Shown: positions 1 to 64,000 of the stretch, piece by piece | Numbering within the stretch: position 1 is the first letter of the stretch | Layout of the letters: each line of letters starts with the position of its first letter | Position numbers and translations under genes: made by a program | Assembly (NCBI GenBank): GCA_029262235.1 | Contig: JAJCZU010000006.1 | Coordinates: forward strand, 10,934-74,933 | DNA: 64,000 nt | From: Candidatus Eiseniibacteriota bacterium | Lineage (GTDB): Bacteria > Orphanbacterota > Orphanbacteria > Orphanbacterales > Orphanbacteraceae | Reading direction: 5' to 3' | The notes under the pieces: model-generated | Databases searched by the model: none | What the model was told of the DNA's origin: nothing | The model's input: the letters and a program-made list of their open reading frames with translations, nothing else

Positions 1-147
1 ACGCTGCTTGCTTCTCGAACCGGCGCGAACGGGCGCATTCGAAAGAAGAAGGGCCCGAAGAGCGACGTGGACCAGATTGCGGCCGTCCTCATTCTGCAGT
101 CGTTTCTCGATCGCCGTGCGAGCGAGGCCCGCGAGGACCGGACTTAG
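1..147 (+). CDS. ruvX: Holliday-junction resolvase-like RuvX/YqgF, C-terminal fragment (5' end outside window)
   Basis: Frame-1 translation ...KKKGPKSDVDQIAAVLILQSFLDRRASEAREDRT* matches the conserved C-terminal AA(V)ILQ(S/D)(Y/F)LD motif of YqgF/RuvX; stop TAG 145-147 overlaps the mltG ATG (TAGATG). Confidence 0.55.
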   Translation, partial: TLLASRTGANGRIRKKKGPKSDVDQIAAVLILQSFLDRRASEAREDRT

Positions 148-1167
148 ATGCGCGTCCTGTTCGCTCTCGGCATTCTGGCTCTCCTCGCGGCCATCGCGGC
201 GGGTTCCGGGTATTTCTGGTTCCAGCGCGAATTCGAAGAACCCGCGGGAGGCGGGGCGGACGAAGTCGTGACGCTCGAGATCCCCGAGGGGACCGGCTTT
301 CCGGCCGTCGCCGGGCTGCTGGCGGAGAAGGGCCTGATTCGGGCCGCGAAACCGTTCGTGTATTACGCGCGCTACCGTGAGGCCGATCGCAGCGTGAAGG
401 CCGGCTGGTATGAGATCCCGACTGCGCTCACGCCCGCGGAAGTCCTTTCGCTGCTCGTCGAGGGGCCGAATCTCTACGACCGCATCACGCTGCCTGAAGG
501 GCTCTGGCTCGCCGAGTCGATCGCGCTCCTTGCGAACGGACTTCAGCTCGACTCGCTCGTGCTCGATTCGCTCGCCCGGTCGCCCGGCTTTCAAGCCGCG
601 CGGGAGCTGCCCGGACCGACCCTCGAAGGCTACCTCTATCCTGAAACGTATCATTTCGGTCGCGGGGTCGATGAGGAGGCCGTGCTCTCGCACCTGGCGA
701 GGCAGTTTCACGCATTCTGGAATGACGTGCGGCGCGCCCGGGCCGAGGAGCTCGGCATGAGCGTTGCGGCTGTCACGACGCTGGCTTCGATCGTGGAGGC
801 GGAGGCGGTGATCGACGAAGAGCGCGCCCGGATCGCGGCCGTTTTTCACAACAGGCTCGACCGCGGGATGCTTCTGCAGGCCGATCCAACGGTGCAATAT
901 GCCCGCGGGAATCGCAAAAAGCTCTACTATCGGCACCTGGAGATCGATTCTCCTTACAATACGTATCGATACGGAGGGCTGCCCCCGTCTCCGATCTGCT
1001 CGCCGGGAGCGGCCGCGATGCACGCCACGCTCTACCCCCTGGAGGGGTGCCGGGACCTCTATTTCGTGGCCGCGCGGGACGGTTCCGGGCGGCATACCTT
1101 TTCGCGCACGATCCGGGAGCACAACCGGGCGCGGGAGGAAGCGGCCAGGGAGTCCAAATCTCCTTGA
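148..1167 (+). CDS. mltG: Endolytic murein transglycosylase MltG (YceG-like)
   Basis: 339 aa; N-terminal TM helix (LFALGILALLAAIAAGSGYFWF); YceG-family motifs (VTLEIPEGTG, AKPFVYYARY, GWYEIP, SIVEAEA, ERARIAAVFHNRL, LQADPTVQY, DSPYNTYRY.GLPP.PICSPG). Confidence 0.9.
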   Translation: MRVLFALGILALLAAIAAGSGYFWFQREFEEPAGGGADEVVTLEIPEGTGFPAVAGLLAEKGLIRAAKPFVYYARYREADRSVKAGWYEIPTALTPAEVLSLLVEGPNLYDRITLPEGLWLAESIALLANGLQLDSLVLDSLARSPGFQAARELPGPTLEGYLYPETYHFGRGVDEEAVLSHLARQFHAFWNDVRRARAEELGMSVAAVTTLASIVEAEAVIDEERARIAAVFHNRLDRGMLLQADPTVQYARGNRKKLYYRHLEIDSPYNTYRYGGLPPSPICSPGAAAMHATLYPLEGCRDLYFVAARDGSGRHTFSRTIREHNRAREEAARESKSP

Positions 1168-1199
1168 CCGGGGAAGGAAATCGCGTTCTAATCCCGCGT

Positions 1200-1409
1200 A
1201 TGGCCAAGCAAGGGAAATCACGACGGAGAAAGACCGGGACCGATAACTCGCTTCCGTTCACCAGCAAAAACTACATCCTATTCACGGCAGGCATTGTCTT
1301 GATCCTGCTTGGATATTTCTTCCTGAGCAGGAATTCCATCACCCTGGCCCCGATCCTCCTGGTCGCCGGCTACTGCGTTTTAATCCCGCTGGCGATCGCT
1401 CTTAAGTAG
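1200..1409 (+). CDS. Small two-helix membrane protein (hypothetical)
   Basis: In-frame ATG at 1200 within ORF 1047..1409; MAKQGKSRRRKTG... followed by two hydrophobic helices (ILFTAGIVLILLGYFFL / LAPILLVAGYCVLIPLAIAL); AT-richer than flanks. Confidence 0.4.
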   Translation: MAKQGKSRRRKTGTDNSLPFTSKNYILFTAGIVLILLGYFFLSRNSITLAPILLVAGYCVLIPLAIALK

Positions 1410-1431
1410 TTACATTGCAACGATTTGACTG

Positions 1432-1505
1432 GGGCGAGTAGCTCAGTTGGTTAGAGCGCCTGCCTTACACGCAGGAGGTCACAGGTTCGAGTCCTGTTTC
1501 GCCCA
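1432..1505 (+). tRNA. tRNA-Val (anticodon TAC)
   Basis: Cloverleaf by hand: acceptor GGGCGAG/TTCGCCC, D-arm AGCTCAGTTGGTTAGAGC, anticodon stem CCTGC/GCAGG with loop CTTACAC (TAC), T-arm ACAGG-TTCGAGT-CCTGT; 74 nt, CCA not encoded. Confidence 0.9.
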
Positions 1506-1903
1506 GATTTGCATTCTTTGCCCGGATCTTCAAGATACGCCTCCGTAACCGTTTAACGGTACCTTTGGATTGACTTCACCCGGTGTCTCTGGTAAGATTC
1601 TTGCCAATTCCAGAGGACAGAAAAGGTCACCGGAAACCACCGGGGAGATACGGTTTCGGGTTGACGGGTCCCAATGGAAATGGTAGAGTAGCCAATGCTA
1701 CGTTAGTGCGATTGAGTTCTCCCACAGTCAATTGCCGAAGTACAGCTGAGTCGCGAAAGGAGGTGCTGGGTAGCTCCGTCAAGAGCGGTTGTATTCAGTT
1801 ACGAGCCCAGAGTCCCCTTTACTACGTGGACTCAGGAAACTTTGGTTAGGATCACATCGTGCACGTTTTTCAAAAAATTGAGACTGCAGGAGGAATTGCT
1901 CTC

Positions 1904-2602
1904 ATGAAAAAAGTTTTGATGCTTGGCCTCGTAGCCGTCGCTACGCTCGGCCTCACGGGTTCCGCAATGGCGGGACTTCCCTGTGCTGCTTACTCGAGCG
2001 CCAGCTTCTCCATTGGCGGGACGGCTTGTGGCGACGCTGATGGTTTCTTCTCGTATCAGGGCAACAAGGCCACGATCGATATCTGCGTAACGGTCAATGA
2101 CTGCCTGCAGTCGCCGGTCGACACGTGCACGGTTCGCCTCGACTACGGCATCAAGTATGACGCCCAGGGCGATCTCAACGCCGGTACGAACGGTCGTGTC
2201 TGCGGAACGGGTTCCACCCTTGGCCAGACCAGCGCCAACGGCGTTGTCTGCTTCGAGCTTCTGCTCGGCGGCGGTGGCGCGGCTGTGCTCGACTGGACCG
2301 TGACGGCCCAGTGCGCGAGCCCGGAAGTGTTCCTCGCGGGCGCTTCGGATACGCTTTGCTACCGTGCGACGGACTTCAACGGCAGCGGGAACGTCAACTT
2401 CTTCGATACGTTCAAGTACCTGCCGCAGTTGAACTCGGGTGCCGGTTACACGGGTAACCTGAACTGCGCGCCTCCGGTCAACTTCTTCGATACGTTCCAG
2501 TACCTGCCGGACCTCAACGCGGGCGCGGCCTGTGTTGGCGGCAGCATCTTTGGTGCTGACGGAACGGCTGTGATCGGTGACTGCTCCGGTAAAATCAACT
2601 AG
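1904..2602 (+). CDS. Secreted Cys-rich hypothetical protein with two C-terminal dockerin/EF-hand-like calcium-binding loops
   Basis: RBS GGAGGA then ATG 1904; signal peptide MKKVLMLGLVAVATLGLTGSAMA; C-terminal repeats DFNGSGNVNFFDTFKYLPQLN and VNFFDTFQYLPDLN (nt 2372-2518) fit the dockerin-type loop D-x-N-G-x-G-x-V-N-x-x-D; followed by a rho-independent terminator. Confidence 0.6.
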   Translation: MKKVLMLGLVAVATLGLTGSAMAGLPCAAYSSASFSIGGTACGDADGFFSYQGNKATIDICVTVNDCLQSPVDTCTVRLDYGIKYDAQGDLNAGTNGRVCGTGSTLGQTSANGVVCFELLLGGGGAAVLDWTVTAQCASPEVFLAGASDTLCYRATDFNGSGNVNFFDTFKYLPQLNSGAGYTGNLNCAPPVNFFDTFQYLPDLNAGAACVGGSIFGADGTAVIGDCSGKIN

Positions 2603-2646
2603 AGCGAGGATCCCGTCTTAGCAACTGTCTGCTGAAGACTCCGGAA

Positions 2647-2680
2647 CCGGCCCTTCTCGTAAGAGAGGGGCCGGTTTTTT
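2647..2680 (+). terminator. Rho-independent terminator after the 1904..2602 gene
   Basis: 12-bp GC-rich stem CCGGCCCTTCTC/GAGAGGGGCCGG, loop GTAA, then TTTTTT. Confidence 0.75.
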
Positions 2681-3069
2681 GTTGTCGTGGCGGAGGCCCT
2701 GGATACACAGGATCCGCGCCTTGCGCAGTCTCGTCCGACTCGTAATGCCTTTGACGGACACGACCGATATTTGCTATAGTAGTGCAAGGCTGAATTCGAG
2801 GCTCGAACCCGAAGGAGGTGGTGGAACACGAACTAACGGCTACTACCATCTCGGGCCCTTCCAGGCCCGGCGCGGCGGACATGAGCTCCGCCGGCGACTC
2901 GAATCCGCAGGAAAACACGCTATAGCGGAGTACCTGCGGTTTGCACCACGGATCGAGACCGGTTCCTGATCGTTTTCGATCCAATAAGTTATTGAATAAC
3001 ATCACGTTATCAAGAGCTTGCCGGGAGTGCTGATAATCGGAAAAATATGGATCGATCAGCATTTTCCAG

Positions 3070-3099
3070 TTGACTTGAGGCGGTTCAGAAGTCTATACT
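3070..3099 (+). promoter_or_regulatory. Sigma-70-like promoter candidate for the 3268 gene
   Basis: TTGACT (3070-3075), 18-nt spacer, TATACT (3094-3099), in a 660-bp AT-richer intergenic region; an inverted repeat GGTGAC-N2-GTCACC follows at 3115-3128. Confidence 0.4.
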
Positions 3100-3267
3100 T
3101 CTTTCAACCGTTAAGGTGACGTGTCACCAGAGACGGCCTGAGTGTCAGGGAAGCATTTCAGGCGTGTCTGGCGAGCGGTTCTACGATGGATGGGTCCCCG
3201 GAGTAGATCACGGCACGTATTTTTCAAAGTCAGTTCTCGATAACTGATGGAAGGAGTTCAGAAGAAC

Positions 3268-3801
3268 ATGAAGAAGGCTTTAGTATTAGGCGCTGCTCTG
3301 CTGATGTTCGCTGGTGTTGCCAGCGCACAGTACAGTGTCGAACTTGACCAGAATGCGACGCTGGGCGATGGCCCGGACTTCGCGGCGGCCGTTCCGGCCG
3401 GCGCCGTTGCCATTGATGCTTGGATTACGGGACAGGCGTCCTTCGTCTACTCCGGTAACTTCACGCTCAGCCATGCCGGCCCGGCCACGTGGAATCCGTA
3501 CACGCATGCTACGGGTTGGACGACGACCCCCGATCAGAACCAGGGTGGAAACGACTGGCTCGTCCAGGCGACCGACTTCGGTTTTGGCGGTCTGGTTCCG
3601 CCGTTCCTTCATGGTACGGCCAACTACACGTATGACGGTCCGGTCGGCATCGTGACGGTTTCCGTCGTGCAGCCGAACGGCTGGTTCGACTCGAGCTTCA
3701 CCTCGGGTCCGTTCACGAACAACACCGGCGCGTCCTTCGGTATCGGCGTCACCGCCACCGAAGAAACGAGCTGGGGTGCGGTCAAAGATCTGTTCCGGTA
3801 G
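3268..3801 (+). CDS. Secreted hypothetical protein with conserved C-terminal ...EETSWGAVKDLFR tail (family member 1)
   Basis: RBS GGAAGGA then ATG 3268; signal peptide MKKALVLGAALLMFAGVASAQ; Gly/Thr/Asn-rich mature region; ends TATEETSWGAVKDLFR*; own promoter and terminator. Confidence 0.7.
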   Translation: MKKALVLGAALLMFAGVASAQYSVELDQNATLGDGPDFAAAVPAGAVAIDAWITGQASFVYSGNFTLSHAGPATWNPYTHATGWTTTPDQNQGGNDWLVQATDFGFGGLVPPFLHGTANYTYDGPVGIVTVSVVQPNGWFDSSFTSGPFTNNTGASFGIGVTATEETSWGAVKDLFR

Positions 3802-3830
3802 ATCTGAGACTGGCTTTTGCTAGTTCGAAA

Positions 3831-3861
3831 GGCGGCCTTCTTCGGAAGGCCGCCTTTTTTT
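3831..3861 (+). terminator. Rho-independent terminator
   Basis: GGCGGCCTTC-TTCG-GAAGGCCGCC hairpin followed by TTTTTTT. Confidence 0.8.
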
Positions 3862-3927
3862 GTGCCCGTACTGTTTCCTCTGCCGGCGGCGTCAAGCCCG
3901 GCCGCCCTCGAAATTCCTAATTTCCCG

Positions 3928-3956
3928 TTGACACCCCACGTCCTGATTCCTATAGT
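3928..3956 (+). promoter_or_regulatory. Sigma-70-like promoter candidate for the 4039 gene
   Basis: TTGACA (3928-3933), 17-nt spacer, TATAGT (3951-3956); about 80 nt upstream of RBS AAGGAGA. Confidence 0.45.
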
Positions 3957-4038
3957 AGGCCAGTCTATTTATGTCGTACCAAACCTTCGGGAGAGCGGAA
4001 CGTTTTCCTCAGTTCTACAGGAAAGGAGACGGTCACCC

Positions 4039-4680
4039 ATGAGCGGCCGAATCAATTACAAATCGATGTTCGCGGGGATCGGGTGCGCCCTTCTCTTCAG
4101 TGTTGCGGGCGCTTCCGCTGATGTTTTCATCGGCATGGACGAGGACGCCGACCTCGAGTGCTCGACGGACGAAATGATCAAGAACAGCGCAACGGCCATG
4201 AACGATCAGCAGATCGACATCTTCTTCGAGGGAGATAATCTCTACTCGGCGAATTGCACGTTCTGCATCGAGGACGCGGCGACGATCTCTCTCGACACGG
4301 TCATTGCCACGGTGCCGGGGGCCTGGACCATTACAGATCTGCAGAACTCGGAAGACACTCCGGGTATGTCAGTCGCAGACTGGATCAAGACGGCCTATCC
4401 GAGTTACAAGTGCTGGCTCTTCCAGTCGACGGACTTCTCGTTCGGAAGCCCGATCGGCCCGGGCGCGGTGAAGATCGCCGAAGTGCACTACGACATCTTG
4501 ACGTCGGGTCGCCTCGGTTTCCATATCGACGGCGCGAACAGCGGCTGGTTCACGACGGCATTCGTGTCGGGGTCATGCGCCGAACCGCCGGGGAGCGCCA
4601 CGTGCAAGTGCTTCACGGGCACAGGCGCCACGAGCTCCGAAGAGTCGAGCTGGAGTGCGGTGAAACAGATCTTCCGCTAG
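4039..4680 (+). CDS. Secreted hypothetical protein with conserved C-terminal ...EESSWSAVKQIFR tail (family member 2, paralogue of 3268..3801)
   Basis: RBS GAAAGGAGA then ATG 4039 (the ORF extension from 3817 runs through the upstream terminator and is rejected); signal peptide ...MFAGIGCALLFSVAGASA; shares TDF(G/S)FG and (N)GWF..F.SG blocks with the 3268 protein; ends TSSEESSWSAVKQIFR*. Confidence 0.7.
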   Translation: MSGRINYKSMFAGIGCALLFSVAGASADVFIGMDEDADLECSTDEMIKNSATAMNDQQIDIFFEGDNLYSANCTFCIEDAATISLDTVIATVPGAWTITDLQNSEDTPGMSVADWIKTAYPSYKCWLFQSTDFSFGSPIGPGAVKIAEVHYDILTSGRLGFHIDGANSGWFTTAFVSGSCAEPPGSATCKCFTGTGATSSEESSWSAVKQIFR

Positions 4681-4704
4681 ATTTTGCTATTCTGATTGCA
4701 TGGA

Positions 4705-4736
4705 AAGAGCCTTCCTTCGGGGAGGCTCTTTTTTTA
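4705..4736 (+). terminator. Rho-independent terminator
   Basis: AAAGAGCCTTCC-TTCG-GGGAGGCTCTTT hairpin then TTTTTTT. Confidence 0.7.
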
Positions 4737-4746
4737 TGATGGAGAC

Positions 4747-7119
4747 ATGAGCATGATGCCCAGCAGAAAGCCTTCCGGTTCCGTCAGCCTGCCACGGCGC
4801 GCCATCCGCGCGGCCGTCGCGATCGTGTTCCTGCCCGCGCTGATGCTGTCCGGTGCGGGGTGCGGCGGGGGAGACGACGGACGCCCCCTTTCCCTGATCG
4901 TGATTTCCATCGACACGATGCGGCCGTCGCGGCTCGGCTGCTACGGAAACGATGCGATCGAAACGCCGCACATCGATCAGCTCGCCGCGCGCGGGGCGCG
5001 CTTTACGAACTGCATGGCGAGCGCGCCTCTCACTCTTCCGAGTCACGCCTCGATCCTGACAGGCCAGTATCCGTTCCGCCATCGCGTGCGGAACAACGGT
5101 CGGTACGTGCTGGGCGACGAACGCGAGAGCATCGCGGAAATATTGAAGCACAAAGGATATGAAACGGCGGCGTTCGTCGGCGCGTTTCCCCTGGCCGCGA
5201 AGTTCGGCCTCTCGCAGGGATTCGATCGCTATGACGACGAGTTTCAGGAAGCGATCAACAAGGTGCAGGAATACGAGGAGCGCAGCGCGGACCGCGTGGT
5301 CGACGCGGCGCTCGCGTGGCTCGATGAAAAGGGCGAGGAAGACATGTTCCTGTTCGTCCATTTCTTCGATCCGCATTTCCGCTACGAGCCGCCGGAACCG
5401 TTCCTCACGAAGTACGCGTCGAATCCGTATGATGGCGAGGTCGCGTTCGTGGATCAGGAAATCGGCCGACTGCTTGCCGCACTGCGCGAGAAGGGGATCG
5501 ATCGTCGCGCGTTGATCGTGCTGACGGGGGACCACGGGGAGTCGTTCGGCGAGCATGGCGAGATGTCGCATGCGATCTTCGTCTATGACGCCACGATTCG
5601 AGTACCGCTTGTCCTTTTGTGGCCCGATCGAGTATCGGAATCGATTCCCTGGGCGCGCGGCTCCGTAGTGGACGATCTCGTGCGCACGATCGACATCGCC
5701 CCCACGGCGCTTGCGCTGCTGGAAGCCCCGCCTCTGGCGGAAGCCCAGGGCGTGAATCTGTCCCGGCCCGGAGCACTCGGTACGATCGAGAACGCGTACT
5801 CGGAATCGTTCGCCTCGAAGGAAGACTACGGGTGGAGCCCGCTCCGTTCGATCCGGACGCCCGAGTGGAAGTACGTCATGGCGCCGCGGCCCGAACTCTA
5901 CGATCTCGTGAACGACCCGGGCGAAACGGTCAACCGGATCGACGAAGAGACGGCCATCGCCGAACGCCTTGCCTCGGAACTCCAGGCCTGGGTGACGGAA
6001 GACAAGAGCCGCGGTACGAATGAGGCGAAGCCGCTCGACGATGAAACGCGCGCGAAACTGGAAGCGCTCGGCTATGCGACCCGAGGCGGCAATCCCCGCG
6101 TAAGCGAGGCGGCGCTGCCGGACCCGAAGGACCGTATCGGAATTGCGGACGAGGTGTATGACGCGGAGGGACTCTCGACCGCCGGCCGGTACGACGAGGC
6201 GATCGCGATGCTCGAGGATATCCTGGCGCGGGACGCTTCCAATCACCGCGCCTGGAAGCTGCTCGGGGACGCGTACATGCAGGTCGGCGATCTTGCGTCG
6301 GCCCGCAAGGCTCTCGACAAAGGGCTGGAGACCGAACCGGACAATCCGTTTCTGCTCATCTCCGATGCGCACTTCTATTCGCTGAGCGGCGACTACGACA
6401 CTTCGAACGAAATCCTCCGCGCGGTCATCGCGATGCATCCGAAGCACGAGGGAGTGCACGGATTGATCGCCGAAAACTACATGGCGGTCGAAGACTGGGA
6501 AGGTGCGATCCGCGAAGCCGTCATGGAAACGGAGAAGAACCCGGCTTCCGTTTCATCATGGAACAGTTTAGGTGCGGTCTATTCCCTTTCCGGCGACCAG
6601 GACCGCGCGATCGAAACGTTCCGCCACGCGATCGAAGTCGATCCGACCGACGCGCGGTCGCACTTCAATCTAGGCAACGTCCACATGGACCGGGGAGAGT
6701 CCGATCGCGCGATCGCGTCGTATCAGGAGGCTTTGCGCGTGGATCCGGGCTTTGTCGAGGCCTATCAGAACTGGTCCTACATCGAGGCCGAGGCGGGGCG
6801 CATGGAGAAGGCGGTTACGCTGCTGCAGAAAGCGATTCGCGTCGATCCGACCTACTCGAACTCCTACCTGCTTCTCGGGAACCTGAGCCGGAAGGCGCGC
6901 GCCTACGACGCTGCCATCAAACACTACCGAACCGGCCTTCACTACGACCCGCGCAATCAGGACCTGCTGCTGGGGCTCGGTACGGCGCTGGCCAACACCG
7001 GCCGCCTCGAAGAGGCGATCCCCGCATGGCAGGAAGCGATCGCGATTGCGCCGGGGACGCAGGCCGCGCGCGCCGCGGCGGCCAACATGGCAACCGCGCG
7101 CGCGAGTATGGGAAGGTGA
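4747..7119 (+). CDS. Sulfatase-like hydrolase/transferase (alkaline-phosphatase superfamily, Thr-type nucleophile) fused to a C-terminal TPR-repeat domain; probable lipoprotein
   Basis: Start ATG 4747 (MSMMPSRK...) chosen after the terminator; lipobox-like LSGAGC; PF00884-type N-terminal domain (LIVISIDTMRPSRLGCYGN...PHIDQLAARGARFTN...SHASILTGQYP, later LTGDHGESFGEHG) with no Cys/Ser-x-P-x-R FGly motif; C-terminal ~310 aa are TPR repeats (AWKLLGDAYMQVGDLASARKALDKGLETEPDN etc.). Confidence 0.75.
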   Translation: MSMMPSRKPSGSVSLPRRAIRAAVAIVFLPALMLSGAGCGGGDDGRPLSLIVISIDTMRPSRLGCYGNDAIETPHIDQLAARGARFTNCMASAPLTLPSHASILTGQYPFRHRVRNNGRYVLGDERESIAEILKHKGYETAAFVGAFPLAAKFGLSQGFDRYDDEFQEAINKVQEYEERSADRVVDAALAWLDEKGEEDMFLFVHFFDPHFRYEPPEPFLTKYASNPYDGEVAFVDQEIGRLLAALREKGIDRRALIVLTGDHGESFGEHGEMSHAIFVYDATIRVPLVLLWPDRVSESIPWARGSVVDDLVRTIDIAPTALALLEAPPLAEAQGVNLSRPGALGTIENAYSESFASKEDYGWSPLRSIRTPEWKYVMAPRPELYDLVNDPGETVNRIDEETAIAERLASELQAWVTEDKSRGTNEAKPLDDETRAKLEALGYATRGGNPRVSEAALPDPKDRIGIADEVYDAEGLSTAGRYDEAIAMLEDILARDASNHRAWKLLGDAYMQVGDLASARKALDKGLETEPDNPFLLISDAHFYSLSGDYDTSNEILRAVIAMHPKHEGVHGLIAENYMAVEDWEGAIREAVMETEKNPASVSSWNSLGAVYSLSGDQDRAIETFRHAIEVDPTDARSHFNLGNVHMDRGESDRAIASYQEALRVDPGFVEAYQNWSYIEAEAGRMEKAVTLLQKAIRVDPTYSNSYLLLGNLSRKARAYDAAIKHYRTGLHYDPRNQDLLLGLGTALANTGRLEEAIPAWQEAIAIAPGTQAARAAAANMATARASMGR

Positions 7120-7124
7120 CACGG

Positions 7125-8420
7125 ATGCGATTGAAATGGTTTGCATGCGCATTCCTGGCGCTGGCGGTCTTGACCGCACCGTCCCGGGCCCGGGGGGATG
7201 TCCTTCTGGAGGCGCGACAACTCGTCTTTGCGGGTGATCGCGAAGCGGCGCGCACGCTGCTGGAAGAACAGTTGCGGAAAACCCCCGGCGACCCCGATGT
7301 CCATCTCACGTATGCATTCGTGCGGGGCGCTCTCGGCGAACGCGCCGAGGTACGGTCCGAATACGTGAACCTTCTGCGTGGCGATCCGGACAATCCGATC
7401 TATGCGGTCACGATGCTTTCCGTTTCCCCGCCGTCGCAGTTCGTTACCCGCACGTTCGCCCGACTCCTCGAAAAGAACCCGGAGTTTGCGCCCGGGTGGG
7501 AAGAGTGGGGCCGTTTTCACCTGATCAACTGGAATCCGGCGGAGGCCATTCCGCAGCTCGAGCGCGCCATCGCCCTCGCGCCCGGGCGCACGCGCTCGCT
7601 CCTTTATCTGGGGCTGGCGCACCGCACCCTGGGCGATTTCATGCCGGAGATCCGCTATCTCTCGCAGGCGTTTCAGGCCGATTCGCTCGACGCGCAGATT
7701 CGCGCCGAGTGGGCGTTCACGATTCTCGACCGCGGCGATCCGGCGCTTGCCCTGCGGGTTCTGGAGCCGCTGCTGGGGGGGAGCGTCGAGGACGACTACC
7801 CGTTCGTGATCGCGGCCGCGGCCCACGCGCATCTCGGCGAAACGGCTCTCTCGGAAGCGCGGAAGCGCGAAGCGGAGAGCAGGAATCCGAACCTGCTGCG
7901 CGACATTCTGCATCGCGGCATCCAGTTTCGCAACGTCGCGCAGGGGCGCGAGGCAGAGCGGATGTTTCGCCTCGCGCTCGATCTCGACCCGCACTACGAC
8001 AAAGCCGCCGTACAGCTCGGCATTCTGCTCATGAACCGCGGCCAGTTCGCGGAGGCACGAAAGACTTTCGAAGACCTGGTAGGGACACCGGCGGGCAGGA
8101 CGGACGCCGTGTCATGGAAGCATCTCGGCGTCTGTGCCGCGGAGCTCGGGAAACAGGAAGTCGCGCTGGCGCACTTCGACACGGCCCTCGCGATCGATCC
8201 CGATCTCGTGGCCGCCCGGTCGGAACGTGCCCGGGCACTGACACGGCTCGAGCGATTCGACGAAGCGGCAGACGAATGGGAGCGCGTGATCGATCGGGAT
8301 CCTCTCGGCTGGGTCGCGGCCGAGGCGCGCCGATCGATCAGCCCTTTGCGCAGGGGAGAAGCGCCACCTGCGATCGAGCCGCAGAACGAGGGGATCAAGC
8401 CCCCGACCGGGGTCCGCTGA
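7125..8420 (+). CDS. TPR-repeat protein, secreted/periplasmic
   Basis: ATG 7125 (MRLKWFACAFLALAVLTAPSRARG signal peptide) just after the upstream stop; the 6558..7124 ORF extension overlaps the sulfatase gene in another frame and is rejected; multiple TPR-like helix pairs. Confidence 0.65.
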   Translation: MRLKWFACAFLALAVLTAPSRARGDVLLEARQLVFAGDREAARTLLEEQLRKTPGDPDVHLTYAFVRGALGERAEVRSEYVNLLRGDPDNPIYAVTMLSVSPPSQFVTRTFARLLEKNPEFAPGWEEWGRFHLINWNPAEAIPQLERAIALAPGRTRSLLYLGLAHRTLGDFMPEIRYLSQAFQADSLDAQIRAEWAFTILDRGDPALALRVLEPLLGGSVEDDYPFVIAAAAHAHLGETALSEARKREAESRNPNLLRDILHRGIQFRNVAQGREAERMFRLALDLDPHYDKAAVQLGILLMNRGQFAEARKTFEDLVGTPAGRTDAVSWKHLGVCAAELGKQEVALAHFDTALAIDPDLVAARSERARALTRLERFDEAADEWERVIDRDPLGWVAAEARRSISPLRRGEAPPAIEPQNEGIKPPTGVR

Positions 8421-8517
8421 CGTTTGGCTTGGAAGTTGCAGATCCAGTTCGTATACTGAGTATGAAATCTCCCGCTCACCCCTGCCGAATCCCCGTCAAG
8501 GAAGGCTAACGCAAAGA

Positions 8518-11500
8518 ATGAGAATCGGTTATTGCTTCATCGCGGCGCTTTCCGTGATGTTCCTGATGAACGCCGGCCGAGCCGAGGCCGCGCGCGTGTC
8601 CTCCGATGGGGACGGTTCGGTTACCCTTGTCCTGACACCGGACCGCTATCGAATCGCGGAAACGACGATTCAGGGAGAAACGTTCCGCGAGGTAAGGGGA
8701 CTCGGCACCGGCGTCAGCGCGGGGGGCAGGCCCGACCTGCCGACCCAGGGGTACTGGGTCGCGATCCCGGACGGCATGGAGCCGCGACTTACGATCGTGC
8801 GCACGGACTACGAAGATCTTCCGGGGCCCCCGATTGCGCCGGCGCCGAAGGACACCCTGTTCGGACGCACGCGCGAACCGGGGTTCACGCAGTCGATCGA
8901 CCGCGCGTTCTACCAGACTTCCGCGCTGTATCCGGAGGCGATTGCCACGCTCGGCGAGTTCGAGCGCTTCCGGAATCAGCGCGTCGTTCCCGTTCGTTTT
9001 CATCCGTACCGGACCATGCCTTCGAGCGGAATGCTCCGCATTTATAATGAAGTGGAAGTGCGGATCGACTTCGTTCCCGCACCGGCAGAGAAGCGCGCGG
9101 CGGGCGCGCGTGAGCCGGCACGCGACGAGGCGAAGTGGGAGGGCCTGTACCAGGGCACGATCGTGAACTACGAGCAGGGGCGCGGGTTCCGATCGCGGCC
9201 TGCGAGAACGGGGCAGCAGAGAGCTTCGAAGTCGTCCCGTGTGGAAAACGAGTACAAGCTTTTCATCGAGAAGAGCGGCGTCTACAAGATCCCGTTCGCC
9301 GAACTGAACAAGAAGGGCCTCGCCGGGGGCGCCTCCGTCGACCGGATCTCGATCTACAGGCGCGGCTTCTCCGAACAGCTTCTGCAGGACGACCTGAGTC
9401 CGTTCACCGAGGTGTCGCTGCCCACGCGCGTGCTCGACAAGACGGGCAACGGCACGTTCGAAGACGGCGACACGGTGATTTGCTTCCTGCCCGGGTTTCG
9501 AGAAGATCGCATGGAGCGTGACTTCGAGGATCGGTTTGCGATCGAGGCTGTGTATTTCCTGTCTGTCGAAGGGGAGGCCCGCCCGGCCGCGACCCGGAGC
9601 GCGAACCTCGGCCTCGCGAGTCCGACTTCTCTCACGTCGTTCCCCGACTCGATACGATGGGAGATCGACGTGCAGTACGACGGGAAGTCGCCGACCGACA
9701 CGATCGATCACTATTTCGCGGGCGGAAACCGGATCGAAAGCCGTACGACGCAGATCGAACTCGGCGCCATTGACCCCTCCGTTCTGTTCGGCGTGAAAGG
9801 GATGGTGGTTTCCACCGTATCCGAAGGCTCGGGCGCTCTTCTTTATCACCGGTACCGGCTCGAAACGGCGGGCGGGACCGAGATCTTCAATTATCTGAAC
9901 TTCGGCGAGCGCGCGAATCTTTCGCGCACGGGGCGCGTGCACGACCCTGTTCTGCTTGTCGAGGGTCTGAACAACATTCGCTACTTCGGGTCCCGTGGCC
10001 GCGCGGTTGAAACGACGACGCCGGGAGCGGGGGGGCATCTCGACTGGTACGAGATTCACGCGAACTTCCTGTACAAGGCCCACCAGGGTGCGCTTCATTT
10101 TTCGACGGGGACCGGTTCCGGTCCGGTCGCAATGACCGTGACGGGATTCCCGAGCGCGCAGGTTCATGTCTGGGACGTGACCGATCCGTACGGCGCGAGC
10201 GTGATTGAAGCGGCAGCTACCGGCAGTGGCGGGAACTTCGCGATTACGATCCAGGACACGATCAACGGCGGGCGGCACGCGTACCGTGCGTACGCGGGGA
10301 GCGCGATTCCGGTGCTGAAGAGCGCGAAGATCGTGGCGGATCTGCCGACGAACCTCGCGTCGGCGCAGTCCGATTACCTGATGGTCGCGCACGAGGACTT
10401 CTACGATGCCGTCGCGCCGCTCGAGGAGTACCGCGAGTCGAAAGGGTACACCGTGGAGCGCGCGCGGATCAGCGACGTGTACGACGAGTTCAACGGGGGC
10501 GTGAAGGATCCGGTCGCGATCCGGAATTACGTGCGCTACGGATTTACGGCGTGGGACAAGCAGCCCCTTTTTCTGCTGCTCGTCGGGGACGGTTTCGAAG
10601 ACTACAAGAATCTCGCCGTGAATCGGGGGAACAGCGGCGATGACTTCGATTTCATCCCCGCGTACCCGGGTTATACGCGTCAGATTTTCGGAAGCGGCGA
10701 CAACTGGGACGCCAGCGATCCCTGGTTCGGCTTTCTCGACGGCGACCGGGACGCGCTGCTCGACGTCATCGTCGGGCGCATGCCGGTCAAAACCGCGTCG
10801 GAAGCCGAAATCATCGTCGAAAAGACGATTGCCTACGAAGACTTCTCGCCGAACGACACCTGGCGGAATCGCATGATCTTCATGGCGGACGACCGCTGGG
10901 TCTTCGACTCCGGCTGCATCGAAGACGGGCGTCAGCCGCAGTTCGAATCGAACTCGCGCGTGTTCGTCGAGAACCTGCTCGAATCTTCCGCCCGCGACAT
11001 GGATACGGCGACCATTTATCTGAGCACGTCGACGGATGCCGTTCACGAAATGTGCCCGTGCGCCGCGAACCCCAACTCCACACAGGAAGCCGACGTCGAC
11101 TGCGTGATCGCCGGCGCGCGCGCCACGGTCGGAAAGCGCATGTTCGACCAGTTGAACGGGCCGGGCGCATTGTTCGTGAATTTTCAGGGGCACGGAAACC
11201 GGAATGTGCTGACGCATGAAGTCGTCGTCCGTCAGGGGCCCGACTACAGGAACAACACGTCGAACGATTTCGACGTCAACACGAACAACAAGGGACGCCC
11301 TTACATTTTTGCCGCGTACGGCTGTTCGATCTCCGAATTCGATCGATTTACGTCATTCGGTTACGAGGCGCTGACGGAAGTCATGATCCGGAGCGACAAG
11401 GGAGGCGCGGTCGCGGCGTTCGGTTCAACCGGGATCGAATTCCTTTCACCGAATCTCGCTCTCAACAGTTCGATCCTGAAGTATTTCTATCAGTCTCCCG

Positions 11501-12615
11501 GAATCGTTCCTTCCATCGATGTGAACGGAAGTCCGCCGCCCTGGTACCAGGGTGTTCCGCGCTGGTCGATCGGCGAGATCATCGCGCTCGGACTGAACGA
11601 CTTTGCGGTGCGCAGTCCGCTCGGCAGTCCGGATACGATCCGGCGCTATGCGATCTTCGGTGACCCTGCCCTTATGATGGACGCGTCGATTCCGAAATTC
11701 GAAGTGTTCCTCGACGGCATTCCCACCACGAACGGGGGAGTGGTGACATCCAACCTCGACGGCACGCCCGTCCTCGTGACGGCGCAGGTGCGCGACGAGG
11801 TGCTGATCCCGCGTGATTCGATCGCCGTGTTCGCGGGTGCCGTGGCGCTCGACACGGCGGCTTATTCGGTCATCGCCGATACGACGTGGCAGGAAGGGCA
11901 CGCGTGGAACCTCGCGTTCGAACTCGACCTTGACTCGGACGAGTCCGTGGACTACACGCTGCGCGCGGTCGACCTGAACGGGCGCGTTTCGACGTTCGTG
12001 CTGAAGACGACGGCTGCGATGATCCTGACAGTGGACGGACGCGAACTGGTCGATGGCGCCCTCGTTTCGCCGCGACCGACGATCCGCGCCGAAATCACGA
12101 CTCCGCGGCCCGTGACGGCGAACGAGATCGACATCATGATCGATGGCGTGTCGCTGCTTCTCGACAGCCTCGTCAGCATCGACCAGTTCCGGTGGGTCGC
12201 CGTGGCGCGCCCGACCCTGTCGGGCGGAACCCATACGCTGAAGGTCACCGTGGGGGCGCAGAGCGTCGAATACATGATCCGGGTCGATGCCACGTTCCGC
12301 GTGGCGGACCTGCTGAACTATCCGAATCCGGCCGAAGACGGTACCGGCTTCTACTACGAGCTTACGGACCAGGCCGACGAGGTGTCGATCGAGGTGTTCA
12401 CGGTGAACGGGCGCCGGATCCGCACATTCCGCGACCTCGGCTCGCGCGCGGGCTACAACGAGAACCCTCTCGTCTGGGACGGCACGGACGCGGACGGGGA
12501 TCGCGTGGCGAACGGAGTCTACATCTATCGCCTGCAGGCCCGCCGCGCCGACGACCGGGTCGAAGCGATGGGGAAGGCGGTTTTCCTCCGCACCACCCCT
12601 CCCGAAGACGAATGA
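8518..12615 (+). CDS. Peptidase C25 (gingipain-like cysteine protease) with type IX secretion C-terminal sorting domain
   Basis: 1365 aa; signal peptide MRIGYCFIAALSVMFLMNAGRAEA; central block YLMVAHEDFYDAVAPLEEYRESKGYTVERARISDVYDEFNGG...IRNYVRY...PLFLLLVGDG...FIPAYPGY...DPWFGFLDGD...VGRMPV characteristic of PF01364; C-terminal ~100 aa (YPNP..DG..F.Y........V.I.V....GRR.R.......NGVYIYRL) is a Por_Secre_tail/FlgD-Ig-like domain. Confidence 0.8.
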   Translation: MRIGYCFIAALSVMFLMNAGRAEAARVSSDGDGSVTLVLTPDRYRIAETTIQGETFREVRGLGTGVSAGGRPDLPTQGYWVAIPDGMEPRLTIVRTDYEDLPGPPIAPAPKDTLFGRTREPGFTQSIDRAFYQTSALYPEAIATLGEFERFRNQRVVPVRFHPYRTMPSSGMLRIYNEVEVRIDFVPAPAEKRAAGAREPARDEAKWEGLYQGTIVNYEQGRGFRSRPARTGQQRASKSSRVENEYKLFIEKSGVYKIPFAELNKKGLAGGASVDRISIYRRGFSEQLLQDDLSPFTEVSLPTRVLDKTGNGTFEDGDTVICFLPGFREDRMERDFEDRFAIEAVYFLSVEGEARPAATRSANLGLASPTSLTSFPDSIRWEIDVQYDGKSPTDTIDHYFAGGNRIESRTTQIELGAIDPSVLFGVKGMVVSTVSEGSGALLYHRYRLETAGGTEIFNYLNFGERANLSRTGRVHDPVLLVEGLNNIRYFGSRGRAVETTTPGAGGHLDWYEIHANFLYKAHQGALHFSTGTGSGPVAMTVTGFPSAQVHVWDVTDPYGASVIEAAATGSGGNFAITIQDTINGGRHAYRAYAGSAIPVLKSAKIVADLPTNLASAQSDYLMVAHEDFYDAVAPLEEYRESKGYTVERARISDVYDEFNGGVKDPVAIRNYVRYGFTAWDKQPLFLLLVGDGFEDYKNLAVNRGNSGDDFDFIPAYPGYTRQIFGSGDNWDASDPWFGFLDGDRDALLDVIVGRMPVKTASEAEIIVEKTIAYEDFSPNDTWRNRMIFMADDRWVFDSGCIEDGRQPQFESNSRVFVENLLESSARDMDTATIYLSTSTDAVHEMCPCAANPNSTQEADVDCVIAGARATVGKRMFDQLNGPGALFVNFQGHGNRNVLTHEVVVRQGPDYRNNTSNDFDVNTNNKGRPYIFAAYGCSISEFDRFTSFGYEALTEVMIRSDKGGAVAAFGSTGIEFLSPNLALNSSILKYFYQSPGIVPSIDVNGSPPPWYQGVPRWSIGEIIALGLNDFAVRSPLGSPDTIRRYAIFGDPALMMDASIPKFEVFLDGIPTTNGGVVTSNLDGTPVLVTAQVRDEVLIPRDSIAVFAGAVALDTAAYSVIADTTWQEGHAWNLAFELDLDSDESVDYTLRAVDLNGRVSTFVLKTTAAMILTVDGRELVDGALVSPRPTIRAEITTPRPVTANEIDIMIDGVSLLLDSLVSIDQFRWVAVARPTLSGGTHTLKVTVGAQSVEYMIRVDATFRVADLLNYPNPAEDGTGFYYELTDQADEVSIEVFTVNGRRIRTFRDLGSRAGYNENPLVWDGTDADGDRVANGVYIYRLQARRADDRVEAMGKAVFLRTTPPEDE

Positions 12616-12777
12616 GAGCCCCTCACCGCCCATAACCGTGGCGAATAGCGAGCCCCTATCGCTCGCCCATATAATTATAGAAGGAATACATTCCCGCCCT
12701 GGAAATCACCCTCCGGGGCGGTTCTCATAGCGGCCCCCAGGTCCAGGTGCTACAATGCTGCGCCGAAAGGGGGCAGG

Positions 12778-14469
12778 GTGCAGATAATCGACTGGGTGGT
12801 GGTCGCCGCCTATCTCATTTTTGCTCTGGGCGTGGGGGTGTTCTTCGCCCGCAGAGCCGGGTCCGGGATCGAGGAGTATTTCCTCTCGGGCCGCAGCCTG
12901 CCCTGGTGGGTCGCGGGCACCAGCATGGTGGCCACGTCATTCGCCGCGGACACCCCGCTCGCCGTCACGGAACTCGTGCGCCAGTACGGCATTGCCGGGA
13001 ACTGGTTCTGGTGGACCTACGCGATCGGCGGCATGCTCTCGGCGCTCCTGTTCGCCCGCTTCTGGCGCCGCGCCGGCGTTCTGACCGACGCGGAGCTCAC
13101 GGAAATCCGATACGACGGCCGGGGCGCCGCCATTCTGCGCGGGTTTCGCGGATTCTACTTCGCCACGATCCGGAACTGCCTCGTCATGGGCTGGGTGATT
13201 CTGGCCATGGCCACTCTCGTGAGTACGCTGTTTCCCGGCTTCGACAAAGGTCTCGCCGTCGCGCTCTCGTGCGCCATCGCGCTTACGTACGCGGTGCTCT
13301 CCGGCTTCTGGGGCGTTGTCGTCACGGACCTCGTTCAGTTCGCGCTCGCGATGACGGGAGCGATCGCCACCGCGTTCTTCTCCGTGCGCGAAGTCGGCGG
13401 CATGAAGGCCATGCAGAGCGGCCTGCTCGAGGCTCATGGCGCGGGACTTACGTCATTCCTGCCGTCGCTCGACGGGAGTTCGTTTCTTCCGATGTCGGCG
13501 TTTCTGATCTATGTGTTTTTCCTGTGGTGGTGCACGGACAACGCCGACGGCGGCGGCATGATCATTCAGCGCATGAGCGCGTCGAAGAACGAAAACGAGG
13601 CGCTGAAGGCCACGGTGTGGTTCAACTTCGCGCACTACGGACTGCGCACATGGCCCTGGGTGCTCACGGCGCTCGCCTCGCTCATTCTCTTTCCCGACCT
13701 GACCGACGACAAGCTGGCCTACCCGCAGACGGCGCTCACGGTGCTGCCGGCGGTATGGAAGGGGATTCTCGTCGCGTCGATTCTCGCGGCGTTCATGTCG
13801 ACGATCGATACGCACCTCAACTGGGGCGCTTCGTACCTCGTAAACGACATCTACCGGCGTTTTCTGCGCCCGGACGCCTCGATGCCAGGCCTCGTTCTTG
13901 TCTCGCGCATCTCGACAGTTCTGCTGATGGTGCTCGGGGGCATCATCGCCCTGCAGTACAGCACGATCACGGGCGCATGGATTCTGACGCTCTCGCTCGG
14001 CGCAGGCGCGGGCGTCGTTTACGTCCTCCGCTGGGTGTGGTGGCGCGTGAATGCCTGGTCTGAACTCTCGGCCATGATCGCCTCGATCCTCGTCAACATC
14101 GTTCTGCGCGTCTGGTTTCCCGACCTCAAATTCCCGTACTCGATTCCCGTGGTCGTTTTCGCTTCCGCCGCCATCTGGATTCCCGTGACGTTTCTGACGA
14201 GCCCGGTAGGCGACGAAAGGCTCCACACGTTCGTCGCGCGCGTGCGCCCCGTCGGTTTCTGGTCACGCTTCCGTCCTGTAGACGATCCGAACCGGCTCGG
14301 GCGTTGGCTTTTTCTCTGGGTCGTGGCCACTGCCGCGCTTTATGGCTTCCTGTTCGGGGGCGGCGCGGCCCTGTTCGGCCGATGGGGGCTCTCGGGGGTC
14401 TGCTTCGCGATCTCGATTCTGGGCGGCTGGTACCTGTTCCGATCGCTCGATCGGGAGGGCTGGTTTTGA
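12778..14469 (+). CDS. Sodium:solute symporter family (SSS/SLC5) transporter; candidate MurNAc/anhydromuropeptide importer by operon context
   Basis: GTG start 12778; 563 aa, about 13 TM helices; SSS hallmarks (EYFLSGRSLPWWVAGTSMVATSFAADTPL, GWVILAMATL, LNWGASYLVNDIYRRF); 5-nt gap to anmK. Confidence 0.8.
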   Translation: MQIIDWVVVAAYLIFALGVGVFFARRAGSGIEEYFLSGRSLPWWVAGTSMVATSFAADTPLAVTELVRQYGIAGNWFWWTYAIGGMLSALLFARFWRRAGVLTDAELTEIRYDGRGAAILRGFRGFYFATIRNCLVMGWVILAMATLVSTLFPGFDKGLAVALSCAIALTYAVLSGFWGVVVTDLVQFALAMTGAIATAFFSVREVGGMKAMQSGLLEAHGAGLTSFLPSLDGSSFLPMSAFLIYVFFLWWCTDNADGGGMIIQRMSASKNENEALKATVWFNFAHYGLRTWPWVLTALASLILFPDLTDDKLAYPQTALTVLPAVWKGILVASILAAFMSTIDTHLNWGASYLVNDIYRRFLRPDASMPGLVLVSRISTVLLMVLGGIIALQYSTITGAWILTLSLGAGAGVVYVLRWVWWRVNAWSELSAMIASILVNIVLRVWFPDLKFPYSIPVVVFASAAIWIPVTFLTSPVGDERLHTFVARVRPVGFWSRFRPVDDPNRLGRWLFLWVVATAALYGFLFGGGAALFGRWGLSGVCFAISILGGWYLFRSLDREGWF

Positions 14470-14474
14470 GCGGA

Positions 14475-15635
14475 ATGCGCCTGATCGGCCTCGTCAGCGG
14501 AACCTCGATGGACGGAATAGACGCGGCTGCCATCCATGTGCGGGCGCGCGGGGAGAAACTCGCGGTCGCGCTCGAAAACTTTCGCACGGTGCCGTACCCG
14601 GAAGGGGTCGCAAGGGCGCTTCGCAGGCATCACGGGCCCGGGAAGAGTGACCGCGATGAACTCGCCGCGCTCTCGATCGAGGTAGGGCGCCTGTTCGGTC
14701 GCGCGGCGGCCCGCGTGGCGGGAGGCGCAGCGCGGCTGCAGGAATATGACGCGATCGGATCGCACGGGCAGACGCTGCTGCATCGCCCCGGCGCGAAACA
14801 CCCGTTCAGCCTCCAGATCGGGGACGGCGTGACGATCGCCGGCCGGACCGGGCTTCCGGTCGTGTACGACTTTCGTTCCGCGGACATCGCGGGCGGGGGT
14901 GAAGGGGCGCCGGTGCTGCCGATCGCGGATTACCTGCTCCTGCGATCCGGCAGGCGGGATCGCGCCGTGCTGAACCTCGGCGGGGTTGCGAACCTGACGT
15001 GGCTTCCGCGCGCCGGCGGCTGGGGCGGCGTTCGTTCGTTCGACACCGGGCCCGCCAACGCACTCATGGACAGGATCATGCAGTCGCGCTTCGGAAAGCC
15101 GTACGACAAGGACGGTGGGCTGGCGCTCTCGGGAAGCGTGGACGACGCGCTGCTCGCGCGGCTCATGCGCCATCCGTATTTTCGGCGCAAGCCGCCGAAG
15201 TCCACCGGCTTCGAGGAATTCGGCGACGCGTTCGCCCGGGATGCGCTGCGGGGTCTGCGCAGGAACCGGATTCCGGACGTGCTGGCGACTCTGGCCGCGC
15301 TCACGGCGCGCACGGCCGCCGCAGGATTCAGCTCTCTGACGAGCACGCCGTTCGACCTGGCGCTTGCCGGCGGGGGCGCTGCGAACGGCGCGATCACGCG
15401 CGCTCTCGAGCAGGCGATTCCGTACGCCCGCTTCGTCCCCCTTGCGGAGTGGGGGCAGGATCCTGCGGCGCGCGAAGCGATCGGCTTCGCCGTGCTGGCC
15501 CATGAATTCCTCCGCGGCCGGCGTTATGTTATGAAGCACGTTACCGGCTCGAAGAGCGTGGCGCCTCTCGGCGTGCTCGCCCCGGGCGAGAAACCGTACA
15601 CCCTTCGTTTTCCCCTCGATCGGAATCTCCCATGA
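14475..15635 (+). CDS. anmK: Anhydro-N-acetylmuramic acid kinase
   Basis: ATG 14475 (MRLIGLVSGTSMDGIDAA...) 5 nt after the symporter stop; AnmK N-terminal motif GLMSGTSMDG-like; about 386 aa. Confidence 0.85.
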   Translation: MRLIGLVSGTSMDGIDAAAIHVRARGEKLAVALENFRTVPYPEGVARALRRHHGPGKSDRDELAALSIEVGRLFGRAAARVAGGAARLQEYDAIGSHGQTLLHRPGAKHPFSLQIGDGVTIAGRTGLPVVYDFRSADIAGGGEGAPVLPIADYLLLRSGRRDRAVLNLGGVANLTWLPRAGGWGGVRSFDTGPANALMDRIMQSRFGKPYDKDGGLALSGSVDDALLARLMRHPYFRRKPPKSTGFEEFGDAFARDALRGLRRNRIPDVLATLAALTARTAAAGFSSLTSTPFDLALAGGGAANGAITRALEQAIPYARFVPLAEWGQDPAAREAIGFAVLAHEFLRGRRYVMKHVTGSKSVAPLGVLAPGEKPYTLRFPLDRNLP

Positions 15636-16909
15636 AACGCAACGCTTTGTTCCTCTTGTTTCTGATCGTACTGACGGCCGGCTGCTCACCCCGCCCGCCC
15701 GTGCGTCTGTCGCCGGTCGCCGCGGCGCGAACACCCGTCGGCCCTGTCCGGATCGCGCTGCACGAAAGCGCGCCGGAGGTCGCGGTCGCGTTTCCCGAGG
15801 GAGGGAAATGTGTCTGGCAGGGCGGCGATCTCGATGTCCCGGCGGGGGGCTCGCTCACATTCGTCGCGGCGGAGGCGAACGAGATGCACGTGCGCGAAGC
15901 GGGGAATCTGCGCGCCATCGTGACGGCGGCCACCGTGCAGCCGACGGCGGGCGGCGTCTTCGAAACGGAAGGGCGTCCTTACGGCGGTACCTTCGACCTC
16001 ATCATTCACGACGGGGGGATTCTCGCGATCAACCGGATCGGGCTCGAAGAGTATCTGCGCGGAGTCGTTCCGTGGGAGATCGGATTCCTGTCCGAAGACA
16101 AGCTGGAGGCGCTCAAGTCGCAGGCCGTGGCCGCCCGCACCTACTCGCTGACACGCATCCTGGCCAGCGACGATATCTGGGACATGAGCGCCGACGAAAT
16201 GGATCAGGTCTATCGAGGACTCGAGAAGACGAGCCCGGTCGTCGATCGCGCGATCGCGGAGACGGCGGGCCTGGTGGCGATTGACGGCCACGAGCTCGTG
16301 CGGACGTATTACTCTTCGACATGCGGCGGGCGTACTTCGCCACTCGAAGATGTATGGTTCGATCGTGAAGGTGCGCGTTATCTGCGCGGCGTCCATGACA
16401 CGCCTTCGGGCGGCCCCGACGAAGAAGCTTCGTACTGCAAGCGATCGCCGCGGTTCGTGTGGACCGAGATCATGGGCGCGTCGGATATCGAAAAGATTCT
16501 GGATGCGCTTGCGCTCGAGATTCCGCGCAATCGGGCTTCGCTCGGACGCCTGAAGAACATCGAGATCGGACGCCGGGGCAGAACCGGTCGCGTGCTCTAT
16601 ACGGTCTTCGAAACCGAGGGCGGAAGATTCGAGATCCCGGCCGATCGCGTGCGCTGGGTTCTTCGTCGCCCGGCGGACGGCGGCATCCTGCGAAGCACGT
16701 GGTTCAATTTAAAGGTAAAACGTTCCGGCGGCTTCGTCCGCGAAGTGCAGGTCGACGGTCGCGGCTTCGGGCATGGAATCGGCATGTGCCAGTGGGGCGC
16801 GATGGGAATGGCCGAGCGGGGCCGTTCGTACGAAGAGATCCTGAAACACTACTATCCCGGCATCCGGATCGGTATCTACGATCCCGGCGCGCGCGGGGGA
16901 GATGCGTGA
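15632..16909 (+). CDS. SpoIID/LytB-domain lipoprotein (amidase enhancer family)
   Basis: Lipobox LTAGCS; SpoIID/LytB signature EEYLRGVVPWE...ALKSQAVAARTYSL...YYSSTCGGRT; ATGA overlap with anmK stop. Confidence 0.8.
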   Translation: MKRNALFLLFLIVLTAGCSPRPPVRLSPVAAARTPVGPVRIALHESAPEVAVAFPEGGKCVWQGGDLDVPAGGSLTFVAAEANEMHVREAGNLRAIVTAATVQPTAGGVFETEGRPYGGTFDLIIHDGGILAINRIGLEEYLRGVVPWEIGFLSEDKLEALKSQAVAARTYSLTRILASDDIWDMSADEMDQVYRGLEKTSPVVDRAIAETAGLVAIDGHELVRTYYSSTCGGRTSPLEDVWFDREGARYLRGVHDTPSGGPDEEASYCKRSPRFVWTEIMGASDIEKILDALALEIPRNRASLGRLKNIEIGRRGRTGRVLYTVFETEGGRFEIPADRVRWVLRRPADGGILRSTWFNLKVKRSGGFVREVQVDGRGFGHGIGMCQWGAMGMAERGRSYEEILKHYYPGIRIGIYDPGARGGDA

Positions 16910-18408
16910 GCAGGACTCCCGATTCGATCCGGCGCGCGTGCGGCGCCGTTCTGATGGCCGCCCCGCGCGGCAAGGCACTGACGAAAGCGGAAGAGAAGAT
17001 CCTGCGCGACGGCCGCGTCGGCCACGTCATCCTGTTCGCGCAGAACGTGGAATCGCCGGAGCAACTCGCGAAACTCACGAAACAGATTCGAGACGTCGCC
17101 CCCGGACGCTGCCTGATCGCGATCGACCACGAGGGCGGGCTCGTGGCGTTCGGCGCGGGCGCGGTGGAGCGTGGTCCCACGGCGCTCGCGCTCGGCGCCA
17201 CCGAGTCGGAGTCGCTTGCTCAGAAGTGGGGGCGCTACTTCGGCAGCGCGTTTCGTGCGTGCGGGGTGGATGTCGTGTTCGCGCCCGTCCTCGATGTTCT
17301 GTCGACGGAGGGGGGCGAGGTGATCGGCACGCGCGCTTTCGGTTCGAAGCCGGCGCGCGTGTCGCGGCTCGGGGAAGCGATGCGGCGCGGCCTGGAAGCC
17401 GGCGGCGTTCTGACCTGCGCCAAGCACTTCCCGGGACACGGCGGCGTGGTCGCCGACTCTCATCTGACCCGGCCGCGCGACGACCGCCCGCTTGCCCGCT
17501 GGACGCACCGCGATCTCGTGCCGTTCCGCGCCGCGATTCGCGCCGGCATCGGTTCCATCATGGTCGCTCATATCGAAACGCCCGCGCTCGGCGCAGCGGG
17601 CGTGCCGGCGTCCGCGTCGGAAGCCGTGCTGCACGGCCTGCTGCGCGAACGGCTCGGCTTTCAGGGCATCATCGTGTCCGATGCGATCGACATGAACGCG
17701 TATGAGCCGTCGCTTCTGCGCGCGAGCCTGCTGGCCGGCGTCTCGCTCTTTCCGATGGGAGGGACGCTGCGTGATGCCGCGGCACTCGGCGCGAAGATCG
17801 CGGAAGACCTCAGGGACGATGGCGACGGGCACTGGCATCTCGCGCGGAGTGCGATGGAGATCGCAAAATGGGCGGGATCCGCTGGAAAGCGCGCGTCGCG
17901 CTCCCGGGCCAAGCCGTCACCCGTGCCTGCGATGCCGGGCGCGGCGGGGATCGCGCGCCAGGGGAGGGCGGCTCCGATGGTCACGTCCGACGCCGGCATT
18001 CTGCTTCTGCCCGAAGAGCTCGGAGGTCGCATCCGGCTTCCGATCGACACGGGCCATATCGCGAACGAGCGCGGGGAGGTCTGGATGAGGCGTCACGTGC
18101 GCGTCTATCCTTTCGATCCGGGCGCGGGTATACGCCGGAAGCTTCTCGCCGCCCTTCCTGCCGGAGAGCCTGTCACGCTCGCCCTGGCGCACCGCGGGAA
18201 GCCGCCCGCCGGCCAGGTCGCGTTTCTCGAGGCTCTCAGAAGCGACGGCAGGCTCGGCTGCGCGGTGTCCCTTCTCGACCCGCACGACCTCATGGCCCGG
18301 CGCGAGGTGGGGTATCGGCTCCATACATTCGACCCGGGCCCGGAGCCCCTCCGATACCTCGTCAAGATCCTTGCAGGCGAAGCGAAACCAACGGGAAAAC
18401 TTCCCTGA
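16906..18408 (+). CDS. nagZ: Beta-N-acetylhexosaminidase NagZ (GH3) with about 190-aa C-terminal extension
   Basis: GTG 16906 overlaps the SpoIID stop (GTGA); alternative ATG 16954; GH3 motifs GHVILFAQN, IAIDHEGG, VVFAPVLDV, KHFPGHGG.V.DSH; the ORF N-terminal extension from 16459 overlaps SpoIID in another frame and is rejected. Confidence 0.8.
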   Translation: MSRTPDSIRRACGAVLMAAPRGKALTKAEEKILRDGRVGHVILFAQNVESPEQLAKLTKQIRDVAPGRCLIAIDHEGGLVAFGAGAVERGPTALALGATESESLAQKWGRYFGSAFRACGVDVVFAPVLDVLSTEGGEVIGTRAFGSKPARVSRLGEAMRRGLEAGGVLTCAKHFPGHGGVVADSHLTRPRDDRPLARWTHRDLVPFRAAIRAGIGSIMVAHIETPALGAAGVPASASEAVLHGLLRERLGFQGIIVSDAIDMNAYEPSLLRASLLAGVSLFPMGGTLRDAAALGAKIAEDLRDDGDGHWHLARSAMEIAKWAGSAGKRASRSRAKPSPVPAMPGAAGIARQGRAAPMVTSDAGILLLPEELGGRIRLPIDTGHIANERGEVWMRRHVRVYPFDPGAGIRRKLLAALPAGEPVTLALAHRGKPPAGQVAFLEALRSDGRLGCAVSLLDPHDLMARREVGYRLHTFDPGPEPLRYLVKILAGEAKPTGKLP

Positions 18409-18463
18409 CAAGTGATTGACACTTTCGAAAACTCAGTGCTACATTCCTGATCTATTTGCTTGC

Positions 18464-18540
18464 GGGGTCGTGGTGCAGCTGGTTAGCACACTGGCCTGTC
18501 AAGCCAGAGGTCGCGGGTTCGAGTCCCGTCGGCCCCGCCA
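18464..18540 (+). tRNA. tRNA-Asp (anticodon GTC), CCA encoded
   Basis: Acceptor GGGGTCG/CGGCCCC, D-arm GTGC-AGCTGGTTA-GCAC, anticodon stem CTGGC/GCCAG with loop CTGTCAA (GTC), T-arm GCGGG-TTCGAGT-CCCGT, discriminator G + CCA. Confidence 0.9.
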
Positions 18541-18950
18541 GCAGAATCTTCTATTCCACCCCCGACTTTCCCGGATCCAGTATTGCAGGAAGACCGAGGG
18601 GCGGCGCCAGGCCGCTCTTTTTCCGGCTACCCATGCCTCCATGTGACCAGATCGAGCCCTCCGGGGTCCAATCACTATAGGAAACGGCTTTGGATCGCCC
18701 GGCTTCTCCCGCCGGCGACGCAGGATCCCGGGAGCGGCCGCCGGATTGGGGAAAATGCCCCGATTCAGGGCCTTCAGCCCCACAACCCGCCGGATTCTGC
18801 GTAGAGTAGAAACAAGGCCTCCCGACGTAACCCCCTGTCAGACAAGCAACAACGAGATCGATCCGCCCGAGCCTCGATGGCTCGTCCCCTGGCACCCGAC
18901 TTGCAATTCAACGGGGAAGAGGATCAGCACCTGGACTGGAGGTCCGCATC

Positions 18951-19949
18951 ATGAATCTGCAACCGAGATCCATCGCTCTAAGCGCCATTCTTACGGCGCT
19001 CGCTGCGTCCGGACCCGCTCACGCGGCGACCATCGTGGTCAAGGCGGGAGAATCGATCCAGGCGGCTCTGAACGCCGCTCAGCAGGGTGACGTCGTGGCG
19101 GTCGATCCCGGCCACTTCACGGTGAACCTGACCATGCCCGACGGCGTCACGCTTCGCGGCGCCGGGGCCGATTTCACGACCCTCGACGGCGCGGGCGTCT
19201 ACTCCGTGATCCGGGTCCCCGCCAGGGCGGCGCGTGACACGCGGATCGAAGGTTTCCGGATCATCAACGGCAATGCCGAGCGCGGAGGCGGCATCTCGGT
19301 CGGCCTGCTCTCTTTCCCCACGATCTCCGACTGTGAGTTCGTCGGGAATCATGGCAGACAGGGCGGGGGAGTCTATATAGGCGAGGCCGGCGGCGCCACG
19401 ATCGAACGGTGCCGATTCATGGAGAATACGGCTCTGGAAGGCGCGGGCATCTATATCTTCCGCGGACCGGCCACGATTCGTTTCAACACCTTCTGCGGGA
19501 ACGAGGCGGACATTACCGGAGGCGGAATGCACTTCGCGAACACGATCGGCGCCGTAGCTGTCAATAACACGATTGTGCGCAACACGTCGGGGCACGGATT
19601 CGGCTCCGGAGTCTCGTTCGGCGGGAGCCAGGTCGACTTCAGCCGGAACATCGTCGCTTTCAACGAAGGCGGGCACGGGCTGTCGGTCGTCGGCTCCGAC
19701 ATCATCGACGAGTGCAACGTGCTGTTCGAGAATCACGAAGGCGACATGTGCGGCAAGGTACCGGGCGAAACCGACCTGATCGGCGACCCCGGGTTCTGCG
19801 ACCTGAACGACTGTGAATTGTCGATCCAGGGGAACGGCCTCGCGACGAAGATCGACTGCGGCGGATTCGCCGGGGCGATGCCCGTCGGGTGCGCCTTCAC
19901 CGCAAGCGAAACGGTAAGCTGGGGCGAGGTCAAAGCCCTCTTTCGATAA
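18951..19949 (+). CDS. Secreted right-handed parallel beta-helix repeat protein with conserved C-terminal ...ETVSWGEVKALFR tail (family member 3)
   Basis: Signal peptide MNLQPRSIALSAILTALAASGPAHA; repeated beta-helix turn motifs (G.GI....S..TI..C.F..N...GGG, NTIV.N); ends TASETVSWGEVKALFR*; followed by a terminator. Confidence 0.7.
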   Translation: MNLQPRSIALSAILTALAASGPAHAATIVVKAGESIQAALNAAQQGDVVAVDPGHFTVNLTMPDGVTLRGAGADFTTLDGAGVYSVIRVPARAARDTRIEGFRIINGNAERGGGISVGLLSFPTISDCEFVGNHGRQGGGVYIGEAGGATIERCRFMENTALEGAGIYIFRGPATIRFNTFCGNEADITGGGMHFANTIGAVAVNNTIVRNTSGHGFGSGVSFGGSQVDFSRNIVAFNEGGHGLSVVGSDIIDECNVLFENHEGDMCGKVPGETDLIGDPGFCDLNDCELSIQGNGLATKIDCGGFAGAMPVGCAFTASETVSWGEVKALFR

Positions 19950-19978
19950 GACATCCTCCGTGCCCTCCTGCGGAGATT

Positions 19979-20010
19979 GCCGGCGGCCGGAAACGGTCGC
20001 CGGCTTTTTT
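19979..20010 (+). terminator. Rho-independent terminator
   Basis: GCCGGCGGCC-GGAAAC-GGTCGCCGGC hairpin then TTTTTT. Confidence 0.75.
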
Positions 20011-20170
20011 GTGCCCGCGCGCCATGCTCCATCCGCTCCTGCGCACTTCCTGCCTGCTTCCGGCCAATCTTGACACGCCCTCCGGGCGATGGTACTCTGC
20101 TCGCCCGCAAAACTTCTGTTACGCCCCGTCGAACGGATTCCGGCGGCTCCGCCGCCGCAGGAGGACTACT

Positions 20171-20524
20171 GTGTCGGAACGCATCGAGGACTACAACACG
20201 CTCCGGTTCCTGGAACTGCTGGGAACCCTTCATGAGACGACGATGGCCTTTCTGGGCAAGAAGGCGAATCCCGCCACCGGCGAGACATTCGTCGACCTCC
20301 GGATGGCGCAGTGGCACATCGACGTTCTTGCCGCCCTCGAAAAGAAAACCGAGGGCAACCTCTCCGATATCGAAAAGCGCCAGCTCTCCACGATCCTGAC
20401 GAACCTTCGCCTGAACTACGTGGATGAACAGGAAGCCGAGAAGAAGAAGGCCGCTGCCGAGGGGGAGGGTGCGCCCCCCGAGGAAGGAACGGCGACAGAA
20501 GAACGTCCTGAAGCAGGCGAATGA
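20171..20524 (+). CDS. DUF1844-family small protein
   Basis: RBS AGGAGGA then GTG 20171; NTLRFLELLGTLHETTMAFLGKKANPATGETFVDLRMAQWHIDVLAALEEKTEGNLSDIEKRQLSTIL resembles DUF1844; acidic Glu-rich tail. Confidence 0.5.
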   Translation: MSERIEDYNTLRFLELLGTLHETTMAFLGKKANPATGETFVDLRMAQWHIDVLAALEKKTEGNLSDIEKRQLSTILTNLRLNYVDEQEAEKKKAAAEGEGAPPEEGTATEERPEAGE

Positions 20525-21807
20525 CCTTTCTGCAACGCGCACTCCTCTGTCTCTTCGTGCCGGCCTTCGCTGCGAACGTGGCGGCCGACGATCTCGTGGG
20601 GCAGGCCGAGCCGATTCCCCGCGGCGCCTGGATGCTCGAGACGCGCGACGCTTCCGTCCTGTGGGGACGTCAGTACTCCATCGACTTCCGCTCCGACTAC
20701 TATCCTCGCGACATCCCCGTTTCCGGGTTCCCCGTAACGGACGCCGAACACGTTCTGCGGGGAGAGCTGCTTCTTTCGTACGGCTTGCTTCAGGGACGAA
20801 TCGATTTGTCAGGCGCCTTACGGTTTTACGGTCAATGGTTGAACTATCAATCATCGAGTGGCCGCGACACGCCGGCCGGCGACTTCACGGGCGACATCGG
20901 CGACAGCTGGCTGTCGCTTCGCGTGGCCCTTCCGTCGCCGCACAGCAACTTCGCGCTCAACATGGAAACGTTCGTGACTCTTCCCACCGGCCCGGCCGGC
21001 TCCGACTCGACCACGGCTCTCTTCACGACGAACAAAACCGACGCCGGCTTTCTGGTTGCGGGGAGCTGGCGCGGTGCGCGCAGCCGGTTTCACCTGCAGA
21101 CCGGCTATCGCTTGAATCAGAACGAATCGGGCGGGGCCCTGCTGTACCCGATCTACTATCCTCCTGTCGTTGACGGGGGAAGCAACTCGGACAACGACGC
21201 CTGGATGCTGCGGGCGGGCGCGGAATTCCATTCGGCCCCCGTCGACATCATGATGGAGATCATGGCCGACCGGATAATCGGCACGGACGGGCTCGGATGG
21301 CGCGAAGCCCCGGTGCAGCTGATTCCCGGGATCCGGTACGCCGTGAGCCGCAGTTTCTCGGTTTCCGCGCACTGGGGGATCTCGCTCTCGCAGTCGGATG
21401 CCGACCGTACGCCCCTGCCCGGGTTCGGGGCGGTTCCCGAAGTGCTTTACCCGGACTGGAGCTTTTCCATGCGGCTCCGCTGGACGAAGACCGTGGGGGC
21501 GTCGGACCGGGACCGGGACGGCATCGCGGACCCGTTCGACCGCTGTCCGATCGATCCTGAAGACTACGACGGCTATCAGGACGACGACGGGTGCCCCGAT
21601 CTCGACAACGACCGGGACGGCATCCCGGACCTCTGGGACAAGGCTCCGCGCGAGGCCGAGGACTTCGACGGCTTCCAGGACGATGACGGGGCGCCGGATT
21701 ACGACAACGACGGCGACGGGATCCCGGACATCGAAGATTACTGTCCCGACGCGGCCGAGGACTTCGACGGCGATCGAGACGATGACGGCTGTCCTGACGT
21801 CTCCTGA
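20521..21807 (+). CDS. Outer-membrane beta-barrel-like protein with C-terminal thrombospondin type-3 (TSP3) calcium-binding repeats, no OmpA domain
   Basis: Signal peptide MTFLQRALLCLFVPAFAANVAA; ~330-aa region with alternating hydrophobic strands; C-terminal ~100 aa consist of D-x-D-x-D-G-x-x-D-x-x-D-x-C-P repeats (DRDRDGIADPFDRCP, DDDGCPDLDNDRDGIPD, DNDGDGIPDIEDYCP). Confidence 0.6.
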   Translation: MTFLQRALLCLFVPAFAANVAADDLVGQAEPIPRGAWMLETRDASVLWGRQYSIDFRSDYYPRDIPVSGFPVTDAEHVLRGELLLSYGLLQGRIDLSGALRFYGQWLNYQSSSGRDTPAGDFTGDIGDSWLSLRVALPSPHSNFALNMETFVTLPTGPAGSDSTTALFTTNKTDAGFLVAGSWRGARSRFHLQTGYRLNQNESGGALLYPIYYPPVVDGGSNSDNDAWMLRAGAEFHSAPVDIMMEIMADRIIGTDGLGWREAPVQLIPGIRYAVSRSFSVSAHWGISLSQSDADRTPLPGFGAVPEVLYPDWSFSMRLRWTKTVGASDRDRDGIADPFDRCPIDPEDYDGYQDDDGCPDLDNDRDGIPDLWDKAPREAEDFDGFQDDDGAPDYDNDGDGIPDIEDYCPDAAEDFDGDRDDDGCPDVS

Positions 21808-22024
21808 GGTGTTTCAGGGATTTTTCTTGACACTCTTCAGGGCACGTTGATACGTTGACCCCCGTTTTTAGCCAGAGCGGAATTCCGTCGCAACTCGCGG
21901 GAGGAGCGGCGGGTCGAGAATGCGGAGTGACGATGCTCTTACATTGGGCCAATTTTAAAAAAAAGCTCAATCGATCGTCAGGATCCGCCGAAAGAGGACA
22001 GGAAGCGCGAAAAGGAATTTTTTC

Positions 22025-22053
22025 TTGACAACCCAAATGGCCCGTGGGATATT
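22025..22053 (+). promoter_or_regulatory. Sigma-70-like promoter candidate upstream of the giant gene
   Basis: TTGACA (22025-22030), 17-nt spacer, GATATT (22048-22053), in a 550-bp AT-richer intergenic region; implies a leader of about 300 nt. Confidence 0.4.
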
Positions 22054-22357
22054 GGCCGCGATTTTTTTCTGGAAAAATCGTGCCTGTTCCCACACCGGGA
22101 AGGCGAGAAGGAACGCGTTGAAAACAAAGTAGTTAGAAGGGTGTAAGGGTCTCTTTTCCGGCTCGCAGAGAGCAGCCGGAAGAGCGTGCCCATTACTGTA
22201 TTTTGGCTTAAATGAAGAAACTGCAATCACATAGAAGTCTCAAGGAGGACACGGAGTGGAGAACGACTCGTGGTTACAAAGCGTTATTCCGCTTTTATCT
22301 TTCCGAAGAAGAAAACCTCGCGGGATGACCATATCCCCGCAAAAGGAGGGCTCGAGT

Positions 22358-25300
22358 ATGAGTAGTCGTAGGAAGGGACGACTCAAAACACTCTCCCTGT
22401 TCGCGCTGCTTCTGACTGGAATGCTGTTCGCCCCTCAGGCGGATGCGCTTCCTGAAGTCGGGAGCCTTACGATCAGGGATGTGACGTACGATTCTGGCGC
22501 TGACAGGCTGGATATCGTATTCGACCGTACTGTGTCGGCAGCTGCCGCCACGGACTTCCGTTTTAACGACGGAACCACCTATGCCGGCGGCGCCCCCGTA
22601 ATTTCGGGGCTGCTCGGTAACGTAGTCAGTTTGACGACGTTCTCGACAGCGCCGGTGCCAGGTACCACTACGGTCGCCATCAAGGATTCGCTTGCCGCGA
22701 TCACCGGGTTGGAGATTATTACGGGGAACGCGACGGCAACGCGCGACTTCTCGTTCCACCCGATCGTGACAGGCCCTGTGATCGCTTCGGCGCTCTACAC
22801 GGCTGGTGAATCGGATCTCGATCCTACGAACGACGTCATTACGGTAGAGTTCAATACCGGAGTGACGTTCGTACCGGCGGCTCACGACACCCTGTTCAGC
22901 ATGCCGCAGCTCAAGGGCACGCAGACAATCGGTGATGACGACGGTGACGAGTTCCTCACACTCATCTTCGGTGCTGACGAAACGACGGTCCTCGACTACG
23001 TGTCGACGGTCGGACTCGCGTCGGACATTCTTGCCGGAATGGGCATCCAGGATTCGAACACCGACGAGATGACCTCGCTCACCCGCGTTCGCGTGGGTTC
23101 GGGCAGTGGTGCATTTCCGCTGTACGCTCCCTGGTACGCTGATGCGGGTGGCGTAGGCGGCGGCAACGACCGCTTCTACTATGTGATGAGCGGAGATGTT
23201 TCGTTCAACACGCCCGGCATCGGGATCACCGGTATCACCACGTTCAGTGGCGCTGGTGTGGCCCCGACGTTCAGTGGTGAAGTCTGGTCGACTCCGAACC
23301 GCCGCACGGTCGTCGGTGTCCGGAACGCGCATAAGGACGGCAACTATCTGAGCGCTCCGGTGCTTGGAACTTCGACGCGTCCGACGCTCCCGGTTGATGC
23401 CGATCTCGTGAACGCAACGCTGACCACGGCGGCCGATTCGGCTGATTCGGGGCCGGCTGGCGTGCCGATCGGTTTCGGTCCCGCGATCATCGCCGCTTAC
23501 TGGGATGGCAACGCGGATCAGATCATTCTTTACTTCTCGGAAGGCTTCGGGACGAACCCGGTGGCCGCCGACTTCCAGATCAACGGCGATGTCGCAACAG
23601 GCATCGGCGCGGGCTGGACGCTGGCAACGGTTGCCGGACGTGAAGTTCGCCTGAATGCTCCGGCTGACACGACCTGGCTCGAAGGCGATGTGATCAACAT
23701 CGAAACGACGCCGGTCATGGTCGGCCTTTCGGGTTTCGTGCCCTCGTTCACCGGCGCGGCCGGTACCGTGGACAACGCGATTCCGATTCGCGACGCGACG
23801 CCGCCGTCGAGCAACCTCGCTCTGACGGACCTTCTCGAGCGGAATCCGCAGGATACGCTCTCGCACGGCTTCATCAGCCTGTACGAGAATCCGGATCTGG
23901 ATGTCTGCTATTACCTCATTCTCAGCAAGATCGGGGAAGAGGTTAACAACGGCGACTTCGACACTACGCTCAACGTATGTGGTTCGATTCCCTTCCCGAA
24001 TCCGCAGGGCGTTGACGGCGACACGGCGACGGTCATTATCGACATTACACCGGGTCTGAACGATGCCACCGGAACCGTGATCGCCCAGGGCGACCGCGTC
24101 TTCTTCGGTGTCGCTCCTGTCGACAAAGAAGGGAACATCGGACAGTCGTATCGGGTTCCCGGCTCTCTTGTAGCCGGCCCTGTTGCCTGTCCGCGTGACT
24201 TTATTACGATTGCCGACGACCTTCGTATCAGCCTCGGCGCTGACTCGATCGTCGTTACGGACAACAATATCTGGATCAACGGTCACGCCGACCCGGTGCC
24301 GGACACTCTCGTAGGGGATACGCTCGCTGTCGATCCGTTCGACATCGTCGTCGTCTACCAGGATGCCGCGCTCACGGACTCGATCGCGGCCGGTACTGCT
24401 ACGGACGTCGGATCCTTCGTGATCGGACTCCCGAGCGACGCGGGTGATGCCAACGACTGGATCTACCTGACGTCGCGTGACCAGTTCGGCAACCAGTGCC
24501 CGGGCTTCACGCAGATCCTGAATGATCAGACACCCCCCGCTATCACAAAGCATGGCGATCCGAAGAATCCGTGGGCGATTTACGGCCCCGGCGATTCGGT
24601 TTGCGTCTTTGTTGAGGGCGCGGATACGACCGCCGGCGTCGCGATCGATCAGATCTCGTCGCTCCTGAGCGGTACGGTCGAAATCCTGACGTTCCACATG
24701 CCCCAGGAAATCGTGGCTTCGGCCAGCTTCGTGGCATGGGGTTCGGATCAGACTGACAACGACGGCGACTGGATCTCGGGCGCCGTTGGCGACAGCGCGG
24801 TCTGTGGACCGGCGTATCGCCGTCCGGCCGACACGTGCCGTGTCGGAACGGAAGACTATGCTGAGCCGTATTGCGACGAGAACGGCAACGGGGCATTCGA
24901 CCTCGGTGAGTACTTCGTCGACTACAATGGCAACAAGGTGTTCGACGGCGGTGGCGACTTCAATCTCGACTACCTCGACGCACCGTACACGGGCGACACC
25001 ACCAACATCGGTGGCGAAGGCCCGACCATGCGTCAGGAACTCGCGATGTATAAGGCTTCGTTCGCGAACCTTGACGCCGCTCTAGCGAATCCGGAACCGG
25101 TTCAGTGGCTCATCTGCCGCGTCCGGCTCCTCGACAAGAACGAAAACGAGTCGATTCTTCTCGACACGATCACGTTCGATAATCTCGCTCCGGAACAGTC
25201 GCAGTTCTCGCGCCTCGCGCGTCGTGACTCGTCTCAGTCCGGTGCGGGCAGCGGTAACCTGCTTCCGGATATCGGTGGCACGGCCAACTGCTACACCGTC

Positions 25301-28300
25301 GGTAACTTCGTCGACTTCGACGTCACGACCTACAGTGACTCGCACGACGTCGATTACGTTCTCCTTCAGATCAACACGGGTGGAGGCTGGGGTGACCTCA
25401 ACTTCGACCCGAACGGTGATTTGAATGCGGACGGTCAGCCGGGTAAAGCCGGTATCGATGATGACTTCGATGGCTGGGCGGACACGCTCGACGTCCAGGT
25501 TCACAACGCCATGCAGAACAGCCTTGCGGCTGATGCTGCTGACACGGATTCGACGCCGGCCGCCGGTGACGGGATCTGGGCGCTGAACGACGGAATCGAT
25601 AACGACAATAATGGCGTGATCGATGACGCGACGGACACGACGTACGCTGCCAACTTCATGGACGATGACGACGAAGACGGGATGCTCGACGGTACGACCG
25701 TTTCGACTCTCGACGCTGTCATCGGTGGTGGCTTCGGCCCCGGTGTCAACATGTTCCCGCAGTACCTGCACGTTGCCGGTATTGCCGCGACGGACACCAG
25801 CCTCAATGTTCCGGGTGACGGCTTCAGCGATGAAACCGCCCTTCTCTTCCCGGACATCGGCACGCCGATTCCGCTCACGGGCACGGACGAAGTGTTCGGC
25901 TGGGCGGCGCTGAACGGGTTCAACCTGAACATGCGCATGATCCAGCATCACTACAACATCCCGAACGAAACGCAGTTCAGTCTGCGCGCCGTTCCTTACG
26001 ACACGCGTGGCGGCCGCATAGGCCCGATGTCCAAAGCCGGTGGCGTCTTCGATGACGACATTGCGGCGAACCGGACCGGGAACAGCGACCCGACGAAGGC
26101 GATTCAGATCTGTCTGATCGTCGACACCACGGGTGTTGCCTGCGCGATCGATGTCGCTGCATTCGGTGAGAACACGGGCGCCGACAGTGCGGCCGCTGCG
26201 AACATCGACTACACCGCATGGGATTCGGAAGATTCGACGTACACGTCGCCGGCCGCACCGCTGAGCTACACGCTCACGGCTGCGGGTTCGGGCGCGGAAA
26301 TCGACTCGGTCGTCTTCTACGCGATGATGTGGAATGTCGATCCGGTCGATCCGGACACGTGGCTCGGTACGTGGACGCGCGTCGGTGCTGATTCCGACGG
26401 CATTCCGTACAACACGGACTGGACGGCTCCGATCGTCACGAACAAGCCGTGTGACAAAACGCTTCGTTACTACTTCTACTGCCAGGCCTTCGGCGCGTCC
26501 GGTCTCTTCGAAGAGGCCCTCGCGGATTCCGATACGGCGCTTGCAGAACTCGTAGTCGAGGTCGTGGACCATGTGTTCCCGATCACGAACATCACGAGCG
26601 TGGGTAACGATTACGACCTGACCAACGGTGCGACGGTTCCTGCCGATTCTGCGATCCACATTCGGATCGAAGGTACGGCGGATCTCGACGACCGCGACGG
26701 TCTGGCCGGCTTCAGTGACATTACGAGCATTGAATTCCAGCAGCGTCGTACGAACAACGGCAACAACAGCGCCGGACCGTGGTACACCATCGGTTCGATC
26801 GCGACGCCGTTTGATTCGATGCCGCCGGTTGACGTTGTCTGGCGTACCGATACGCTGACCGCACGGGACTACGATGTCCGCGCGATCGGTATCGACTGCG
26901 AAGGCAACTCGAATATCAAGTTCACGCAGGTCGTGCATGTCTCCATTGACACGCTCGGTCTTCGCGCATACATCGAGCCCCAGGTCTTCGAATCATCAGA
27001 TTCGATCACGCTTACGGCTCAGGTCTTCATTCACGACGAGTCGATTGACAATGTCGACTTCCAGGTATGGCCGGACTCGAATGAGAACTGCCTCCCGGAT
27101 GAAAACATCTCGTGGGTGTCGATCTACAACGACGACAACGACGATTCGTCGAGCGCCGATCCGGGTGGTGATGTCACCCTCCGTGTCGGTAGCGGAACGC
27201 TGTACGAAGTCAGCCAGCTCACGCCGGGTGACAAGTACGTCGACTTCGATGCGGATCACGGTTACATCGACTACGACGGTGACGGCTACTCGCCGATCGA
27301 CCCGGTCGTATGGGATGACAACAGCGACGGCTTCTACGATGAGTCCGATGGTGACACCACCGTGATCGGCCAGGTCGTGTCGACGGGGACGCCTCCGGCG
27401 ATCACGTCGTTCGACGCGGACGAATTCTACGCCGACTACAACACGAACGGTGACCTCGACGACGATGACTGGATCTTCAAAGAAGGTCTCGGCGGCTTCG
27501 AAGCCGGTTCGGATGAGCATCATACGTGGCAGGGCGGCTGGAACGTTGCGGACCTTTCGGGTTCGTGGTTGATCCGGTCGGTCGCGACGGATGAGCTCGG
27601 TAATGTCGACACCGACTCCAATACGGCGATTCCGTACATCTGCTGCGGTCTCGACGTCGATGCGCCGGCCGCTCAGGTCTGCAAAATCGCGATGGGTCTC
27701 GGTGGCTTCTCCTGGTACGACGGCATGCCGGTCGACTCGGTAGTTTGCGGTGACAACGAATGGGTCAAGCTCTGGGCTTGCCTGAACGACTCCGCCGACT
27801 ACGCCGATCTCGACTACATCCGGTTCGAGTACTCAGTTGATAACGTGAACTGGACCGACCTCGACGTGAACGACGACAACGACTTCTATGTCGATATCGA
27901 CGACACGCTCGGGTTCTCGCTCGGCGATGCCATCGTTCGCGATGACTACAGCGCCGACACCACGTTCACGGTGGACGCTTCCGACGTTCTGCTTCGCAAC
28001 GGGATTGCGGGCGACATCAGCGACATCTACGGATATCGCATGTTCCCGCTCTCCGACGAAGACGGCGCCGGTGGTGGTGATGAAGACGGTGACGGCAATG
28101 CGGACGAGGATGACTTCGACGAAGAAGACAGCCGCGATCCGTACTGCGTCTACTTCAATATTCGCGACCTGACGATGAACGACGGTCTTTTCCGCACCTC
28201 GACGCGCGTTTACTTCCGCGCCGTGGCCGTGGACGAGAACGGAAACGAAGACACGGATCCCACGATCACGCAGTTCGTGATTCAGGAAAACGTGGATCCG

Positions 28301-31300
28301 GAAACGGACATCGTCTGGGCAACGGACGAAAACGGTGACACGCTCGACGTCTACCCGGCCACGCAGGATGGTGACGGCGGCGATGCGCTCTACCTGATCA
28401 ACCAGCTGAATCTCCACGTTACTGTGGAAGACTCCAGCACGGTCGATTCGGTGTACGTCTGGTACCGTTGGAATCCGAAGGCCTACGAAGGTCTCAACAA
28501 CCTCAACAATCCGTGGCAGCGCGCCGCGGTTGTGGATGTTGTCTATCCGTTCAATCTCGATTGGGACATCAGCGGTCTTACCGATGGTTGCTATCAGTTC
28601 GCCGTGATTGCTCGCGACGAAACGTGCAACGAATCGGCTCCGCGTCTCAATCCCTACGAATTCACGAAGCTTTCGGTCCTGGCCGAAATCGAGTCCGCGC
28701 TCCGTCCGCTCGACTGGACGAAGAACGGCAATCTCGATCATCACAGCTCCGTGACGCTCGATACGGTTCAGGTCGGTGCTGAACTCTGGATCCGCGCGGA
28801 ACTTTCCGCGTCGGCCACGGCAGCGGACGCCGCGAATGCTGAAGTGTACTTCTGGTACGCCGACCGCGTTCTTGGTGAAGAGCTGACGGTTCAGACCTTC
28901 TACCCGTATATCTCGAGTGATGTTGCTGCTTCCGACAGCGGTTACAGCATCTTCGGTGACGAGGACAACTGGTGGTGTGACGTTCAGGTGCACGTGGATA
29001 CGGGCACGGCAGACGGCATCGCCACTTACTACACGAACGACGATTTCGAAGCTCTCGCGGCGCCGACGAAGTTTGACTTCACGGTCCGTGGCGGCTCGAA
29101 AATCGAGTTTGGTGCACAGCTCGCGTCGACGGACGTGGCCTACGTCAGCTACAACTACACTGGGTGGCAGCTGATCGCGGACTCACCGGATGACGACGTG
29201 GACGAAAACGGTTACTTCACGAGCGCCTGGGATCCGGCCGATCCGGTACCGGCACCTGAGAACAAGGGCCTGACGTGCGCCTACGACATGATCGCTCAGG
29301 TTCAGTACGACTTCGGTGGCGATGACAACTGTCTCGCCGAAACGCCGTGGTCCGAGAACAAGATCGTGCTGCTCCAGGAAATCGACGGACCGGAAGTCAC
29401 GCTTCACGGCTTCTTCTGGGACGAAGATTCTCCGTTCACGGAGTACAACTGGTCGGGTAACCCCATGCGCCAGTCGAACGGCTCGCATCGCAAGACGAAG
29501 CTCTGCGGTATCGAGTACGACGCGTTCGTGATTGTGGACTCGGTCGAAGCCGACAGCGTCAAGCTGGCGTTCGACTCGGGTACGCAGTACGACCTGACGA
29601 ACTACGTCACGGGTGACACCATCACGCTGACGATCACGATGAACGAACAGGACTTCCTGTGGTTCACGAATCCGGCGATCTTCCCGGATTCGATCGAGAA
29701 CGTACATCTTCTCTGGGACACCTCGGGTGACACGCAGAAGATCACCATGTACGACGACGGCGCGCACAACGACGGTGCAGCTGACGACGGCTGGTGGGGT
29801 ACGCAGGTCGACGTCATCGTGGGCAGCTCGCTCCGTGACTACAACTACCAGTTCGATATTGACGGCTCGGGCGACGAAGACGGCGTCTTCAACGATCCGC
29901 GCGTCAACGGCAGCGACGTTCAGGTTCCGGCCGACTTCTGGCACCGGAACTTCACGACGGAGCTGGGCGAAGGCACGCACACCGCGGTGGCGAGCGCCTG
30001 GGGGAACTTCGGTGTCCTCGGCACGAACACCACGAGCGCGCAGGGTCCGATCGTCTTCACGATCGACTGCACGCCGATGACGGTGGAAAGCCTGAATATC
30101 GTTCAGGATTGCGACTCCGACGACGAGTTCCAGTTCGTCGCGATCATTCGCGACGCGGGTGAGCTCATCACCGATATCTTTGAAGTAGACGAAGTCCGTT
30201 TCCAGTACGCGACCGACGTTCATAAAGACCGTTGGATCGATCTGGAAGACCTCGACTACTTCGATCGCGAAACCGGCTGGGTATGGGAAGGCAACTGGCC
30301 TTCGAGCGCTCTGCCGGCCAGCGATGGGATCGATAACAACGGCAACGGCATCACCGACGAACCGGAAGAAGAAGACTACGAATTCTGCATCCGCGTCGTG
30401 GTAGCCGATTGTGGCTGGGCCGTCACGGTCTTCCCGACTGTTCCGGAAGACGTAACGGTTCGTATCGATCGCAGTGCTCCGACGATCACGATGACCTCGC
30501 CGGCTCAGGGCGCTACGGTCACGTACGGTGAAGACTTCACCGTCTGTGCCCAGCCCGACGTGACCGGTCAGGAAATCGATTACTACGTGTTCTACTTCTC
30601 GGATCAGTCCGGGAACTGGATCCCGATCGACCCGACTCCGCAGGACGACGGTGATGATCCGTGGGTGCCCGCCGATGGTGACAACGAGGTCTGCGTGACC
30701 TTCGACACCGACTGGCTCGGCAACCAGGAAGATCAGTACGTGCAGTTCCTCGCAGTCGCCGTTGATAACGGCTGCAACCGTTCGGATTCGACGCAGACCA
30801 CGCCGATCGTGGCGGCTGTGAACGATACGATCGGGCCGGCGGCCTGCATCATTTCGATCGACCTTGATTGCGACAACGAAATCTCGGTCGCCGACCCGAA
30901 TCTCCGGATTCAGGGTGATGAAGTCACCGTTGTCGGTAAAGTCCTGAGCGACGCAGACCGTGTTTCGGTTGTGGAGTTCTGGCTCAACGACGGTACGACG
31001 AATCATCTCGTCGGCTTCGAGAACGACCTCAGCGGTAATCCGGCGGCTCTTTCGTTCACGTTCAACGCGAACGATTACATCGCCAGCGGTACGACTGCTG
31101 AAGGATCGATCTGGTTCCTTGCCCGCGACCTCGACGGCAACCCGGACCCGACACCTCTCATGGTGCCGGTGACATGGGACCGCGTGGATCCGAGCGTGAA
31201 CTACACCGCAGTGAACTTCGTAGACGGCACGGAAGACTATGCCGACGATGACATCGTCGACAACACGTCGCTCGCGCTGAAAGCGGATCCGTTCACGGGG

Positions 31301-34300
31301 CTCCTGACCTTCCGGGTCACGACCGCCGATGCGGATGTTAAATACATGACTCTCCAGGCCCGTCCGGACTCCGCATACTGGGGTCTCCTCGGTGACTGGG
31401 AAGACATCGACGACCTCGACTTCGAACCGCAGTTCGACGTGGGTGGCGAGTACCTCTGGTGGCTCGAAACCACGCCGGGTGACATCGATCTTGATGACGG
31501 CCCGTATGAATGGCGTGTCCTCGCAACGGACTTTGCCTGCAATACGAACGCGCTCGATCCGCTCGTGGTCAAAGCGACTCTCGACACGGAAGATCCGAAC
31601 TGCCTCTTCGTCGGCGACGACGCGGTGGCTGACGGTGACATCGGTCAGGTTGCTGCCGGTGACGATGTGGAACTGACCTGGTTCGGTCAGGACAACAACG
31701 GTGCACGCGGACGTACTGACATCGAGCATGTCACCTTCTGGTACTTCGGTGCCGACGGCGACACGGTGATCATCGGTACGGACGATACGCCGACGCCGGA
31801 TCAGCTCGACACGCCTGGAACGAAGTGGACGGCCAACGTGACCTGGACGACGCCGGACTGGCTCGTACGTGACACGGAATGGACGGTCTACGCCTGGGCA
31901 TACGATACGCCCTGGAATCGGACGACCTGTTCGTTCGATATCAATATTGAAGATCGTCACGCTCCGCAGGGCACGCGCCTCGTGGGTGTTTCGCCGGACG
32001 AAGACTGCAATATCTTCCCGCGCGAAATCAGTGAGACGGTTCTGAATGAGCAGACCATCACGTGGACGAACGTCATTGAACTCGAAGCCGAAACGGCGGT
32101 CGGGGACAGCGGCATCGCACGCGTCTGGTTCTATGCGATTAACGAAGCCGGTGACACTCTTGTCATCGACGTTGATGAAAACCCGAGTTCCACGACCGAC
32201 GGTGCACAGGATGTCTGGCGCTGGTACGGCGAGTGGGACTGCGAAGAACTCGATCATGCAACGGACACGCCGAAATGGGCCGAAGGCTCGTACACGGTGT
32301 ACGCGTGGGCAGTTGACGAAGAGGACAACGTCGAAGTACCGACCATGTGGTACAACTTCGTCCTCGACAAGACTGCTCCGAAGGCCGTCGCGACGATCAA
32401 CGGTTCGACGGATGACACCACCATCGAACGAGGCGACTCGGTCCATGTCGGCGCCAACGTTGACGGTAACGAAGACGTTACGGTCACGTGGTACATGCGC
32501 TCGCACTACGACTCGACGCCGGGTGAAGATGCGTGGCTGGCCATGACGGTTCCGAACGGATTCAACTTCATCTATGAAACGACGAATCCGGATGACAACC
32601 GTCCGTACAGCTTCGACTGGGCGACCTGGCTGCAGGACGCTCCGCTCGAAGTCGGAAACTGCTACGACATCGTCCCGGTGGCTGAAGACCTCGTGTGCAA
32701 CGCGGGTGACATTCAGTCTGCCTGGGCGGCTGATTGTGGCATTACCTTCTGTGTCGAGGACAACATGGCGCCCTGCGCCACGATTACGTACCTCCGTCGC
32801 GAACTGTGCGACGAAGAGGGGAACATCGAGCAGCCCGATCGCGAACGAGTCCGAGGATTCGCGAGCTTGACGGCCAAGGTGCTCCGTGGCGATACGGACA
32901 CGCAGTGGGTCGCCTTCCAGTACAGCATCGACAACGGTGCGACCTGGGTACTTGCGGACAATGATGTGGATTCCCTGGGTGACTTCTCTTGGACACTCAA
33001 CGATTGGAATTCGGATCTGCTCCCTGAAGGTGACATCCTCTGGCGTGCCGTTGCGTATGACGACGCTGGCAACTTTGATGAAAGTGCTGCCTGCTCGCCG
33101 ACGCGTACGCTCGTGATCGATCGTACGGGCCCGACCATTGAAGTGGTTACGCCGAACGACTTCGATCAGTGCCCGTTCGTTCGCAATGAGGACGGTGACC
33201 CCGTGGTCCCGCTCATCATTACGAGCTCGGACGATCAGCAGCAGGCGCAGTTCGGTCTGGTCTTTGAATGGAAGAAGACGATCTCCGACACGACGCGCTG
33301 GTCGACATCGGACATTGAGGACTTCCTCTACGACGAAAAGTCGGGCTACTACACGACGACTTGGAACGTGGACGAAAACGAAAGCGGCAAGTACGACTTC
33401 CGCGTCACGGCTCTCGACAGTGCGTGCAACTGGACTACAGTCATGATGGCGACGGAAGTCGTGATCGACGTGGACGCACCGCTAGTCAACATCACCCGCT
33501 TCGAGATCGATCGGAACGTGGGTGGTGAGCAGACAACGGTCGTCTCCCAGATCAGCCAGGGGCTCGTGGTGGATGTTTCGGCCGGCGAACCGGTCCGCAT
33601 CTATGCTACGGCAACCGATGATGAACAGGACATCCCCGGCCCGCTCGATCAGGGTGTCGATAGTGTCTACTTCGAAGTTACGGCTTCGCTCGGCGGCACC
33701 ATCTACCACCTCGATCTGGGTGAGCAGGATGAAAGCGACAGCAGCCACTTCGTGGCACACTGGAACACGTCCGCGCTCGACCCGGGTGATTACTTCATCC
33801 GTGCCCGCGCCGTGGACCACTGCGGAAACGAATCGTACTCCGACTGGAGTGAGGTCAATGTGATCGACGATTCGCCGCCGCGTGCCGCTGTGATCTGCTG
33901 GGAGCCGGATGTCATTAACGACATCAACGCGACGACGAAGGTCAAGGTTTACGCCACCGAGTGGTGCAACCAGCGTGTTGATGAAGTGATGTTCCAGTAC
34001 CAGCGCGTCGACGCCTCGCAGGGCGACGGTGGAACGGACGACGGAGATGGGGCCGCCGGTAAGGCTGCCGCTCCGTGGGTCACGTTCGGCACGCAGACGA
34101 ACGTCGCTACCGACGATTCGCTCTGGTGCGCTGAGCTCGAGATCGGCCGCGGTACGATCTGGAACATCGGTGATGAAATGCTTCTCCGCGCGGTAGCGAT
34201 CACGCTCCGTCCGGAAATCACTTCGAAGACGGATGCCTCCGAAGCTTCGGCTTCGAACAAGGGAGACATTCTCTACTTCGATGCGAATCCCCCGTACACG

Positions 34301-37069
34301 CAGGTTCGCGTGGTGGCGGATCGCTTCAATCGCGATCTCGAGTCGGTGCATCCGGAAGGCGGCGCCTGGCTCAGCTATAACGACGTGAAAGTCGTACCGA
34401 ACGACGGTCTCGGAACGAACCTCTGGGTCGAAATCGCTATCAATGACTCGATCGTTGATAACGCCGACTGGGGTACGATCGCGAAGCCCTGGGTTCTCGT
34501 AACGGCCGATCGGGTTGTCAATCCGGCCGGCCCTGACGGAACAGAGCCCAACTTCGAAGAAATCGTCGAAATGGATCCGATGAACGAAGGTGGCGGACTC
34601 AGCCCGTACAACTGGGGTGGGTTCAGCTACAAGGGTCTGATCGATACGATCGGATGCGGCGGTTACATCTACGTGAACGCGGCGGTAGTGGAAGACAGCG
34701 GCTCGGCGACCAGCCCGGCACGCGTCGACATTATCCGTCACGTGATTGCTGTCCATGAAGTCACGAACGGCGCGGGTACCCGTGGTCCGGTCGCGATTCC
34801 TGGCGACGACAATCTCACGGTAAGCATTCCTTCGGGCAACGGTGTCTACGGTGGTCTCATGCTGACGCAGGCGAACACGCCGAGCGCGTCGCGCGATGAG
34901 AACGAGCAGGCATATCGTCTCCGCCCGTTCGGACAGGCGTACAGCCTGAAGATGCTGGATTGTGCCGGCGGCTTCACGAACGACTGCCCCGAGTTCAATG
35001 ACGGCTATGATGCCCTCATTACCTGGAGCTACGACGAAGAAGACCTGACGGTGGTCGACGCCTTCGGTGACTCCGTCACGATCAACGAACTGACCGACAT
35101 CTACGTCGCCCACTGGGACGGAGATGAGTGGGAGGGCGGATTCGACGCGGATCTGCGGGTTGATACGGAGAACAACACCGTAACGGTCAACATCGGTAGC
35201 TTCTGCTACAACGATGACTCATTCCAGGATGACGCGGTCTGGAGCCTGGTTGGCGTTACCGCGCCGACGCAGGTTGCCTTCTCACCGTGGTGTGACGGAT
35301 ACACGAACGAAAGTCCGGTATTCACGGCCACGCTGACGGACCATGTCGGGAATGGATACATCGAGCGGATGGAGATCTTCATCGACAACGAACTGGTTGC
35401 TTCAAACGGCGATCCCTTCGATCAGCTGGAAGACGACAACTGCTTCACGAACGACGATGACTATATCTACGTCCTCGGTAACGGAAGCATCTGTGCTGAA
35501 GTAGTTACGTATCAAGAAGATCAGATGACGATCCAGTACACGCATTCGACGAATGCCGCGGATGTTCTGGACGGCGGGCCTCACACGCTCCGCATCCAGT
35601 ACACGTCGTCCGATGATGAGGACAATACGTACAACATCATCCAGGAGTTCTCGGTCGATAACACGCCGGTGGCCATGGAGTGGAGCGGAGGCTTCCTCGC
35701 TGGTCCGTGTGTTGGAACCGCAGACTGCTTCATCAGTGGTGATGAGGACGGATCGCACGAAGGAATCACGGTCAAGCTGACCGACCTGGAGTCCGGCGTT
35801 CATACGCAGGGCAACAACGTCACGGCGACCCTGAATATCGTGTTCGGCGCTCTGGCTGAACTCGTCGGGAACACCGCAAGCCTGGGTGTCCTCGGTAACT
35901 TCGTAACGGTGAACGGTGTTGCCGTTCTGCCGGTCGCAGAACTCGGTCTCAAGATGGACGTCTGGCTCGTCGACGACGAAGACGATCAGACCGACATCGA
36001 TGAGTTCTGGGAACGCGCTCTCATTCAGTCGGCTACCCCGGTCATGCTCACGTATGAACCGGAGATCTGCCCGTACTCGAATGAGGCGAACTGTGACGAT
36101 TCGGTACATTACGATCCCAGTGACGACCTCTATGTCACGCTTCCGCTCACGGTGAATCTGAAGCCGTACGACGGACGTGAAATCGAAGTCGTTCTCTATA
36201 GCTCGAAAGTGGATCACATCGGATTCGACTCCAACCTGATCGGTATCTTCGGTGATGCCCCCGAAGGTTGGAATGAAGATGACGATGAAGAATTCACGCG
36301 GTACATCTTTGGACCGTTCGATTGTGTCGGTAACGTCGGATCGCAGTACGCTGCGCGCCGATTCATCGTGGACAGCTCGGCTCCGGTCGTAACGTTCTCG
36401 ACGCCGAACCAGGTCAACCCGGGATCGGACCTTCCGATCTGGGCGACGATCGCGGACGGTACGGAATCCGCCAGCGGCGCGGGAGTGGACGAGTCCACGC
36501 TCGAGCTCACGCTGAACGGACCGAGTGGTGAATGCTTCTCGATCAACCCGGCGACGTACGTTGTTGACACCTCGGAGAAGGCTTCGAACGACAGCAACGC
36601 GGTCATCGAATCGATCGAGTGGGATGGTGAAATGGTTCACGCTGTGGTCTCCGGCCTCGAAGAGAAGGGGAATTACACCCTCACGCTCTCCGGTCGTGAC
36701 CGCACGGGGAACAGCTTCACCGCCACGCACAGCTTCGTGGTCGGCAGCTCGGTGCTGACGATTACGGACGCTGCGGTGTACCCGAACCCCGTCGATCCGT
36801 CTGATGGAGATGAAGCTTGCATTAACTTCCTCCTCGGCGGAACGCGCGATGCGCAGGTCCAGTACATGATCTACGACTTCGCGGGTGACCTCGTCTACGA
36901 GTCGCCGGTCGCTTCCATGGCACCTGGTCAGATCAGCCAGTGCTGGAACGGTCGGACGAACGGCGGGACGATGGTGGCCAACGGTGGTTACCTGGCCCGG
37001 ATTCTGGTGAACGACGGAGCCGGCACGAAAGCCGAAACCGTCAAGATCGCCATCCGGAAGGGAGACTAA
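22358..37069 (+). CDS. Giant (~4,900 aa) highly acidic repetitive cell-surface protein with signal peptide and type IX secretion C-terminal sorting domain (SprB-like adhesin analogue)
   Basis: RBS AAGGAGG then ATG 22358 (MSSRRKGRLKTLSLFALLLTGMLFAPQADA); one uninterrupted 14.7-kb ORF; very Asp/Thr/Gly-rich with recurrent Ca-binding-type loops (DENGNGAFDLGEYF, DYNGNKVFDGGGD, DYDGDGYSPIDP, DDDGDE); last ~90 aa (VYPNP.DPSDGDEACI.F.L.G..DAQV.Y.IYDFAGDLVY.......G.....W.G....G..VANGGYLARI....G.....TVKIAIRK) is a Por_Secre_tail-type domain. Confidence 0.85.
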   Translation: MSSRRKGRLKTLSLFALLLTGMLFAPQADALPEVGSLTIRDVTYDSGADRLDIVFDRTVSAAAATDFRFNDGTTYAGGAPVISGLLGNVVSLTTFSTAPVPGTTTVAIKDSLAAITGLEIITGNATATRDFSFHPIVTGPVIASALYTAGESDLDPTNDVITVEFNTGVTFVPAAHDTLFSMPQLKGTQTIGDDDGDEFLTLIFGADETTVLDYVSTVGLASDILAGMGIQDSNTDEMTSLTRVRVGSGSGAFPLYAPWYADAGGVGGGNDRFYYVMSGDVSFNTPGIGITGITTFSGAGVAPTFSGEVWSTPNRRTVVGVRNAHKDGNYLSAPVLGTSTRPTLPVDADLVNATLTTAADSADSGPAGVPIGFGPAIIAAYWDGNADQIILYFSEGFGTNPVAADFQINGDVATGIGAGWTLATVAGREVRLNAPADTTWLEGDVINIETTPVMVGLSGFVPSFTGAAGTVDNAIPIRDATPPSSNLALTDLLERNPQDTLSHGFISLYENPDLDVCYYLILSKIGEEVNNGDFDTTLNVCGSIPFPNPQGVDGDTATVIIDITPGLNDATGTVIAQGDRVFFGVAPVDKEGNIGQSYRVPGSLVAGPVACPRDFITIADDLRISLGADSIVVTDNNIWINGHADPVPDTLVGDTLAVDPFDIVVVYQDAALTDSIAAGTATDVGSFVIGLPSDAGDANDWIYLTSRDQFGNQCPGFTQILNDQTPPAITKHGDPKNPWAIYGPGDSVCVFVEGADTTAGVAIDQISSLLSGTVEILTFHMPQEIVASASFVAWGSDQTDNDGDWISGAVGDSAVCGPAYRRPADTCRVGTEDYAEPYCDENGNGAFDLGEYFVDYNGNKVFDGGGDFNLDYLDAPYTGDTTNIGGEGPTMRQELAMYKASFANLDAALANPEPVQWLICRVRLLDKNENESILLDTITFDNLAPEQSQFSRLARRDSSQSGAGSGNLLPDIGGTANCYTVGNFVDFDVTTYSDSHDVDYVLLQINTGGGWGDLNFDPNGDLNADGQPGKAGIDDDFDGWADTLDVQVHNAMQNSLAADAADTDSTPAAGDGIWALNDGIDNDNNGVIDDATDTTYAANFMDDDDEDGMLDGTTVSTLDAVIGGGFGPGVNMFPQYLHVAGIAATDTSLNVPGDGFSDETALLFPDIGTPIPLTGTDEVFGWAALNGFNLNMRMIQHHYNIPNETQFSLRAVPYDTRGGRIGPMSKAGGVFDDDIAANRTGNSDPTKAIQICLIVDTTGVACAIDVAAFGENTGADSAAAANIDYTAWDSEDSTYTSPAAPLSYTLTAAGSGAEIDSVVFYAMMWNVDPVDPDTWLGTWTRVGADSDGIPYNTDWTAPIVTNKPCDKTLRYYFYCQAFGASGLFEEALADSDTALAELVVEVVDHVFPITNITSVGNDYDLTNGATVPADSAIHIRIEGTADLDDRDGLAGFSDITSIEFQQRRTNNGNNSAGPWYTIGSIATPFDSMPPVDVVWRTDTLTARDYDVRAIGIDCEGNSNIKFTQVVHVSIDTLGLRAYIEPQVFESSDSITLTAQVFIHDESIDNVDFQVWPDSNENCLPDENISWVSIYNDDNDDSSSADPGGDVTLRVGSGTLYEVSQLTPGDKYVDFDADHGYIDYDGDGYSPIDPVVWDDNSDGFYDESDGDTTVIGQVVSTGTPPAITSFDADEFYADYNTNGDLDDDDWIFKEGLGGFEAGSDEHHTWQGGWNVADLSGSWLIRSVATDELGNVDTDSNTAIPYICCGLDVDAPAAQVCKIAMGLGGFSWYDGMPVDSVVCGDNEWVKLWACLNDSADYADLDYIRFEYSVDNVNWTDLDVNDDNDFYVDIDDTLGFSLGDAIVRDDYSADTTFTVDASDVLLRNGIAGDISDIYGYRMFPLSDEDGAGGGDEDGDGNADEDDFDEEDSRDPYCVYFNIRDLTMNDGLFRTSTRVYFRAVAVDENGNEDTDPTITQFVIQENVDPETDIVWATDENGDTLDVYPATQDGDGGDALYLINQLNLHVTVEDSSTVDSVYVWYRWNPKAYEGLNNLNNPWQRAAVVDVVYPFNLDWDISGLTDGCYQFAVIARDETCNESAPRLNPYEFTKLSVLAEIESALRPLDWTKNGNLDHHSSVTLDTVQVGAELWIRAELSASATAADAANAEVYFWYADRVLGEELTVQTFYPYISSDVAASDSGYSIFGDEDNWWCDVQVHVDTGTADGIATYYTNDDFEALAAPTKFDFTVRGGSKIEFGAQLASTDVAYVSYNYTGWQLIADSPDDDVDENGYFTSAWDPADPVPAPENKGLTCAYDMIAQVQYDFGGDDNCLAETPWSENKIVLLQEIDGPEVTLHGFFWDEDSPFTEYNWSGNPMRQSNGSHRKTKLCGIEYDAFVIVDSVEADSVKLAFDSGTQYDLTNYVTGDTITLTITMNEQDFLWFTNPAIFPDSIENVHLLWDTSGDTQKITMYDDGAHNDGAADDGWWGTQVDVIVGSSLRDYNYQFDIDGSGDEDGVFNDPRVNGSDVQVPADFWHRNFTTELGEGTHTAVASAWGNFGVLGTNTTSAQGPIVFTIDCTPMTVESLNIVQDCDSDDEFQFVAIIRDAGELITDIFEVDEVRFQYATDVHKDRWIDLEDLDYFDRETGWVWEGNWPSSALPASDGIDNNGNGITDEPEEEDYEFCIRVVVADCGWAVTVFPTVPEDVTVRIDRSAPTITMTSPAQGATVTYGEDFTVCAQPDVTGQEIDYYVFYFSDQSGNWIPIDPTPQDDGDDPWVPADGDNEVCVTFDTDWLGNQEDQYVQFLAVAVDNGCNRSDSTQTTPIVAAVNDTIGPAACIISIDLDCDNEISVADPNLRIQGDEVTVVGKVLSDADRVSVVEFWLNDGTTNHLVGFENDLSGNPAALSFTFNANDYIASGTTAEGSIWFLARDLDGNPDPTPLMVPVTWDRVDPSVNYTAVNFVDGTEDYADDDIVDNTSLALKADPFTGLLTFRVTTADADVKYMTLQARPDSAYWGLLGDWEDIDDLDFEPQFDVGGEYLWWLETTPGDIDLDDGPYEWRVLATDFACNTNALDPLVVKATLDTEDPNCLFVGDDAVADGDIGQVAAGDDVELTWFGQDNNGARGRTDIEHVTFWYFGADGDTVIIGTDDTPTPDQLDTPGTKWTANVTWTTPDWLVRDTEWTVYAWAYDTPWNRTTCSFDINIEDRHAPQGTRLVGVSPDEDCNIFPREISETVLNEQTITWTNVIELEAETAVGDSGIARVWFYAINEAGDTLVIDVDENPSSTTDGAQDVWRWYGEWDCEELDHATDTPKWAEGSYTVYAWAVDEEDNVEVPTMWYNFVLDKTAPKAVATINGSTDDTTIERGDSVHVGANVDGNEDVTVTWYMRSHYDSTPGEDAWLAMTVPNGFNFIYETTNPDDNRPYSFDWATWLQDAPLEVGNCYDIVPVAEDLVCNAGDIQSAWAADCGITFCVEDNMAPCATITYLRRELCDEEGNIEQPDRERVRGFASLTAKVLRGDTDTQWVAFQYSIDNGATWVLADNDVDSLGDFSWTLNDWNSDLLPEGDILWRAVAYDDAGNFDESAACSPTRTLVIDRTGPTIEVVTPNDFDQCPFVRNEDGDPVVPLIITSSDDQQQAQFGLVFEWKKTISDTTRWSTSDIEDFLYDEKSGYYTTTWNVDENESGKYDFRVTALDSACNWTTVMMATEVVIDVDAPLVNITRFEIDRNVGGEQTTVVSQISQGLVVDVSAGEPVRIYATATDDEQDIPGPLDQGVDSVYFEVTASLGGTIYHLDLGEQDESDSSHFVAHWNTSALDPGDYFIRARAVDHCGNESYSDWSEVNVIDDSPPRAAVICWEPDVINDINATTKVKVYATEWCNQRVDEVMFQYQRVDASQGDGGTDDGDGAAGKAAAPWVTFGTQTNVATDDSLWCAELEIGRGTIWNIGDEMLLRAVAITLRPEITSKTDASEASASNKGDILYFDANPPYTQVRVVADRFNRDLESVHPEGGAWLSYNDVKVVPNDGLGTNLWVEIAINDSIVDNADWGTIAKPWVLVTADRVVNPAGPDGTEPNFEEIVEMDPMNEGGGLSPYNWGGFSYKGLIDTIGCGGYIYVNAAVVEDSGSATSPARVDIIRHVIAVHEVTNGAGTRGPVAIPGDDNLTVSIPSGNGVYGGLMLTQANTPSASRDENEQAYRLRPFGQAYSLKMLDCAGGFTNDCPEFNDGYDALITWSYDEEDLTVVDAFGDSVTINELTDIYVAHWDGDEWEGGFDADLRVDTENNTVTVNIGSFCYNDDSFQDDAVWSLVGVTAPTQVAFSPWCDGYTNESPVFTATLTDHVGNGYIERMEIFIDNELVASNGDPFDQLEDDNCFTNDDDYIYVLGNGSICAEVVTYQEDQMTIQYTHSTNAADVLDGGPHTLRIQYTSSDDEDNTYNIIQEFSVDNTPVAMEWSGGFLAGPCVGTADCFISGDEDGSHEGITVKLTDLESGVHTQGNNVTATLNIVFGALAELVGNTASLGVLGNFVTVNGVAVLPVAELGLKMDVWLVDDEDDQTDIDEFWERALIQSATPVMLTYEPEICPYSNEANCDDSVHYDPSDDLYVTLPLTVNLKPYDGREIEVVLYSSKVDHIGFDSNLIGIFGDAPEGWNEDDDEEFTRYIFGPFDCVGNVGSQYAARRFIVDSSAPVVTFSTPNQVNPGSDLPIWATIADGTESASGAGVDESTLELTLNGPSGECFSINPATYVVDTSEKASNDSNAVIESIEWDGEMVHAVVSGLEEKGNYTLTLSGRDRTGNSFTATHSFVVGSSVLTITDAAVYPNPVDPSDGDEACINFLLGGTRDAQVQYMIYDFAGDLVYESPVASMAPGQISQCWNGRTNGGTMVANGGYLARILVNDGAGTKAETVKIAIRKGD

Positions 37070-37313
37070 TCAATAAGGCTTCGGGGGGGAGCTTGACTCC
37101 CCCCCAAGCCTCTTCATATTCGAGGGCCCGGAATTCACCGTGGCTCTCGAACATGAGGAGGACCTTGATTCTGAGGTTTTCTGATTGGTCAAAGAGGGTG
37201 AGATGAAACAGCGAGTTGATAATAAAAGTCAGAGTGAAATCAGAGAGAGAGTCAAACAGTCGGATGAGTCATTGAAGTACTCATTTGATCCCTATGAGAG
37301 GAGGACCGAGAGA

Positions 37314-39005
37314 ATGTGCATTCGCAGTAAGGCGGTTACCGCGCTTGCGGCCGTCGGGTCGATTGCTCTTCTCGTTGCGTTCACGGTTCCGGCGTTCGCC
37401 GAAGAGAACGGTAGCGACAACCACGCGGCTGCGTTCAGTCGTGTGGGCGTTGGTGCCCGCGCTCTCGGTATGGGTGGCGCCTATACTGCCGTAGCGGATG
37501 ATGCAAACGCAACGATGTGGAACCCGGCCGGCCTTGCTCGTGTCGACAACCTGAACTTCACGTTCATGTACACGGGCGGCTACGATTTTGACCGTAACCA
37601 TAACTACTTCGGTTACGCGCAGTCTTTCAACATGGCATCAGTCGGTATCGGCTGGACGAATGCCGGTTGGGATGACTTCGTGCGTGCAGGCCAGGGTAGT
37701 GGTGACGGTGGAAGCTTCGATCTCACGGACAACCTGATTCACCTCGGTGTCGCACGTCAGTACGGCCCGGTCGGTTTCGGTGTCGCCGGTAAGATCTTCG
37801 ACCAGGAGATCGACGGCAAATCGGAATCCGGTGGTGGTGTGGACGTCGGTACGTTCTTCATGCCCAGCCCGTACATGACCTTCGGTGTCACCGTACAGGA
37901 TGTCTGGAGTGAAATCGGTGAAGATCAGGTTCCGTTCAACCTTCGTGGCGGTGTCGCACTCAAGCCGATGGGCGATCTTACGCTCGCGGCGGACATCGAA
38001 CACGGTGAAGACGACGAAACGGTCTTCCATCTCGGTGCCGAAGCATGGTTCGAATACCATCCTGGCTACCAGCTCGCGCTTCGCGCGGGTGCGAGCGACA
38101 TCGCTCGTGACGACCAGGACAATGGTTACTCCCTCGGTCTCGGGCTCCGCGTTCCGCGGTTCTTCGGTATCGGGCTGGACTATGCCTTCGTGAACGAAAT
38201 GGAAGATTTCATGGGCGAGAACCATCGTATCTCCCTCAATCTTGCCTTTGGCGAGCGTGAGCGTGATCGCGATGGCGACGGCATTCCGGATTACGACGAC
38301 GAATGCCCGAACTCGGCCGAAGACTTTGATGGGTTCATGGATGATGACGGTTGCCCGGATCTCGACAACGACGGCGACGGCATTGTGGATGAACTCGACT
38401 CGTGCCCGGATGAAGCCGAAGACTTCGACGGCATCGATGATTCGGACGGTTGCCCGGAACTGGATGACAGGGACGGCGACGGCCTGATGGACGCTGACGA
38501 TCAGTGCCCGGATGAGCCCGAAGACTTCGATGGATTTGAAGACGGCGACGGCTGCCCGGATGATGACAACGATGGCGACGGCATCCCGGATGCGCAGGAT
38601 CGTTGCATGAACAATGCAGAGACCTACAACGGTTATATGGACGACGACGGTTGCCCGGACATCGCTCCGCGCGAAAACTTGAACGGCGTCCACTTCGAGT
38701 TCAATTCTGCCAAGCTGAAGCTCGGCTCGCAGCAGATCCTCGACGAACTCGTCCGCGCCCTCAAGGCGAACCCGGACGTGAACGTGCAGATCGAAGGCCA
38801 CACCGATGATGTCGGTTCGGCTTCGTACAACAAGGATCTCTCGCAGCGCCGCGCGAAAGCCGTGGTGGACTACATCGTAACCAAGGGGATCAACGCTTCG
38901 CGTCTCTCCCCGCAGGGTTACGGTGAAGAGCGTCCGATCGCGTCGAACAAGACGCCGGAAGGACGACTGGAGAATCGGCGGGTTGAAGTAATCCGCATGA
39001 ACTAA
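37314..39005 (+). CDS. Outer-membrane protein: PorV/FadL-like N-terminal beta-barrel region + six TSP3 calcium-binding repeats + C-terminal OmpA-family peptidoglycan-binding domain
   Basis: RBS GAGGAGGA then ATG 37314; signal peptide MCIRSKAVTALAAVGSIALLVAFTVPAFA; N-terminal motif RVGVGARALGMGGAYTAVADDANATMWNPAGLA as in PorV/UPF0164-type barrels (pattern matched from memory, so uncertain); repeats DRDGDGIPDYDDECP / DNDGDGIVDELDSCP etc. at nt 38260-38665; OmpA-C domain NGVHFEFNSAKL...QIEGHTDDVGSASYNKDLSQRRAKAV...GYGEERPIA.N.T.EGR..NRRVE. Confidence 0.75.
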   Translation: MCIRSKAVTALAAVGSIALLVAFTVPAFAEENGSDNHAAAFSRVGVGARALGMGGAYTAVADDANATMWNPAGLARVDNLNFTFMYTGGYDFDRNHNYFGYAQSFNMASVGIGWTNAGWDDFVRAGQGSGDGGSFDLTDNLIHLGVARQYGPVGFGVAGKIFDQEIDGKSESGGGVDVGTFFMPSPYMTFGVTVQDVWSEIGEDQVPFNLRGGVALKPMGDLTLAADIEHGEDDETVFHLGAEAWFEYHPGYQLALRAGASDIARDDQDNGYSLGLGLRVPRFFGIGLDYAFVNEMEDFMGENHRISLNLAFGERERDRDGDGIPDYDDECPNSAEDFDGFMDDDGCPDLDNDGDGIVDELDSCPDEAEDFDGIDDSDGCPELDDRDGDGLMDADDQCPDEPEDFDGFEDGDGCPDDDNDGDGIPDAQDRCMNNAETYNGYMDDDGCPDIAPRENLNGVHFEFNSAKLKLGSQQILDELVRALKANPDVNVQIEGHTDDVGSASYNKDLSQRRAKAVVDYIVTKGINASRLSPQGYGEERPIASNKTPEGRLENRRVEVIRMN

Positions 39006-39039
39006 GCCGGTTCAAGGACTCTCATAGGGAACTCTGCTA

Positions 39040-39070
39040 GGGGGACGAGTCTCTGCTCGTCCCCCTTTTT
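39040..39070 (+). terminator. Rho-independent terminator
   Basis: GGGGGACGAG-TCTCTG-CTCGTCCCCC hairpin followed by TTTTT. Confidence 0.8.
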
Positions 39071-39085
39071 CTGTGTCCGCGCCAC

Positions 39086-42000
39086 TTGCCGCCCCCCGCC
39101 TCTCGCGATACGCTGTCACCGGAGCGCTTTCCGCGCACCGCTCTCATTGTCCTGCCGTACCGTGAAGGGGCCGCCGTGCAGATCCTCGATGAAAAACTCG
39201 TCCTCTCCGCCACCGATCTTGCGAACCACCTCGGCTGTTCGCATCTGACGCAGCTCGCGCGCATGGCCGCCGAGCGCGAGATCGAAATGCCGCGCTACAA
39301 AGACGATCAGCTTGCCGTTCTCGAGAAGAGGGGACTCGAACACGAGGCAGCGTACGTCGACCATCTCCGATCGAAAGGTCGCACGGTCGTTTCTCTGCGC
39401 GACTTCGAAGGAGATGCGGGCAAACGCACGGTGGCGGCGATGCGGGAAGGAAGCGACGTCATTGTTCAGGCGGAACTGGCGGACGAAGGATGGAGGGGGC
39501 GCGCGGATTTTCTGATGCGCGTCGAGACGGCGAGCGCTCTCGGAGACTGGTCGTACGAAGTCGTCGATACGAAGCTGGCGCAGGAAACGCGCGGCGGAAC
39601 GATCCTGCAGCTCTGCCTGTACACCGAGCTCGTCGGTAAACTGCAGGGACTCGTCCCCGAGAACATGTACGTCGTGCGACCCGGCAAGGACTTCGAGCCG
39701 GACGCCTATCGCTTCGCCGAGTATCGGGCGTACTATGCGCTCGTGCAGGGTGACATGCGACGTGACCTTCCCGACGACCCCACCGTTCCGCGCCCCGAAA
39801 CGTACCCGGATCCGGTCCCGCACTGCGACATCTGCAAGTGGTGGTCACGCTGCGAGAAGCGACGCCGGGGCGACGATCATCTTTCGTACGTCGCCGGCAT
39901 TCACCGCTCCCATGTCGACGAGCTGCGGGAGCAGGGCACGAGCACGCTGGCCGGATGGGCAGCGTCGGAGAAGCCGCTCTGGCGCGCCCCGCGACGCGGC
40001 CTGACGAGGACGTTCGAGCGCCTCCACCGCCAGGCTCAGCTGCAGTTCGAAGGCCGGCGCACGCAAAAGCCGGTTCATGAGTTGCTCGCACTGGAAGAGG
40101 GACGGGGCCTTCGTCGCCTGCCTGAGCCGAGTCGTTCCGACGTGTTTCTGGACTTCGAGGGTGATGTCTTCGTGGAAGGGGGAGGTCTCGAGTACCTGTT
40201 CGGCTATGCGTACCGGGACGAGGACAACGAACTCGAGTACGAGTACGTGTGGGCGACCGACTTCGAAACGGAGCGCGCCGCGTTCGAACGATTTCTGACG
40301 TTCGCGCTGAACCGCTGGAAGGGAGATCTCGGGAGCGGCACGGGTGGCGACTACGGGTTCCACATCTACCATTTCGCCCCGTACGAACCGGTGGCGCTGA
40401 AGCGAATGGCGGGAAAGTACGGCGTGGGCGGTGACGCGCTCGACCGTCTTCTGCGCGGGGAGCGACTGATCGACCTGCATCGCGTGGTGCGCGAAGGGGT
40501 GCAGGCCAGCGTCGAGCGCTACTCACTGAAGGACCTCGAACCGTTCTTCGGTTACTCGCGCGACCTCGCGCTCCGTGACGCCTCGCTTGCGAAGCATCGC
40601 CTCGAGCACGAACTCGAAATGGGAACGCCGGAGGCCATACTCGAAGAGGATCGCGACCTCGTGATCCGCTACAACCGCGACGACTGTTTCGCGACGGCGG
40701 GGCTGCGCGACTGGCTGGAGGATCGTCGCGCCGAGTGGATCGCGCGCGGCGAGGAGTTGCCGCGGCCGGAGCTCAAATCAGGCGACCCGGGCGATCAGGT
40801 CGAAGAGGCGGAGGACGAAGCGGGCCGGGTGGCGGCCGGTCTTCTCGCGGCGCTTCCGGAAGAGCGCGACGAGTGGAACGAAACCGAGCGCAGAATGCAT
40901 CTGCTCGCGCATCTCGTGCCGTACTTCCAGCGTGAGTTGAAATGTGCCTGGTGGGACTTCTTTCGGCTTCACGAACTGACGGAAGAGGAGGCGCTCGGAG
41001 AGAGGAAGGCGATTGCCGGCTTGATGTTCGAAAAGGAAGTCGGGCGGACGAAAGGCGGCATCCCGATCCAGCGATACTCTTTTCCTGATCAGGAACTCGC
41101 GCTCGATTCGGGAGACAAGCTCGAAGAAGTTCTCGGCGAAAAAGTGGGCGTGGTCGAGCACTTTGATCCACGCGAGAGCACGATCGACATACGGAAGATG
41201 CGCGCGTCCGCCGAGCGCCACCCGAAGATGGTGCATGAAGGCGGTGTCATAACTCCCGGCGACCTCCATCGCTCGCTGCTGGCGTTCGCGCAGTCGCTTC
41301 TGCCCGCGGGGGACGGCGCCCCGGACGAAGTCGCGCGTGAGCTGCTGACGGTCATGGCGGGCTCGAAGCCGCTGGCGCCGGGCGATCGGGATGCGCGTCT
41401 CGACCTCCTCTTTCGCAGGCCCCCGCAGGCGGCGGAGGCCACGCCGACCCTCTTTCCGACGCTGCGGCAGCAGGACGAGCCGGTGGCGGAAGCCGCTCTC
41501 CGGATTACGCGCGGCCTGGACCGGAGCATCCTCCCCGTGCAGGGCCCGCCCGGCACCGGTAAGACGTACGTGGGAGGGGAGATGATTGCCCGCCTGGCGG
41601 CCTCAGGAGCCCGCGTCGGGGTCACGGCCGTCAGCCATAAAGTGATCGTCCATCTCCTCCGATCGGCCCTGGAGCGCGCCGACGCGCTCGAGATCGCATT
41701 ACAGGCGTCCCACAAGTGGGGAGACCCGCCCGGGGAGAACGAACGGATCGGCAGCGTCGACAACAAGACGTTCCTGGCGGCCCTGGGAGAGGGCCGGATC
41801 GTGGGGGGCACGGCCTGGATGTGGTCCCGCGAGGATGCCCGGGAGTGTCTCGACGTGCTGTTCATCGACGAGGCGGGGCAGCTGTCGCTTGCCATGGCCC
41901 TGGCGGCCTCGCGCGCCGCGAAGAACGTCGTGCTTCTGGGCGATCCGCAGCAGCTTCAGCAGCCGCAGCGGGGGGCGCACCCCGAAGGGGCTGACGTCTC

Positions 42001-42694
42001 CGCTCTGGAGCATCTGCTTGACGGCGCCAAGGTCATCGATGGCGACCGCGGGCTGCTGCTCGACCGCACCTGGCGCCTGCATCCCGCGATCTGTCGTTTT
42101 ACATCCGAACTGTTCTACGAAAACCGGCTCGAGCCCATCGACACAATGAAAAACCAGCGCCTCGTAACCGACTCTGCGTTCCGCGAGAGCGGTCTTTACT
42201 TCGTTCCCGTATCGCACGAAGGGAACCAGAGCAGCGCGCCGGAGGAGGCCGAAGCGATCGCGGCTCTCGTGAAGAACCTGCTTGCCACAACGCGCGCGTG
42301 GATCAACGCGGACGGCGTCACGCAAAAGTTCACACCGAAAGAGATTCTGATCGTGGCCCCGTACAACGCGCAGGTCGGGCGTTTGCGCCGGCTCATCCCT
42401 GACGTGCGCATCGGCACCGTCGACAAGTTCCAGGGGCAGGAGGCGCCCGTCGTGATCTATTCGATGACGAGTTCTTCCGCAGAGGACGCGCCCCGCGGCA
42501 TGTCGTTTCTGTACGACCCGCATCGCTTCAACGTGGCCGTGAGCCGCGCCCGCTGCATTTCGATCGTGGTCGCGACGCCCGCGCTCCTGCGCCCCGAATG
42601 CCGCACGCCCCACCAGATGCGAATGGCAAACGTGCTCTGCCGCTATCACGAAATGGCACACGAGGTGCGGCTTCCGGGGACGAGCGCGTCGTGA
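39086..42694 (+). CDS. Dna2-like nuclease-helicase: TM0106-type RecB/Cas4-like Fe-S nuclease + RNase-H-like exonuclease domain + SF1B (Upf1/Dna2-like) helicase
   Basis: ORF opens at TTG 39086; GTG 39176 (VQILDEKLV...) is an alternative start; N-terminal region with C...Cx2Cx5C cluster (HCDICKWWSRC); middle region matches the TM0106-family exonuclease part (HIYHFAPYEPVALKRM...RYSLKDLEPFFGY); C-terminal SF1 motifs (QGPPGTGKT Walker A, VLFIDEAGQ motif II, LLGDPQQLQQP, TVDKFQGQE, NVAVSRAR). Confidence 0.75.
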   Translation: MPPPASRDTLSPERFPRTALIVLPYREGAAVQILDEKLVLSATDLANHLGCSHLTQLARMAAEREIEMPRYKDDQLAVLEKRGLEHEAAYVDHLRSKGRTVVSLRDFEGDAGKRTVAAMREGSDVIVQAELADEGWRGRADFLMRVETASALGDWSYEVVDTKLAQETRGGTILQLCLYTELVGKLQGLVPENMYVVRPGKDFEPDAYRFAEYRAYYALVQGDMRRDLPDDPTVPRPETYPDPVPHCDICKWWSRCEKRRRGDDHLSYVAGIHRSHVDELREQGTSTLAGWAASEKPLWRAPRRGLTRTFERLHRQAQLQFEGRRTQKPVHELLALEEGRGLRRLPEPSRSDVFLDFEGDVFVEGGGLEYLFGYAYRDEDNELEYEYVWATDFETERAAFERFLTFALNRWKGDLGSGTGGDYGFHIYHFAPYEPVALKRMAGKYGVGGDALDRLLRGERLIDLHRVVREGVQASVERYSLKDLEPFFGYSRDLALRDASLAKHRLEHELEMGTPEAILEEDRDLVIRYNRDDCFATAGLRDWLEDRRAEWIARGEELPRPELKSGDPGDQVEEAEDEAGRVAAGLLAALPEERDEWNETERRMHLLAHLVPYFQRELKCAWWDFFRLHELTEEEALGERKAIAGLMFEKEVGRTKGGIPIQRYSFPDQELALDSGDKLEEVLGEKVGVVEHFDPRESTIDIRKMRASAERHPKMVHEGGVITPGDLHRSLLAFAQSLLPAGDGAPDEVARELLTVMAGSKPLAPGDRDARLDLLFRRPPQAAEATPTLFPTLRQQDEPVAEAALRITRGLDRSILPVQGPPGTGKTYVGGEMIARLAASGARVGVTAVSHKVIVHLLRSALERADALEIALQASHKWGDPPGENERIGSVDNKTFLAALGEGRIVGGTAWMWSREDARECLDVLFIDEAGQLSLAMALAASRAAKNVVLLGDPQQLQQPQRGAHPEGADVSALEHLLDGAKVIDGDRGLLLDRTWRLHPAICRFTSELFYENRLEPIDTMKNQRLVTDSAFRESGLYFVPVSHEGNQSSAPEEAEAIAALVKNLLATTRAWINADGVTQKFTPKEILIVAPYNAQVGRLRRLIPDVRIGTVDKFQGQEAPVVIYSMTSSSAEDAPRGMSFLYDPHRFNVAVSRARCISIVVATPALLRPECRTPHQMRMANVLCRYHEMAHEVRLPGTSAS

Positions 42695-43092
42695 AGAAGC
42701 GCATCCAGGATGCGAAGAAGCGCATCCAGGATGTGAAGAAGCGCATCCAGGATGCGAAGAAGCGCGATCTGAACCTGTCGAACTACGACCGGATCTATGC
42801 CGTCGTGAAACGCATCCCGAAGGGACGCGTGGCGACGTATGGACAGGTCGCGTCGCTTGCCGGGCTGCCAGGGCACGCGCGCCAGGTGGGCTACGCCCTG
42901 CACGCGCTTCCCGAGAACCATCGCCTCCCGTGGCACCGCGTCGTGAATGCGAAGGGCGAAGTGTCCCCCCGCGCCTATCCGTTCGCCGAGGACATGCAGC
43001 GGGCGTTTCTCGAAGCCGAAGGGATCCCGTTCGACGAGCGCAACCGGTTCCCGCTCGAAGAGTATCGCTGGCGCCCCCGTAAGGCGCTCTGA
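42691..43092 (+). CDS. atl: Alkyltransferase-like protein Atl (O6-alkylguanine-binding MGMT-family domain lacking the active-site Cys), with N-terminal basic heptad repeats
   Basis: GTG 42691 overlaps the helicase stop (GTGA); alternative GTG 42733; MGMT DNA-binding domain motifs YGQVA, GLPGHARQVGYAL, and PWHRVV in place of PCHRV (Trp substitution, the hallmark of ATL proteins). Confidence 0.75.
   Translation: MKKRIQDAKKRIQDVKKRIQDAKKRDLNLSNYDRIYAVVKRIPKGRVATYGQVASLAGLPGHARQVGYALHALPENHRLPWHRVVNAKGEVSPRAYPFAEDMQRAFLEAEGIPFDERNRFPLEEYRWRPRKAL
42694..42765 (+). repeat. Perfect/near-perfect 21-nt in-frame tandem repeat (3.4 copies: AAGAAGCGCATCCAGGATG[C/T]G), encoding KKRIQDA/V
   Basis: Read directly: three 21-nt units differing at one base plus a partial fourth copy, starting 1 nt after the helicase stop and forming the N-terminus of the Atl ORF. 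Confidence 0.85.
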
Positions 43093-43143
43093 CCGAATTC
43101 CCGTATCGCGCTATACTGAAAACGGCACACTCGTCCGCCCCTG

Positions 43144-43614
43144 ATGGAGATCCGGTCCATGCGCGCCCTCTCGTTCGACGCCATCGATACGGTCATCGCC
43201 CGCTGGATGTTCCGGTACGGCGGGTTTCTGCTGCGTATTTCCCTCGCCGTGATCTTCATATGGTTCGGCCTTCTGAAGCCGCTCGGCATGAGTCCCGCGG
43301 CGGATCTCGTGCGCCGTACGGTCTACTGGATGCCCCCGGAGGTCTTTCTGCCCATTCTCGGCTGGTGGGAAGTCGCGATCGGCGTGTGCCTGCTTTTCCG
43401 GCCCCTCATTCGCGCCGCGCTGCTCCTTCTCTTCCTGCAGATGCCCGGCACCGTACTGCCGCTCTTTCTACTGCCCGCGGTCTGCTTCACCCATCCGCCG
43501 TTCGGGCTGACCCTCGAGGGGCAGTACATTATCAAGAATCTCGTTCTGATCAGCGCGGCACTCGTCATCGGCGGCACTGTCCGGCGCGAGTCGACGCGCG
43601 ACAAAGTTCTGTAA
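43144..43614 (+). CDS. DUF417-family inner-membrane protein
   Basis: Four predicted TM helices; LRISLAVIFIWFGLLK and C-terminal TLEGQYIIKNLVLISAALVIGG resemble DUF417 (YkgB-like). Confidence 0.55.
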   Translation: MEIRSMRALSFDAIDTVIARWMFRYGGFLLRISLAVIFIWFGLLKPLGMSPAADLVRRTVYWMPPEVFLPILGWWEVAIGVCLLFRPLIRAALLLLFLQMPGTVLPLFLLPAVCFTHPPFGLTLEGQYIIKNLVLISAALVIGGTVRRESTRDKVL

Positions 43615-43632
43615 CCACCCCCGGAGAATCGT

Positions 43633-44139
43633 ATGTCGAACTTTTATCCGTCAATTACAGAAGAACAGGAGACGCTGATCAGGAATGCGCCGCTGTTTTT
43701 CGTCGCGAGCGTCGACCCCGGGGCCATGCCCGGTCCTTCGCCCGCGGAGACGGGACCGCTCAACGTGTCCCCGAAAGGCGGTTCCCCGCTTCACGTACTC
43801 GGTCCGAATCGTGTGGCGTACGTCGACTTTCTCGGCAGCGGCAACGAAACCGCCCGGCATGTGCAGGCGGGGAGCCCGATCACGCTGATGGTATGTTCGT
43901 TCGAAGAGGAAGACGCGGCCATCGTGCGCCTGTACGGAAAGGCGGTCGTGCGCCCGGTTGACGACGAAGATCTTCCCGAAGGAATCTTCGAAACGAAAGC
44001 CGCGCAGTTCAAGTTCAAGGCCCGGCAGGTGATCGACGTGGAAGTGGAAAAGACGATGACGAGTTGCGGGTACGGTGTTCCGATTCTCGAGCCCGTACGA
44101 CAGAGAAGCAAGGCCGAGTGGGGAAGGAAGTACAAATGA
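43633..44139 (+). CDS. Pyridoxamine 5'-phosphate oxidase-like FMN-binding family protein
   Basis: PNPOx-like split-barrel pattern (APLFFVASVD...PLNVSPKGG...LHVLGPNRVAYVDFLGSGNETARHV.AGSPITLMV). Confidence 0.65.
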   Translation: MSNFYPSITEEQETLIRNAPLFFVASVDPGAMPGPSPAETGPLNVSPKGGSPLHVLGPNRVAYVDFLGSGNETARHVQAGSPITLMVCSFEEEDAAIVRLYGKAVVRPVDDEDLPEGIFETKAAQFKFKARQVIDVEVEKTMTSCGYGVPILEPVRQRSKAEWGRKYK

Positions 44140-44636
44140 CGAACCAGCTGGCCGCGATAGTACGCAGGGAGCTGGGCGCCCTGTCGCGCGAGCTCAATCT
44201 CTACCCGGACGAAACGTACCTGTGGGCGCGACCGCCGGGAACGCCGAACACAGCGGGGAATCTCGCGCTTCATATCGTCGGCAACCTGCGCGCCCTGATC
44301 GGAGCACAGCTCGGCGGCACAGGGTATGAGCGGGACCGCGACGCGGAGTTTGCGAAGCGCGGTGTCGCGCGCAGCGAGATTCTGGCCGAAATCGAAGTAG
44401 CCGCGCGCGAAGTGGAGGAGACGCTGGCCGGCCTGACCGCCGCTGACCTGGCGGCCCCGTACCCCGTCGCGATTGCGGGAGTCCGGTTTCGCGTCGACGA
44501 CTTCCTGCTCCATCTTGTAAGCCACCTCTCGTTTCATCTGGGGCAGATCGATTATCACAGGCGGATCGTAACCGGCGTGAAGACGGGCGCGGACACGCTC
44601 GCGATCCCGGCGCTCGCGTCGGCCGAACCGCAGTAA
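44136..44636 (+). CDS. DinB/YfiT-like (DinB_2 superfamily) four-helix-bundle protein
   Basis: ATG 44136 overlaps the upstream stop (ATGA); conserved His positions (LALHIVGNLRALIG ... HLVSHLSFHLGQIDYHRR). Confidence 0.5.
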   Translation: MTNQLAAIVRRELGALSRELNLYPDETYLWARPPGTPNTAGNLALHIVGNLRALIGAQLGGTGYERDRDAEFAKRGVARSEILAEIEVAAREVEETLAGLTAADLAAPYPVAIAGVRFRVDDFLLHLVSHLSFHLGQIDYHRRIVTGVKTGADTLAIPALASAEPQ

Positions 44637-44647
44637 GGAGACTCATC

Positions 44648-44923
44648 ATGTGCAGAAACATTCGTACGCTTTTCAACTTCGAACCGCCCGCGACGCGCGC
44701 TGAAATCGAAGCGGCGTCCCTGCAGTTCGTGCGCAAGGTGAGCGGCTTCACGAAACCGTCGCAGGTGAATGAACCATCATTCACACGCGCGGTCGAAGAC
44801 GTGGCGAAGATCGTCGAAGGTCTTCTGGAGTCGCTCGAAACGAATGCAGAACCGAAGGATCGTGAGGAAGAAGCGGCCAAGGCGCGTGAACGGGCGAAGA
44901 AACGGTTCGGCGTGCGCGCCTGA
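44648..44923 (+). CDS. DUF2277-family protein
   Basis: MCRNIRTLFNFEPPATRAEIEAASLQFVRKVSGFTKPS... matches the conserved N-terminus of DUF2277. Confidence 0.7.
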   Translation: MCRNIRTLFNFEPPATRAEIEAASLQFVRKVSGFTKPSQVNEPSFTRAVEDVAKIVEGLLESLETNAEPKDREEEAAKARERAKKRFGVRA

Positions 44924-44990
44924 TTGTGCTCGTCTCTGCGTGCCCGCGCGCGTGATTACGCGCTCGCGCGTTCCGTGGTAGAATGCGCGC

Positions 44991-46769
44991 ATGCTGACTC
45001 GCTGGATCGCCCATACCGCCGTGCGCGCACTTCCGTTCACGCTTTTCCTGGGTGTATTGCTCGGGTCTGTTCGGGCATGGGATGAAGTACGCGCGGGGCT
45101 CTGGCTCCTCGTTTTCGACGAGCTCCAGCGCGGGCTCGTTCTCGCCGCCGGGCTCACGCTTCTCTTCTTTCTCGCGAGCCTGCTGTTCCGGGGAATGGCG
45201 CGCTCGCTCGGCCTGGATGACGTGCCTGCCACCGCGCTCGGCACGGCTGCCGCTCTCGCCCCGATCTTTTCCGTGGCGGGGTATGAAATCAACCGCCGCC
45301 TCCTGCCCGGAATCACGGAACCCCTCAGTATCGTCGGCAATCTCGTCATGCTCGTCGCGATGGTCTATTTCTGGTCCTTCCTCGGCAGGTGGTTCGCCGC
45401 TTTCCGCGCAAACCCGCCCGGCGCGATGCCTTCGCCGCTTCGCTACTGGCCGCTCGTCGCGATCGCGGCGGTGCCCGTGTTTCTGGGCGTTCTGCGAGCC
45501 GGCGCCCCGACTGTTCCCGTCCTGTTCGTTCTGATCGACACGCTGCGCGCCGATCGCCTCGGCTGCTACGGCAACCCGCTTTCCCCCTCGCCCTCACTCG
45601 ACCGTCTCGCCCGCGAAGGCATCCTCTACCAGGATGTCGTGACGCCGGCTACCTCGACCAAGTCGAGCATTGCCTCTCTCTTTACGGGGAAGGACGTCCA
45701 TGCGCACGGCGTGTACGTTGGCAACCGCGAAGATCGGGAAGGGTATGTGACGCAGCGTATCCGGGAAGAGGAAGAAACGATGGCCGAAGCGTTTCGTGAC
45801 GCCGGTTACGTGACCGTGGCATGGGTGCAGAACGGCCATGTTTCAAAGCTCTCCCGATACGATCAGGGCTTTACGTCGTTTACCGAGAACGCAGGGTCCG
45901 TGAACACGATTCACGATCGCTTCAGGCGCTGGTTCCCCCGGGGACATCGCTATCCGTTCTTCGCATATCTTCATATCATCGACGTTCATGGACCGTACAA
46001 GCCGCCAGCACCATGGAACAAACTGTACGGCGCCGATGCGTTCTCTCTTTACGACAAGGTGCCCATCGACGACTGGAGGGACTACGTTCGCGGGACGAGG
46101 CTGGGGGAATACGAATTCGGCCCGGAGGAAATGCGGAAGATCCGCAGCCTCTACGACGGTCAGATCAAGCTCGTCGACTCGGTGCTCGGTACGCTTTTCG
46201 AGGAACTGCGCGCGGCCGACCTGTACGATTCGATGTGCATCGTTGTGACGTCTGATCATGGCGACGGGTTTCAGGAGCATGGCTTCATGGGGCACTCGCA
46301 TCACCCGTACACGGAACTTACGCATGTGCCTCTGATCGTAAAGCTGCCTGGCGGCGCGCGCGCGGGTACGATCGAAACCGGGCAGTTCCGGCTGCGCGAT
46401 CTCGGATCGCAGGTTGCTGTGTGGGCCGGAATCCCGCCGCCATCGACCGCGGCCCCGGCCGCCGAGAGCGACCTGATCGTGAGTGAGAATCACATCAGTA
46501 CCGACGCCGGCGAGTTCCCTGTAGCCGTTTCGGTTCGTAACGATTCGCTCAAAATGATCCGGCTTCCGGACGGTCGTCAGACTCTCTATCATATCGGGAA
46601 CGATCCTGCGGAAACGATCGACCGCACCGCCGGGTTTCCCGAAGCGGTCGCGCGCTTCTCCGCCGTGGTCGACCGCATCGGCAATGAACGCGCCCGGAAC
46701 ATCGACCAGGCGGTGTTGCCGAAATCCACCGTGGACGAGCTGAAGGCGCTCGGCTATGTCGGCGATTAA
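44991..46769 (+). CDS. Membrane-anchored sulfatase-like hydrolase/transferase (Thr-type alkaline-phosphatase superfamily; paralogue of 4747..7119 catalytic domain)
   Basis: N-terminal ~180 aa with about 5 TM helices, then a PF00884-like domain (VLFVLIDTLRADRLGCYGNPLSPSPSLDRLAREGILYQDV...TSDHGDGFQEHGFMGH); no Cys-x-P-x-R motif. Confidence 0.75.
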   Translation: MLTRWIAHTAVRALPFTLFLGVLLGSVRAWDEVRAGLWLLVFDELQRGLVLAAGLTLLFFLASLLFRGMARSLGLDDVPATALGTAAALAPIFSVAGYEINRRLLPGITEPLSIVGNLVMLVAMVYFWSFLGRWFAAFRANPPGAMPSPLRYWPLVAIAAVPVFLGVLRAGAPTVPVLFVLIDTLRADRLGCYGNPLSPSPSLDRLAREGILYQDVVTPATSTKSSIASLFTGKDVHAHGVYVGNREDREGYVTQRIREEEETMAEAFRDAGYVTVAWVQNGHVSKLSRYDQGFTSFTENAGSVNTIHDRFRRWFPRGHRYPFFAYLHIIDVHGPYKPPAPWNKLYGADAFSLYDKVPIDDWRDYVRGTRLGEYEFGPEEMRKIRSLYDGQIKLVDSVLGTLFEELRAADLYDSMCIVVTSDHGDGFQEHGFMGHSHHPYTELTHVPLIVKLPGGARAGTIETGQFRLRDLGSQVAVWAGIPPPSTAAPAAESDLIVSENHISTDAGEFPVAVSVRNDSLKMIRLPDGRQTLYHIGNDPAETIDRTAGFPEAVARFSAVVDRIGNERARNIDQAVLPKSTVDELKALGYVGD

Positions 46770-46813
46770 AGGGCGCTTACGCCGCCCCTGCCCACAACCG
46801 GTCGGATTTGTTG

Positions 46814-46819
46814 TATAAT
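46814..46819 (+). promoter_or_regulatory. Candidate -10 element (TATAAT, preceded by TG) for the RRM gene
   Basis: ttgTGTATAATttc about 190 nt upstream of the RRM start; no convincing -35 identified. Confidence 0.3.
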
Positions 46820-47010
46820 TTCCCGACGTTGCCCGCCCGTTTTCGTCTGCGTTCGGGATCTCCTGCCCCTCGAGCCTTTCCGGACACGGTGGCGACGGCC
46901 ATCGGGAAGCCCCTTGATACCCTTCCCTCCGCGCGTTGGATCTCAGTTCGGGCGCCGTTGATTGAGGTCCGGCGGACCTCTGCTCCGAACGGCACGAAGG
47001 AGATCTGCTC

Positions 47011-47286
47011 ATGAAAAATATCTACGTCGGTAATCTTCCGTATCAAATATCGGAAGAGGAACTGCGCGCCACGTTTGCCGGGTATGGCGACGTTGCGTCC
47101 GCGAAGATCATCATGGATCGCGTGAGCGGTCAGTCCAAAGGCTTCGGTTTCGTCGAGATGGCCGATGACGGTCACGCCGCGGAGGCGATCAAGAACCTCG
47201 ACGGTTCCGAAGTGGGGGGACGCAACCTGCGCGTGTCCGAAGCGCGTCCGCGTGAAGCGCAGGCGCCGCGCGAAAACAGCTGGTAG
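47011..47286 (+). CDS. RRM-type RNA-binding protein (Rbp-like)
   Basis: RNP2 IYVGNL and RNP1 KGFGFVEM in canonical spacing; 91 aa; followed by a hairpin terminator. Confidence 0.9.
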   Translation: MKNIYVGNLPYQISEEELRATFAGYGDVASAKIIMDRVSGQSKGFGFVEMADDGHAAEAIKNLDGSEVGGRNLRVSEARPREAQAPRENSW

Positions 47287-47312
47287 CATTCCTGCGATGA
47301 TTTCGAACGGGA

Positions 47313-47340
47313 GGGGAGCCTTTTCGGGGGCTCCCCTTTT
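47313..47340 (+). terminator. Probable rho-independent terminator
   Basis: GGGGAGCC-TTTTCGGG-GGCTCCCC hairpin followed by TTTT. Confidence 0.5.
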
Positions 47341-47356
47341 GATTGAAAGGTAAAGC

Positions 47357-48061
47357 ATGAGCGAAGCCCGCGACCGCATTCGAAAAATCGCAGCCGAGCA
47401 TCGTGCGCGCGGCGACGAGACCGCGTGGTTCGAAGCGGTGTACTCCGAGGCGGGCGGGGATCGCGCGCGCATTGCGTGGGCCGACGGCGAACCGAATCCG
47501 CATGTGCTCGCGCTGCTGGACGAGATGAAACCGGGAGCCGACGGGGAACGCGACGTTCTCGAAGTGCTCGAAGTGCTCGAAGTCGGGTGCGGTCTCGGCG
47601 ACACGTCGGAGGCGCTGGCGGCGCGCGGACTGCAAGTGACAGCTTTCGATCTTTCGCCAACGGCGATTCGCTGGTGCCGCCGGCGCTTTCCCGCAAGCTC
47701 TGTCAACTTCGTCGCTGCCGATCTGTTCGCGCTGCCTTCGACATGGGAGAATCGCTTTCCGTTCATCGTCGAGTGCTACACGCTGCAGGTACTTCCGTCG
47801 GCGCTCCGCGCCAGAGCCATGCGCGCTCTGACGCGGACGCTTGCTCCCGGCGGCCACCTGCTCCTGGTGTGCCGCGCCCGTGACGAGGCGGAGCCCGAAG
47901 GCGAGATCCCGTGGCCGCTCACCGAAACGGAACTCCGCTCGTTCGCCGGCGGGGATCTCGAACTGACAAAGATGGAGCGCTTTCTCGATGACGAAGGGCC
48001 GCCTGCTTCCCGGTTCCGCGCGGTGTACCGCAGATCACCGGGGGAGGGGGGCGCGTCGTGA
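47357..48061 (+). CDS. Class I SAM-dependent methyltransferase (small-molecule type)
   Basis: Motif I VLEVGCGLGDTS; acidic loop AFDLSPTAIRW; contains an in-frame 9-nt x3 repeat (VLEVLEVLEV, nt 47558-47584). Confidence 0.7.
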   Translation: MSEARDRIRKIAAEHRARGDETAWFEAVYSEAGGDRARIAWADGEPNPHVLALLDEMKPGADGERDVLEVLEVLEVGCGLGDTSEALAARGLQVTAFDLSPTAIRWCRRRFPASSVNFVAADLFALPSTWENRFPFIVECYTLQVLPSALRARAMRALTRTLAPGGHLLLVCRARDEAEPEGEIPWPLTETELRSFAGGDLELTKMERFLDDEGPPASRFRAVYRRSPGEGGAS

Positions 48062-48831
48062 GACTCGCGTACGGGGAAGATCTCGCGTGGGTGCACCATG
48101 ACGGCTTCGGGGCCTTTGCGCGACAATCGGCGCCGGGCCTGCTCGCCCATCTGCGCGACGCGGGGATCGACGGGGGGCGTGTGATCGATCTCGGGTGCGG
48201 CAGCGGGATCTGGGCGGCTGCTCTCGGCCGCGCCGGTTACGATGCCTGCGGAATCGATTCTTCGCGGCACATGATCGCGCTCGCAGGGAAAGTCGCCCCC
48301 GCCGCGACGTTCGTGAACGAGTCGCTCTGGAGCGCGGAGCTTCCCCGATGCCGTGCGGTGACTTCGCTCGGCGAATGCGTCAACTTCCTGTTCGACGGCA
48401 GAAAGGACGCGCGGGCGATGCGCGCATTCTTCCGGCGCGTGTATGCCGCGCTCGACCCGGGCGGTCTCTTCGCGTTCGACTTCGCGGAACCCGGCCGGAG
48501 CCGGGGCGGATACCGCGGGTTTACCGAGGGCGCGGACTGGAGCATTCAGTACGACGTGAGCGAGAACGCGCGGCGCACGGAGCTCACACGCCGGATCGTC
48601 GTTTTTCGAAAAGCGGGCGATTCCTGGCGACGGAGCGAGGAGACGCACAAGCTCCGCCTGTTCCGTGCCCCCGACCTCGCGGATCGATTGCGCGAGGCCG
48701 GGTTTCGGGTTCGGATCGTGCGCGGCTACGGCGAGTTCCGCTTTCCGCCGGCCTACGCCGCGATCCTTGCACGAAAGCCGTCGAAAGGGGGCGGTCCCGC
48801 GCGCCCCGATGCTGTAGGATGCGAAGTATGA
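48058..48831 (+). CDS. Class I SAM-dependent methyltransferase, second tandem copy
   Basis: GTG 48058 overlapping upstream stop; motif I VIDLGCGSGIWAAAL; GIDSS.HMIALA; post-I acidic residue. Confidence 0.7.
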   Translation: MRLAYGEDLAWVHHDGFGAFARQSAPGLLAHLRDAGIDGGRVIDLGCGSGIWAAALGRAGYDACGIDSSRHMIALAGKVAPAATFVNESLWSAELPRCRAVTSLGECVNFLFDGRKDARAMRAFFRRVYAALDPGGLFAFDFAEPGRSRGGYRGFTEGADWSIQYDVSENARRTELTRRIVVFRKAGDSWRRSEETHKLRLFRAPDLADRLREAGFRVRIVRGYGEFRFPPAYAAILARKPSKGGGPARPDAVGCEV

Positions 48832-49322
48832 AACTACGCACAATCATGGTGTCCGGCCGGGAGCGAGACCTCGCGTTCGCATGGAACGAACAGTTCGCGC
48901 CCCACGTCGGCGCACTGACACGTTCCGCATTCGAAGAGCTTCTCGATCGAGCAGGGGGCGCGCTGTTCATCGAACACGATGGCGTCGTCGCCGGCTTTCT
49001 CGTTACGTTTCGTGAAGGGGCCGAGTACGAGAGCGAGAACTACCGCTACTTCGACGCGAAGTACGATTCGTTTCTCTACATCGACAGAATCGTCATCGCC
49101 GCGTCGTTTCAGCGACAGGGGATCGGACGCGCCGTGTACGAAGAGCTGGCACGCATGGCACGGGAAGAGGGCATCGCGATGATCGCGTGCGAAGTGAACG
49201 TAAACCCGCCGAATCCGGATTCGTCCGCATTTCACGAAAGTCTCGGTTTTCGTGAAGTCGGAAAACAGGATACGTGCGGCGGGGAGAAGACGGTTGCTCT
49301 GCTCGTGAAAGACTGCAGGTGA
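48828..49322 (+). CDS. GNAT-family N-acetyltransferase
   Basis: ATG 48828 overlapping the MTase stop (ATGA); acetyl-CoA-binding motif A QRQGIGRAVYEELARMA; 164 aa. Confidence 0.7.
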   Translation: MKLRTIMVSGRERDLAFAWNEQFAPHVGALTRSAFEELLDRAGGALFIEHDGVVAGFLVTFREGAEYESENYRYFDAKYDSFLYIDRIVIAASFQRQGIGRAVYEELARMAREEGIAMIACEVNVNPPNPDSSAFHESLGFREVGKQDTCGGEKTVALLVKDCR

Positions 49323-49338
49323 CGAGAGAGACACGCGC

Positions 49339-50118
49339 ATGATTACGCTGACGGAGAAACCCGGTTTCACGCTCGTTCGCATGGACGACGGAAAAGCCAA
49401 CGCGATGAGCCTCGCGTTCTGCGAGCAGCTCACGGAAACGATGCGCGCCGCCGAAGCCGCGAAACAGCCGGTCGTTCTGACGGGCGCGGGGCGCATCTTC
49501 TCGGCCGGCGTCGACCTGCCGCTTCTCGTGCGCGAAGGCGAAGAGTACGTGCGCGCGTTTCTTCCGGCGCTCGACCTCTCGTTCAGCGCGGTGGCATTCG
49601 CGTCCGTGCCCGTGATCGCCGCCGTAAACGGACACGCGATCGCCGGCGGATGCGTGCTCACGTGCGCGTGTGACTATCGCATTCTGATCGATCGGGGCGC
49701 GAGCATCGGCGTTCCCGAACTGCGCGTCGGCGTCCCGTTTCCGCATCTCCCGTTCGAGATCATGCGCGCGCGCGTTGCGCCGGAACACTTCCGCGAAGTC
49801 ATGCTGCTCGGAAAGAACTACGAGCCATCCGCTGCACTTGGGCTTGGACTTGTCGACGCCCTGGCGCCCGGTTCGACCCTTCTGGAAACGGCAGAAGGTG
49901 TAGCGCGCCAGCTCGGTTCGGTGCCGGCTGCCACGTTTCGTTTTACGAAGGAGCAGCTCCTGGCGCCGCTCCGCGCCAGGCTTCAGGAGGCTGCGCAGGG
50001 AGATGACGAACCGCTGACGCTCTGGACGAGCCCGGCGGTCACGGCCGCGATCACGGCTTTCATCGAAACCACGATTCGGGGGAACGCCCGCCCCCGGAGC
50101 ACCGAAGAGACTGTTTGA
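49339..50118 (+). CDS. Enoyl-CoA hydratase/isomerase (crotonase) family protein
   Basis: Crotonase fold motifs: KANAMS, VVLTGAGRIFSAGVDL, AAVNGHAIAGGCVLTCACD.RI. Confidence 0.8.
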   Translation: MITLTEKPGFTLVRMDDGKANAMSLAFCEQLTETMRAAEAAKQPVVLTGAGRIFSAGVDLPLLVREGEEYVRAFLPALDLSFSAVAFASVPVIAAVNGHAIAGGCVLTCACDYRILIDRGASIGVPELRVGVPFPHLPFEIMRARVAPEHFREVMLLGKNYEPSAALGLGLVDALAPGSTLLETAEGVARQLGSVPAATFRFTKEQLLAPLRARLQEAAQGDDEPLTLWTSPAVTAAITAFIETTIRGNARPRSTEETV

Positions 50119-50153
50119 CGCACCACGCACGACAACGTGCGGGAGGACTATCG

Positions 50154-50528
50154 ATGGCAGAAGGAAAGAACGTACTCGGCGGTGATCTCGCTCCCTGCTC
50201 GAAGGATCCGCTCACGGGGTTCTATCGCGACGGGTGCTGTCGCACCGGCCCGGAAGACTACGGTCTTCACATTGTCTGCACGCGCGTGACCGACGAGTTC
50301 CTGGCGTTCTCGAAGCGGACCGGCAATGATCTCAGCACGCCGATGCCGCAGTACGGGTTTCCCGGACTGAAGGACGGCGACCAATGGTGCGTGTGCGCGG
50401 AACGCTGGAAGGAAGCGTACGACGCGGGTGTCGCCGCGCCGGTCGTGCTCGAAGCAACGCATGTTTCGGCGCTCGAGTTCGTTTCACTCGACGCGCTCAA
50501 GAAGAACGCCGCGAAAGGATCGTCGTGA
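50154..50528 (+). CDS. DUF2237-family Cys-rich protein
   Basis: RBS GGGAGGA then ATG 50154; GFYRDGCCRTGPEDYGLHIVCTRVTDEFLAFSKRTGNDLSTP...GDQWCVCAERW matches DUF2237. Confidence 0.7.
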   Translation: MAEGKNVLGGDLAPCSKDPLTGFYRDGCCRTGPEDYGLHIVCTRVTDEFLAFSKRTGNDLSTPMPQYGFPGLKDGDQWCVCAERWKEAYDAGVAAPVVLEATHVSALEFVSLDALKKNAAKGSS

Positions 50529-51049
50529 TGGATCTCAAAGCCGTCATCAGCGAGCTCGAACGAAACGGCGCGGCGATCGAAGCGGCATACGAAGGAATTT
50601 CGAGCGACGGCGTACGCTGGAAGCCGAGCGAGAAGAAGTGGTCCCTTCTCGAAGTTCTCTGTCATCTCGCCGATGAAGAGAAGCGCGACTTTCGCACGCG
50701 CGTTCGCGTGACCCTCGAAAGCACGGACGAGAAATGGCCCCCGATCGACCCCGAAGGGTGGGTGACCGAGTTTCGCTACAACGAACAGGACCTGGACGCG
50801 GTGATGACACGCTTTCGCGAAGAGCGTGCGGAGTCGCTGCGATGGCTGCGGTCTCTGAAGAAGCCCGACTGGGAAATCGCATATGAACATCCGGCTCTCG
50901 GGCCGCTGCGCGCGGGAGACCTGCTGGCTTCCTGGGCCGCGCACGACCTGTTGCACCTGAAGCAGATCGCGCACACGAAGGCCATGCTTCTCGCCCATGA
51001 AAGCAAACCGTTCTCTGTGCGTTACGCGGACCCCTCTCTGGGCGATTGA
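50528..51049 (+). CDS. DinB-superfamily (DinB_2-like) protein
   Basis: ATG 50528 overlapping the upstream TGA by 1 nt; conserved His pattern (LLEVLCHLADEE ... AAHDLLHLKQIAH). Confidence 0.5.
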   Translation: MDLKAVISELERNGAAIEAAYEGISSDGVRWKPSEKKWSLLEVLCHLADEEKRDFRTRVRVTLESTDEKWPPIDPEGWVTEFRYNEQDLDAVMTRFREERAESLRWLRSLKKPDWEIAYEHPALGPLRAGDLLASWAAHDLLHLKQIAHTKAMLLAHESKPFSVRYADPSLGD

Positions 51050-51175
51050 CCCGTGAAGCACCCGGCGGTCGTGGCCTTCACCCTGCAGCGTGTTTACGCT
51101 CAGCTTCCGTCCGCCGATCTGGTAGAGTGGCTGCATACCTTTTCAATCTGAGATACGACATCCGCGGGGGAAAAC

Positions 51176-53068
51176 ATGCCGAATCGACTGATCGCACATG
51201 TACTGATTGCACCACTACTGCTGGTTTCACTGCTGATCGGAGCGTCGCGGGCGGAAGCCGTTGTCGATCCGAACGGTGGTTTCGGGGGCGGGCCGCTCGC
51301 CGGGACTCTGAACGTGCAGGTCATCGACGGTCTGACCGGGGCGCCGATCGAAGGCGCGTTCTGCCAGGTCGGCGAGGCGCCGGGATCGCCGTTCGCCGGG
51401 AACCTCGGCTTCACGGATGCGGGCGGAAACGTGACCTTCACCGACACGGCGCTCACCGGACCGCAGACCGTGACCGCAGGGAAGAGCGGGTACAACTACT
51501 TTACCGTGTTCGATATCGACGCGAACACGATGATCCTTCCCATCATTCTTTACGACGACGAACCCCAGAAGTCCGTGTACGACGGCGTTGTGAACGGAAT
51601 CAACTTTGTGAACAACGACGGCAACTTCGATCTTGCAATCGTGCTACCCACGATCGGAATCGGCGACATCACGAGCCTCGCGAACTTCGGCGCATTTTCT
51701 CCCATCGTCCTCGATACGTTTCCGCTGATCGGCGAGACGGGAGTCCCCGGCATTCTTTACATGCCGCTCCAGGTCGAATTCCTGTTCGTTGCGGTCGATC
51801 GCACGCCTTACTTCATCAATCTCCAGACGAATACGACGCAGGATCTCTTCGCGCTGAACGGACGGATTCCGACGAGCGTGCTGCTCGACGGTCTTGGTGG
51901 CGAAGAGCTCGACTTCCTGGCGCTTGCTCAGGACTTCAATCTGCGCGAATTCGGAATCGTCGAGGGGGTGAACGTTACCGGCGATGCGAGCGGCGTCGAC
52001 ATCGAGCTGACGGCGGACGATGTGCGCGATACGTATATCGACGTCCAGAATACGCTGCCCGGCTTCGACGTGTTCGCGATCGAGGTCGGCGATCTTGACG
52101 GCCTTACGGGACTGGGACGGCTCGTCATGGCCGGTTTCGCCGCGTTCGAAGGCGGTACGAACGAGCTCGTTGAAGTCACCACGATCGAACCGCTCGGCCC
52201 GTTTGCAGGGATGGACTACTTCGCGGGCGCCGTGCAGAACGACACGATCGAGGGGCGGGCGAATTCGTTCGCCTCGGACCGCACGAGCCGCGCGCCCGGA
52301 GACACGGCGACGGTGACCGACTTCTTCCTGCCGCCGCAGCCCGATCTGCTCGGCCCGACTTTCTCCTGGAACTCGGTGGAGAATCCCGGCATCACGGGCG
52401 CCGCCGATCTCTACCAGTCGACGATCACGCTGGTTACGACCGTTCCCGACACGACGCCGGGCGCGGATCCGCAGGTCGACACGCTCGACCTCGCCACGAC
52501 GCTCTGGGAATTCGTGATGACCGGAAGCGACACGGATTTCACGATTCCGGCTCTCGGGCCGAACATCCTGCCCGGGCTCGTCGATCCCGGTGCCACGCCC
52601 GAGAAGGACCGGCTGACTTTCAACATTTTCGGCCTCGGGCTCGGAATGAATCCTTCGTTCGATTTCAACGAGTTCGATCTCGTCGACCGCGCGATCGACG
52701 CCACACAGATTGCGTGGAACAGCGCGACGTTTCTCGATTTCCCCGAAGAACTCTGGACATCGGTCCCCGGCGGGCGCGATCGTGACGCGATTCGCGTCCT
52801 GAGCGGTGCGCGGCCGAACCCGTTCCGCGGCGAAACCGTTCTGCTGCTGAATCTCGGCGCGAACGAGGGGCGCTTCGATCTCGAAGTCTTCAACATTGCA
52901 GGGCGGCGCGTGCGCACGCTTCTCTCCGGCGCGAGCGGTTCGGGCGAAATGACCGTGACCTGGGACGGGATGGACGCAGGCGGCAGGCGCGTGCCGGCCG
53001 GCAGCTACTTCCTGCGGCTCAGCGATGGGGAACGGGTGTATTCGACGAAAGTAGTGAAGACGCGATAG
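51176..53068 (+). CDS. Secreted protein with N-terminal carboxypeptidase-regulatory-like domain and type IX secretion C-terminal sorting domain
   Basis: Signal peptide MPNRLIAHVLIAPLLLVSLLIGASRAEA; LNVQVIDGLTGAPIEGAFCQVGE...GNVTFTD...GPQTVTAGKSGYNYFTV is a CarboxypepD_reg-like Ig fold; C-terminal ~85 aa (ARPNPFRGETVLLLNL.....FDLEVFNIAGRRVRTL.......G...V.WDG.D..GRRVPAGSYFLRL.....V.S.KVVK) is Por_Secre_tail-like. Confidence 0.65.
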   Translation: MPNRLIAHVLIAPLLLVSLLIGASRAEAVVDPNGGFGGGPLAGTLNVQVIDGLTGAPIEGAFCQVGEAPGSPFAGNLGFTDAGGNVTFTDTALTGPQTVTAGKSGYNYFTVFDIDANTMILPIILYDDEPQKSVYDGVVNGINFVNNDGNFDLAIVLPTIGIGDITSLANFGAFSPIVLDTFPLIGETGVPGILYMPLQVEFLFVAVDRTPYFINLQTNTTQDLFALNGRIPTSVLLDGLGGEELDFLALAQDFNLREFGIVEGVNVTGDASGVDIELTADDVRDTYIDVQNTLPGFDVFAIEVGDLDGLTGLGRLVMAGFAAFEGGTNELVEVTTIEPLGPFAGMDYFAGAVQNDTIEGRANSFASDRTSRAPGDTATVTDFFLPPQPDLLGPTFSWNSVENPGITGAADLYQSTITLVTTVPDTTPGADPQVDTLDLATTLWEFVMTGSDTDFTIPALGPNILPGLVDPGATPEKDRLTFNIFGLGLGMNPSFDFNEFDLVDRAIDATQIAWNSATFLDFPEELWTSVPGGRDRDAIRVLSGARPNPFRGETVLLLNLGANEGRFDLEVFNIAGRRVRTLLSGASGSGEMTVTWDGMDAGGRRVPAGSYFLRLSDGERVYSTKVVKTR

Positions 53069-53105
53069 GGGTGGGGTTCGCTCTGATGCGCGATGCGTGC
53101 GTGCG

Positions 53106-53145
53106 GAAGCCGGGGCGCGCGTCGGCGCGATCCCTGGCTGAGCGG
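53106..53145 (+). repeat. 40-bp direct repeat, copy A (GAAGCCGGGGCGCGCGTCGGCGCGATCCCTGGCTGAGCGG)
   Basis: 39/40 identity with copy B at 53349..53388; both lie in the 346-bp intergenic region between the T9SS-cargo gene and the LysE gene. Confidence 0.8.
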
Positions 53146-53348
53146 CCTTTGATGGAGGAGGCGGATGGGGATACCGTACGCTGACTTCTGTTGCTGTCGT
53201 GTCAGTTTCGCGGCTGTGCGCCGAAAGGCCTTTTCAGCCAAGGTTGGTCTCGCTTGCCGCGCGCCCCGGCTTTCCGCACGCACGCCTCAGAAGTCGGAGT
53301 CCGGGGGGGCGGCGAGTCGGATCGGAAGTCGGAAAAGAAGTCGGAAAA

Positions 53349-53388
53349 GAAGCCGGAGCGCGCGTCGGCGCGATCCCTGGCTGAGCGG
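53349..53388 (+). repeat. 40-bp direct repeat, copy B
   Basis: GAAGCCGGAGCGCGCGTCGGCGCGATCCCTGGCTGAGCGG; preceded by an array of GAAG(T/C)CGGA motifs (53290-53357) at ~12-bp spacing. Confidence 0.8.
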
Positions 53389-53414
53389 GCTCACAATGTC
53401 GTAGAATCGGCCGC

Positions 53415-54017
53415 ATGCATTTCGACCTCACAGCCACACTCGTGTTCATATTCGTCACGACTTTCACCCCGGGTCCCAACAACATTTTGAGCGCTTCGAT
53501 GGGCGCGCTCTATGGCTATCGCCGCACGCTGCCGTTCCTGTTCGGGGTGGTGTGCGGGTTCGTGATCGTCATGACGCTCTCCGCCACTCTTTCGACGGCG
53601 CTCAGGAGTGTTCTGCCGGCCGCGGCGCCGGTCATGCGGTATCTTGGCGCGGCCTACATTCTCTGGCTGGCGTTCGGTATCTATCGAAGCAGCGGCGCGC
53701 TTCTCGCGCCACGTGTGGACGCCAGGCCGCTCCCTTTTCTGACCGGTCTCACGCTGCAGTTCGTCAATCCGAAGGGCGTGTTCTTCGGGCTCACGATCTA
53801 TTCCACTTTTCTTGCGCCGCTTTCGAATGATTTCCGGCTGCTTCTCCTGGCGCCGTTTGCGATCGCGCCGGTCACGTTCGCCGGGATCTCGACCTGGGCG
53901 CTGGGTGGGCAGGCCATTCGCGGCTGGATCGACTCTCCCGCAAAAGCCAGAATCGTGGGGATCATTCTGGCGCTCTCTCTGGCGTACACGGCGCTCGATG
54001 TACTGGGAGTGATCTAG
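53415..54017 (+). CDS. LysE/RhtB-family amino-acid exporter
   Basis: 200 aa, 6 TM helices; N-terminal FTPGPNN motif typical of LysE/RhtB translocators. Confidence 0.8.
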   Translation: MHFDLTATLVFIFVTTFTPGPNNILSASMGALYGYRRTLPFLFGVVCGFVIVMTLSATLSTALRSVLPAAAPVMRYLGAAYILWLAFGIYRSSGALLAPRVDARPLPFLTGLTLQFVNPKGVFFGLTIYSTFLAPLSNDFRLLLLAPFAIAPVTFAGISTWALGGQAIRGWIDSPAKARIVGIILALSLAYTALDVLGVI

Positions 54018-54100
54018 GTCGGGGGGGCGGTACGAAGTCGGTGCAAACCGCCGGGCCTGCCCGCTCCCTCGGGGAAGGGCGCGGGAACAACCAGACCATT

Positions 54101-54895
54101 TTATTTCTCGCGCTTCTCGGCTTCTTTCGCTTCGTTCCAGTAGCCGTCCATGACTGCGAGAGAGGGCGGGTTCTTGACGTCGATGCGTTCTTCGATCGTG
54201 CGAAAACGTGAGTAAAATCTTCGGATCGAGCCGTTCAGCGCGTCTTCGGGATCGATGTCGAGATGACGCCCCAGGTTCGCGAGCGCGAAGATCAGGTCGC
54301 CGAGTTCTTCCTGCATGCGATCGCGGTCGCCCGCTTTCACTTCATCCGTGAACTCTTTCAGCTCCTCGTGAATCTTGTCGACGACGGGGTCGACGTCGGG
54401 CCAGTCGAAACCGATGCTCGCGGCCTTCTGTGTGATGCGGCGCGCGCGCAGCAGCGCGGGGAGCGACGCGGGGATACCGTCGAGAATCGACTCGCGATGT
54501 TCGTTCCCTTTTTCGGCCTTTTTCGAAGCCTCCCACGACGCCTTGAGCTCTTCTTCGGTCTTGAATTTCTGATCGCCGTAGACGTGCGGATGCCGCCGGA
54601 TCATCTTGTCGAGGATGGACTGGATCGAGTCGGCAATCGTAAAGCGTTCTTCTTCCTCGGCGATGCGCGCGAGAAACGCCGCAAGAAAAAGCGTGTCGCC
54701 GATCTCGCCGCGAAACCCTTCAAAGTTCCCCTTGCCGTACTCTTCGACCGCTTCGTGCGCCTCTTCCAGAAAGTGCGGCAGCATCGACTCGTACGTCTGC
54801 TTCTGGTCCCAGGGACAGCCCTCGGGGCTTCGCAGATGCGCCACCATTTCGACCAGCTCGCCGAAGAGCTCGGCGGCGCGTTCTTTCGTGCTCAT
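54101..54895 (-). CDS. mazG: Nucleoside triphosphate pyrophosphohydrolase MazG
   Basis: Start at the internal ATG (MSTKERAAEL...) of ORF 54101..54955; tandem MazG domains with LRSPEGCPWD, EEAHEAVE, IRRHPHVYG, then ELGDLIFALANL. Confidence 0.85.
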   Translation of the reverse strand: MSTKERAAELFGELVEMVAHLRSPEGCPWDQKQTYESMLPHFLEEAHEAVEEYGKGNFEGFRGEIGDTLFLAAFLARIAEEEERFTIADSIQSILDKMIRRHPHVYGDQKFKTEEELKASWEASKKAEKGNEHRESILDGIPASLPALLRARRITQKAASIGFDWPDVDPVVDKIHEELKEFTDEVKAGDRDRMQEELGDLIFALANLGRHLDIDPEDALNGSIRRFYSRFRTIEERIDVKNPPSLAVMDGYWNEAKEAEKREK

Positions 54896-55011
54896 GATTC
54901 GCGTGACCTCCGTGATCACGCGAGAATAGCACAGCGACTGTATTGTGGAGTGCATCCGCCGTGGCTCAGGTCCGGCTGGATCCGGCTGGGTCCTGTTCGC
55001 TCCGGCTCACC

Positions 55012-56208
55012 TCAGGCGGAAACCGAGTCGGCGGGGTCTTTCGGCAGCGTGATGCTCAGCACTTTGAACCCGATGAGCCCGGCCACGATCGAACCGCCGA
55101 ACACGCCGAACCGGGTGGCGGCGGCGTACTCGGGAGCGGCGCCTTCGAACGCGAGCATGCCGATGAAGAGGCTCATCGTGAAACCGACGCCGGTCAGGAT
55201 GCTGACACCGAAGAGCGATCCCCACGATGTCCCCTTCGGGAGACTCGCGATTCGGGTCACGATGGCGAGAGCCGAGAAACCGAACACGCCGAGCGTCTTT
55301 CCGATCAGAAGGCCGCCCGCGATTCCGAGCGAGACGGGGCCGAACAGAACGTCGGCGCCGATTCCACGGAAACTCACGCCCGAGTTCACGAAGGCGAACA
55401 GCGGCAGGATCATGAACGCGACGTAGGGATGCAGCAGGTGTTCGAGCCTTCGCAGGGGAGAATGGCCATCCGCGTCCGTGGCGCGGAGCGGAATCGCGAA
55501 CCCGAGTGAAACGCCCGCGATCGTGGCGTGCACCCCCGATTTCAGGACGCAGACCCAGATGATGGCGCCAACGAGAAGATAGACGCCGAGATGTGTCACG
55601 CGCCGTCGGTTCAAGATCGCGAGAACGACCATGCCTATCGTGCCGAGCGAGAACGCGAGGAGCGAGAGCTTGCTCGTATAGAACAGGGCGATGATGCCGA
55701 TCGCGCCGAGGTCGTCGACGACGGCGACCGCGGTCAGAAAAACTTTCAGCGCGATCGGCACGCGTTTCCCGAGCATGGAAAGAATGCCGAGCGAGAACGC
55801 GATGTCGGTCGCGGCCGGAATGGCCCAGCCGGCCCGGCCCACCGGATCGTCCTGCGTGAACCAGAGGAAAATGAGCGCCGGGATCGCGACGCCCCCGATC
55901 GCGGCGACGACAGGAAGCGTCATCTGCCTGCGATCGGACAGTTCGCCGTCGAGGATCTCGCGTTTGATCTCGAGTCCGACGAGTAGAAAGAAGATTGCCA
56001 TGAGCCCGTCATTCACGATCAGCAGAAAGTTCTTGTTCAGTTCGAGTGCGCCGAGTCTGACTTCGATCGGAACGTCGAGCAGCAGCTGATACCAGCGCGC
56101 CACTCCCGGCACGTTGGCGCAGACGAGTGCGGCCGCTGCCGCGATCATGAGCAGAATCCCGCTCGCGGACTGGAGCTTCAGAAAACTCTGGATGGTGCGA
56201 ACCGGCAT
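55012..56208 (-). CDS. nhaA: Na+/H+ antiporter NhaA
   Basis: Start at ATG 56208 (MPVRTIQSFLKLQSASGILLMIAAAAAL...); the upstream Arg-rich ORF extension is rejected; NhaA signature blocks (LLVGLEIKREILDGELS, IPAATDIAFSLG, AVVDDLGAI). Confidence 0.85.
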   Translation of the reverse strand: MPVRTIQSFLKLQSASGILLMIAAAAALVCANVPGVARWYQLLLDVPIEVRLGALELNKNFLLIVNDGLMAIFFLLVGLEIKREILDGELSDRRQMTLPVVAAIGGVAIPALIFLWFTQDDPVGRAGWAIPAATDIAFSLGILSMLGKRVPIALKVFLTAVAVVDDLGAIGIIALFYTSKLSLLAFSLGTIGMVVLAILNRRRVTHLGVYLLVGAIIWVCVLKSGVHATIAGVSLGFAIPLRATDADGHSPLRRLEHLLHPYVAFMILPLFAFVNSGVSFRGIGADVLFGPVSLGIAGGLLIGKTLGVFGFSALAIVTRIASLPKGTSWGSLFGVSILTGVGFTMSLFIGMLAFEGAAPEYAAATRFGVFGGSIVAGLIGFKVLSITLPKDPADSVSA

Positions 56209-56243
56209 GACTTCCTTTCCATGGTAACGGCTGGTCCTTGCAG

Positions 56244-57158
56244 CTACTTGTTCGCGTTGCGTGTAAAGAGACCGTCGCGTGCGGTCTCCATGAGTTCGCG
56301 TACCGCGGGATGCTTGACTCTTCGCTCCACCGAGATCGCGAAGAACCGTTCCCGAAGTTCCGGAATCCGGCCGACGATCTGCACGCGGTACTGCCTGACG
56401 ATCTCCTCTTCGATGACGCTCGGCCCGATGAACAGTCCGACCCCGGCCTGCCCGAACACTTTGAGCAGTGCGCTGTCTTCGAATTCCCCCGTGACCTGCG
56501 GTCGAACGCCGTTCCGGTCGCACCAGGCATCGAATGCCAGGCGAAGCGCCGTATTCACCGTGGGCAGCAGGAAGGGGGCGCCGTCGAGCGACTGCGGGAA
56601 TCCCTTGCGATGCTTCGTCGCGTGGCGTTTCGCGCCGAAGACGGTGACGCCGCACGAACCGATCTCATGATTGTAAGCCTGCACTTTCACTTCGGGCGCG
56701 ATCGGGCTGTCCGAAAGCACGAGGTCGATATCGTGGACCGCAAGCCGGGCCAGCAGGTCGGTCGACTTCCCTTCGAAACAGATGATCTGGATGCCGTCGC
56801 CGAGCTTCATCGCCGGCTCGAGAAGTCGCCACGCGACGAGCTTCGGAACGACGTCCGTGATGCCGACCCGGAATCGCACCGGGCTTCCGACCGGCCTCCC
56901 CTTGACGGCATCCTGCAGTTCGCGGCCGAGCGTGAAGATCTCTTCCGCGTAACGGTAGACGAGATGCCCGGTCTCCGTCAGCACCAGTTTGCGGCCGGTG
57001 CGCGAGAAGAGCTCCGCGCCGAGGTCCTCTTCGAGGAGCTTGAGCTGCGCCGAAATCGTCGGTTGCGCGAGCCGCAGTTTCCTGCCGGCCGCCGCGATCG
57101 TCCCTTCGCGGGCGACCGTCCAGAAGTACAGCAGGTGATGGTAATTGATCCATTCCAT
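56244..57158 (-). CDS. nhaR: LysR-family transcriptional regulator, NhaR-like
   Basis: MEWINYHHLLYFWTVAREGTIAAAGRKLRLAQPTISAQLKLLEEDLG matches the NhaR N-terminal wHTH; immediately upstream of nhaA on the same strand. Confidence 0.8.
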   Translation of the reverse strand: MEWINYHHLLYFWTVAREGTIAAAGRKLRLAQPTISAQLKLLEEDLGAELFSRTGRKLVLTETGHLVYRYAEEIFTLGRELQDAVKGRPVGSPVRFRVGITDVVPKLVAWRLLEPAMKLGDGIQIICFEGKSTDLLARLAVHDIDLVLSDSPIAPEVKVQAYNHEIGSCGVTVFGAKRHATKHRKGFPQSLDGAPFLLPTVNTALRLAFDAWCDRNGVRPQVTGEFEDSALLKVFGQAGVGLFIGPSVIEEEIVRQYRVQIVGRIPELRERFFAISVERRVKHPAVRELMETARDGLFTRNANK

Positions 57159-57295
57159 GGGCACAGTATAGTTAGTTAAAACCGATGATGCCATGTTTTA
57201 TTATCTATTTTACTAACGATCGGATTTGGGCGATACTTCGTGTGTGCAAGCAAATGGTCTTCGATCCGTTCCCCTTACACAAGGAGTGCAGATTC

Positions 57296-57697
57296 ATGAG
57301 AGTCCGGATTCAGAGTCGTAGTTTTGACGTCACCGATTCGTACGGGCGACATGTGCGGCGGCGTGTCCATCACTCACTCGACAGAGTGCAGCGGCGCATC
57401 GCCGACGTGGAAATCAGGCTGATGGATCTGAACGGCCCGAAAGGGGGAGTCGACAAGCAGTGCAACGTCATTGTCCGGCTCTTGAACGGTCGCAGGGTGA
57501 TCCTTCGTGAAACCGACAGCTGCGCCTGGCGTCTGATCGATGTCGCCACGAATCGCATGAAACGGCTCGTGATGGAACACCTGGAGCTTCGAAGGGGTAG
57601 AAGGGGCCGAAGGAGTCGCGAGAGCATCCGGCACCATGTGCACGATGAGCCGATGGAAGTCCGCTCGATGGAAACCGCGCAGGCGACTAACGAATAG
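57296..57697 (+). CDS. Ribosome hibernation factor-like protein (HPF/RaiA/YfiA family), Arg-rich
   Basis: RBS AAGGAG then ATG 57296; profile M.V.I.SR.F.VTD....HV..R....L.RV...I..V.I.L.......V...C.V.V.L..GR.V...E.D......ID.A..R..R fits the HPF beta-alpha-beta-beta-beta-alpha fold pattern. Confidence 0.5.
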   Translation: MRVRIQSRSFDVTDSYGRHVRRRVHHSLDRVQRRIADVEIRLMDLNGPKGGVDKQCNVIVRLLNGRRVILRETDSCAWRLIDVATNRMKRLVMEHLELRRGRRGRRSRESIRHHVHDEPMEVRSMETAQATNE

Positions 57698-57833
57698 ATA
57701 GGTCGGCCCTTGCGGCCGGCGGTGCGGAAATCAATTGCCCTCCATAAGCAAAGCCCGAGGCCCGGCCGCCCCGGGCTTCCGCATGTCTGGCCAGGGCGGT
57801 TGACGGTTCCCGCGAGCGCGGTAAAATAGCGGC

Positions 57834-59000
57834 ATGCCATTCATCACAACTATGTGCGGGGCCGTAGTATTCGCTATTCTCGCACTTCCCGCCGGTTCGC
57901 ATGCTGTGGCGGACCAGTCGATTCCGTCCCCCGAGCCGGTCCTCGATGCGGAGCCGGCCACGCGCCCTCCCAGCACGCTTCTCGTTTACGGCGCCTGCGA
58001 CAACGACGGCGAACCGCATTTTCTGGGCAAGATCAAGGACATGACGGCCGCTGCGCGCGATTTCGCCGCGAACGAGAAGATCGTCGTCTTCGTCGATCGC
58101 GCCGAGGGGCACTCGGACGAACCGGGCCCGCTGGCCGAGGAATTCACGGGGGCTCGGGTCTATGAAATCGATCGCGACGGCATGCGACGTGTCGGGCACG
58201 ACCTGTTCGCGGAGTGGAACGACGAGCCTGCCACCGGGGATCCGGATGTGTTCGCGCGTTTCGTGCAGTTCGGTCTTGCGCGGGGAGAGGCACCGTACTC
58301 GCTGGCGATCTACGGGCACGGGAACGGTCGACGCTTCGGCTACGACGCGTCCGAAGAGGATAGTGAGGCGAAGTGGATGACCGTGCCGGAGCTCATCGCC
58401 GCGCTCCACAGCGCCGGGGCCGCGCGCTTCGCCGTGCTCGGTTTCGACGTCTGTAACATGGGGCTGCTCGAGAACGCCGCGGCGCTCGCGCCGGTTACGG
58501 AGCGCATGGTCGCTTCCGCTCCTCTCTCGGGTCCATGGCCGTACACTGCCATTCTGAACGCCCGGGAGGCCGGTGACGACGGAAAGGCCCTGCCCCGGTT
58601 CGGCCTTTCATTCGGGAACGTCGCGATCCGTGAGCTCGAAGCGATGTTTCCGGAGCGCATGAATCGCGAGCGCCCCTGGCAGGCGATGCAGTCGTGGGCG
58701 TTGATCGATACGGACGCGGCCGCGCGCGTGTGGGAGAAGCTGCGCGTGCGTGATGAAGCCGCCGCGTTCACGGGCATCGATTACCGGCCGCTCCTTCCCG
58801 GCTACGATCGCACGAAGTATCCATACGCGGATGCGTTCGACCTGGCCGGTGCGTCGAGCGCGTCGAGCGAAGAGACGACGCTGTCTGCGCTCGTGGACGA
58901 AGCCGTGCTCGCGTCATTCGGCGGCGCCTTCTATGAAGGCTTCGAACCCGGTCGCCACGGTCTCGGCGTCAGCGTACCCGATCTCCTCCGTTCGGAGTGA
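57834..59000 (+). CDS. Secreted caspase-fold cysteine peptidase, clostripain (C11)-like
   Basis: Signal peptide MPFITTMCGAVVFAILALPAGSHA; His-Gly and Cys motifs in the order expected for clan CD (LAIYGHGNG ... VLGFDVCNMG). Confidence 0.45.
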   Translation: MPFITTMCGAVVFAILALPAGSHAVADQSIPSPEPVLDAEPATRPPSTLLVYGACDNDGEPHFLGKIKDMTAAARDFAANEKIVVFVDRAEGHSDEPGPLAEEFTGARVYEIDRDGMRRVGHDLFAEWNDEPATGDPDVFARFVQFGLARGEAPYSLAIYGHGNGRRFGYDASEEDSEAKWMTVPELIAALHSAGAARFAVLGFDVCNMGLLENAAALAPVTERMVASAPLSGPWPYTAILNAREAGDDGKALPRFGLSFGNVAIRELEAMFPERMNRERPWQAMQSWALIDTDAAARVWEKLRVRDEAAAFTGIDYRPLLPGYDRTKYPYADAFDLAGASSASSEETTLSALVDEAVLASFGGAFYEGFEPGRHGLGVSVPDLLRSE

Positions 59001-59028
59001 TGAGCGGCGCGCATTGGCCGTCGGTCGG

Positions 59029-61212
59029 TCAATCGTCCCTTCTCAATAGAATGCGCGCGTCCACCGCGACGCAACCCTTCCCTGACGCCAGCACCTTCAC
59101 CGGATTCAAATCCATCTCCGCGATCAGCGGGAACTCGGTCGCGAGCTGCGAGATGCGCGAGAGCAGCTCCTCGAGCGCCGCGACATCCGCGACGGGAGCG
59201 CCGCGATAGCCGGTCAGCATCGGATAGCTGCGGATCGCGCGGACGAGCTCGCGCGCCTCGACATCCGTGAGTGGCAGGCTCCGGAAGCGAACGTCGCGCA
59301 GCAGCTCCACGTGCGTGCCGCCGAGACCGAACATGACGAGGTGGCCGTACGCTTCGTCGCGATTGACGCCCACGATTGCCTCGACGCCGTCGTCGACGAG
59401 TGACTGCACGAGAACGCCGCGCATCGAGTCGGACAGTCCGTGCTTCGCGAGAGACTGCGCGATGCCGTCGAAGGCCGCGCCCGCTTCCTCTTCCGTTCGG
59501 ATGTCGAGTCGTACGCCGCCGACGTCCGTCTTGTGTTCCACGCCGTCTGCGGACGCCTTGAGAACCACGGGGAAACCGATCGCGCGCGCGACCGCGACCG
59601 CTTCGTCATGCGTTGCGGCGAAACGCGCTTCCGGGATCCGGATGCCCGCTGCCGTGAGTACGCGCGCGACCTCGGGGCCGGTCAGCCATGCGCCCTCGGC
59701 GCCTTTCGCCCGCCCGGCCGCGCCTTCGATCACTTCGCGAATCGTGTTCAAATCGAAATGCTCGAACGCGCGAATCTTCCCTTCGGGGCGCGCGAGCCAG
59801 TCGCCGTAGCGCGCTGCGCGCGAGAGGACGCGAATGGCCGACTCGGGGAACGGATACGACGGGATGTTCCCCGCCTGCATCGAGCTGAGCGATTCCGTGA
59901 CACCCTTCGCGCCCATGAAACAGGCGAGCACCGGTTTGTCCGCTCCCTCGGCGCCGCGCACGATCGATTTGCCGATGTCTCCGGTCTCGACGCGAACGGG
60001 GGGGCGCACCGCGATCACGAGCAGCGCGTCGATGCGATTCGAATCGAGCAGGATCCGCGTCGCCTGCTCGAACTGTTCCGGACCGGCCGAAGCGATCATG
60101 TCGACGGGATTCCTGACGCTCGCTTCGTTCGGGAGAACACGGTTCAGACGCTCGCGAATCTCGGGTTCGAGGTCTGGGACCTCGAGCCCCCACGCCTCGC
60201 ATGCGTCGGTCGCGAGAATGCCGGGGCCGCCCGCATTGGTCAGGATGCCGACCTTGTTGCCGCGCGGCGCGGGCTGATGCGCGAGAAACGCGGCCATGTC
60301 GAAGAGTTCATCGACCGTATCGACCCGGATCATGCCCGTCTTCTTCGCGAGCGCCTGAACGCCCACGTCCGTTCCCGCAAGGCTGCCCGTATGACTGCTG
60401 GCCGCCTGCAGTCCGCGACGGCTCCGCCCGCTCTTCACGGTCACGATCGGCTTCGTACGATTGACGCGCATGGCGTTTTCCGTGAAGGTCTTCGGATCGC
60501 CGAACGATTCGAGATAGAGCAGGATCACTTTCGTGCGCGGGTCGTCGCCCCACCAGTGCAGCAGATCGTCGCCCGAGACATCCGCCTTGTTTCCCATCGA
60601 AACGAAGTCGCTGATCCCGATGTTGAGGTCTTTCGCATACTCGAGCATCACGACGCCGAGCGCGCCGCTCTGGCTGCCGACCGCCACCGTTCCGGGCGGA
60701 GGCGAGATCGGGGCGAACGAGCCGTCCATGCGGATGTCGGGGTGGGTCGAGATGACGCCCATGCAGTTCGGCCCGACCATGCGCATGCCGTTTGCGTGCA
60801 CGAGCTCCGTGATCTCGGCTTCCAGCGCCCCCCCGGCGGGGCCCGTCTCCTTGAACCCGGCCGTGATAACCACGACGCCTTTGACCCCGATCGAGGCGCA
60901 CTCTTCGATCACGCCTTTCACGTGCGGCTGCGGCACCGAGATGATCGCCATTTCGACCCCGTCCACGATATCCGACACGCTCTTGTACGCCCGGCACGAA
61001 TGCACGTGCGACGCGCGGTTGTTGACCGGATAGACCGGCCCGTTGAAACCGAAGGCGAGCAGGTTCTTGAAGATCGTGCCGCCGAGCGAGTCGCTGCGCG
61101 TCGAAGCTCCGATCACGGCAATCGAGCGCGGTCGCAGAATGGAGGCAAGGGTTCCGGGATTCGCCGGTCTCTTGTCGGGCACGTGTGTCTCCTTCGACCC
61201 GTGAGGCGTCAT
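59029..61212 (-). CDS. ADP-forming acetyl-CoA synthetase (NDP-forming acyl-CoA synthetase, fused alpha/beta)
   Basis: Start at ATG 61212 (MTPHGSKE...); CoA-binding domain (SIAVIGAS...GPVYPVN...EMAIISVP...GVKGVVVITAGF), succinyl-CoA-ligase-like domain (GPNCMGVI), C-terminal ATP-grasp; no C-terminal GNAT domain. Confidence 0.8.
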   Translation of the reverse strand: MTPHGSKETHVPDKRPANPGTLASILRPRSIAVIGASTRSDSLGGTIFKNLLAFGFNGPVYPVNNRASHVHSCRAYKSVSDIVDGVEMAIISVPQPHVKGVIEECASIGVKGVVVITAGFKETGPAGGALEAEITELVHANGMRMVGPNCMGVISTHPDIRMDGSFAPISPPPGTVAVGSQSGALGVVMLEYAKDLNIGISDFVSMGNKADVSGDDLLHWWGDDPRTKVILLYLESFGDPKTFTENAMRVNRTKPIVTVKSGRSRRGLQAASSHTGSLAGTDVGVQALAKKTGMIRVDTVDELFDMAAFLAHQPAPRGNKVGILTNAGGPGILATDACEAWGLEVPDLEPEIRERLNRVLPNEASVRNPVDMIASAGPEQFEQATRILLDSNRIDALLVIAVRPPVRVETGDIGKSIVRGAEGADKPVLACFMGAKGVTESLSSMQAGNIPSYPFPESAIRVLSRAARYGDWLARPEGKIRAFEHFDLNTIREVIEGAAGRAKGAEGAWLTGPEVARVLTAAGIRIPEARFAATHDEAVAVARAIGFPVVLKASADGVEHKTDVGGVRLDIRTEEEAGAAFDGIAQSLAKHGLSDSMRGVLVQSLVDDGVEAIVGVNRDEAYGHLVMFGLGGTHVELLRDVRFRSLPLTDVEARELVRAIRSYPMLTGYRGAPVADVAALEELLSRISQLATEFPLIAEMDLNPVKVLASGKGCVAVDARILLRRDD

Positions 61213-61307
61213 GAGTTTTGCGAGCGTGACGACCGCTGCGGCCGACGCTTTGAAGCTACACCGTAACGTCTTCGAAACGGGGGAGACCAGTACGGATATC
61301 CGAAGCT

Positions 61308-61880
61308 CTAGCCACCCAGTTCGCGCGCGAGCCACATCTTCGCCATCCGCCAGTCTTCCTGTACGGTGCGCGGAGAGATGGCGAGCACGTGGGCGATCTC
61401 ATCTGTTTTGAGGCCGCCGAAGAAGCGCAGTTCGACAACGCGCAGCATGCGGTCGCTCTCGCCGGCAAGCTTCACGAGAGCGCGTTCGAGCGCCAGCATG
61501 TCGACGTCGTTCGTCTGCTCCGCGATCCGGTCGTCGAATGTAACGCGAACGAGATCGCCACCCCGCTTCTGTGCATTCTTCTTCCGGGCATGTTCGACAA
61601 GAACCTGGCGCATGGCGCGGACGGCGATTCCGAAGAAGTGAGCGCGGTTTCCCCATTCGAGCCGTGAGTCGTCGGCCAGTCTTCCGTACGCCTCGTGAAT
61701 GAGCGCCGTCGGCTGCAGCGTGTGGTTCGGTCGCTCCCGCACCATGAGACCTCCCGCGATCCTGCGAAGCTCCTGATACGCCGCTTCGAAAACACGGCCG
61801 GTCGCCGCCGGCCGATCGACCTCACCGGCCTGCATGGCGAGCAGGATTTCCGTAATCTGCGGGTCGCGCGGTGAGTTCAA
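61308..61880 (-). CDS. ECF-type RNA polymerase sigma factor (Sig70_X6/TIGR02999-like subgroup)
   Basis: N-terminal ITEILLAMQAGEVDRPAATGRVFEAAYQELRRIAGGLMVRERPNHTLQPTALIHEAY typical of that ECF subgroup; sigma-4 HTH (LKTDEIAHVLAISPRTVQEDWRMAKMWL). Confidence 0.8.
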   Translation of the reverse strand: MNSPRDPQITEILLAMQAGEVDRPAATGRVFEAAYQELRRIAGGLMVRERPNHTLQPTALIHEAYGRLADDSRLEWGNRAHFFGIAVRAMRQVLVEHARKKNAQKRGGDLVRVTFDDRIAEQTNDVDMLALERALVKLAGESDRMLRVVELRFFGGLKTDEIAHVLAISPRTVQEDWRMAKMWLARELGG

Positions 61881-62076
61881 GTGATTCCTTTTGATCTATG
61901 GTTGCGTCTCTATTTGTAACGACTTACGCGATTGATATCTACTGGAATCTATCTCGTGTCCACTTTTTTCGCAGGATTTCCGCGCGGAATGCGCATGCAG
62001 GTGTAGACCGATGCGGCGACGTCGGACCGGCCGTCGTTCGCCTCGCATTCGAAAATGTAAGAAGGGGGATGCGAAG

Positions 62077-62649
62077 ATGAAATGGAACACGGGATTGACT
62101 GCTCGGACCCTGATGGTGGCTGCCCTGATCGCGGCGGGAGCGAACGCGAAGCCGCAGGCCATGATCGTGAGCGGGCTGCCCAGCCCGATTCCGGGGGCGC
62201 CGGGAACACTGGTGACGGAGCCGGTCGCGGCGGACGCCGGGGCGGGAAGCCTCGGCCAGATCGTGCTCGAACTCGAGATCGTGCACGAGTCCGTCTGCGA
62301 CCTCGCGCTGACACTGCATTACGACTCGGACAACGACGGGCAGATCGATGCCTCGGTTCCGGTCGTGCTCGCGATCCCGGAGCGGGATGTCGAGACCGGG
62401 AGTCAGGTATGGACGTGCCCGCTCTCGCTGGACGGCGCCTATCGCTTCGAGTTCCCGTCCGAGATGCAGCGGGAGAGTTTCGAAGGGATGCGCGCGGGCG
62501 GTGCCTTTCAACTGGAGGTCGCCGATTGTGGTCCCGGTTCGCGCGGGACTCTCTCGCGCTGGGATATCGAGACCGAGTTGATCCCGAACAGCGACTATGA
62601 GAAAAAACCGAATGTGATCGTCGGAAGCTATTGTGAAATCTGCAACTAG
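62077..62649 (+). CDS. Secreted hypothetical protein with proprotein-convertase P-domain-like region
   Basis: ATG 62077; signal peptide MKWNTGLTARTLMVAALIAAGANA; LELEIVHESVCDLALTLHYDSDNDG resembles the PF01483 core (...I.H...DL.i.L.SP.G). Confidence 0.4.
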   Translation: MKWNTGLTARTLMVAALIAAGANAKPQAMIVSGLPSPIPGAPGTLVTEPVAADAGAGSLGQIVLELEIVHESVCDLALTLHYDSDNDGQIDASVPVVLAIPERDVETGSQVWTCPLSLDGAYRFEFPSEMQRESFEGMRAGGAFQLEVADCGPGSRGTLSRWDIETELIPNSDYEKKPNVIVGSYCEICN

Positions 62650-62740
62650 AACGTGCGAGGTCGGCGGCCGGGCGGAAGCGGTACGTTCCGAAGCGCCTTT
62701 TCCGGGGCCGCGTGCCACACCCTGGAGGATCAGCACTCGA

Positions 62741-63925
62741 TTATTCGTATCGCTCGATCAGCTCGCCCACCCGTTCGTTGAAATTGCCCCTGTTGATGCC
62801 GACCAGCCGGTCGATCGTTTCGAAATAGCGGTCCATTGCGTCTTTGCGGCCACAATTGATCAGCTCAAGCAGCCCCGGCATTCCCTCACGCCTTTCCACT
62901 TCGTCGCAGATCAAGCTGGAGATCGTGGAGAGCGCGGATGCTTCGGGGGCGAGATCGAAGATCTTGCGGTTGTTCTCGAACAGTTCCCGCGCACTCGCGC
63001 CAGGGTTCGCGGCAAGATACTGCGCGAGTGCTTCGACCAGAGCGCGCTGCTCGATCATTTCTCCCGCCGGATCCGTGTAGTACGCGTTCCCCCAGCTGTA
63101 GGCAACGCCCTCTTCCGTGATTCCGTTTCTGTCTTCGCGCCTGTTGATCTTCCCCGAGTAGTAATGAAAGATGTCATGTGAGAAATCTTCGTTGTTCATG
63201 ATCGAAAAGATTACGCCGTCATCCACGCCGTAGCCGTCTCTCGTCATGCCGTTTGATTCCCTGTCGTACTGGAATCCTATGAGGGCCAGTATCTCCTGGT
63301 AGTCGTCACACATGTAGAAGTCCATGGCCTCGGGCGCGACTCCCAGCTTCTCCGCGATCGCCGTGTTTCTGGAATCGAAGTGCGAGGCCCGCGTGCGGTT
63401 GAGCGTGCTGCGAAAGTGGTAAGTTACGCGGCCTACCGTTTCGGATTTCCAGTGCCGCGTCATGTGCTGCAGCGGGATCGCGAACTCCACGGACCCGTCA
63501 TGATCCTGTGCCACGAGGTTCACGATCATCTTGATCGCCGGTGGTGAGGCTGATTCCTCGACCTCCTCTTCTTCGAAGTTCGAATCCGTGATCGCGATCG
63601 TAAGGAAGTATCGATCCGGGGAGAGCGAATAGAAGTTGATCAACTGCCGCCGATCGCCTTCAGGATTTCCCTCGTCAGGCGCCGGCGCCCGCAGGTTGGA
63701 CAGAGAGGACTTCGTGAGCCCGGCATGCTCACGTACCAGAAGTCTGTCAGCAACGCTTCCATTGTCGATCGCCGCGAACAGCTCATCCAGTGCATCCAGC
63801 ACTCTGCTTTCGGTCGCGTCCTCGATCCCGGGATTCAGATAGCCCGGCCTGACGATCGGAGAAGCCTCCGCGCGGAAAAAGAGAATGGTAAGAAGCAGGC
63901 AGACTGTCAGCAGGGCTTTGTACAT
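62741..63925 (-). CDS. Secreted hypothetical protein
   Basis: 394-aa ORF with signal peptide MYKALLTVCLLLTILFFRAEA; no recognisable domain. Confidence 0.5.
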   Translation of the reverse strand: MYKALLTVCLLLTILFFRAEASPIVRPGYLNPGIEDATESRVLDALDELFAAIDNGSVADRLLVREHAGLTKSSLSNLRAPAPDEGNPEGDRRQLINFYSLSPDRYFLTIAITDSNFEEEEVEESASPPAIKMIVNLVAQDHDGSVEFAIPLQHMTRHWKSETVGRVTYHFRSTLNRTRASHFDSRNTAIAEKLGVAPEAMDFYMCDDYQEILALIGFQYDRESNGMTRDGYGVDDGVIFSIMNNEDFSHDIFHYYSGKINRREDRNGITEEGVAYSWGNAYYTDPAGEMIEQRALVEALAQYLAANPGASARELFENNRKIFDLAPEASALSTISSLICDEVERREGMPGLLELINCGRKDAMDRYFETIDRLVGINRGNFNERVGELIERYE

Positions 63926-64000
63926 GGGTTCGTCTCCTGGTTTCGATTCGATGCAGCACCATCAGAGGCAACGCGAGCATGGCACGGCAGCGGAGTGCCG

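Follow-up and report, generated by a model that had tools for sequence, protein, structure and literature searches.

The two-gene locus

The window, that is, the whole 64,000-nucleotide stretch of Candidatus Eiseniibacteriota bacterium DNA that was analysed, carries on its forward strand a gene for a Dna2/Bad-like nuclease-helicase of the TM0106 family (39176-42694), identified by profiles, alignments and an AlphaFold model, and directly after it an alkyltransferase-like (Atl) gene of 133 aa (42691-43092), identified by PF01035, Atl structures and orthologues. A preceding sequence-only reading had placed here an open reading frame of about 1,200 aa beginning at 39086. The frame is confirmed in the ORF list (39086-42694, forward strand), where it opens mechanically at a TTG codon (1,202 aa), but the true start is almost certainly GTG 39176, since this codon aligns with the ATG starts of both orthologues and all homologues begin there, which gives a protein of about 1,172 aa. 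Residue numbers of the large protein are counted from 39086 in what follows. For the Atl gene, the ORF list gives ATG 42598, while the orthologues support the in-frame GTG 42691, which overlaps the helicase TGA stop (42692-42694) by 4 nt as GTGA; the overlap of stop and start noticed earlier thus holds.

Upstream, a strong intrinsic terminator hairpin with a 12-bp stem and a T-tract (39039-39066, forward strand) follows an OmpA gene; its sequence is invariant in the two orthologous loci (L081, L082) and, as a sequence feature, it marks the start of a transcription unit separate from OmpA. Just past the Atl stop, before a DoxX-like gene, lies the one sigma-70-like promoter match found (43089-43117, forward strand), a consensus match only, against 0.6 expected, and this site may represent the end of the two-gene unit. 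The spacing between helicase and Atl is -4, -4 and +12 nt across the three members of the lineage, and this tight coupling, together with the lack of a terminator-like site at the junction, suggests that co-expression is maintained. That the coupling is kept in all three members is a point against the two genes being mere neighbours.

Domain architecture of the two products

All the domain calls made from the sequence alone, namely a Cas4/RecB-like Fe-S nuclease, a TM0106-type RNase-H-like region and an Upf1/Dna2-type helicase, proved correct by profiles, alignments and fold. Judged from its sequence, the large protein is made of three domains: an Fe-S RecB/Cas4-type nuclease, an RNase-H-fold exonuclease-like domain and an Upf1/Dna2-type SF1B helicase. 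Indeed, it scores 218.6 bits against TIGR03491 ("TM0106 family RecB-like putative nuclease"), above the NCBIfam cut-off of 97.45, and is thereby a member of the TM0106 family (TIGR03491/COG2251); the match spans aa 41-544 and profile positions 2-462 of 462. The Pfam matches are RNase_H_2 (aa 353-544, 48 bits), AAA_11, AAA_12 (104 bits), AAA_30 and, weakly, PDDEXK_1 for the nuclease. The resulting order, a PD-(D/E)xK nuclease, then the PF13482 RNase-H-fold domain, then AAA/helicase domains, is that of COG2251, in which the nuclease and the PF13482 domain often occur with tandem AAA/helicase domains (PMC3985635).

The N-terminal iron-staple PD-(D/E)xK (RecB/Cas4-type) nuclease domain (39206-39955, forward strand) is identified by its invariant residues, by TIGR03491 and by the weak PDDEXK_1 match. 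In alignments of 24 and of 44 homologues, the cysteines C51, C247, C250 and C256 (C...Cx2Cx5C) are invariant, as are D141, D161-T-K163 and Q175...Y179; four cysteines therefore span a RecB-family nuclease with the D, (D/E)xK and QxxxY motifs, which is the iron-staple pattern of Dna2 and Bad. In the central RNase-H-fold domain (PF13482; 40142-40717, forward strand; 48 bits for a cut-off of 22), the residues D356xE358, E434 and Y529x3D533 are invariant or nearly so in the same alignments. This domain is predicted to be a PolB-like 3'-5' exonuclease; COG2251 has been assigned to a 3'-5' exonuclease clade (PMC3985635). The C-terminal SF1B (Upf1/Dna2/IGHMBP2-like) helicase core (41438-42598, forward strand), supported by both sequence and fold matches, has its Walker A GPPGTGKT at nt 41543-41566, and its motifs GPPGxGKT (820-827) and DEAGQ (motif II, 928-932) are again invariant in both alignments; by sequence it matches Upf1, IGHMBP2 and Dna2 chains. 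The AlphaFold model (pLDDT 85.7, pTM 0.82) finds in mouse Dna2 (5EAN) its best solved-structure match by Foldseek (E = 9e-26), over both nuclease and helicase parts, and so presents a nuclease N-terminal to an SF1B helicase with a Dna2-resembling fold, at a global TM-score of only 0.36.

The small gene product is, on comparison of sequences, an Atl protein, as its PWHR in place of PCHR had suggested. It scores 87 bits against PF01035 over profile positions 3-81 of 81 and has no N-terminal transferase domain; the nearest solved structures are Vibrio Atl (2KIF, 95 bits) and S. pombe Atl1 (3GVA, 78 bits), whereas true transferase chains (Ogt/MGMT) reach at most 34 bits and the scores against NCBIfam Ogt models stay under their cut-offs. 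The stretch L-P-W-H-R-V-V is encoded at nt 42925-42945, with PWHR at nt 42928-42939 and invariant in the Atl orthologues. PWHRVV aligns with PWHRVI of Atl1, PWFRVI of vpAtl and PCHRVI of M. tuberculosis Ogt, and because a Trp thus replaces the active-site acceptor Cys, the protein would be unable to transfer an alkyl group. An ordinary Ogt with a catalytic Cys, named beforehand as the alternative, does not fit the PWHR alignment and the scores against Atl structures. The protein is longer than its orthologues (133 versus 109 aa): an in-frame 21-bp tandem repeat at the 5' end of the gene (42693-42765, forward strand; 3.5 copies, 96% matches) encodes KKRIQDA three times inside a 24-aa N-terminal insert that both orthologues lack.

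Reach of the adjacency and contexts of the family

Among the loci sampled, which are family samples of helicase and Atl, drawn from up to 600 pattern matches per search, rather than whole-genome censuses, Atl lies downstream of the helicase in both relatives at 84-87% identity, and only there. In both, the OmpA-helicase-Atl-DoxX-PNPOx-DinB block is wholly syntenic, and identity within the lineage (90-95% for Atl, 84-87% for the helicase) points to purifying selection on both genes. No Atl stands beside the helicase in the ten homologues at 49-55% identity or in the three plasmid copies examined. Among 80 genome loci listed (28-47% identity, many phyla), a single one (L003) has an Atl gene; it lies some 1.6 kb upstream, is encoded on the opposite strand and is separated from the helicase by another ORF. 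Conversely, the 80 closest Atl loci, which come from metagenomes, showed no helicase-nuclease similarity among the matches listed; for 47 of them the sequence extends 1 kb or more upstream. The co-occurrence of Atl with TM0106 helicases across genomes that had been envisaged was thus not seen, and the adjacency does not recur in independent lineages among the loci sampled. In consequence, the proposal of a dedicated lesion-repair or immunity module is not supported: the adjacency is essentially unique to one lineage, an outcome named beforehand as speaking against it. Since the two genes adjoin only in the closest relatives, what is seen here is probably a local arrangement rather than a new, conserved system for repair or immunity.

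The large protein is encoded by a sporadic, mobile accessory gene, with homologues in 66 plasmid records, 26 of them conjugative, and in defence islands; none was found in phage records. The family has no fixed partner, as no neighbour family is found at more than 7 of the 87 loci sampled and the immediate neighbours belong to more than 100 Pfam families, each in at most 3 of 74 proteins. The tightly coupled downstream gene varies by lineage (McrBC, GmrSD, RmuC, NUDIX, DUF4391, DUF445). In particular, RmuC and NUDIX genes lie directly downstream of the helicase in other lineages, McrB and McrC do so in L043 and L062 and lie upstream on the opposite strand in L045, and in L085 GmrSD and the helicase stop share 4 nt. 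LigD partners the family in three lineages; in L176 and L177 it shares 1 nt with the start of the helicase. Such operons with repair or modified-DNA-recognising genes suggest that lineage-specific partnerships may be the usual deployment of the family.

Defence-island neighbours, which had been proposed as a thing to look for, are present for most relatives at 49-55% identity and absent among the scanned neighbours of the window copy. Indeed, seven of the ten homologues at this distance sit among defence or mobile genes, including toxin-antitoxin pairs, type I restriction-modification, GmrSD, CBASS, Gabija-like OLD+UvrD, BrxC/TerB, an MmeI-type methylase, a DEAD-MZB helicase and integrases, and plasmid copies adjoin VapBC/integrase and ubiquitin-like systems; many distant homologues have ordinary neighbours. 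The window copy is chromosomal, its scanned 64-kb surroundings are housekeeping genes with no integrase, toxin-antitoxin or restriction genes among the scanned neighbours, and its codon composition is native (GC3 0.79, host range 0.67-0.84).

Interpretation and comparison with known systems

The explanation held with moderate confidence is a lineage-specific chromosomal operon made up of two DNA-maintenance genes, each of a known kind and each distributed independently of the other. Atl and the large enzyme would then act in separate pathways and share only co-expression, with no dedicated partnership. If Geobacillus Bad and eukaryotic Dna2 are a guide, the large enzyme would engage DNA at a free 5' single-stranded tail or flap, its SF1B motor would then translocate 5'->3', and the Fe-S RecB-type nuclease, placed ahead of the motor, would cut the tracked strand, while the trimming of 3' ends may fall to the central DEDD-like RNase-H-fold domain; the Atl protein, acting as an ordinary one, would flip out O6-alkylguanine and mark the lesion for nucleotide excision repair. 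Against separate pathways counts the fact that both products act on DNA, which makes a functional link a priori likelier than for random neighbours, and real cooperation of Atl and nuclease-helicase is possible, if on the doubtful side.

One form of cooperation would be a dedicated lesion-processing pair, in which the site of an O6-alkylguanine or bulky O6 adduct, once bound by Atl, passes to the co-translated Dna2-like nuclease-helicase, and this enzyme unwinds the damaged strand and cuts it out, either without UvrABC or in parallel with it. The coupling in all three lineage members, the purifying selection on both genes and the family operons with repair genes elsewhere (LigD, RmuC, NUDIX) argue for such a pair, yet it is unlikely, as the adjacency is absent outside one shallow lineage in both search directions among the loci sampled and no fusion or interaction evidence connects the two. 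It is moreover established that characterised Atl proteins act through nucleotide excision repair, and none is known to require a private nuclease. In addition, Bad (Geobacillus stearothermophilus; Wilkinson et al. 2020, PMC7430649), as described in the main text, requires a free 5' single-stranded end for loading, nicks or gaps being insufficient, and a duplex lesion bound by Atl offers no such end.

Much less probable still is an antiviral module with the nuclease-helicase as defence effector and an Atl that reads modified (phage) guanines, in analogy to McrBC and GmrSD, the modification-dependent modules that take its downstream place in other lineages: these neighbours, the defence or mobile surroundings of most homologues at 49-55% identity and the contexts of the plasmid copies argue for it, but the window copy lies in a stable syntenic housekeeping region with native composition, phage records hold no homologue, many distant homologues have ordinary neighbours, the LigD pairing points to repair, Atl has no PADLOC match, and the large protein matches through a generic helicase core with partial profile coverage. 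The likening of the large protein to Nhi-like antiviral effectors therefore keeps some support from defence islands and plasmids at the level of the family, though not for the chromosomal copy here, and a role of Atl in defence against modified phage DNA is not indicated.

The two-gene operon of separately acting products, which remains the preferred reading, resembles known systems in its parts. The Atl protein has the same single MGMT C-terminal-type domain as known Atl proteins (S. pombe Atl1 and Vibrio parahaemolyticus vpAtl; Atl proteins also occur in E. coli and Thermus), with PWHRV for PCHRV, and keeps the base-flipping helix-turn-helix Tyr and Arg (TYGQVA...HARQVG). It differs from them in the KKRIQDA-repeat insert and in the translational coupling of its gene to one for a nuclease-helicase. 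No second case of this pairing came up among the loci and papers searched, and none of these papers contained both "alkyltransferase-like" and "defense island".

Like Nhi, Mokosh MkoA/MkoC and Dpd DpdJ, the large protein carries both a nuclease and an SF1 Upf1-like helicase core, and, as with antiphage helicase systems, many family homologues sit in defence islands. Its PADLOC matches, to MkoA (1e-41; profile positions 754-1088 of 1112), MkoC and DpdJ, are confined to the helicase region and leave the nuclease and RNase-H parts unmatched; no defence-system model was matched over its full length, and none named Nhi was matched.

Mouse Dna2 (5EAN/5EAX) is the best whole-chain structural match (1,273 aligned columns), with the same order of an Fe-S PD-(D/E)xK nuclease followed by an Upf1-like SF1B helicase; the sequence matches lie in the helicase core; the two proteins share only 13-14% identity, and their global TM-score is low. 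Dna2 lacks the RNase-H-fold exonuclease-like domain that the large protein has between nuclease and helicase, and is essential and universal in eukaryotes, whereas the family here is accessory and patchy.

Bad is also close in description, and a bound Fe-S cluster, translocation in the 5'-3' direction and endonuclease activity on ssDNA are known for Bad only (PMC7430649). As described there, Bad has the same N-terminal Fe-S "iron-staple" RecB-family nuclease, central domain and C-terminal SF1B helicase, a similar size (1,245 aa versus 1,172-1,202 aa here) and a likewise sporadic distribution across phyla. Its authors assigned no fold to the central domain, which here matches PF13482 with DEDD-like residues, and its description mentions no neighbour or partner gene, nor does the main text use the word "operon" (PMC7430649), whereas Atl is coupled here. 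In both proteins 665 residues separate the nuclease motif III Asp from the Walker A Lys (D150 to K815 in Bad, PMC7430649; D161 to K826 here), and by description and motif spacing the large protein would thus belong to the same family as Bad.

Domain content and gene boundaries of the two proteins

On the forward strand, the ORF list of the window shows an ORF of 1,202 amino acids (39086..42694) and, after it, one of the MGMT family that ends at 43092. The ATG starts of the orthologues align to a GTG at 39176 of the window and all homologues begin at that point, which makes 1,172 aa the most likely length of the large protein encoded by the first gene (39176..42694); residue numbers are counted here from 39086. 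Over aa 41-544 it matches TIGR03491, the "TM0106 family RecB-like putative nuclease" model, with 218.6 bits against a cut-off of 97.45, and in Pfam it matches RNase_H_2 (aa 353-544), AAA_11, AAA_12 and AAA_30, with PDDEXK_1 as a weak hit. In alignments with 23 and 43 homologues, the cysteines C51, C247, C250 and C256 are invariant, and so are the nuclease motifs D141, D161-T-K163 and Q175xxxY179 and every SF1 helicase motif, including GPPGxGKT and DEAGQ. In the RNase-H-fold domain D356xE358 and Y529x3D533 are also invariant, and E434 is nearly so. An AlphaFold model built from a 44-sequence alignment is confident (pLDDT 85.7, pTM 0.82), and mouse Dna2 (5EAN, E = 9e-26) is the solved structure that it matches best, with an alignment that spans both nuclease and helicase; the next matches, Upf1, IGHMBP2 and Sen1, cover the helicase part. 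The sequence-only reading had described a Dna2-like Fe-S nuclease joined to an exonuclease-like region and an SF1B helicase, and this description is correct, because the profile matches, the invariant residues, the Dna2 fold match and searches of PDB sequences all agree with it.

The central domain (window 40142-40717, aa 353-544) corresponds to PF13482 and carries the DxE, E and Yx3D pattern typical of DEDDy 3'-5' exonucleases. A survey of the RNase-H superfamily groups COG2251, which combines PF13482, DUF83 and tandem AAA domains, with predicted 3'-5' exonucleases (PMC3985635). A literature search on TM0106 or TIGR03491 returned nothing relevant.

The smaller gene (42691..43092, forward strand, 133 aa) encodes an alkyltransferase-like (Atl) protein. 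It matches PF01035 with 87 bits and falls below the cut-off of every NCBIfam Ogt/Ada model. Its closest solved relatives are the Atl of Vibrio parahaemolyticus (2KIF, 95 bits) and Atl1 of S. pombe (3GVA, 78 bits), while true alkyltransferases score at most 34 bits. In particular, its PWHRV aligns to PWHRV of Atl1 and to PCHRV of M. tuberculosis Ogt. Judged by sequence, this is a true Atl protein, as had been proposed from the replacement of PCHR by PWHR; an ordinary Ogt is rejected since the acceptor position is Trp and not Cys. At the Atl N-terminus, an in-frame 21-bp tandem repeat (window 42693-42765; 3.5 copies, 96% matches) encodes KKRIQDA three times within a 24-aa insert that is missing from both orthologues, as if a basic and possibly helical tail had recently expanded. 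Both proteins belong to known kinds, the large one to the TM0106 family and the small one to the Atl proteins. A pseudogene or annotation artefact is rejected, as both ORFs are intact and conserved and their homologues match them in length.

A terminator with a 12-bp stem and a T-tract lies at 39039-39066, 3' of the upstream OmpA gene, and is identical in both orthologous loci (L081 and L082). The TGA stop of the helicase (42692-42694) is overlapped by the in-frame GTG at 42691 that starts the Atl gene, no terminator-like site was found at this 4-nt overlap, and a promoter-like site follows immediately 3' of the Atl stop. Given the overlap, the terminator-free junction and the flanking sites, the two genes very probably form a bicistronic unit. 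The GTG at 42691 matches the Atl start in L081, where the overlap is also 4 nt; in L082 the Atl gene begins 12 nt past the helicase stop.

Genomic setting and conservation of the pair

The surroundings of the helicase in the window are of a housekeeping type, with a 4,937-aa surface protein, OmpA, a C25 peptidase, AnmK, SpoIID, GH3 and sulfatases, and no integrase, toxin-antitoxin or restriction gene was seen among the window genes scanned. GC3 values of 0.79 for the helicase and 0.83 for Atl lie within the host range of 0.67-0.84. The locus is neither a defence island nor a recent insertion, and recent horizontal transfer of the helicase is rejected on the basis of this GC3 and of the synteny in relatives. 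The giant ORF (22256-37069) is rich in acidic and Thr/Asp residues, has a counterpart of 4,920 aa in L082, and has a product that looks like a surface protein; the next gene encodes an OmpA-family protein that carries thrombospondin type 3 repeats. C-terminal FlgD_ig domains occur in the proteins at 8518-12615 (the C25 peptidase) and 51176-53068.

The TM0106-helicase family is large, with at least 5,671 proteins at E <= 1e-10, many of them full-length at about 50% identity and spread over several phyla. Only two proteins exceed 55% identity to the window helicase, namely P0002 from a Gemmatimonadetes MAG (87%) and P0003 from a sequencing-run assembly (84%), and in both loci Atl lies directly downstream. 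The whole OmpA-helicase-Atl-DoxX-like-PNPOx-DinB_2 block is syntenic in both relatives, as is the giant upstream gene in L082; these loci give no independent support for the pairing. Further away, a PF01035 gene is found near the helicase in none of ten homologues at 49-55% identity and in none of three annotated plasmid copies. A tblastn search with Atl and a six-frame P[CW]HR scan of 80 genome loci sampled among the matches listed, from many phyla and at 28-47% identity, recovered a single real Atl (L003), which lies some 1.6 kb upstream of the helicase on the other strand, with another ORF in between. Conversely, no helicase-nuclease similarity was detected in 80 metagenomic loci of the closest Atl relatives (57-69% identity), again a sample among the matches listed, in which the upstream sequence reaches at least 1 kb in 47 and at least 3 kb in 21. 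Beside these Atl relatives the other neighbours of the window are not conserved either, and no recurring partner appears in more than a handful of the loci. Some 1 kb downstream of the window Atl lies a DinB_2/DUF1572 gene (44064-44636), and one metagenomic locus has a DinB_2 gene of 48% identity (L117:1879-2340) some 0.5 kb upstream of its Atl relative, a single recurrence that is probably due to chance. Searches of the literature found nothing relevant linking Atl to helicase gene neighbourhoods and no paper on Atl and defense islands.

Thus, the annotations of the sequence-only reading all stand, but the dedicated lesion-repair or nucleic-acid immunity module it had proposed is not supported, as among the loci sampled the adjacency is confined to the window and two syntenic relatives at 84-87% identity. 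On present evidence, helicase and Atl share an operon only as a local arrangement, whose chief value is therefore that of a cheap, testable lead.

Partners of the helicase family in other lineages

The TM0106 helicase has no fixed partner. Its most frequent neighbour family is present in 7 of 87 loci, and a Pfam census restricted to the immediate neighbours in the 80 genome loci yielded more than 100 families, each in at most 3 of 74 proteins, in which ordinary genes such as MFS transporters, peptidases, RNA polymerase and LysR are mixed with WYL/WCX, RmuC, Mrr, TerB, TrwC, HEPN and DNA methylases. Type IV restriction modules stand beside the helicase in several lineages: McrB (DUF4357+AAA_5) and McrC are tightly coupled directly downstream (L043:9322-13103, L062:9413-12900) or lie upstream on the opposite strand (L045:277-4235), and GmrSD follows directly downstream with a 4-nt overlap (L085:8423-10075). 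Elsewhere, the tightly coupled downstream gene is RmuC (L025, L060), NUDIX (L066) or, in other lineages, DUF4391, DUF445 or an SNase-like protein. Three of the ten homologues at 49-55% identity form one clade, with roughly 50% identity to the window protein (L176:4971-10411, L177:4992-10411, L091:3933-9474). In this clade the gene for the NHEJ ligase LigD overlaps the helicase start by 1 nt or stops 25 nt short of it, and another ATP-dependent ligase is close by together with a MerR-TPR gene. LigD is also near the helicase in two unrelated loci (L007 and L021), which suggests a role in double-strand-break repair for some members. The picture is thus one of an accessory enzyme that lineages pair with differing repair or restriction genes.

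The contexts of the other seven of these ten homologues are defence or mobile islands. They comprise PemK and PIN toxin-antitoxin pairs; ResIII, AAA_13, RadC and an integrase along with GmrSD (L085); HsdM/HsdS, an integrase and ParE; an HsdM fragment and CHAT; BrxC/BrxD, TerB, a methylase, an integrase, Gabija-like OLD-TOPRIM+UvrD and a transposase; a CBASS cyclase with SAVED-HNH; and a MmeI-type methylase, AAA_15/DUF3696, Macro and a DEAD-MZB helicase. L088, L090, L085, L086 and L178 are loci of this type. Helicase homologues also turn up in 66 plasmid records; 53 are full-length, 26 lie on conjugative plasmids, and none comes from a phage record. Beside repABC on the Ensifer adhaerens plasmid pCTYH.Ch1_3 (L094:1648-11369), a "helicase-related protein" (~1,070 aa), a 1,034-aa hypothetical protein and the TM0106 nuclease-helicase are encoded back to back on one strand and may form a multi-gene system. 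On the Phenylobacterium plasmid pA (L095:4600-11333), a ubiquitin-like cluster of multiubiquitin, E2/UBC, ThiF and DUF6527 lies immediately upstream of the helicase on the same strand. The recurrence of this widespread accessory family beside LigD in three lineages and beside type IV restriction modules in several more, as well as in defence islands and on plasmids, could guide experiments on the function of Bad-like enzymes, named after the bacterial DNA2-like helicase-nuclease of Geobacillus stearothermophilus.

Possible roles of the pair and comparison with Bad

Collectively, the pair is probably a lineage-specific operon that joins two known kinds of DNA-maintenance genes which normally occur independently. 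The large enzyme would most likely process 5' single-stranded tails or flaps, by analogy with Bad and Dna2, and the Atl would most likely flag O6-alkylguanine for nucleotide excision repair (NER), the established role of its family. Genuine Atl-directed lesion processing with the helicase is unlikely: tight coupling is kept in all three members of the lineage and the family habitually forms lineage-specific operons with repair genes, but the pairing does not recur in the loci sampled and Bad needs a free 5' single-stranded DNA end for loading (PMC7430649). Should the two proteins cooperate, this would be the first Atl shown to act with a nuclease-helicase instead of the NER machinery, and bacterial DNA2-like enzymes would gain a physiological role.

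A broader proposal, to which we give a somewhat smaller chance still, is that this Gemmatimonadota lineage has co-opted Atl to read damaged or modified bases for a Bad/Dna2-like nuclease-helicase, leading to NER-independent excision of O6-alkylguanine adducts or to modification-dependent restriction; in that case Atl would belong, with McrBC, GmrSD and LigD, to a set of exchangeable reader partners taken up by the enzyme family from lineage to lineage, and bacterial DNA2-like enzymes would be general effectors sent to DNA by lineage-specific targeting proteins. A defence module in which Atl reads modified bases is very improbable, since the housekeeping setting of the window copy and the lack of any defence signal for Atl outweigh the analogy to the McrBC and GmrSD partners and the defence-island contexts of relatives. 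Indeed, PADLOC models match the helicase core of the large protein only (MkoA, MkoC, DpdJ) and gave no match to Atl.

Returning to the operon of independent maintenance genes, the closest characterised analogue of its large protein is Bad, for which no later literature assigning a function was found. According to its description (PMC7430649), Bad is a monomeric Fe-S protein of 1,245 aa with a three-domain layout, sporadic among bacteria and with a physiological role stated as unknown, which acts as a ssDNA-dependent ATPase, a 5'-3' translocase and helicase and an endonuclease preferring 5' overhangs, and in vitro displays no intrinsic exonuclease activity. The central domain of Bad is unassigned, bioinformatics being described there as yielding no information on it; the domain of the window protein matches PF13482. 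The spacing of two residues is consistent with membership of both in the same family: in Bad the mutated Asp of motif III (D150) and the Lys of Walker A (K815) lie 665 residues apart, and their counterparts in the window protein (D161, K826) are separated by the same distance.
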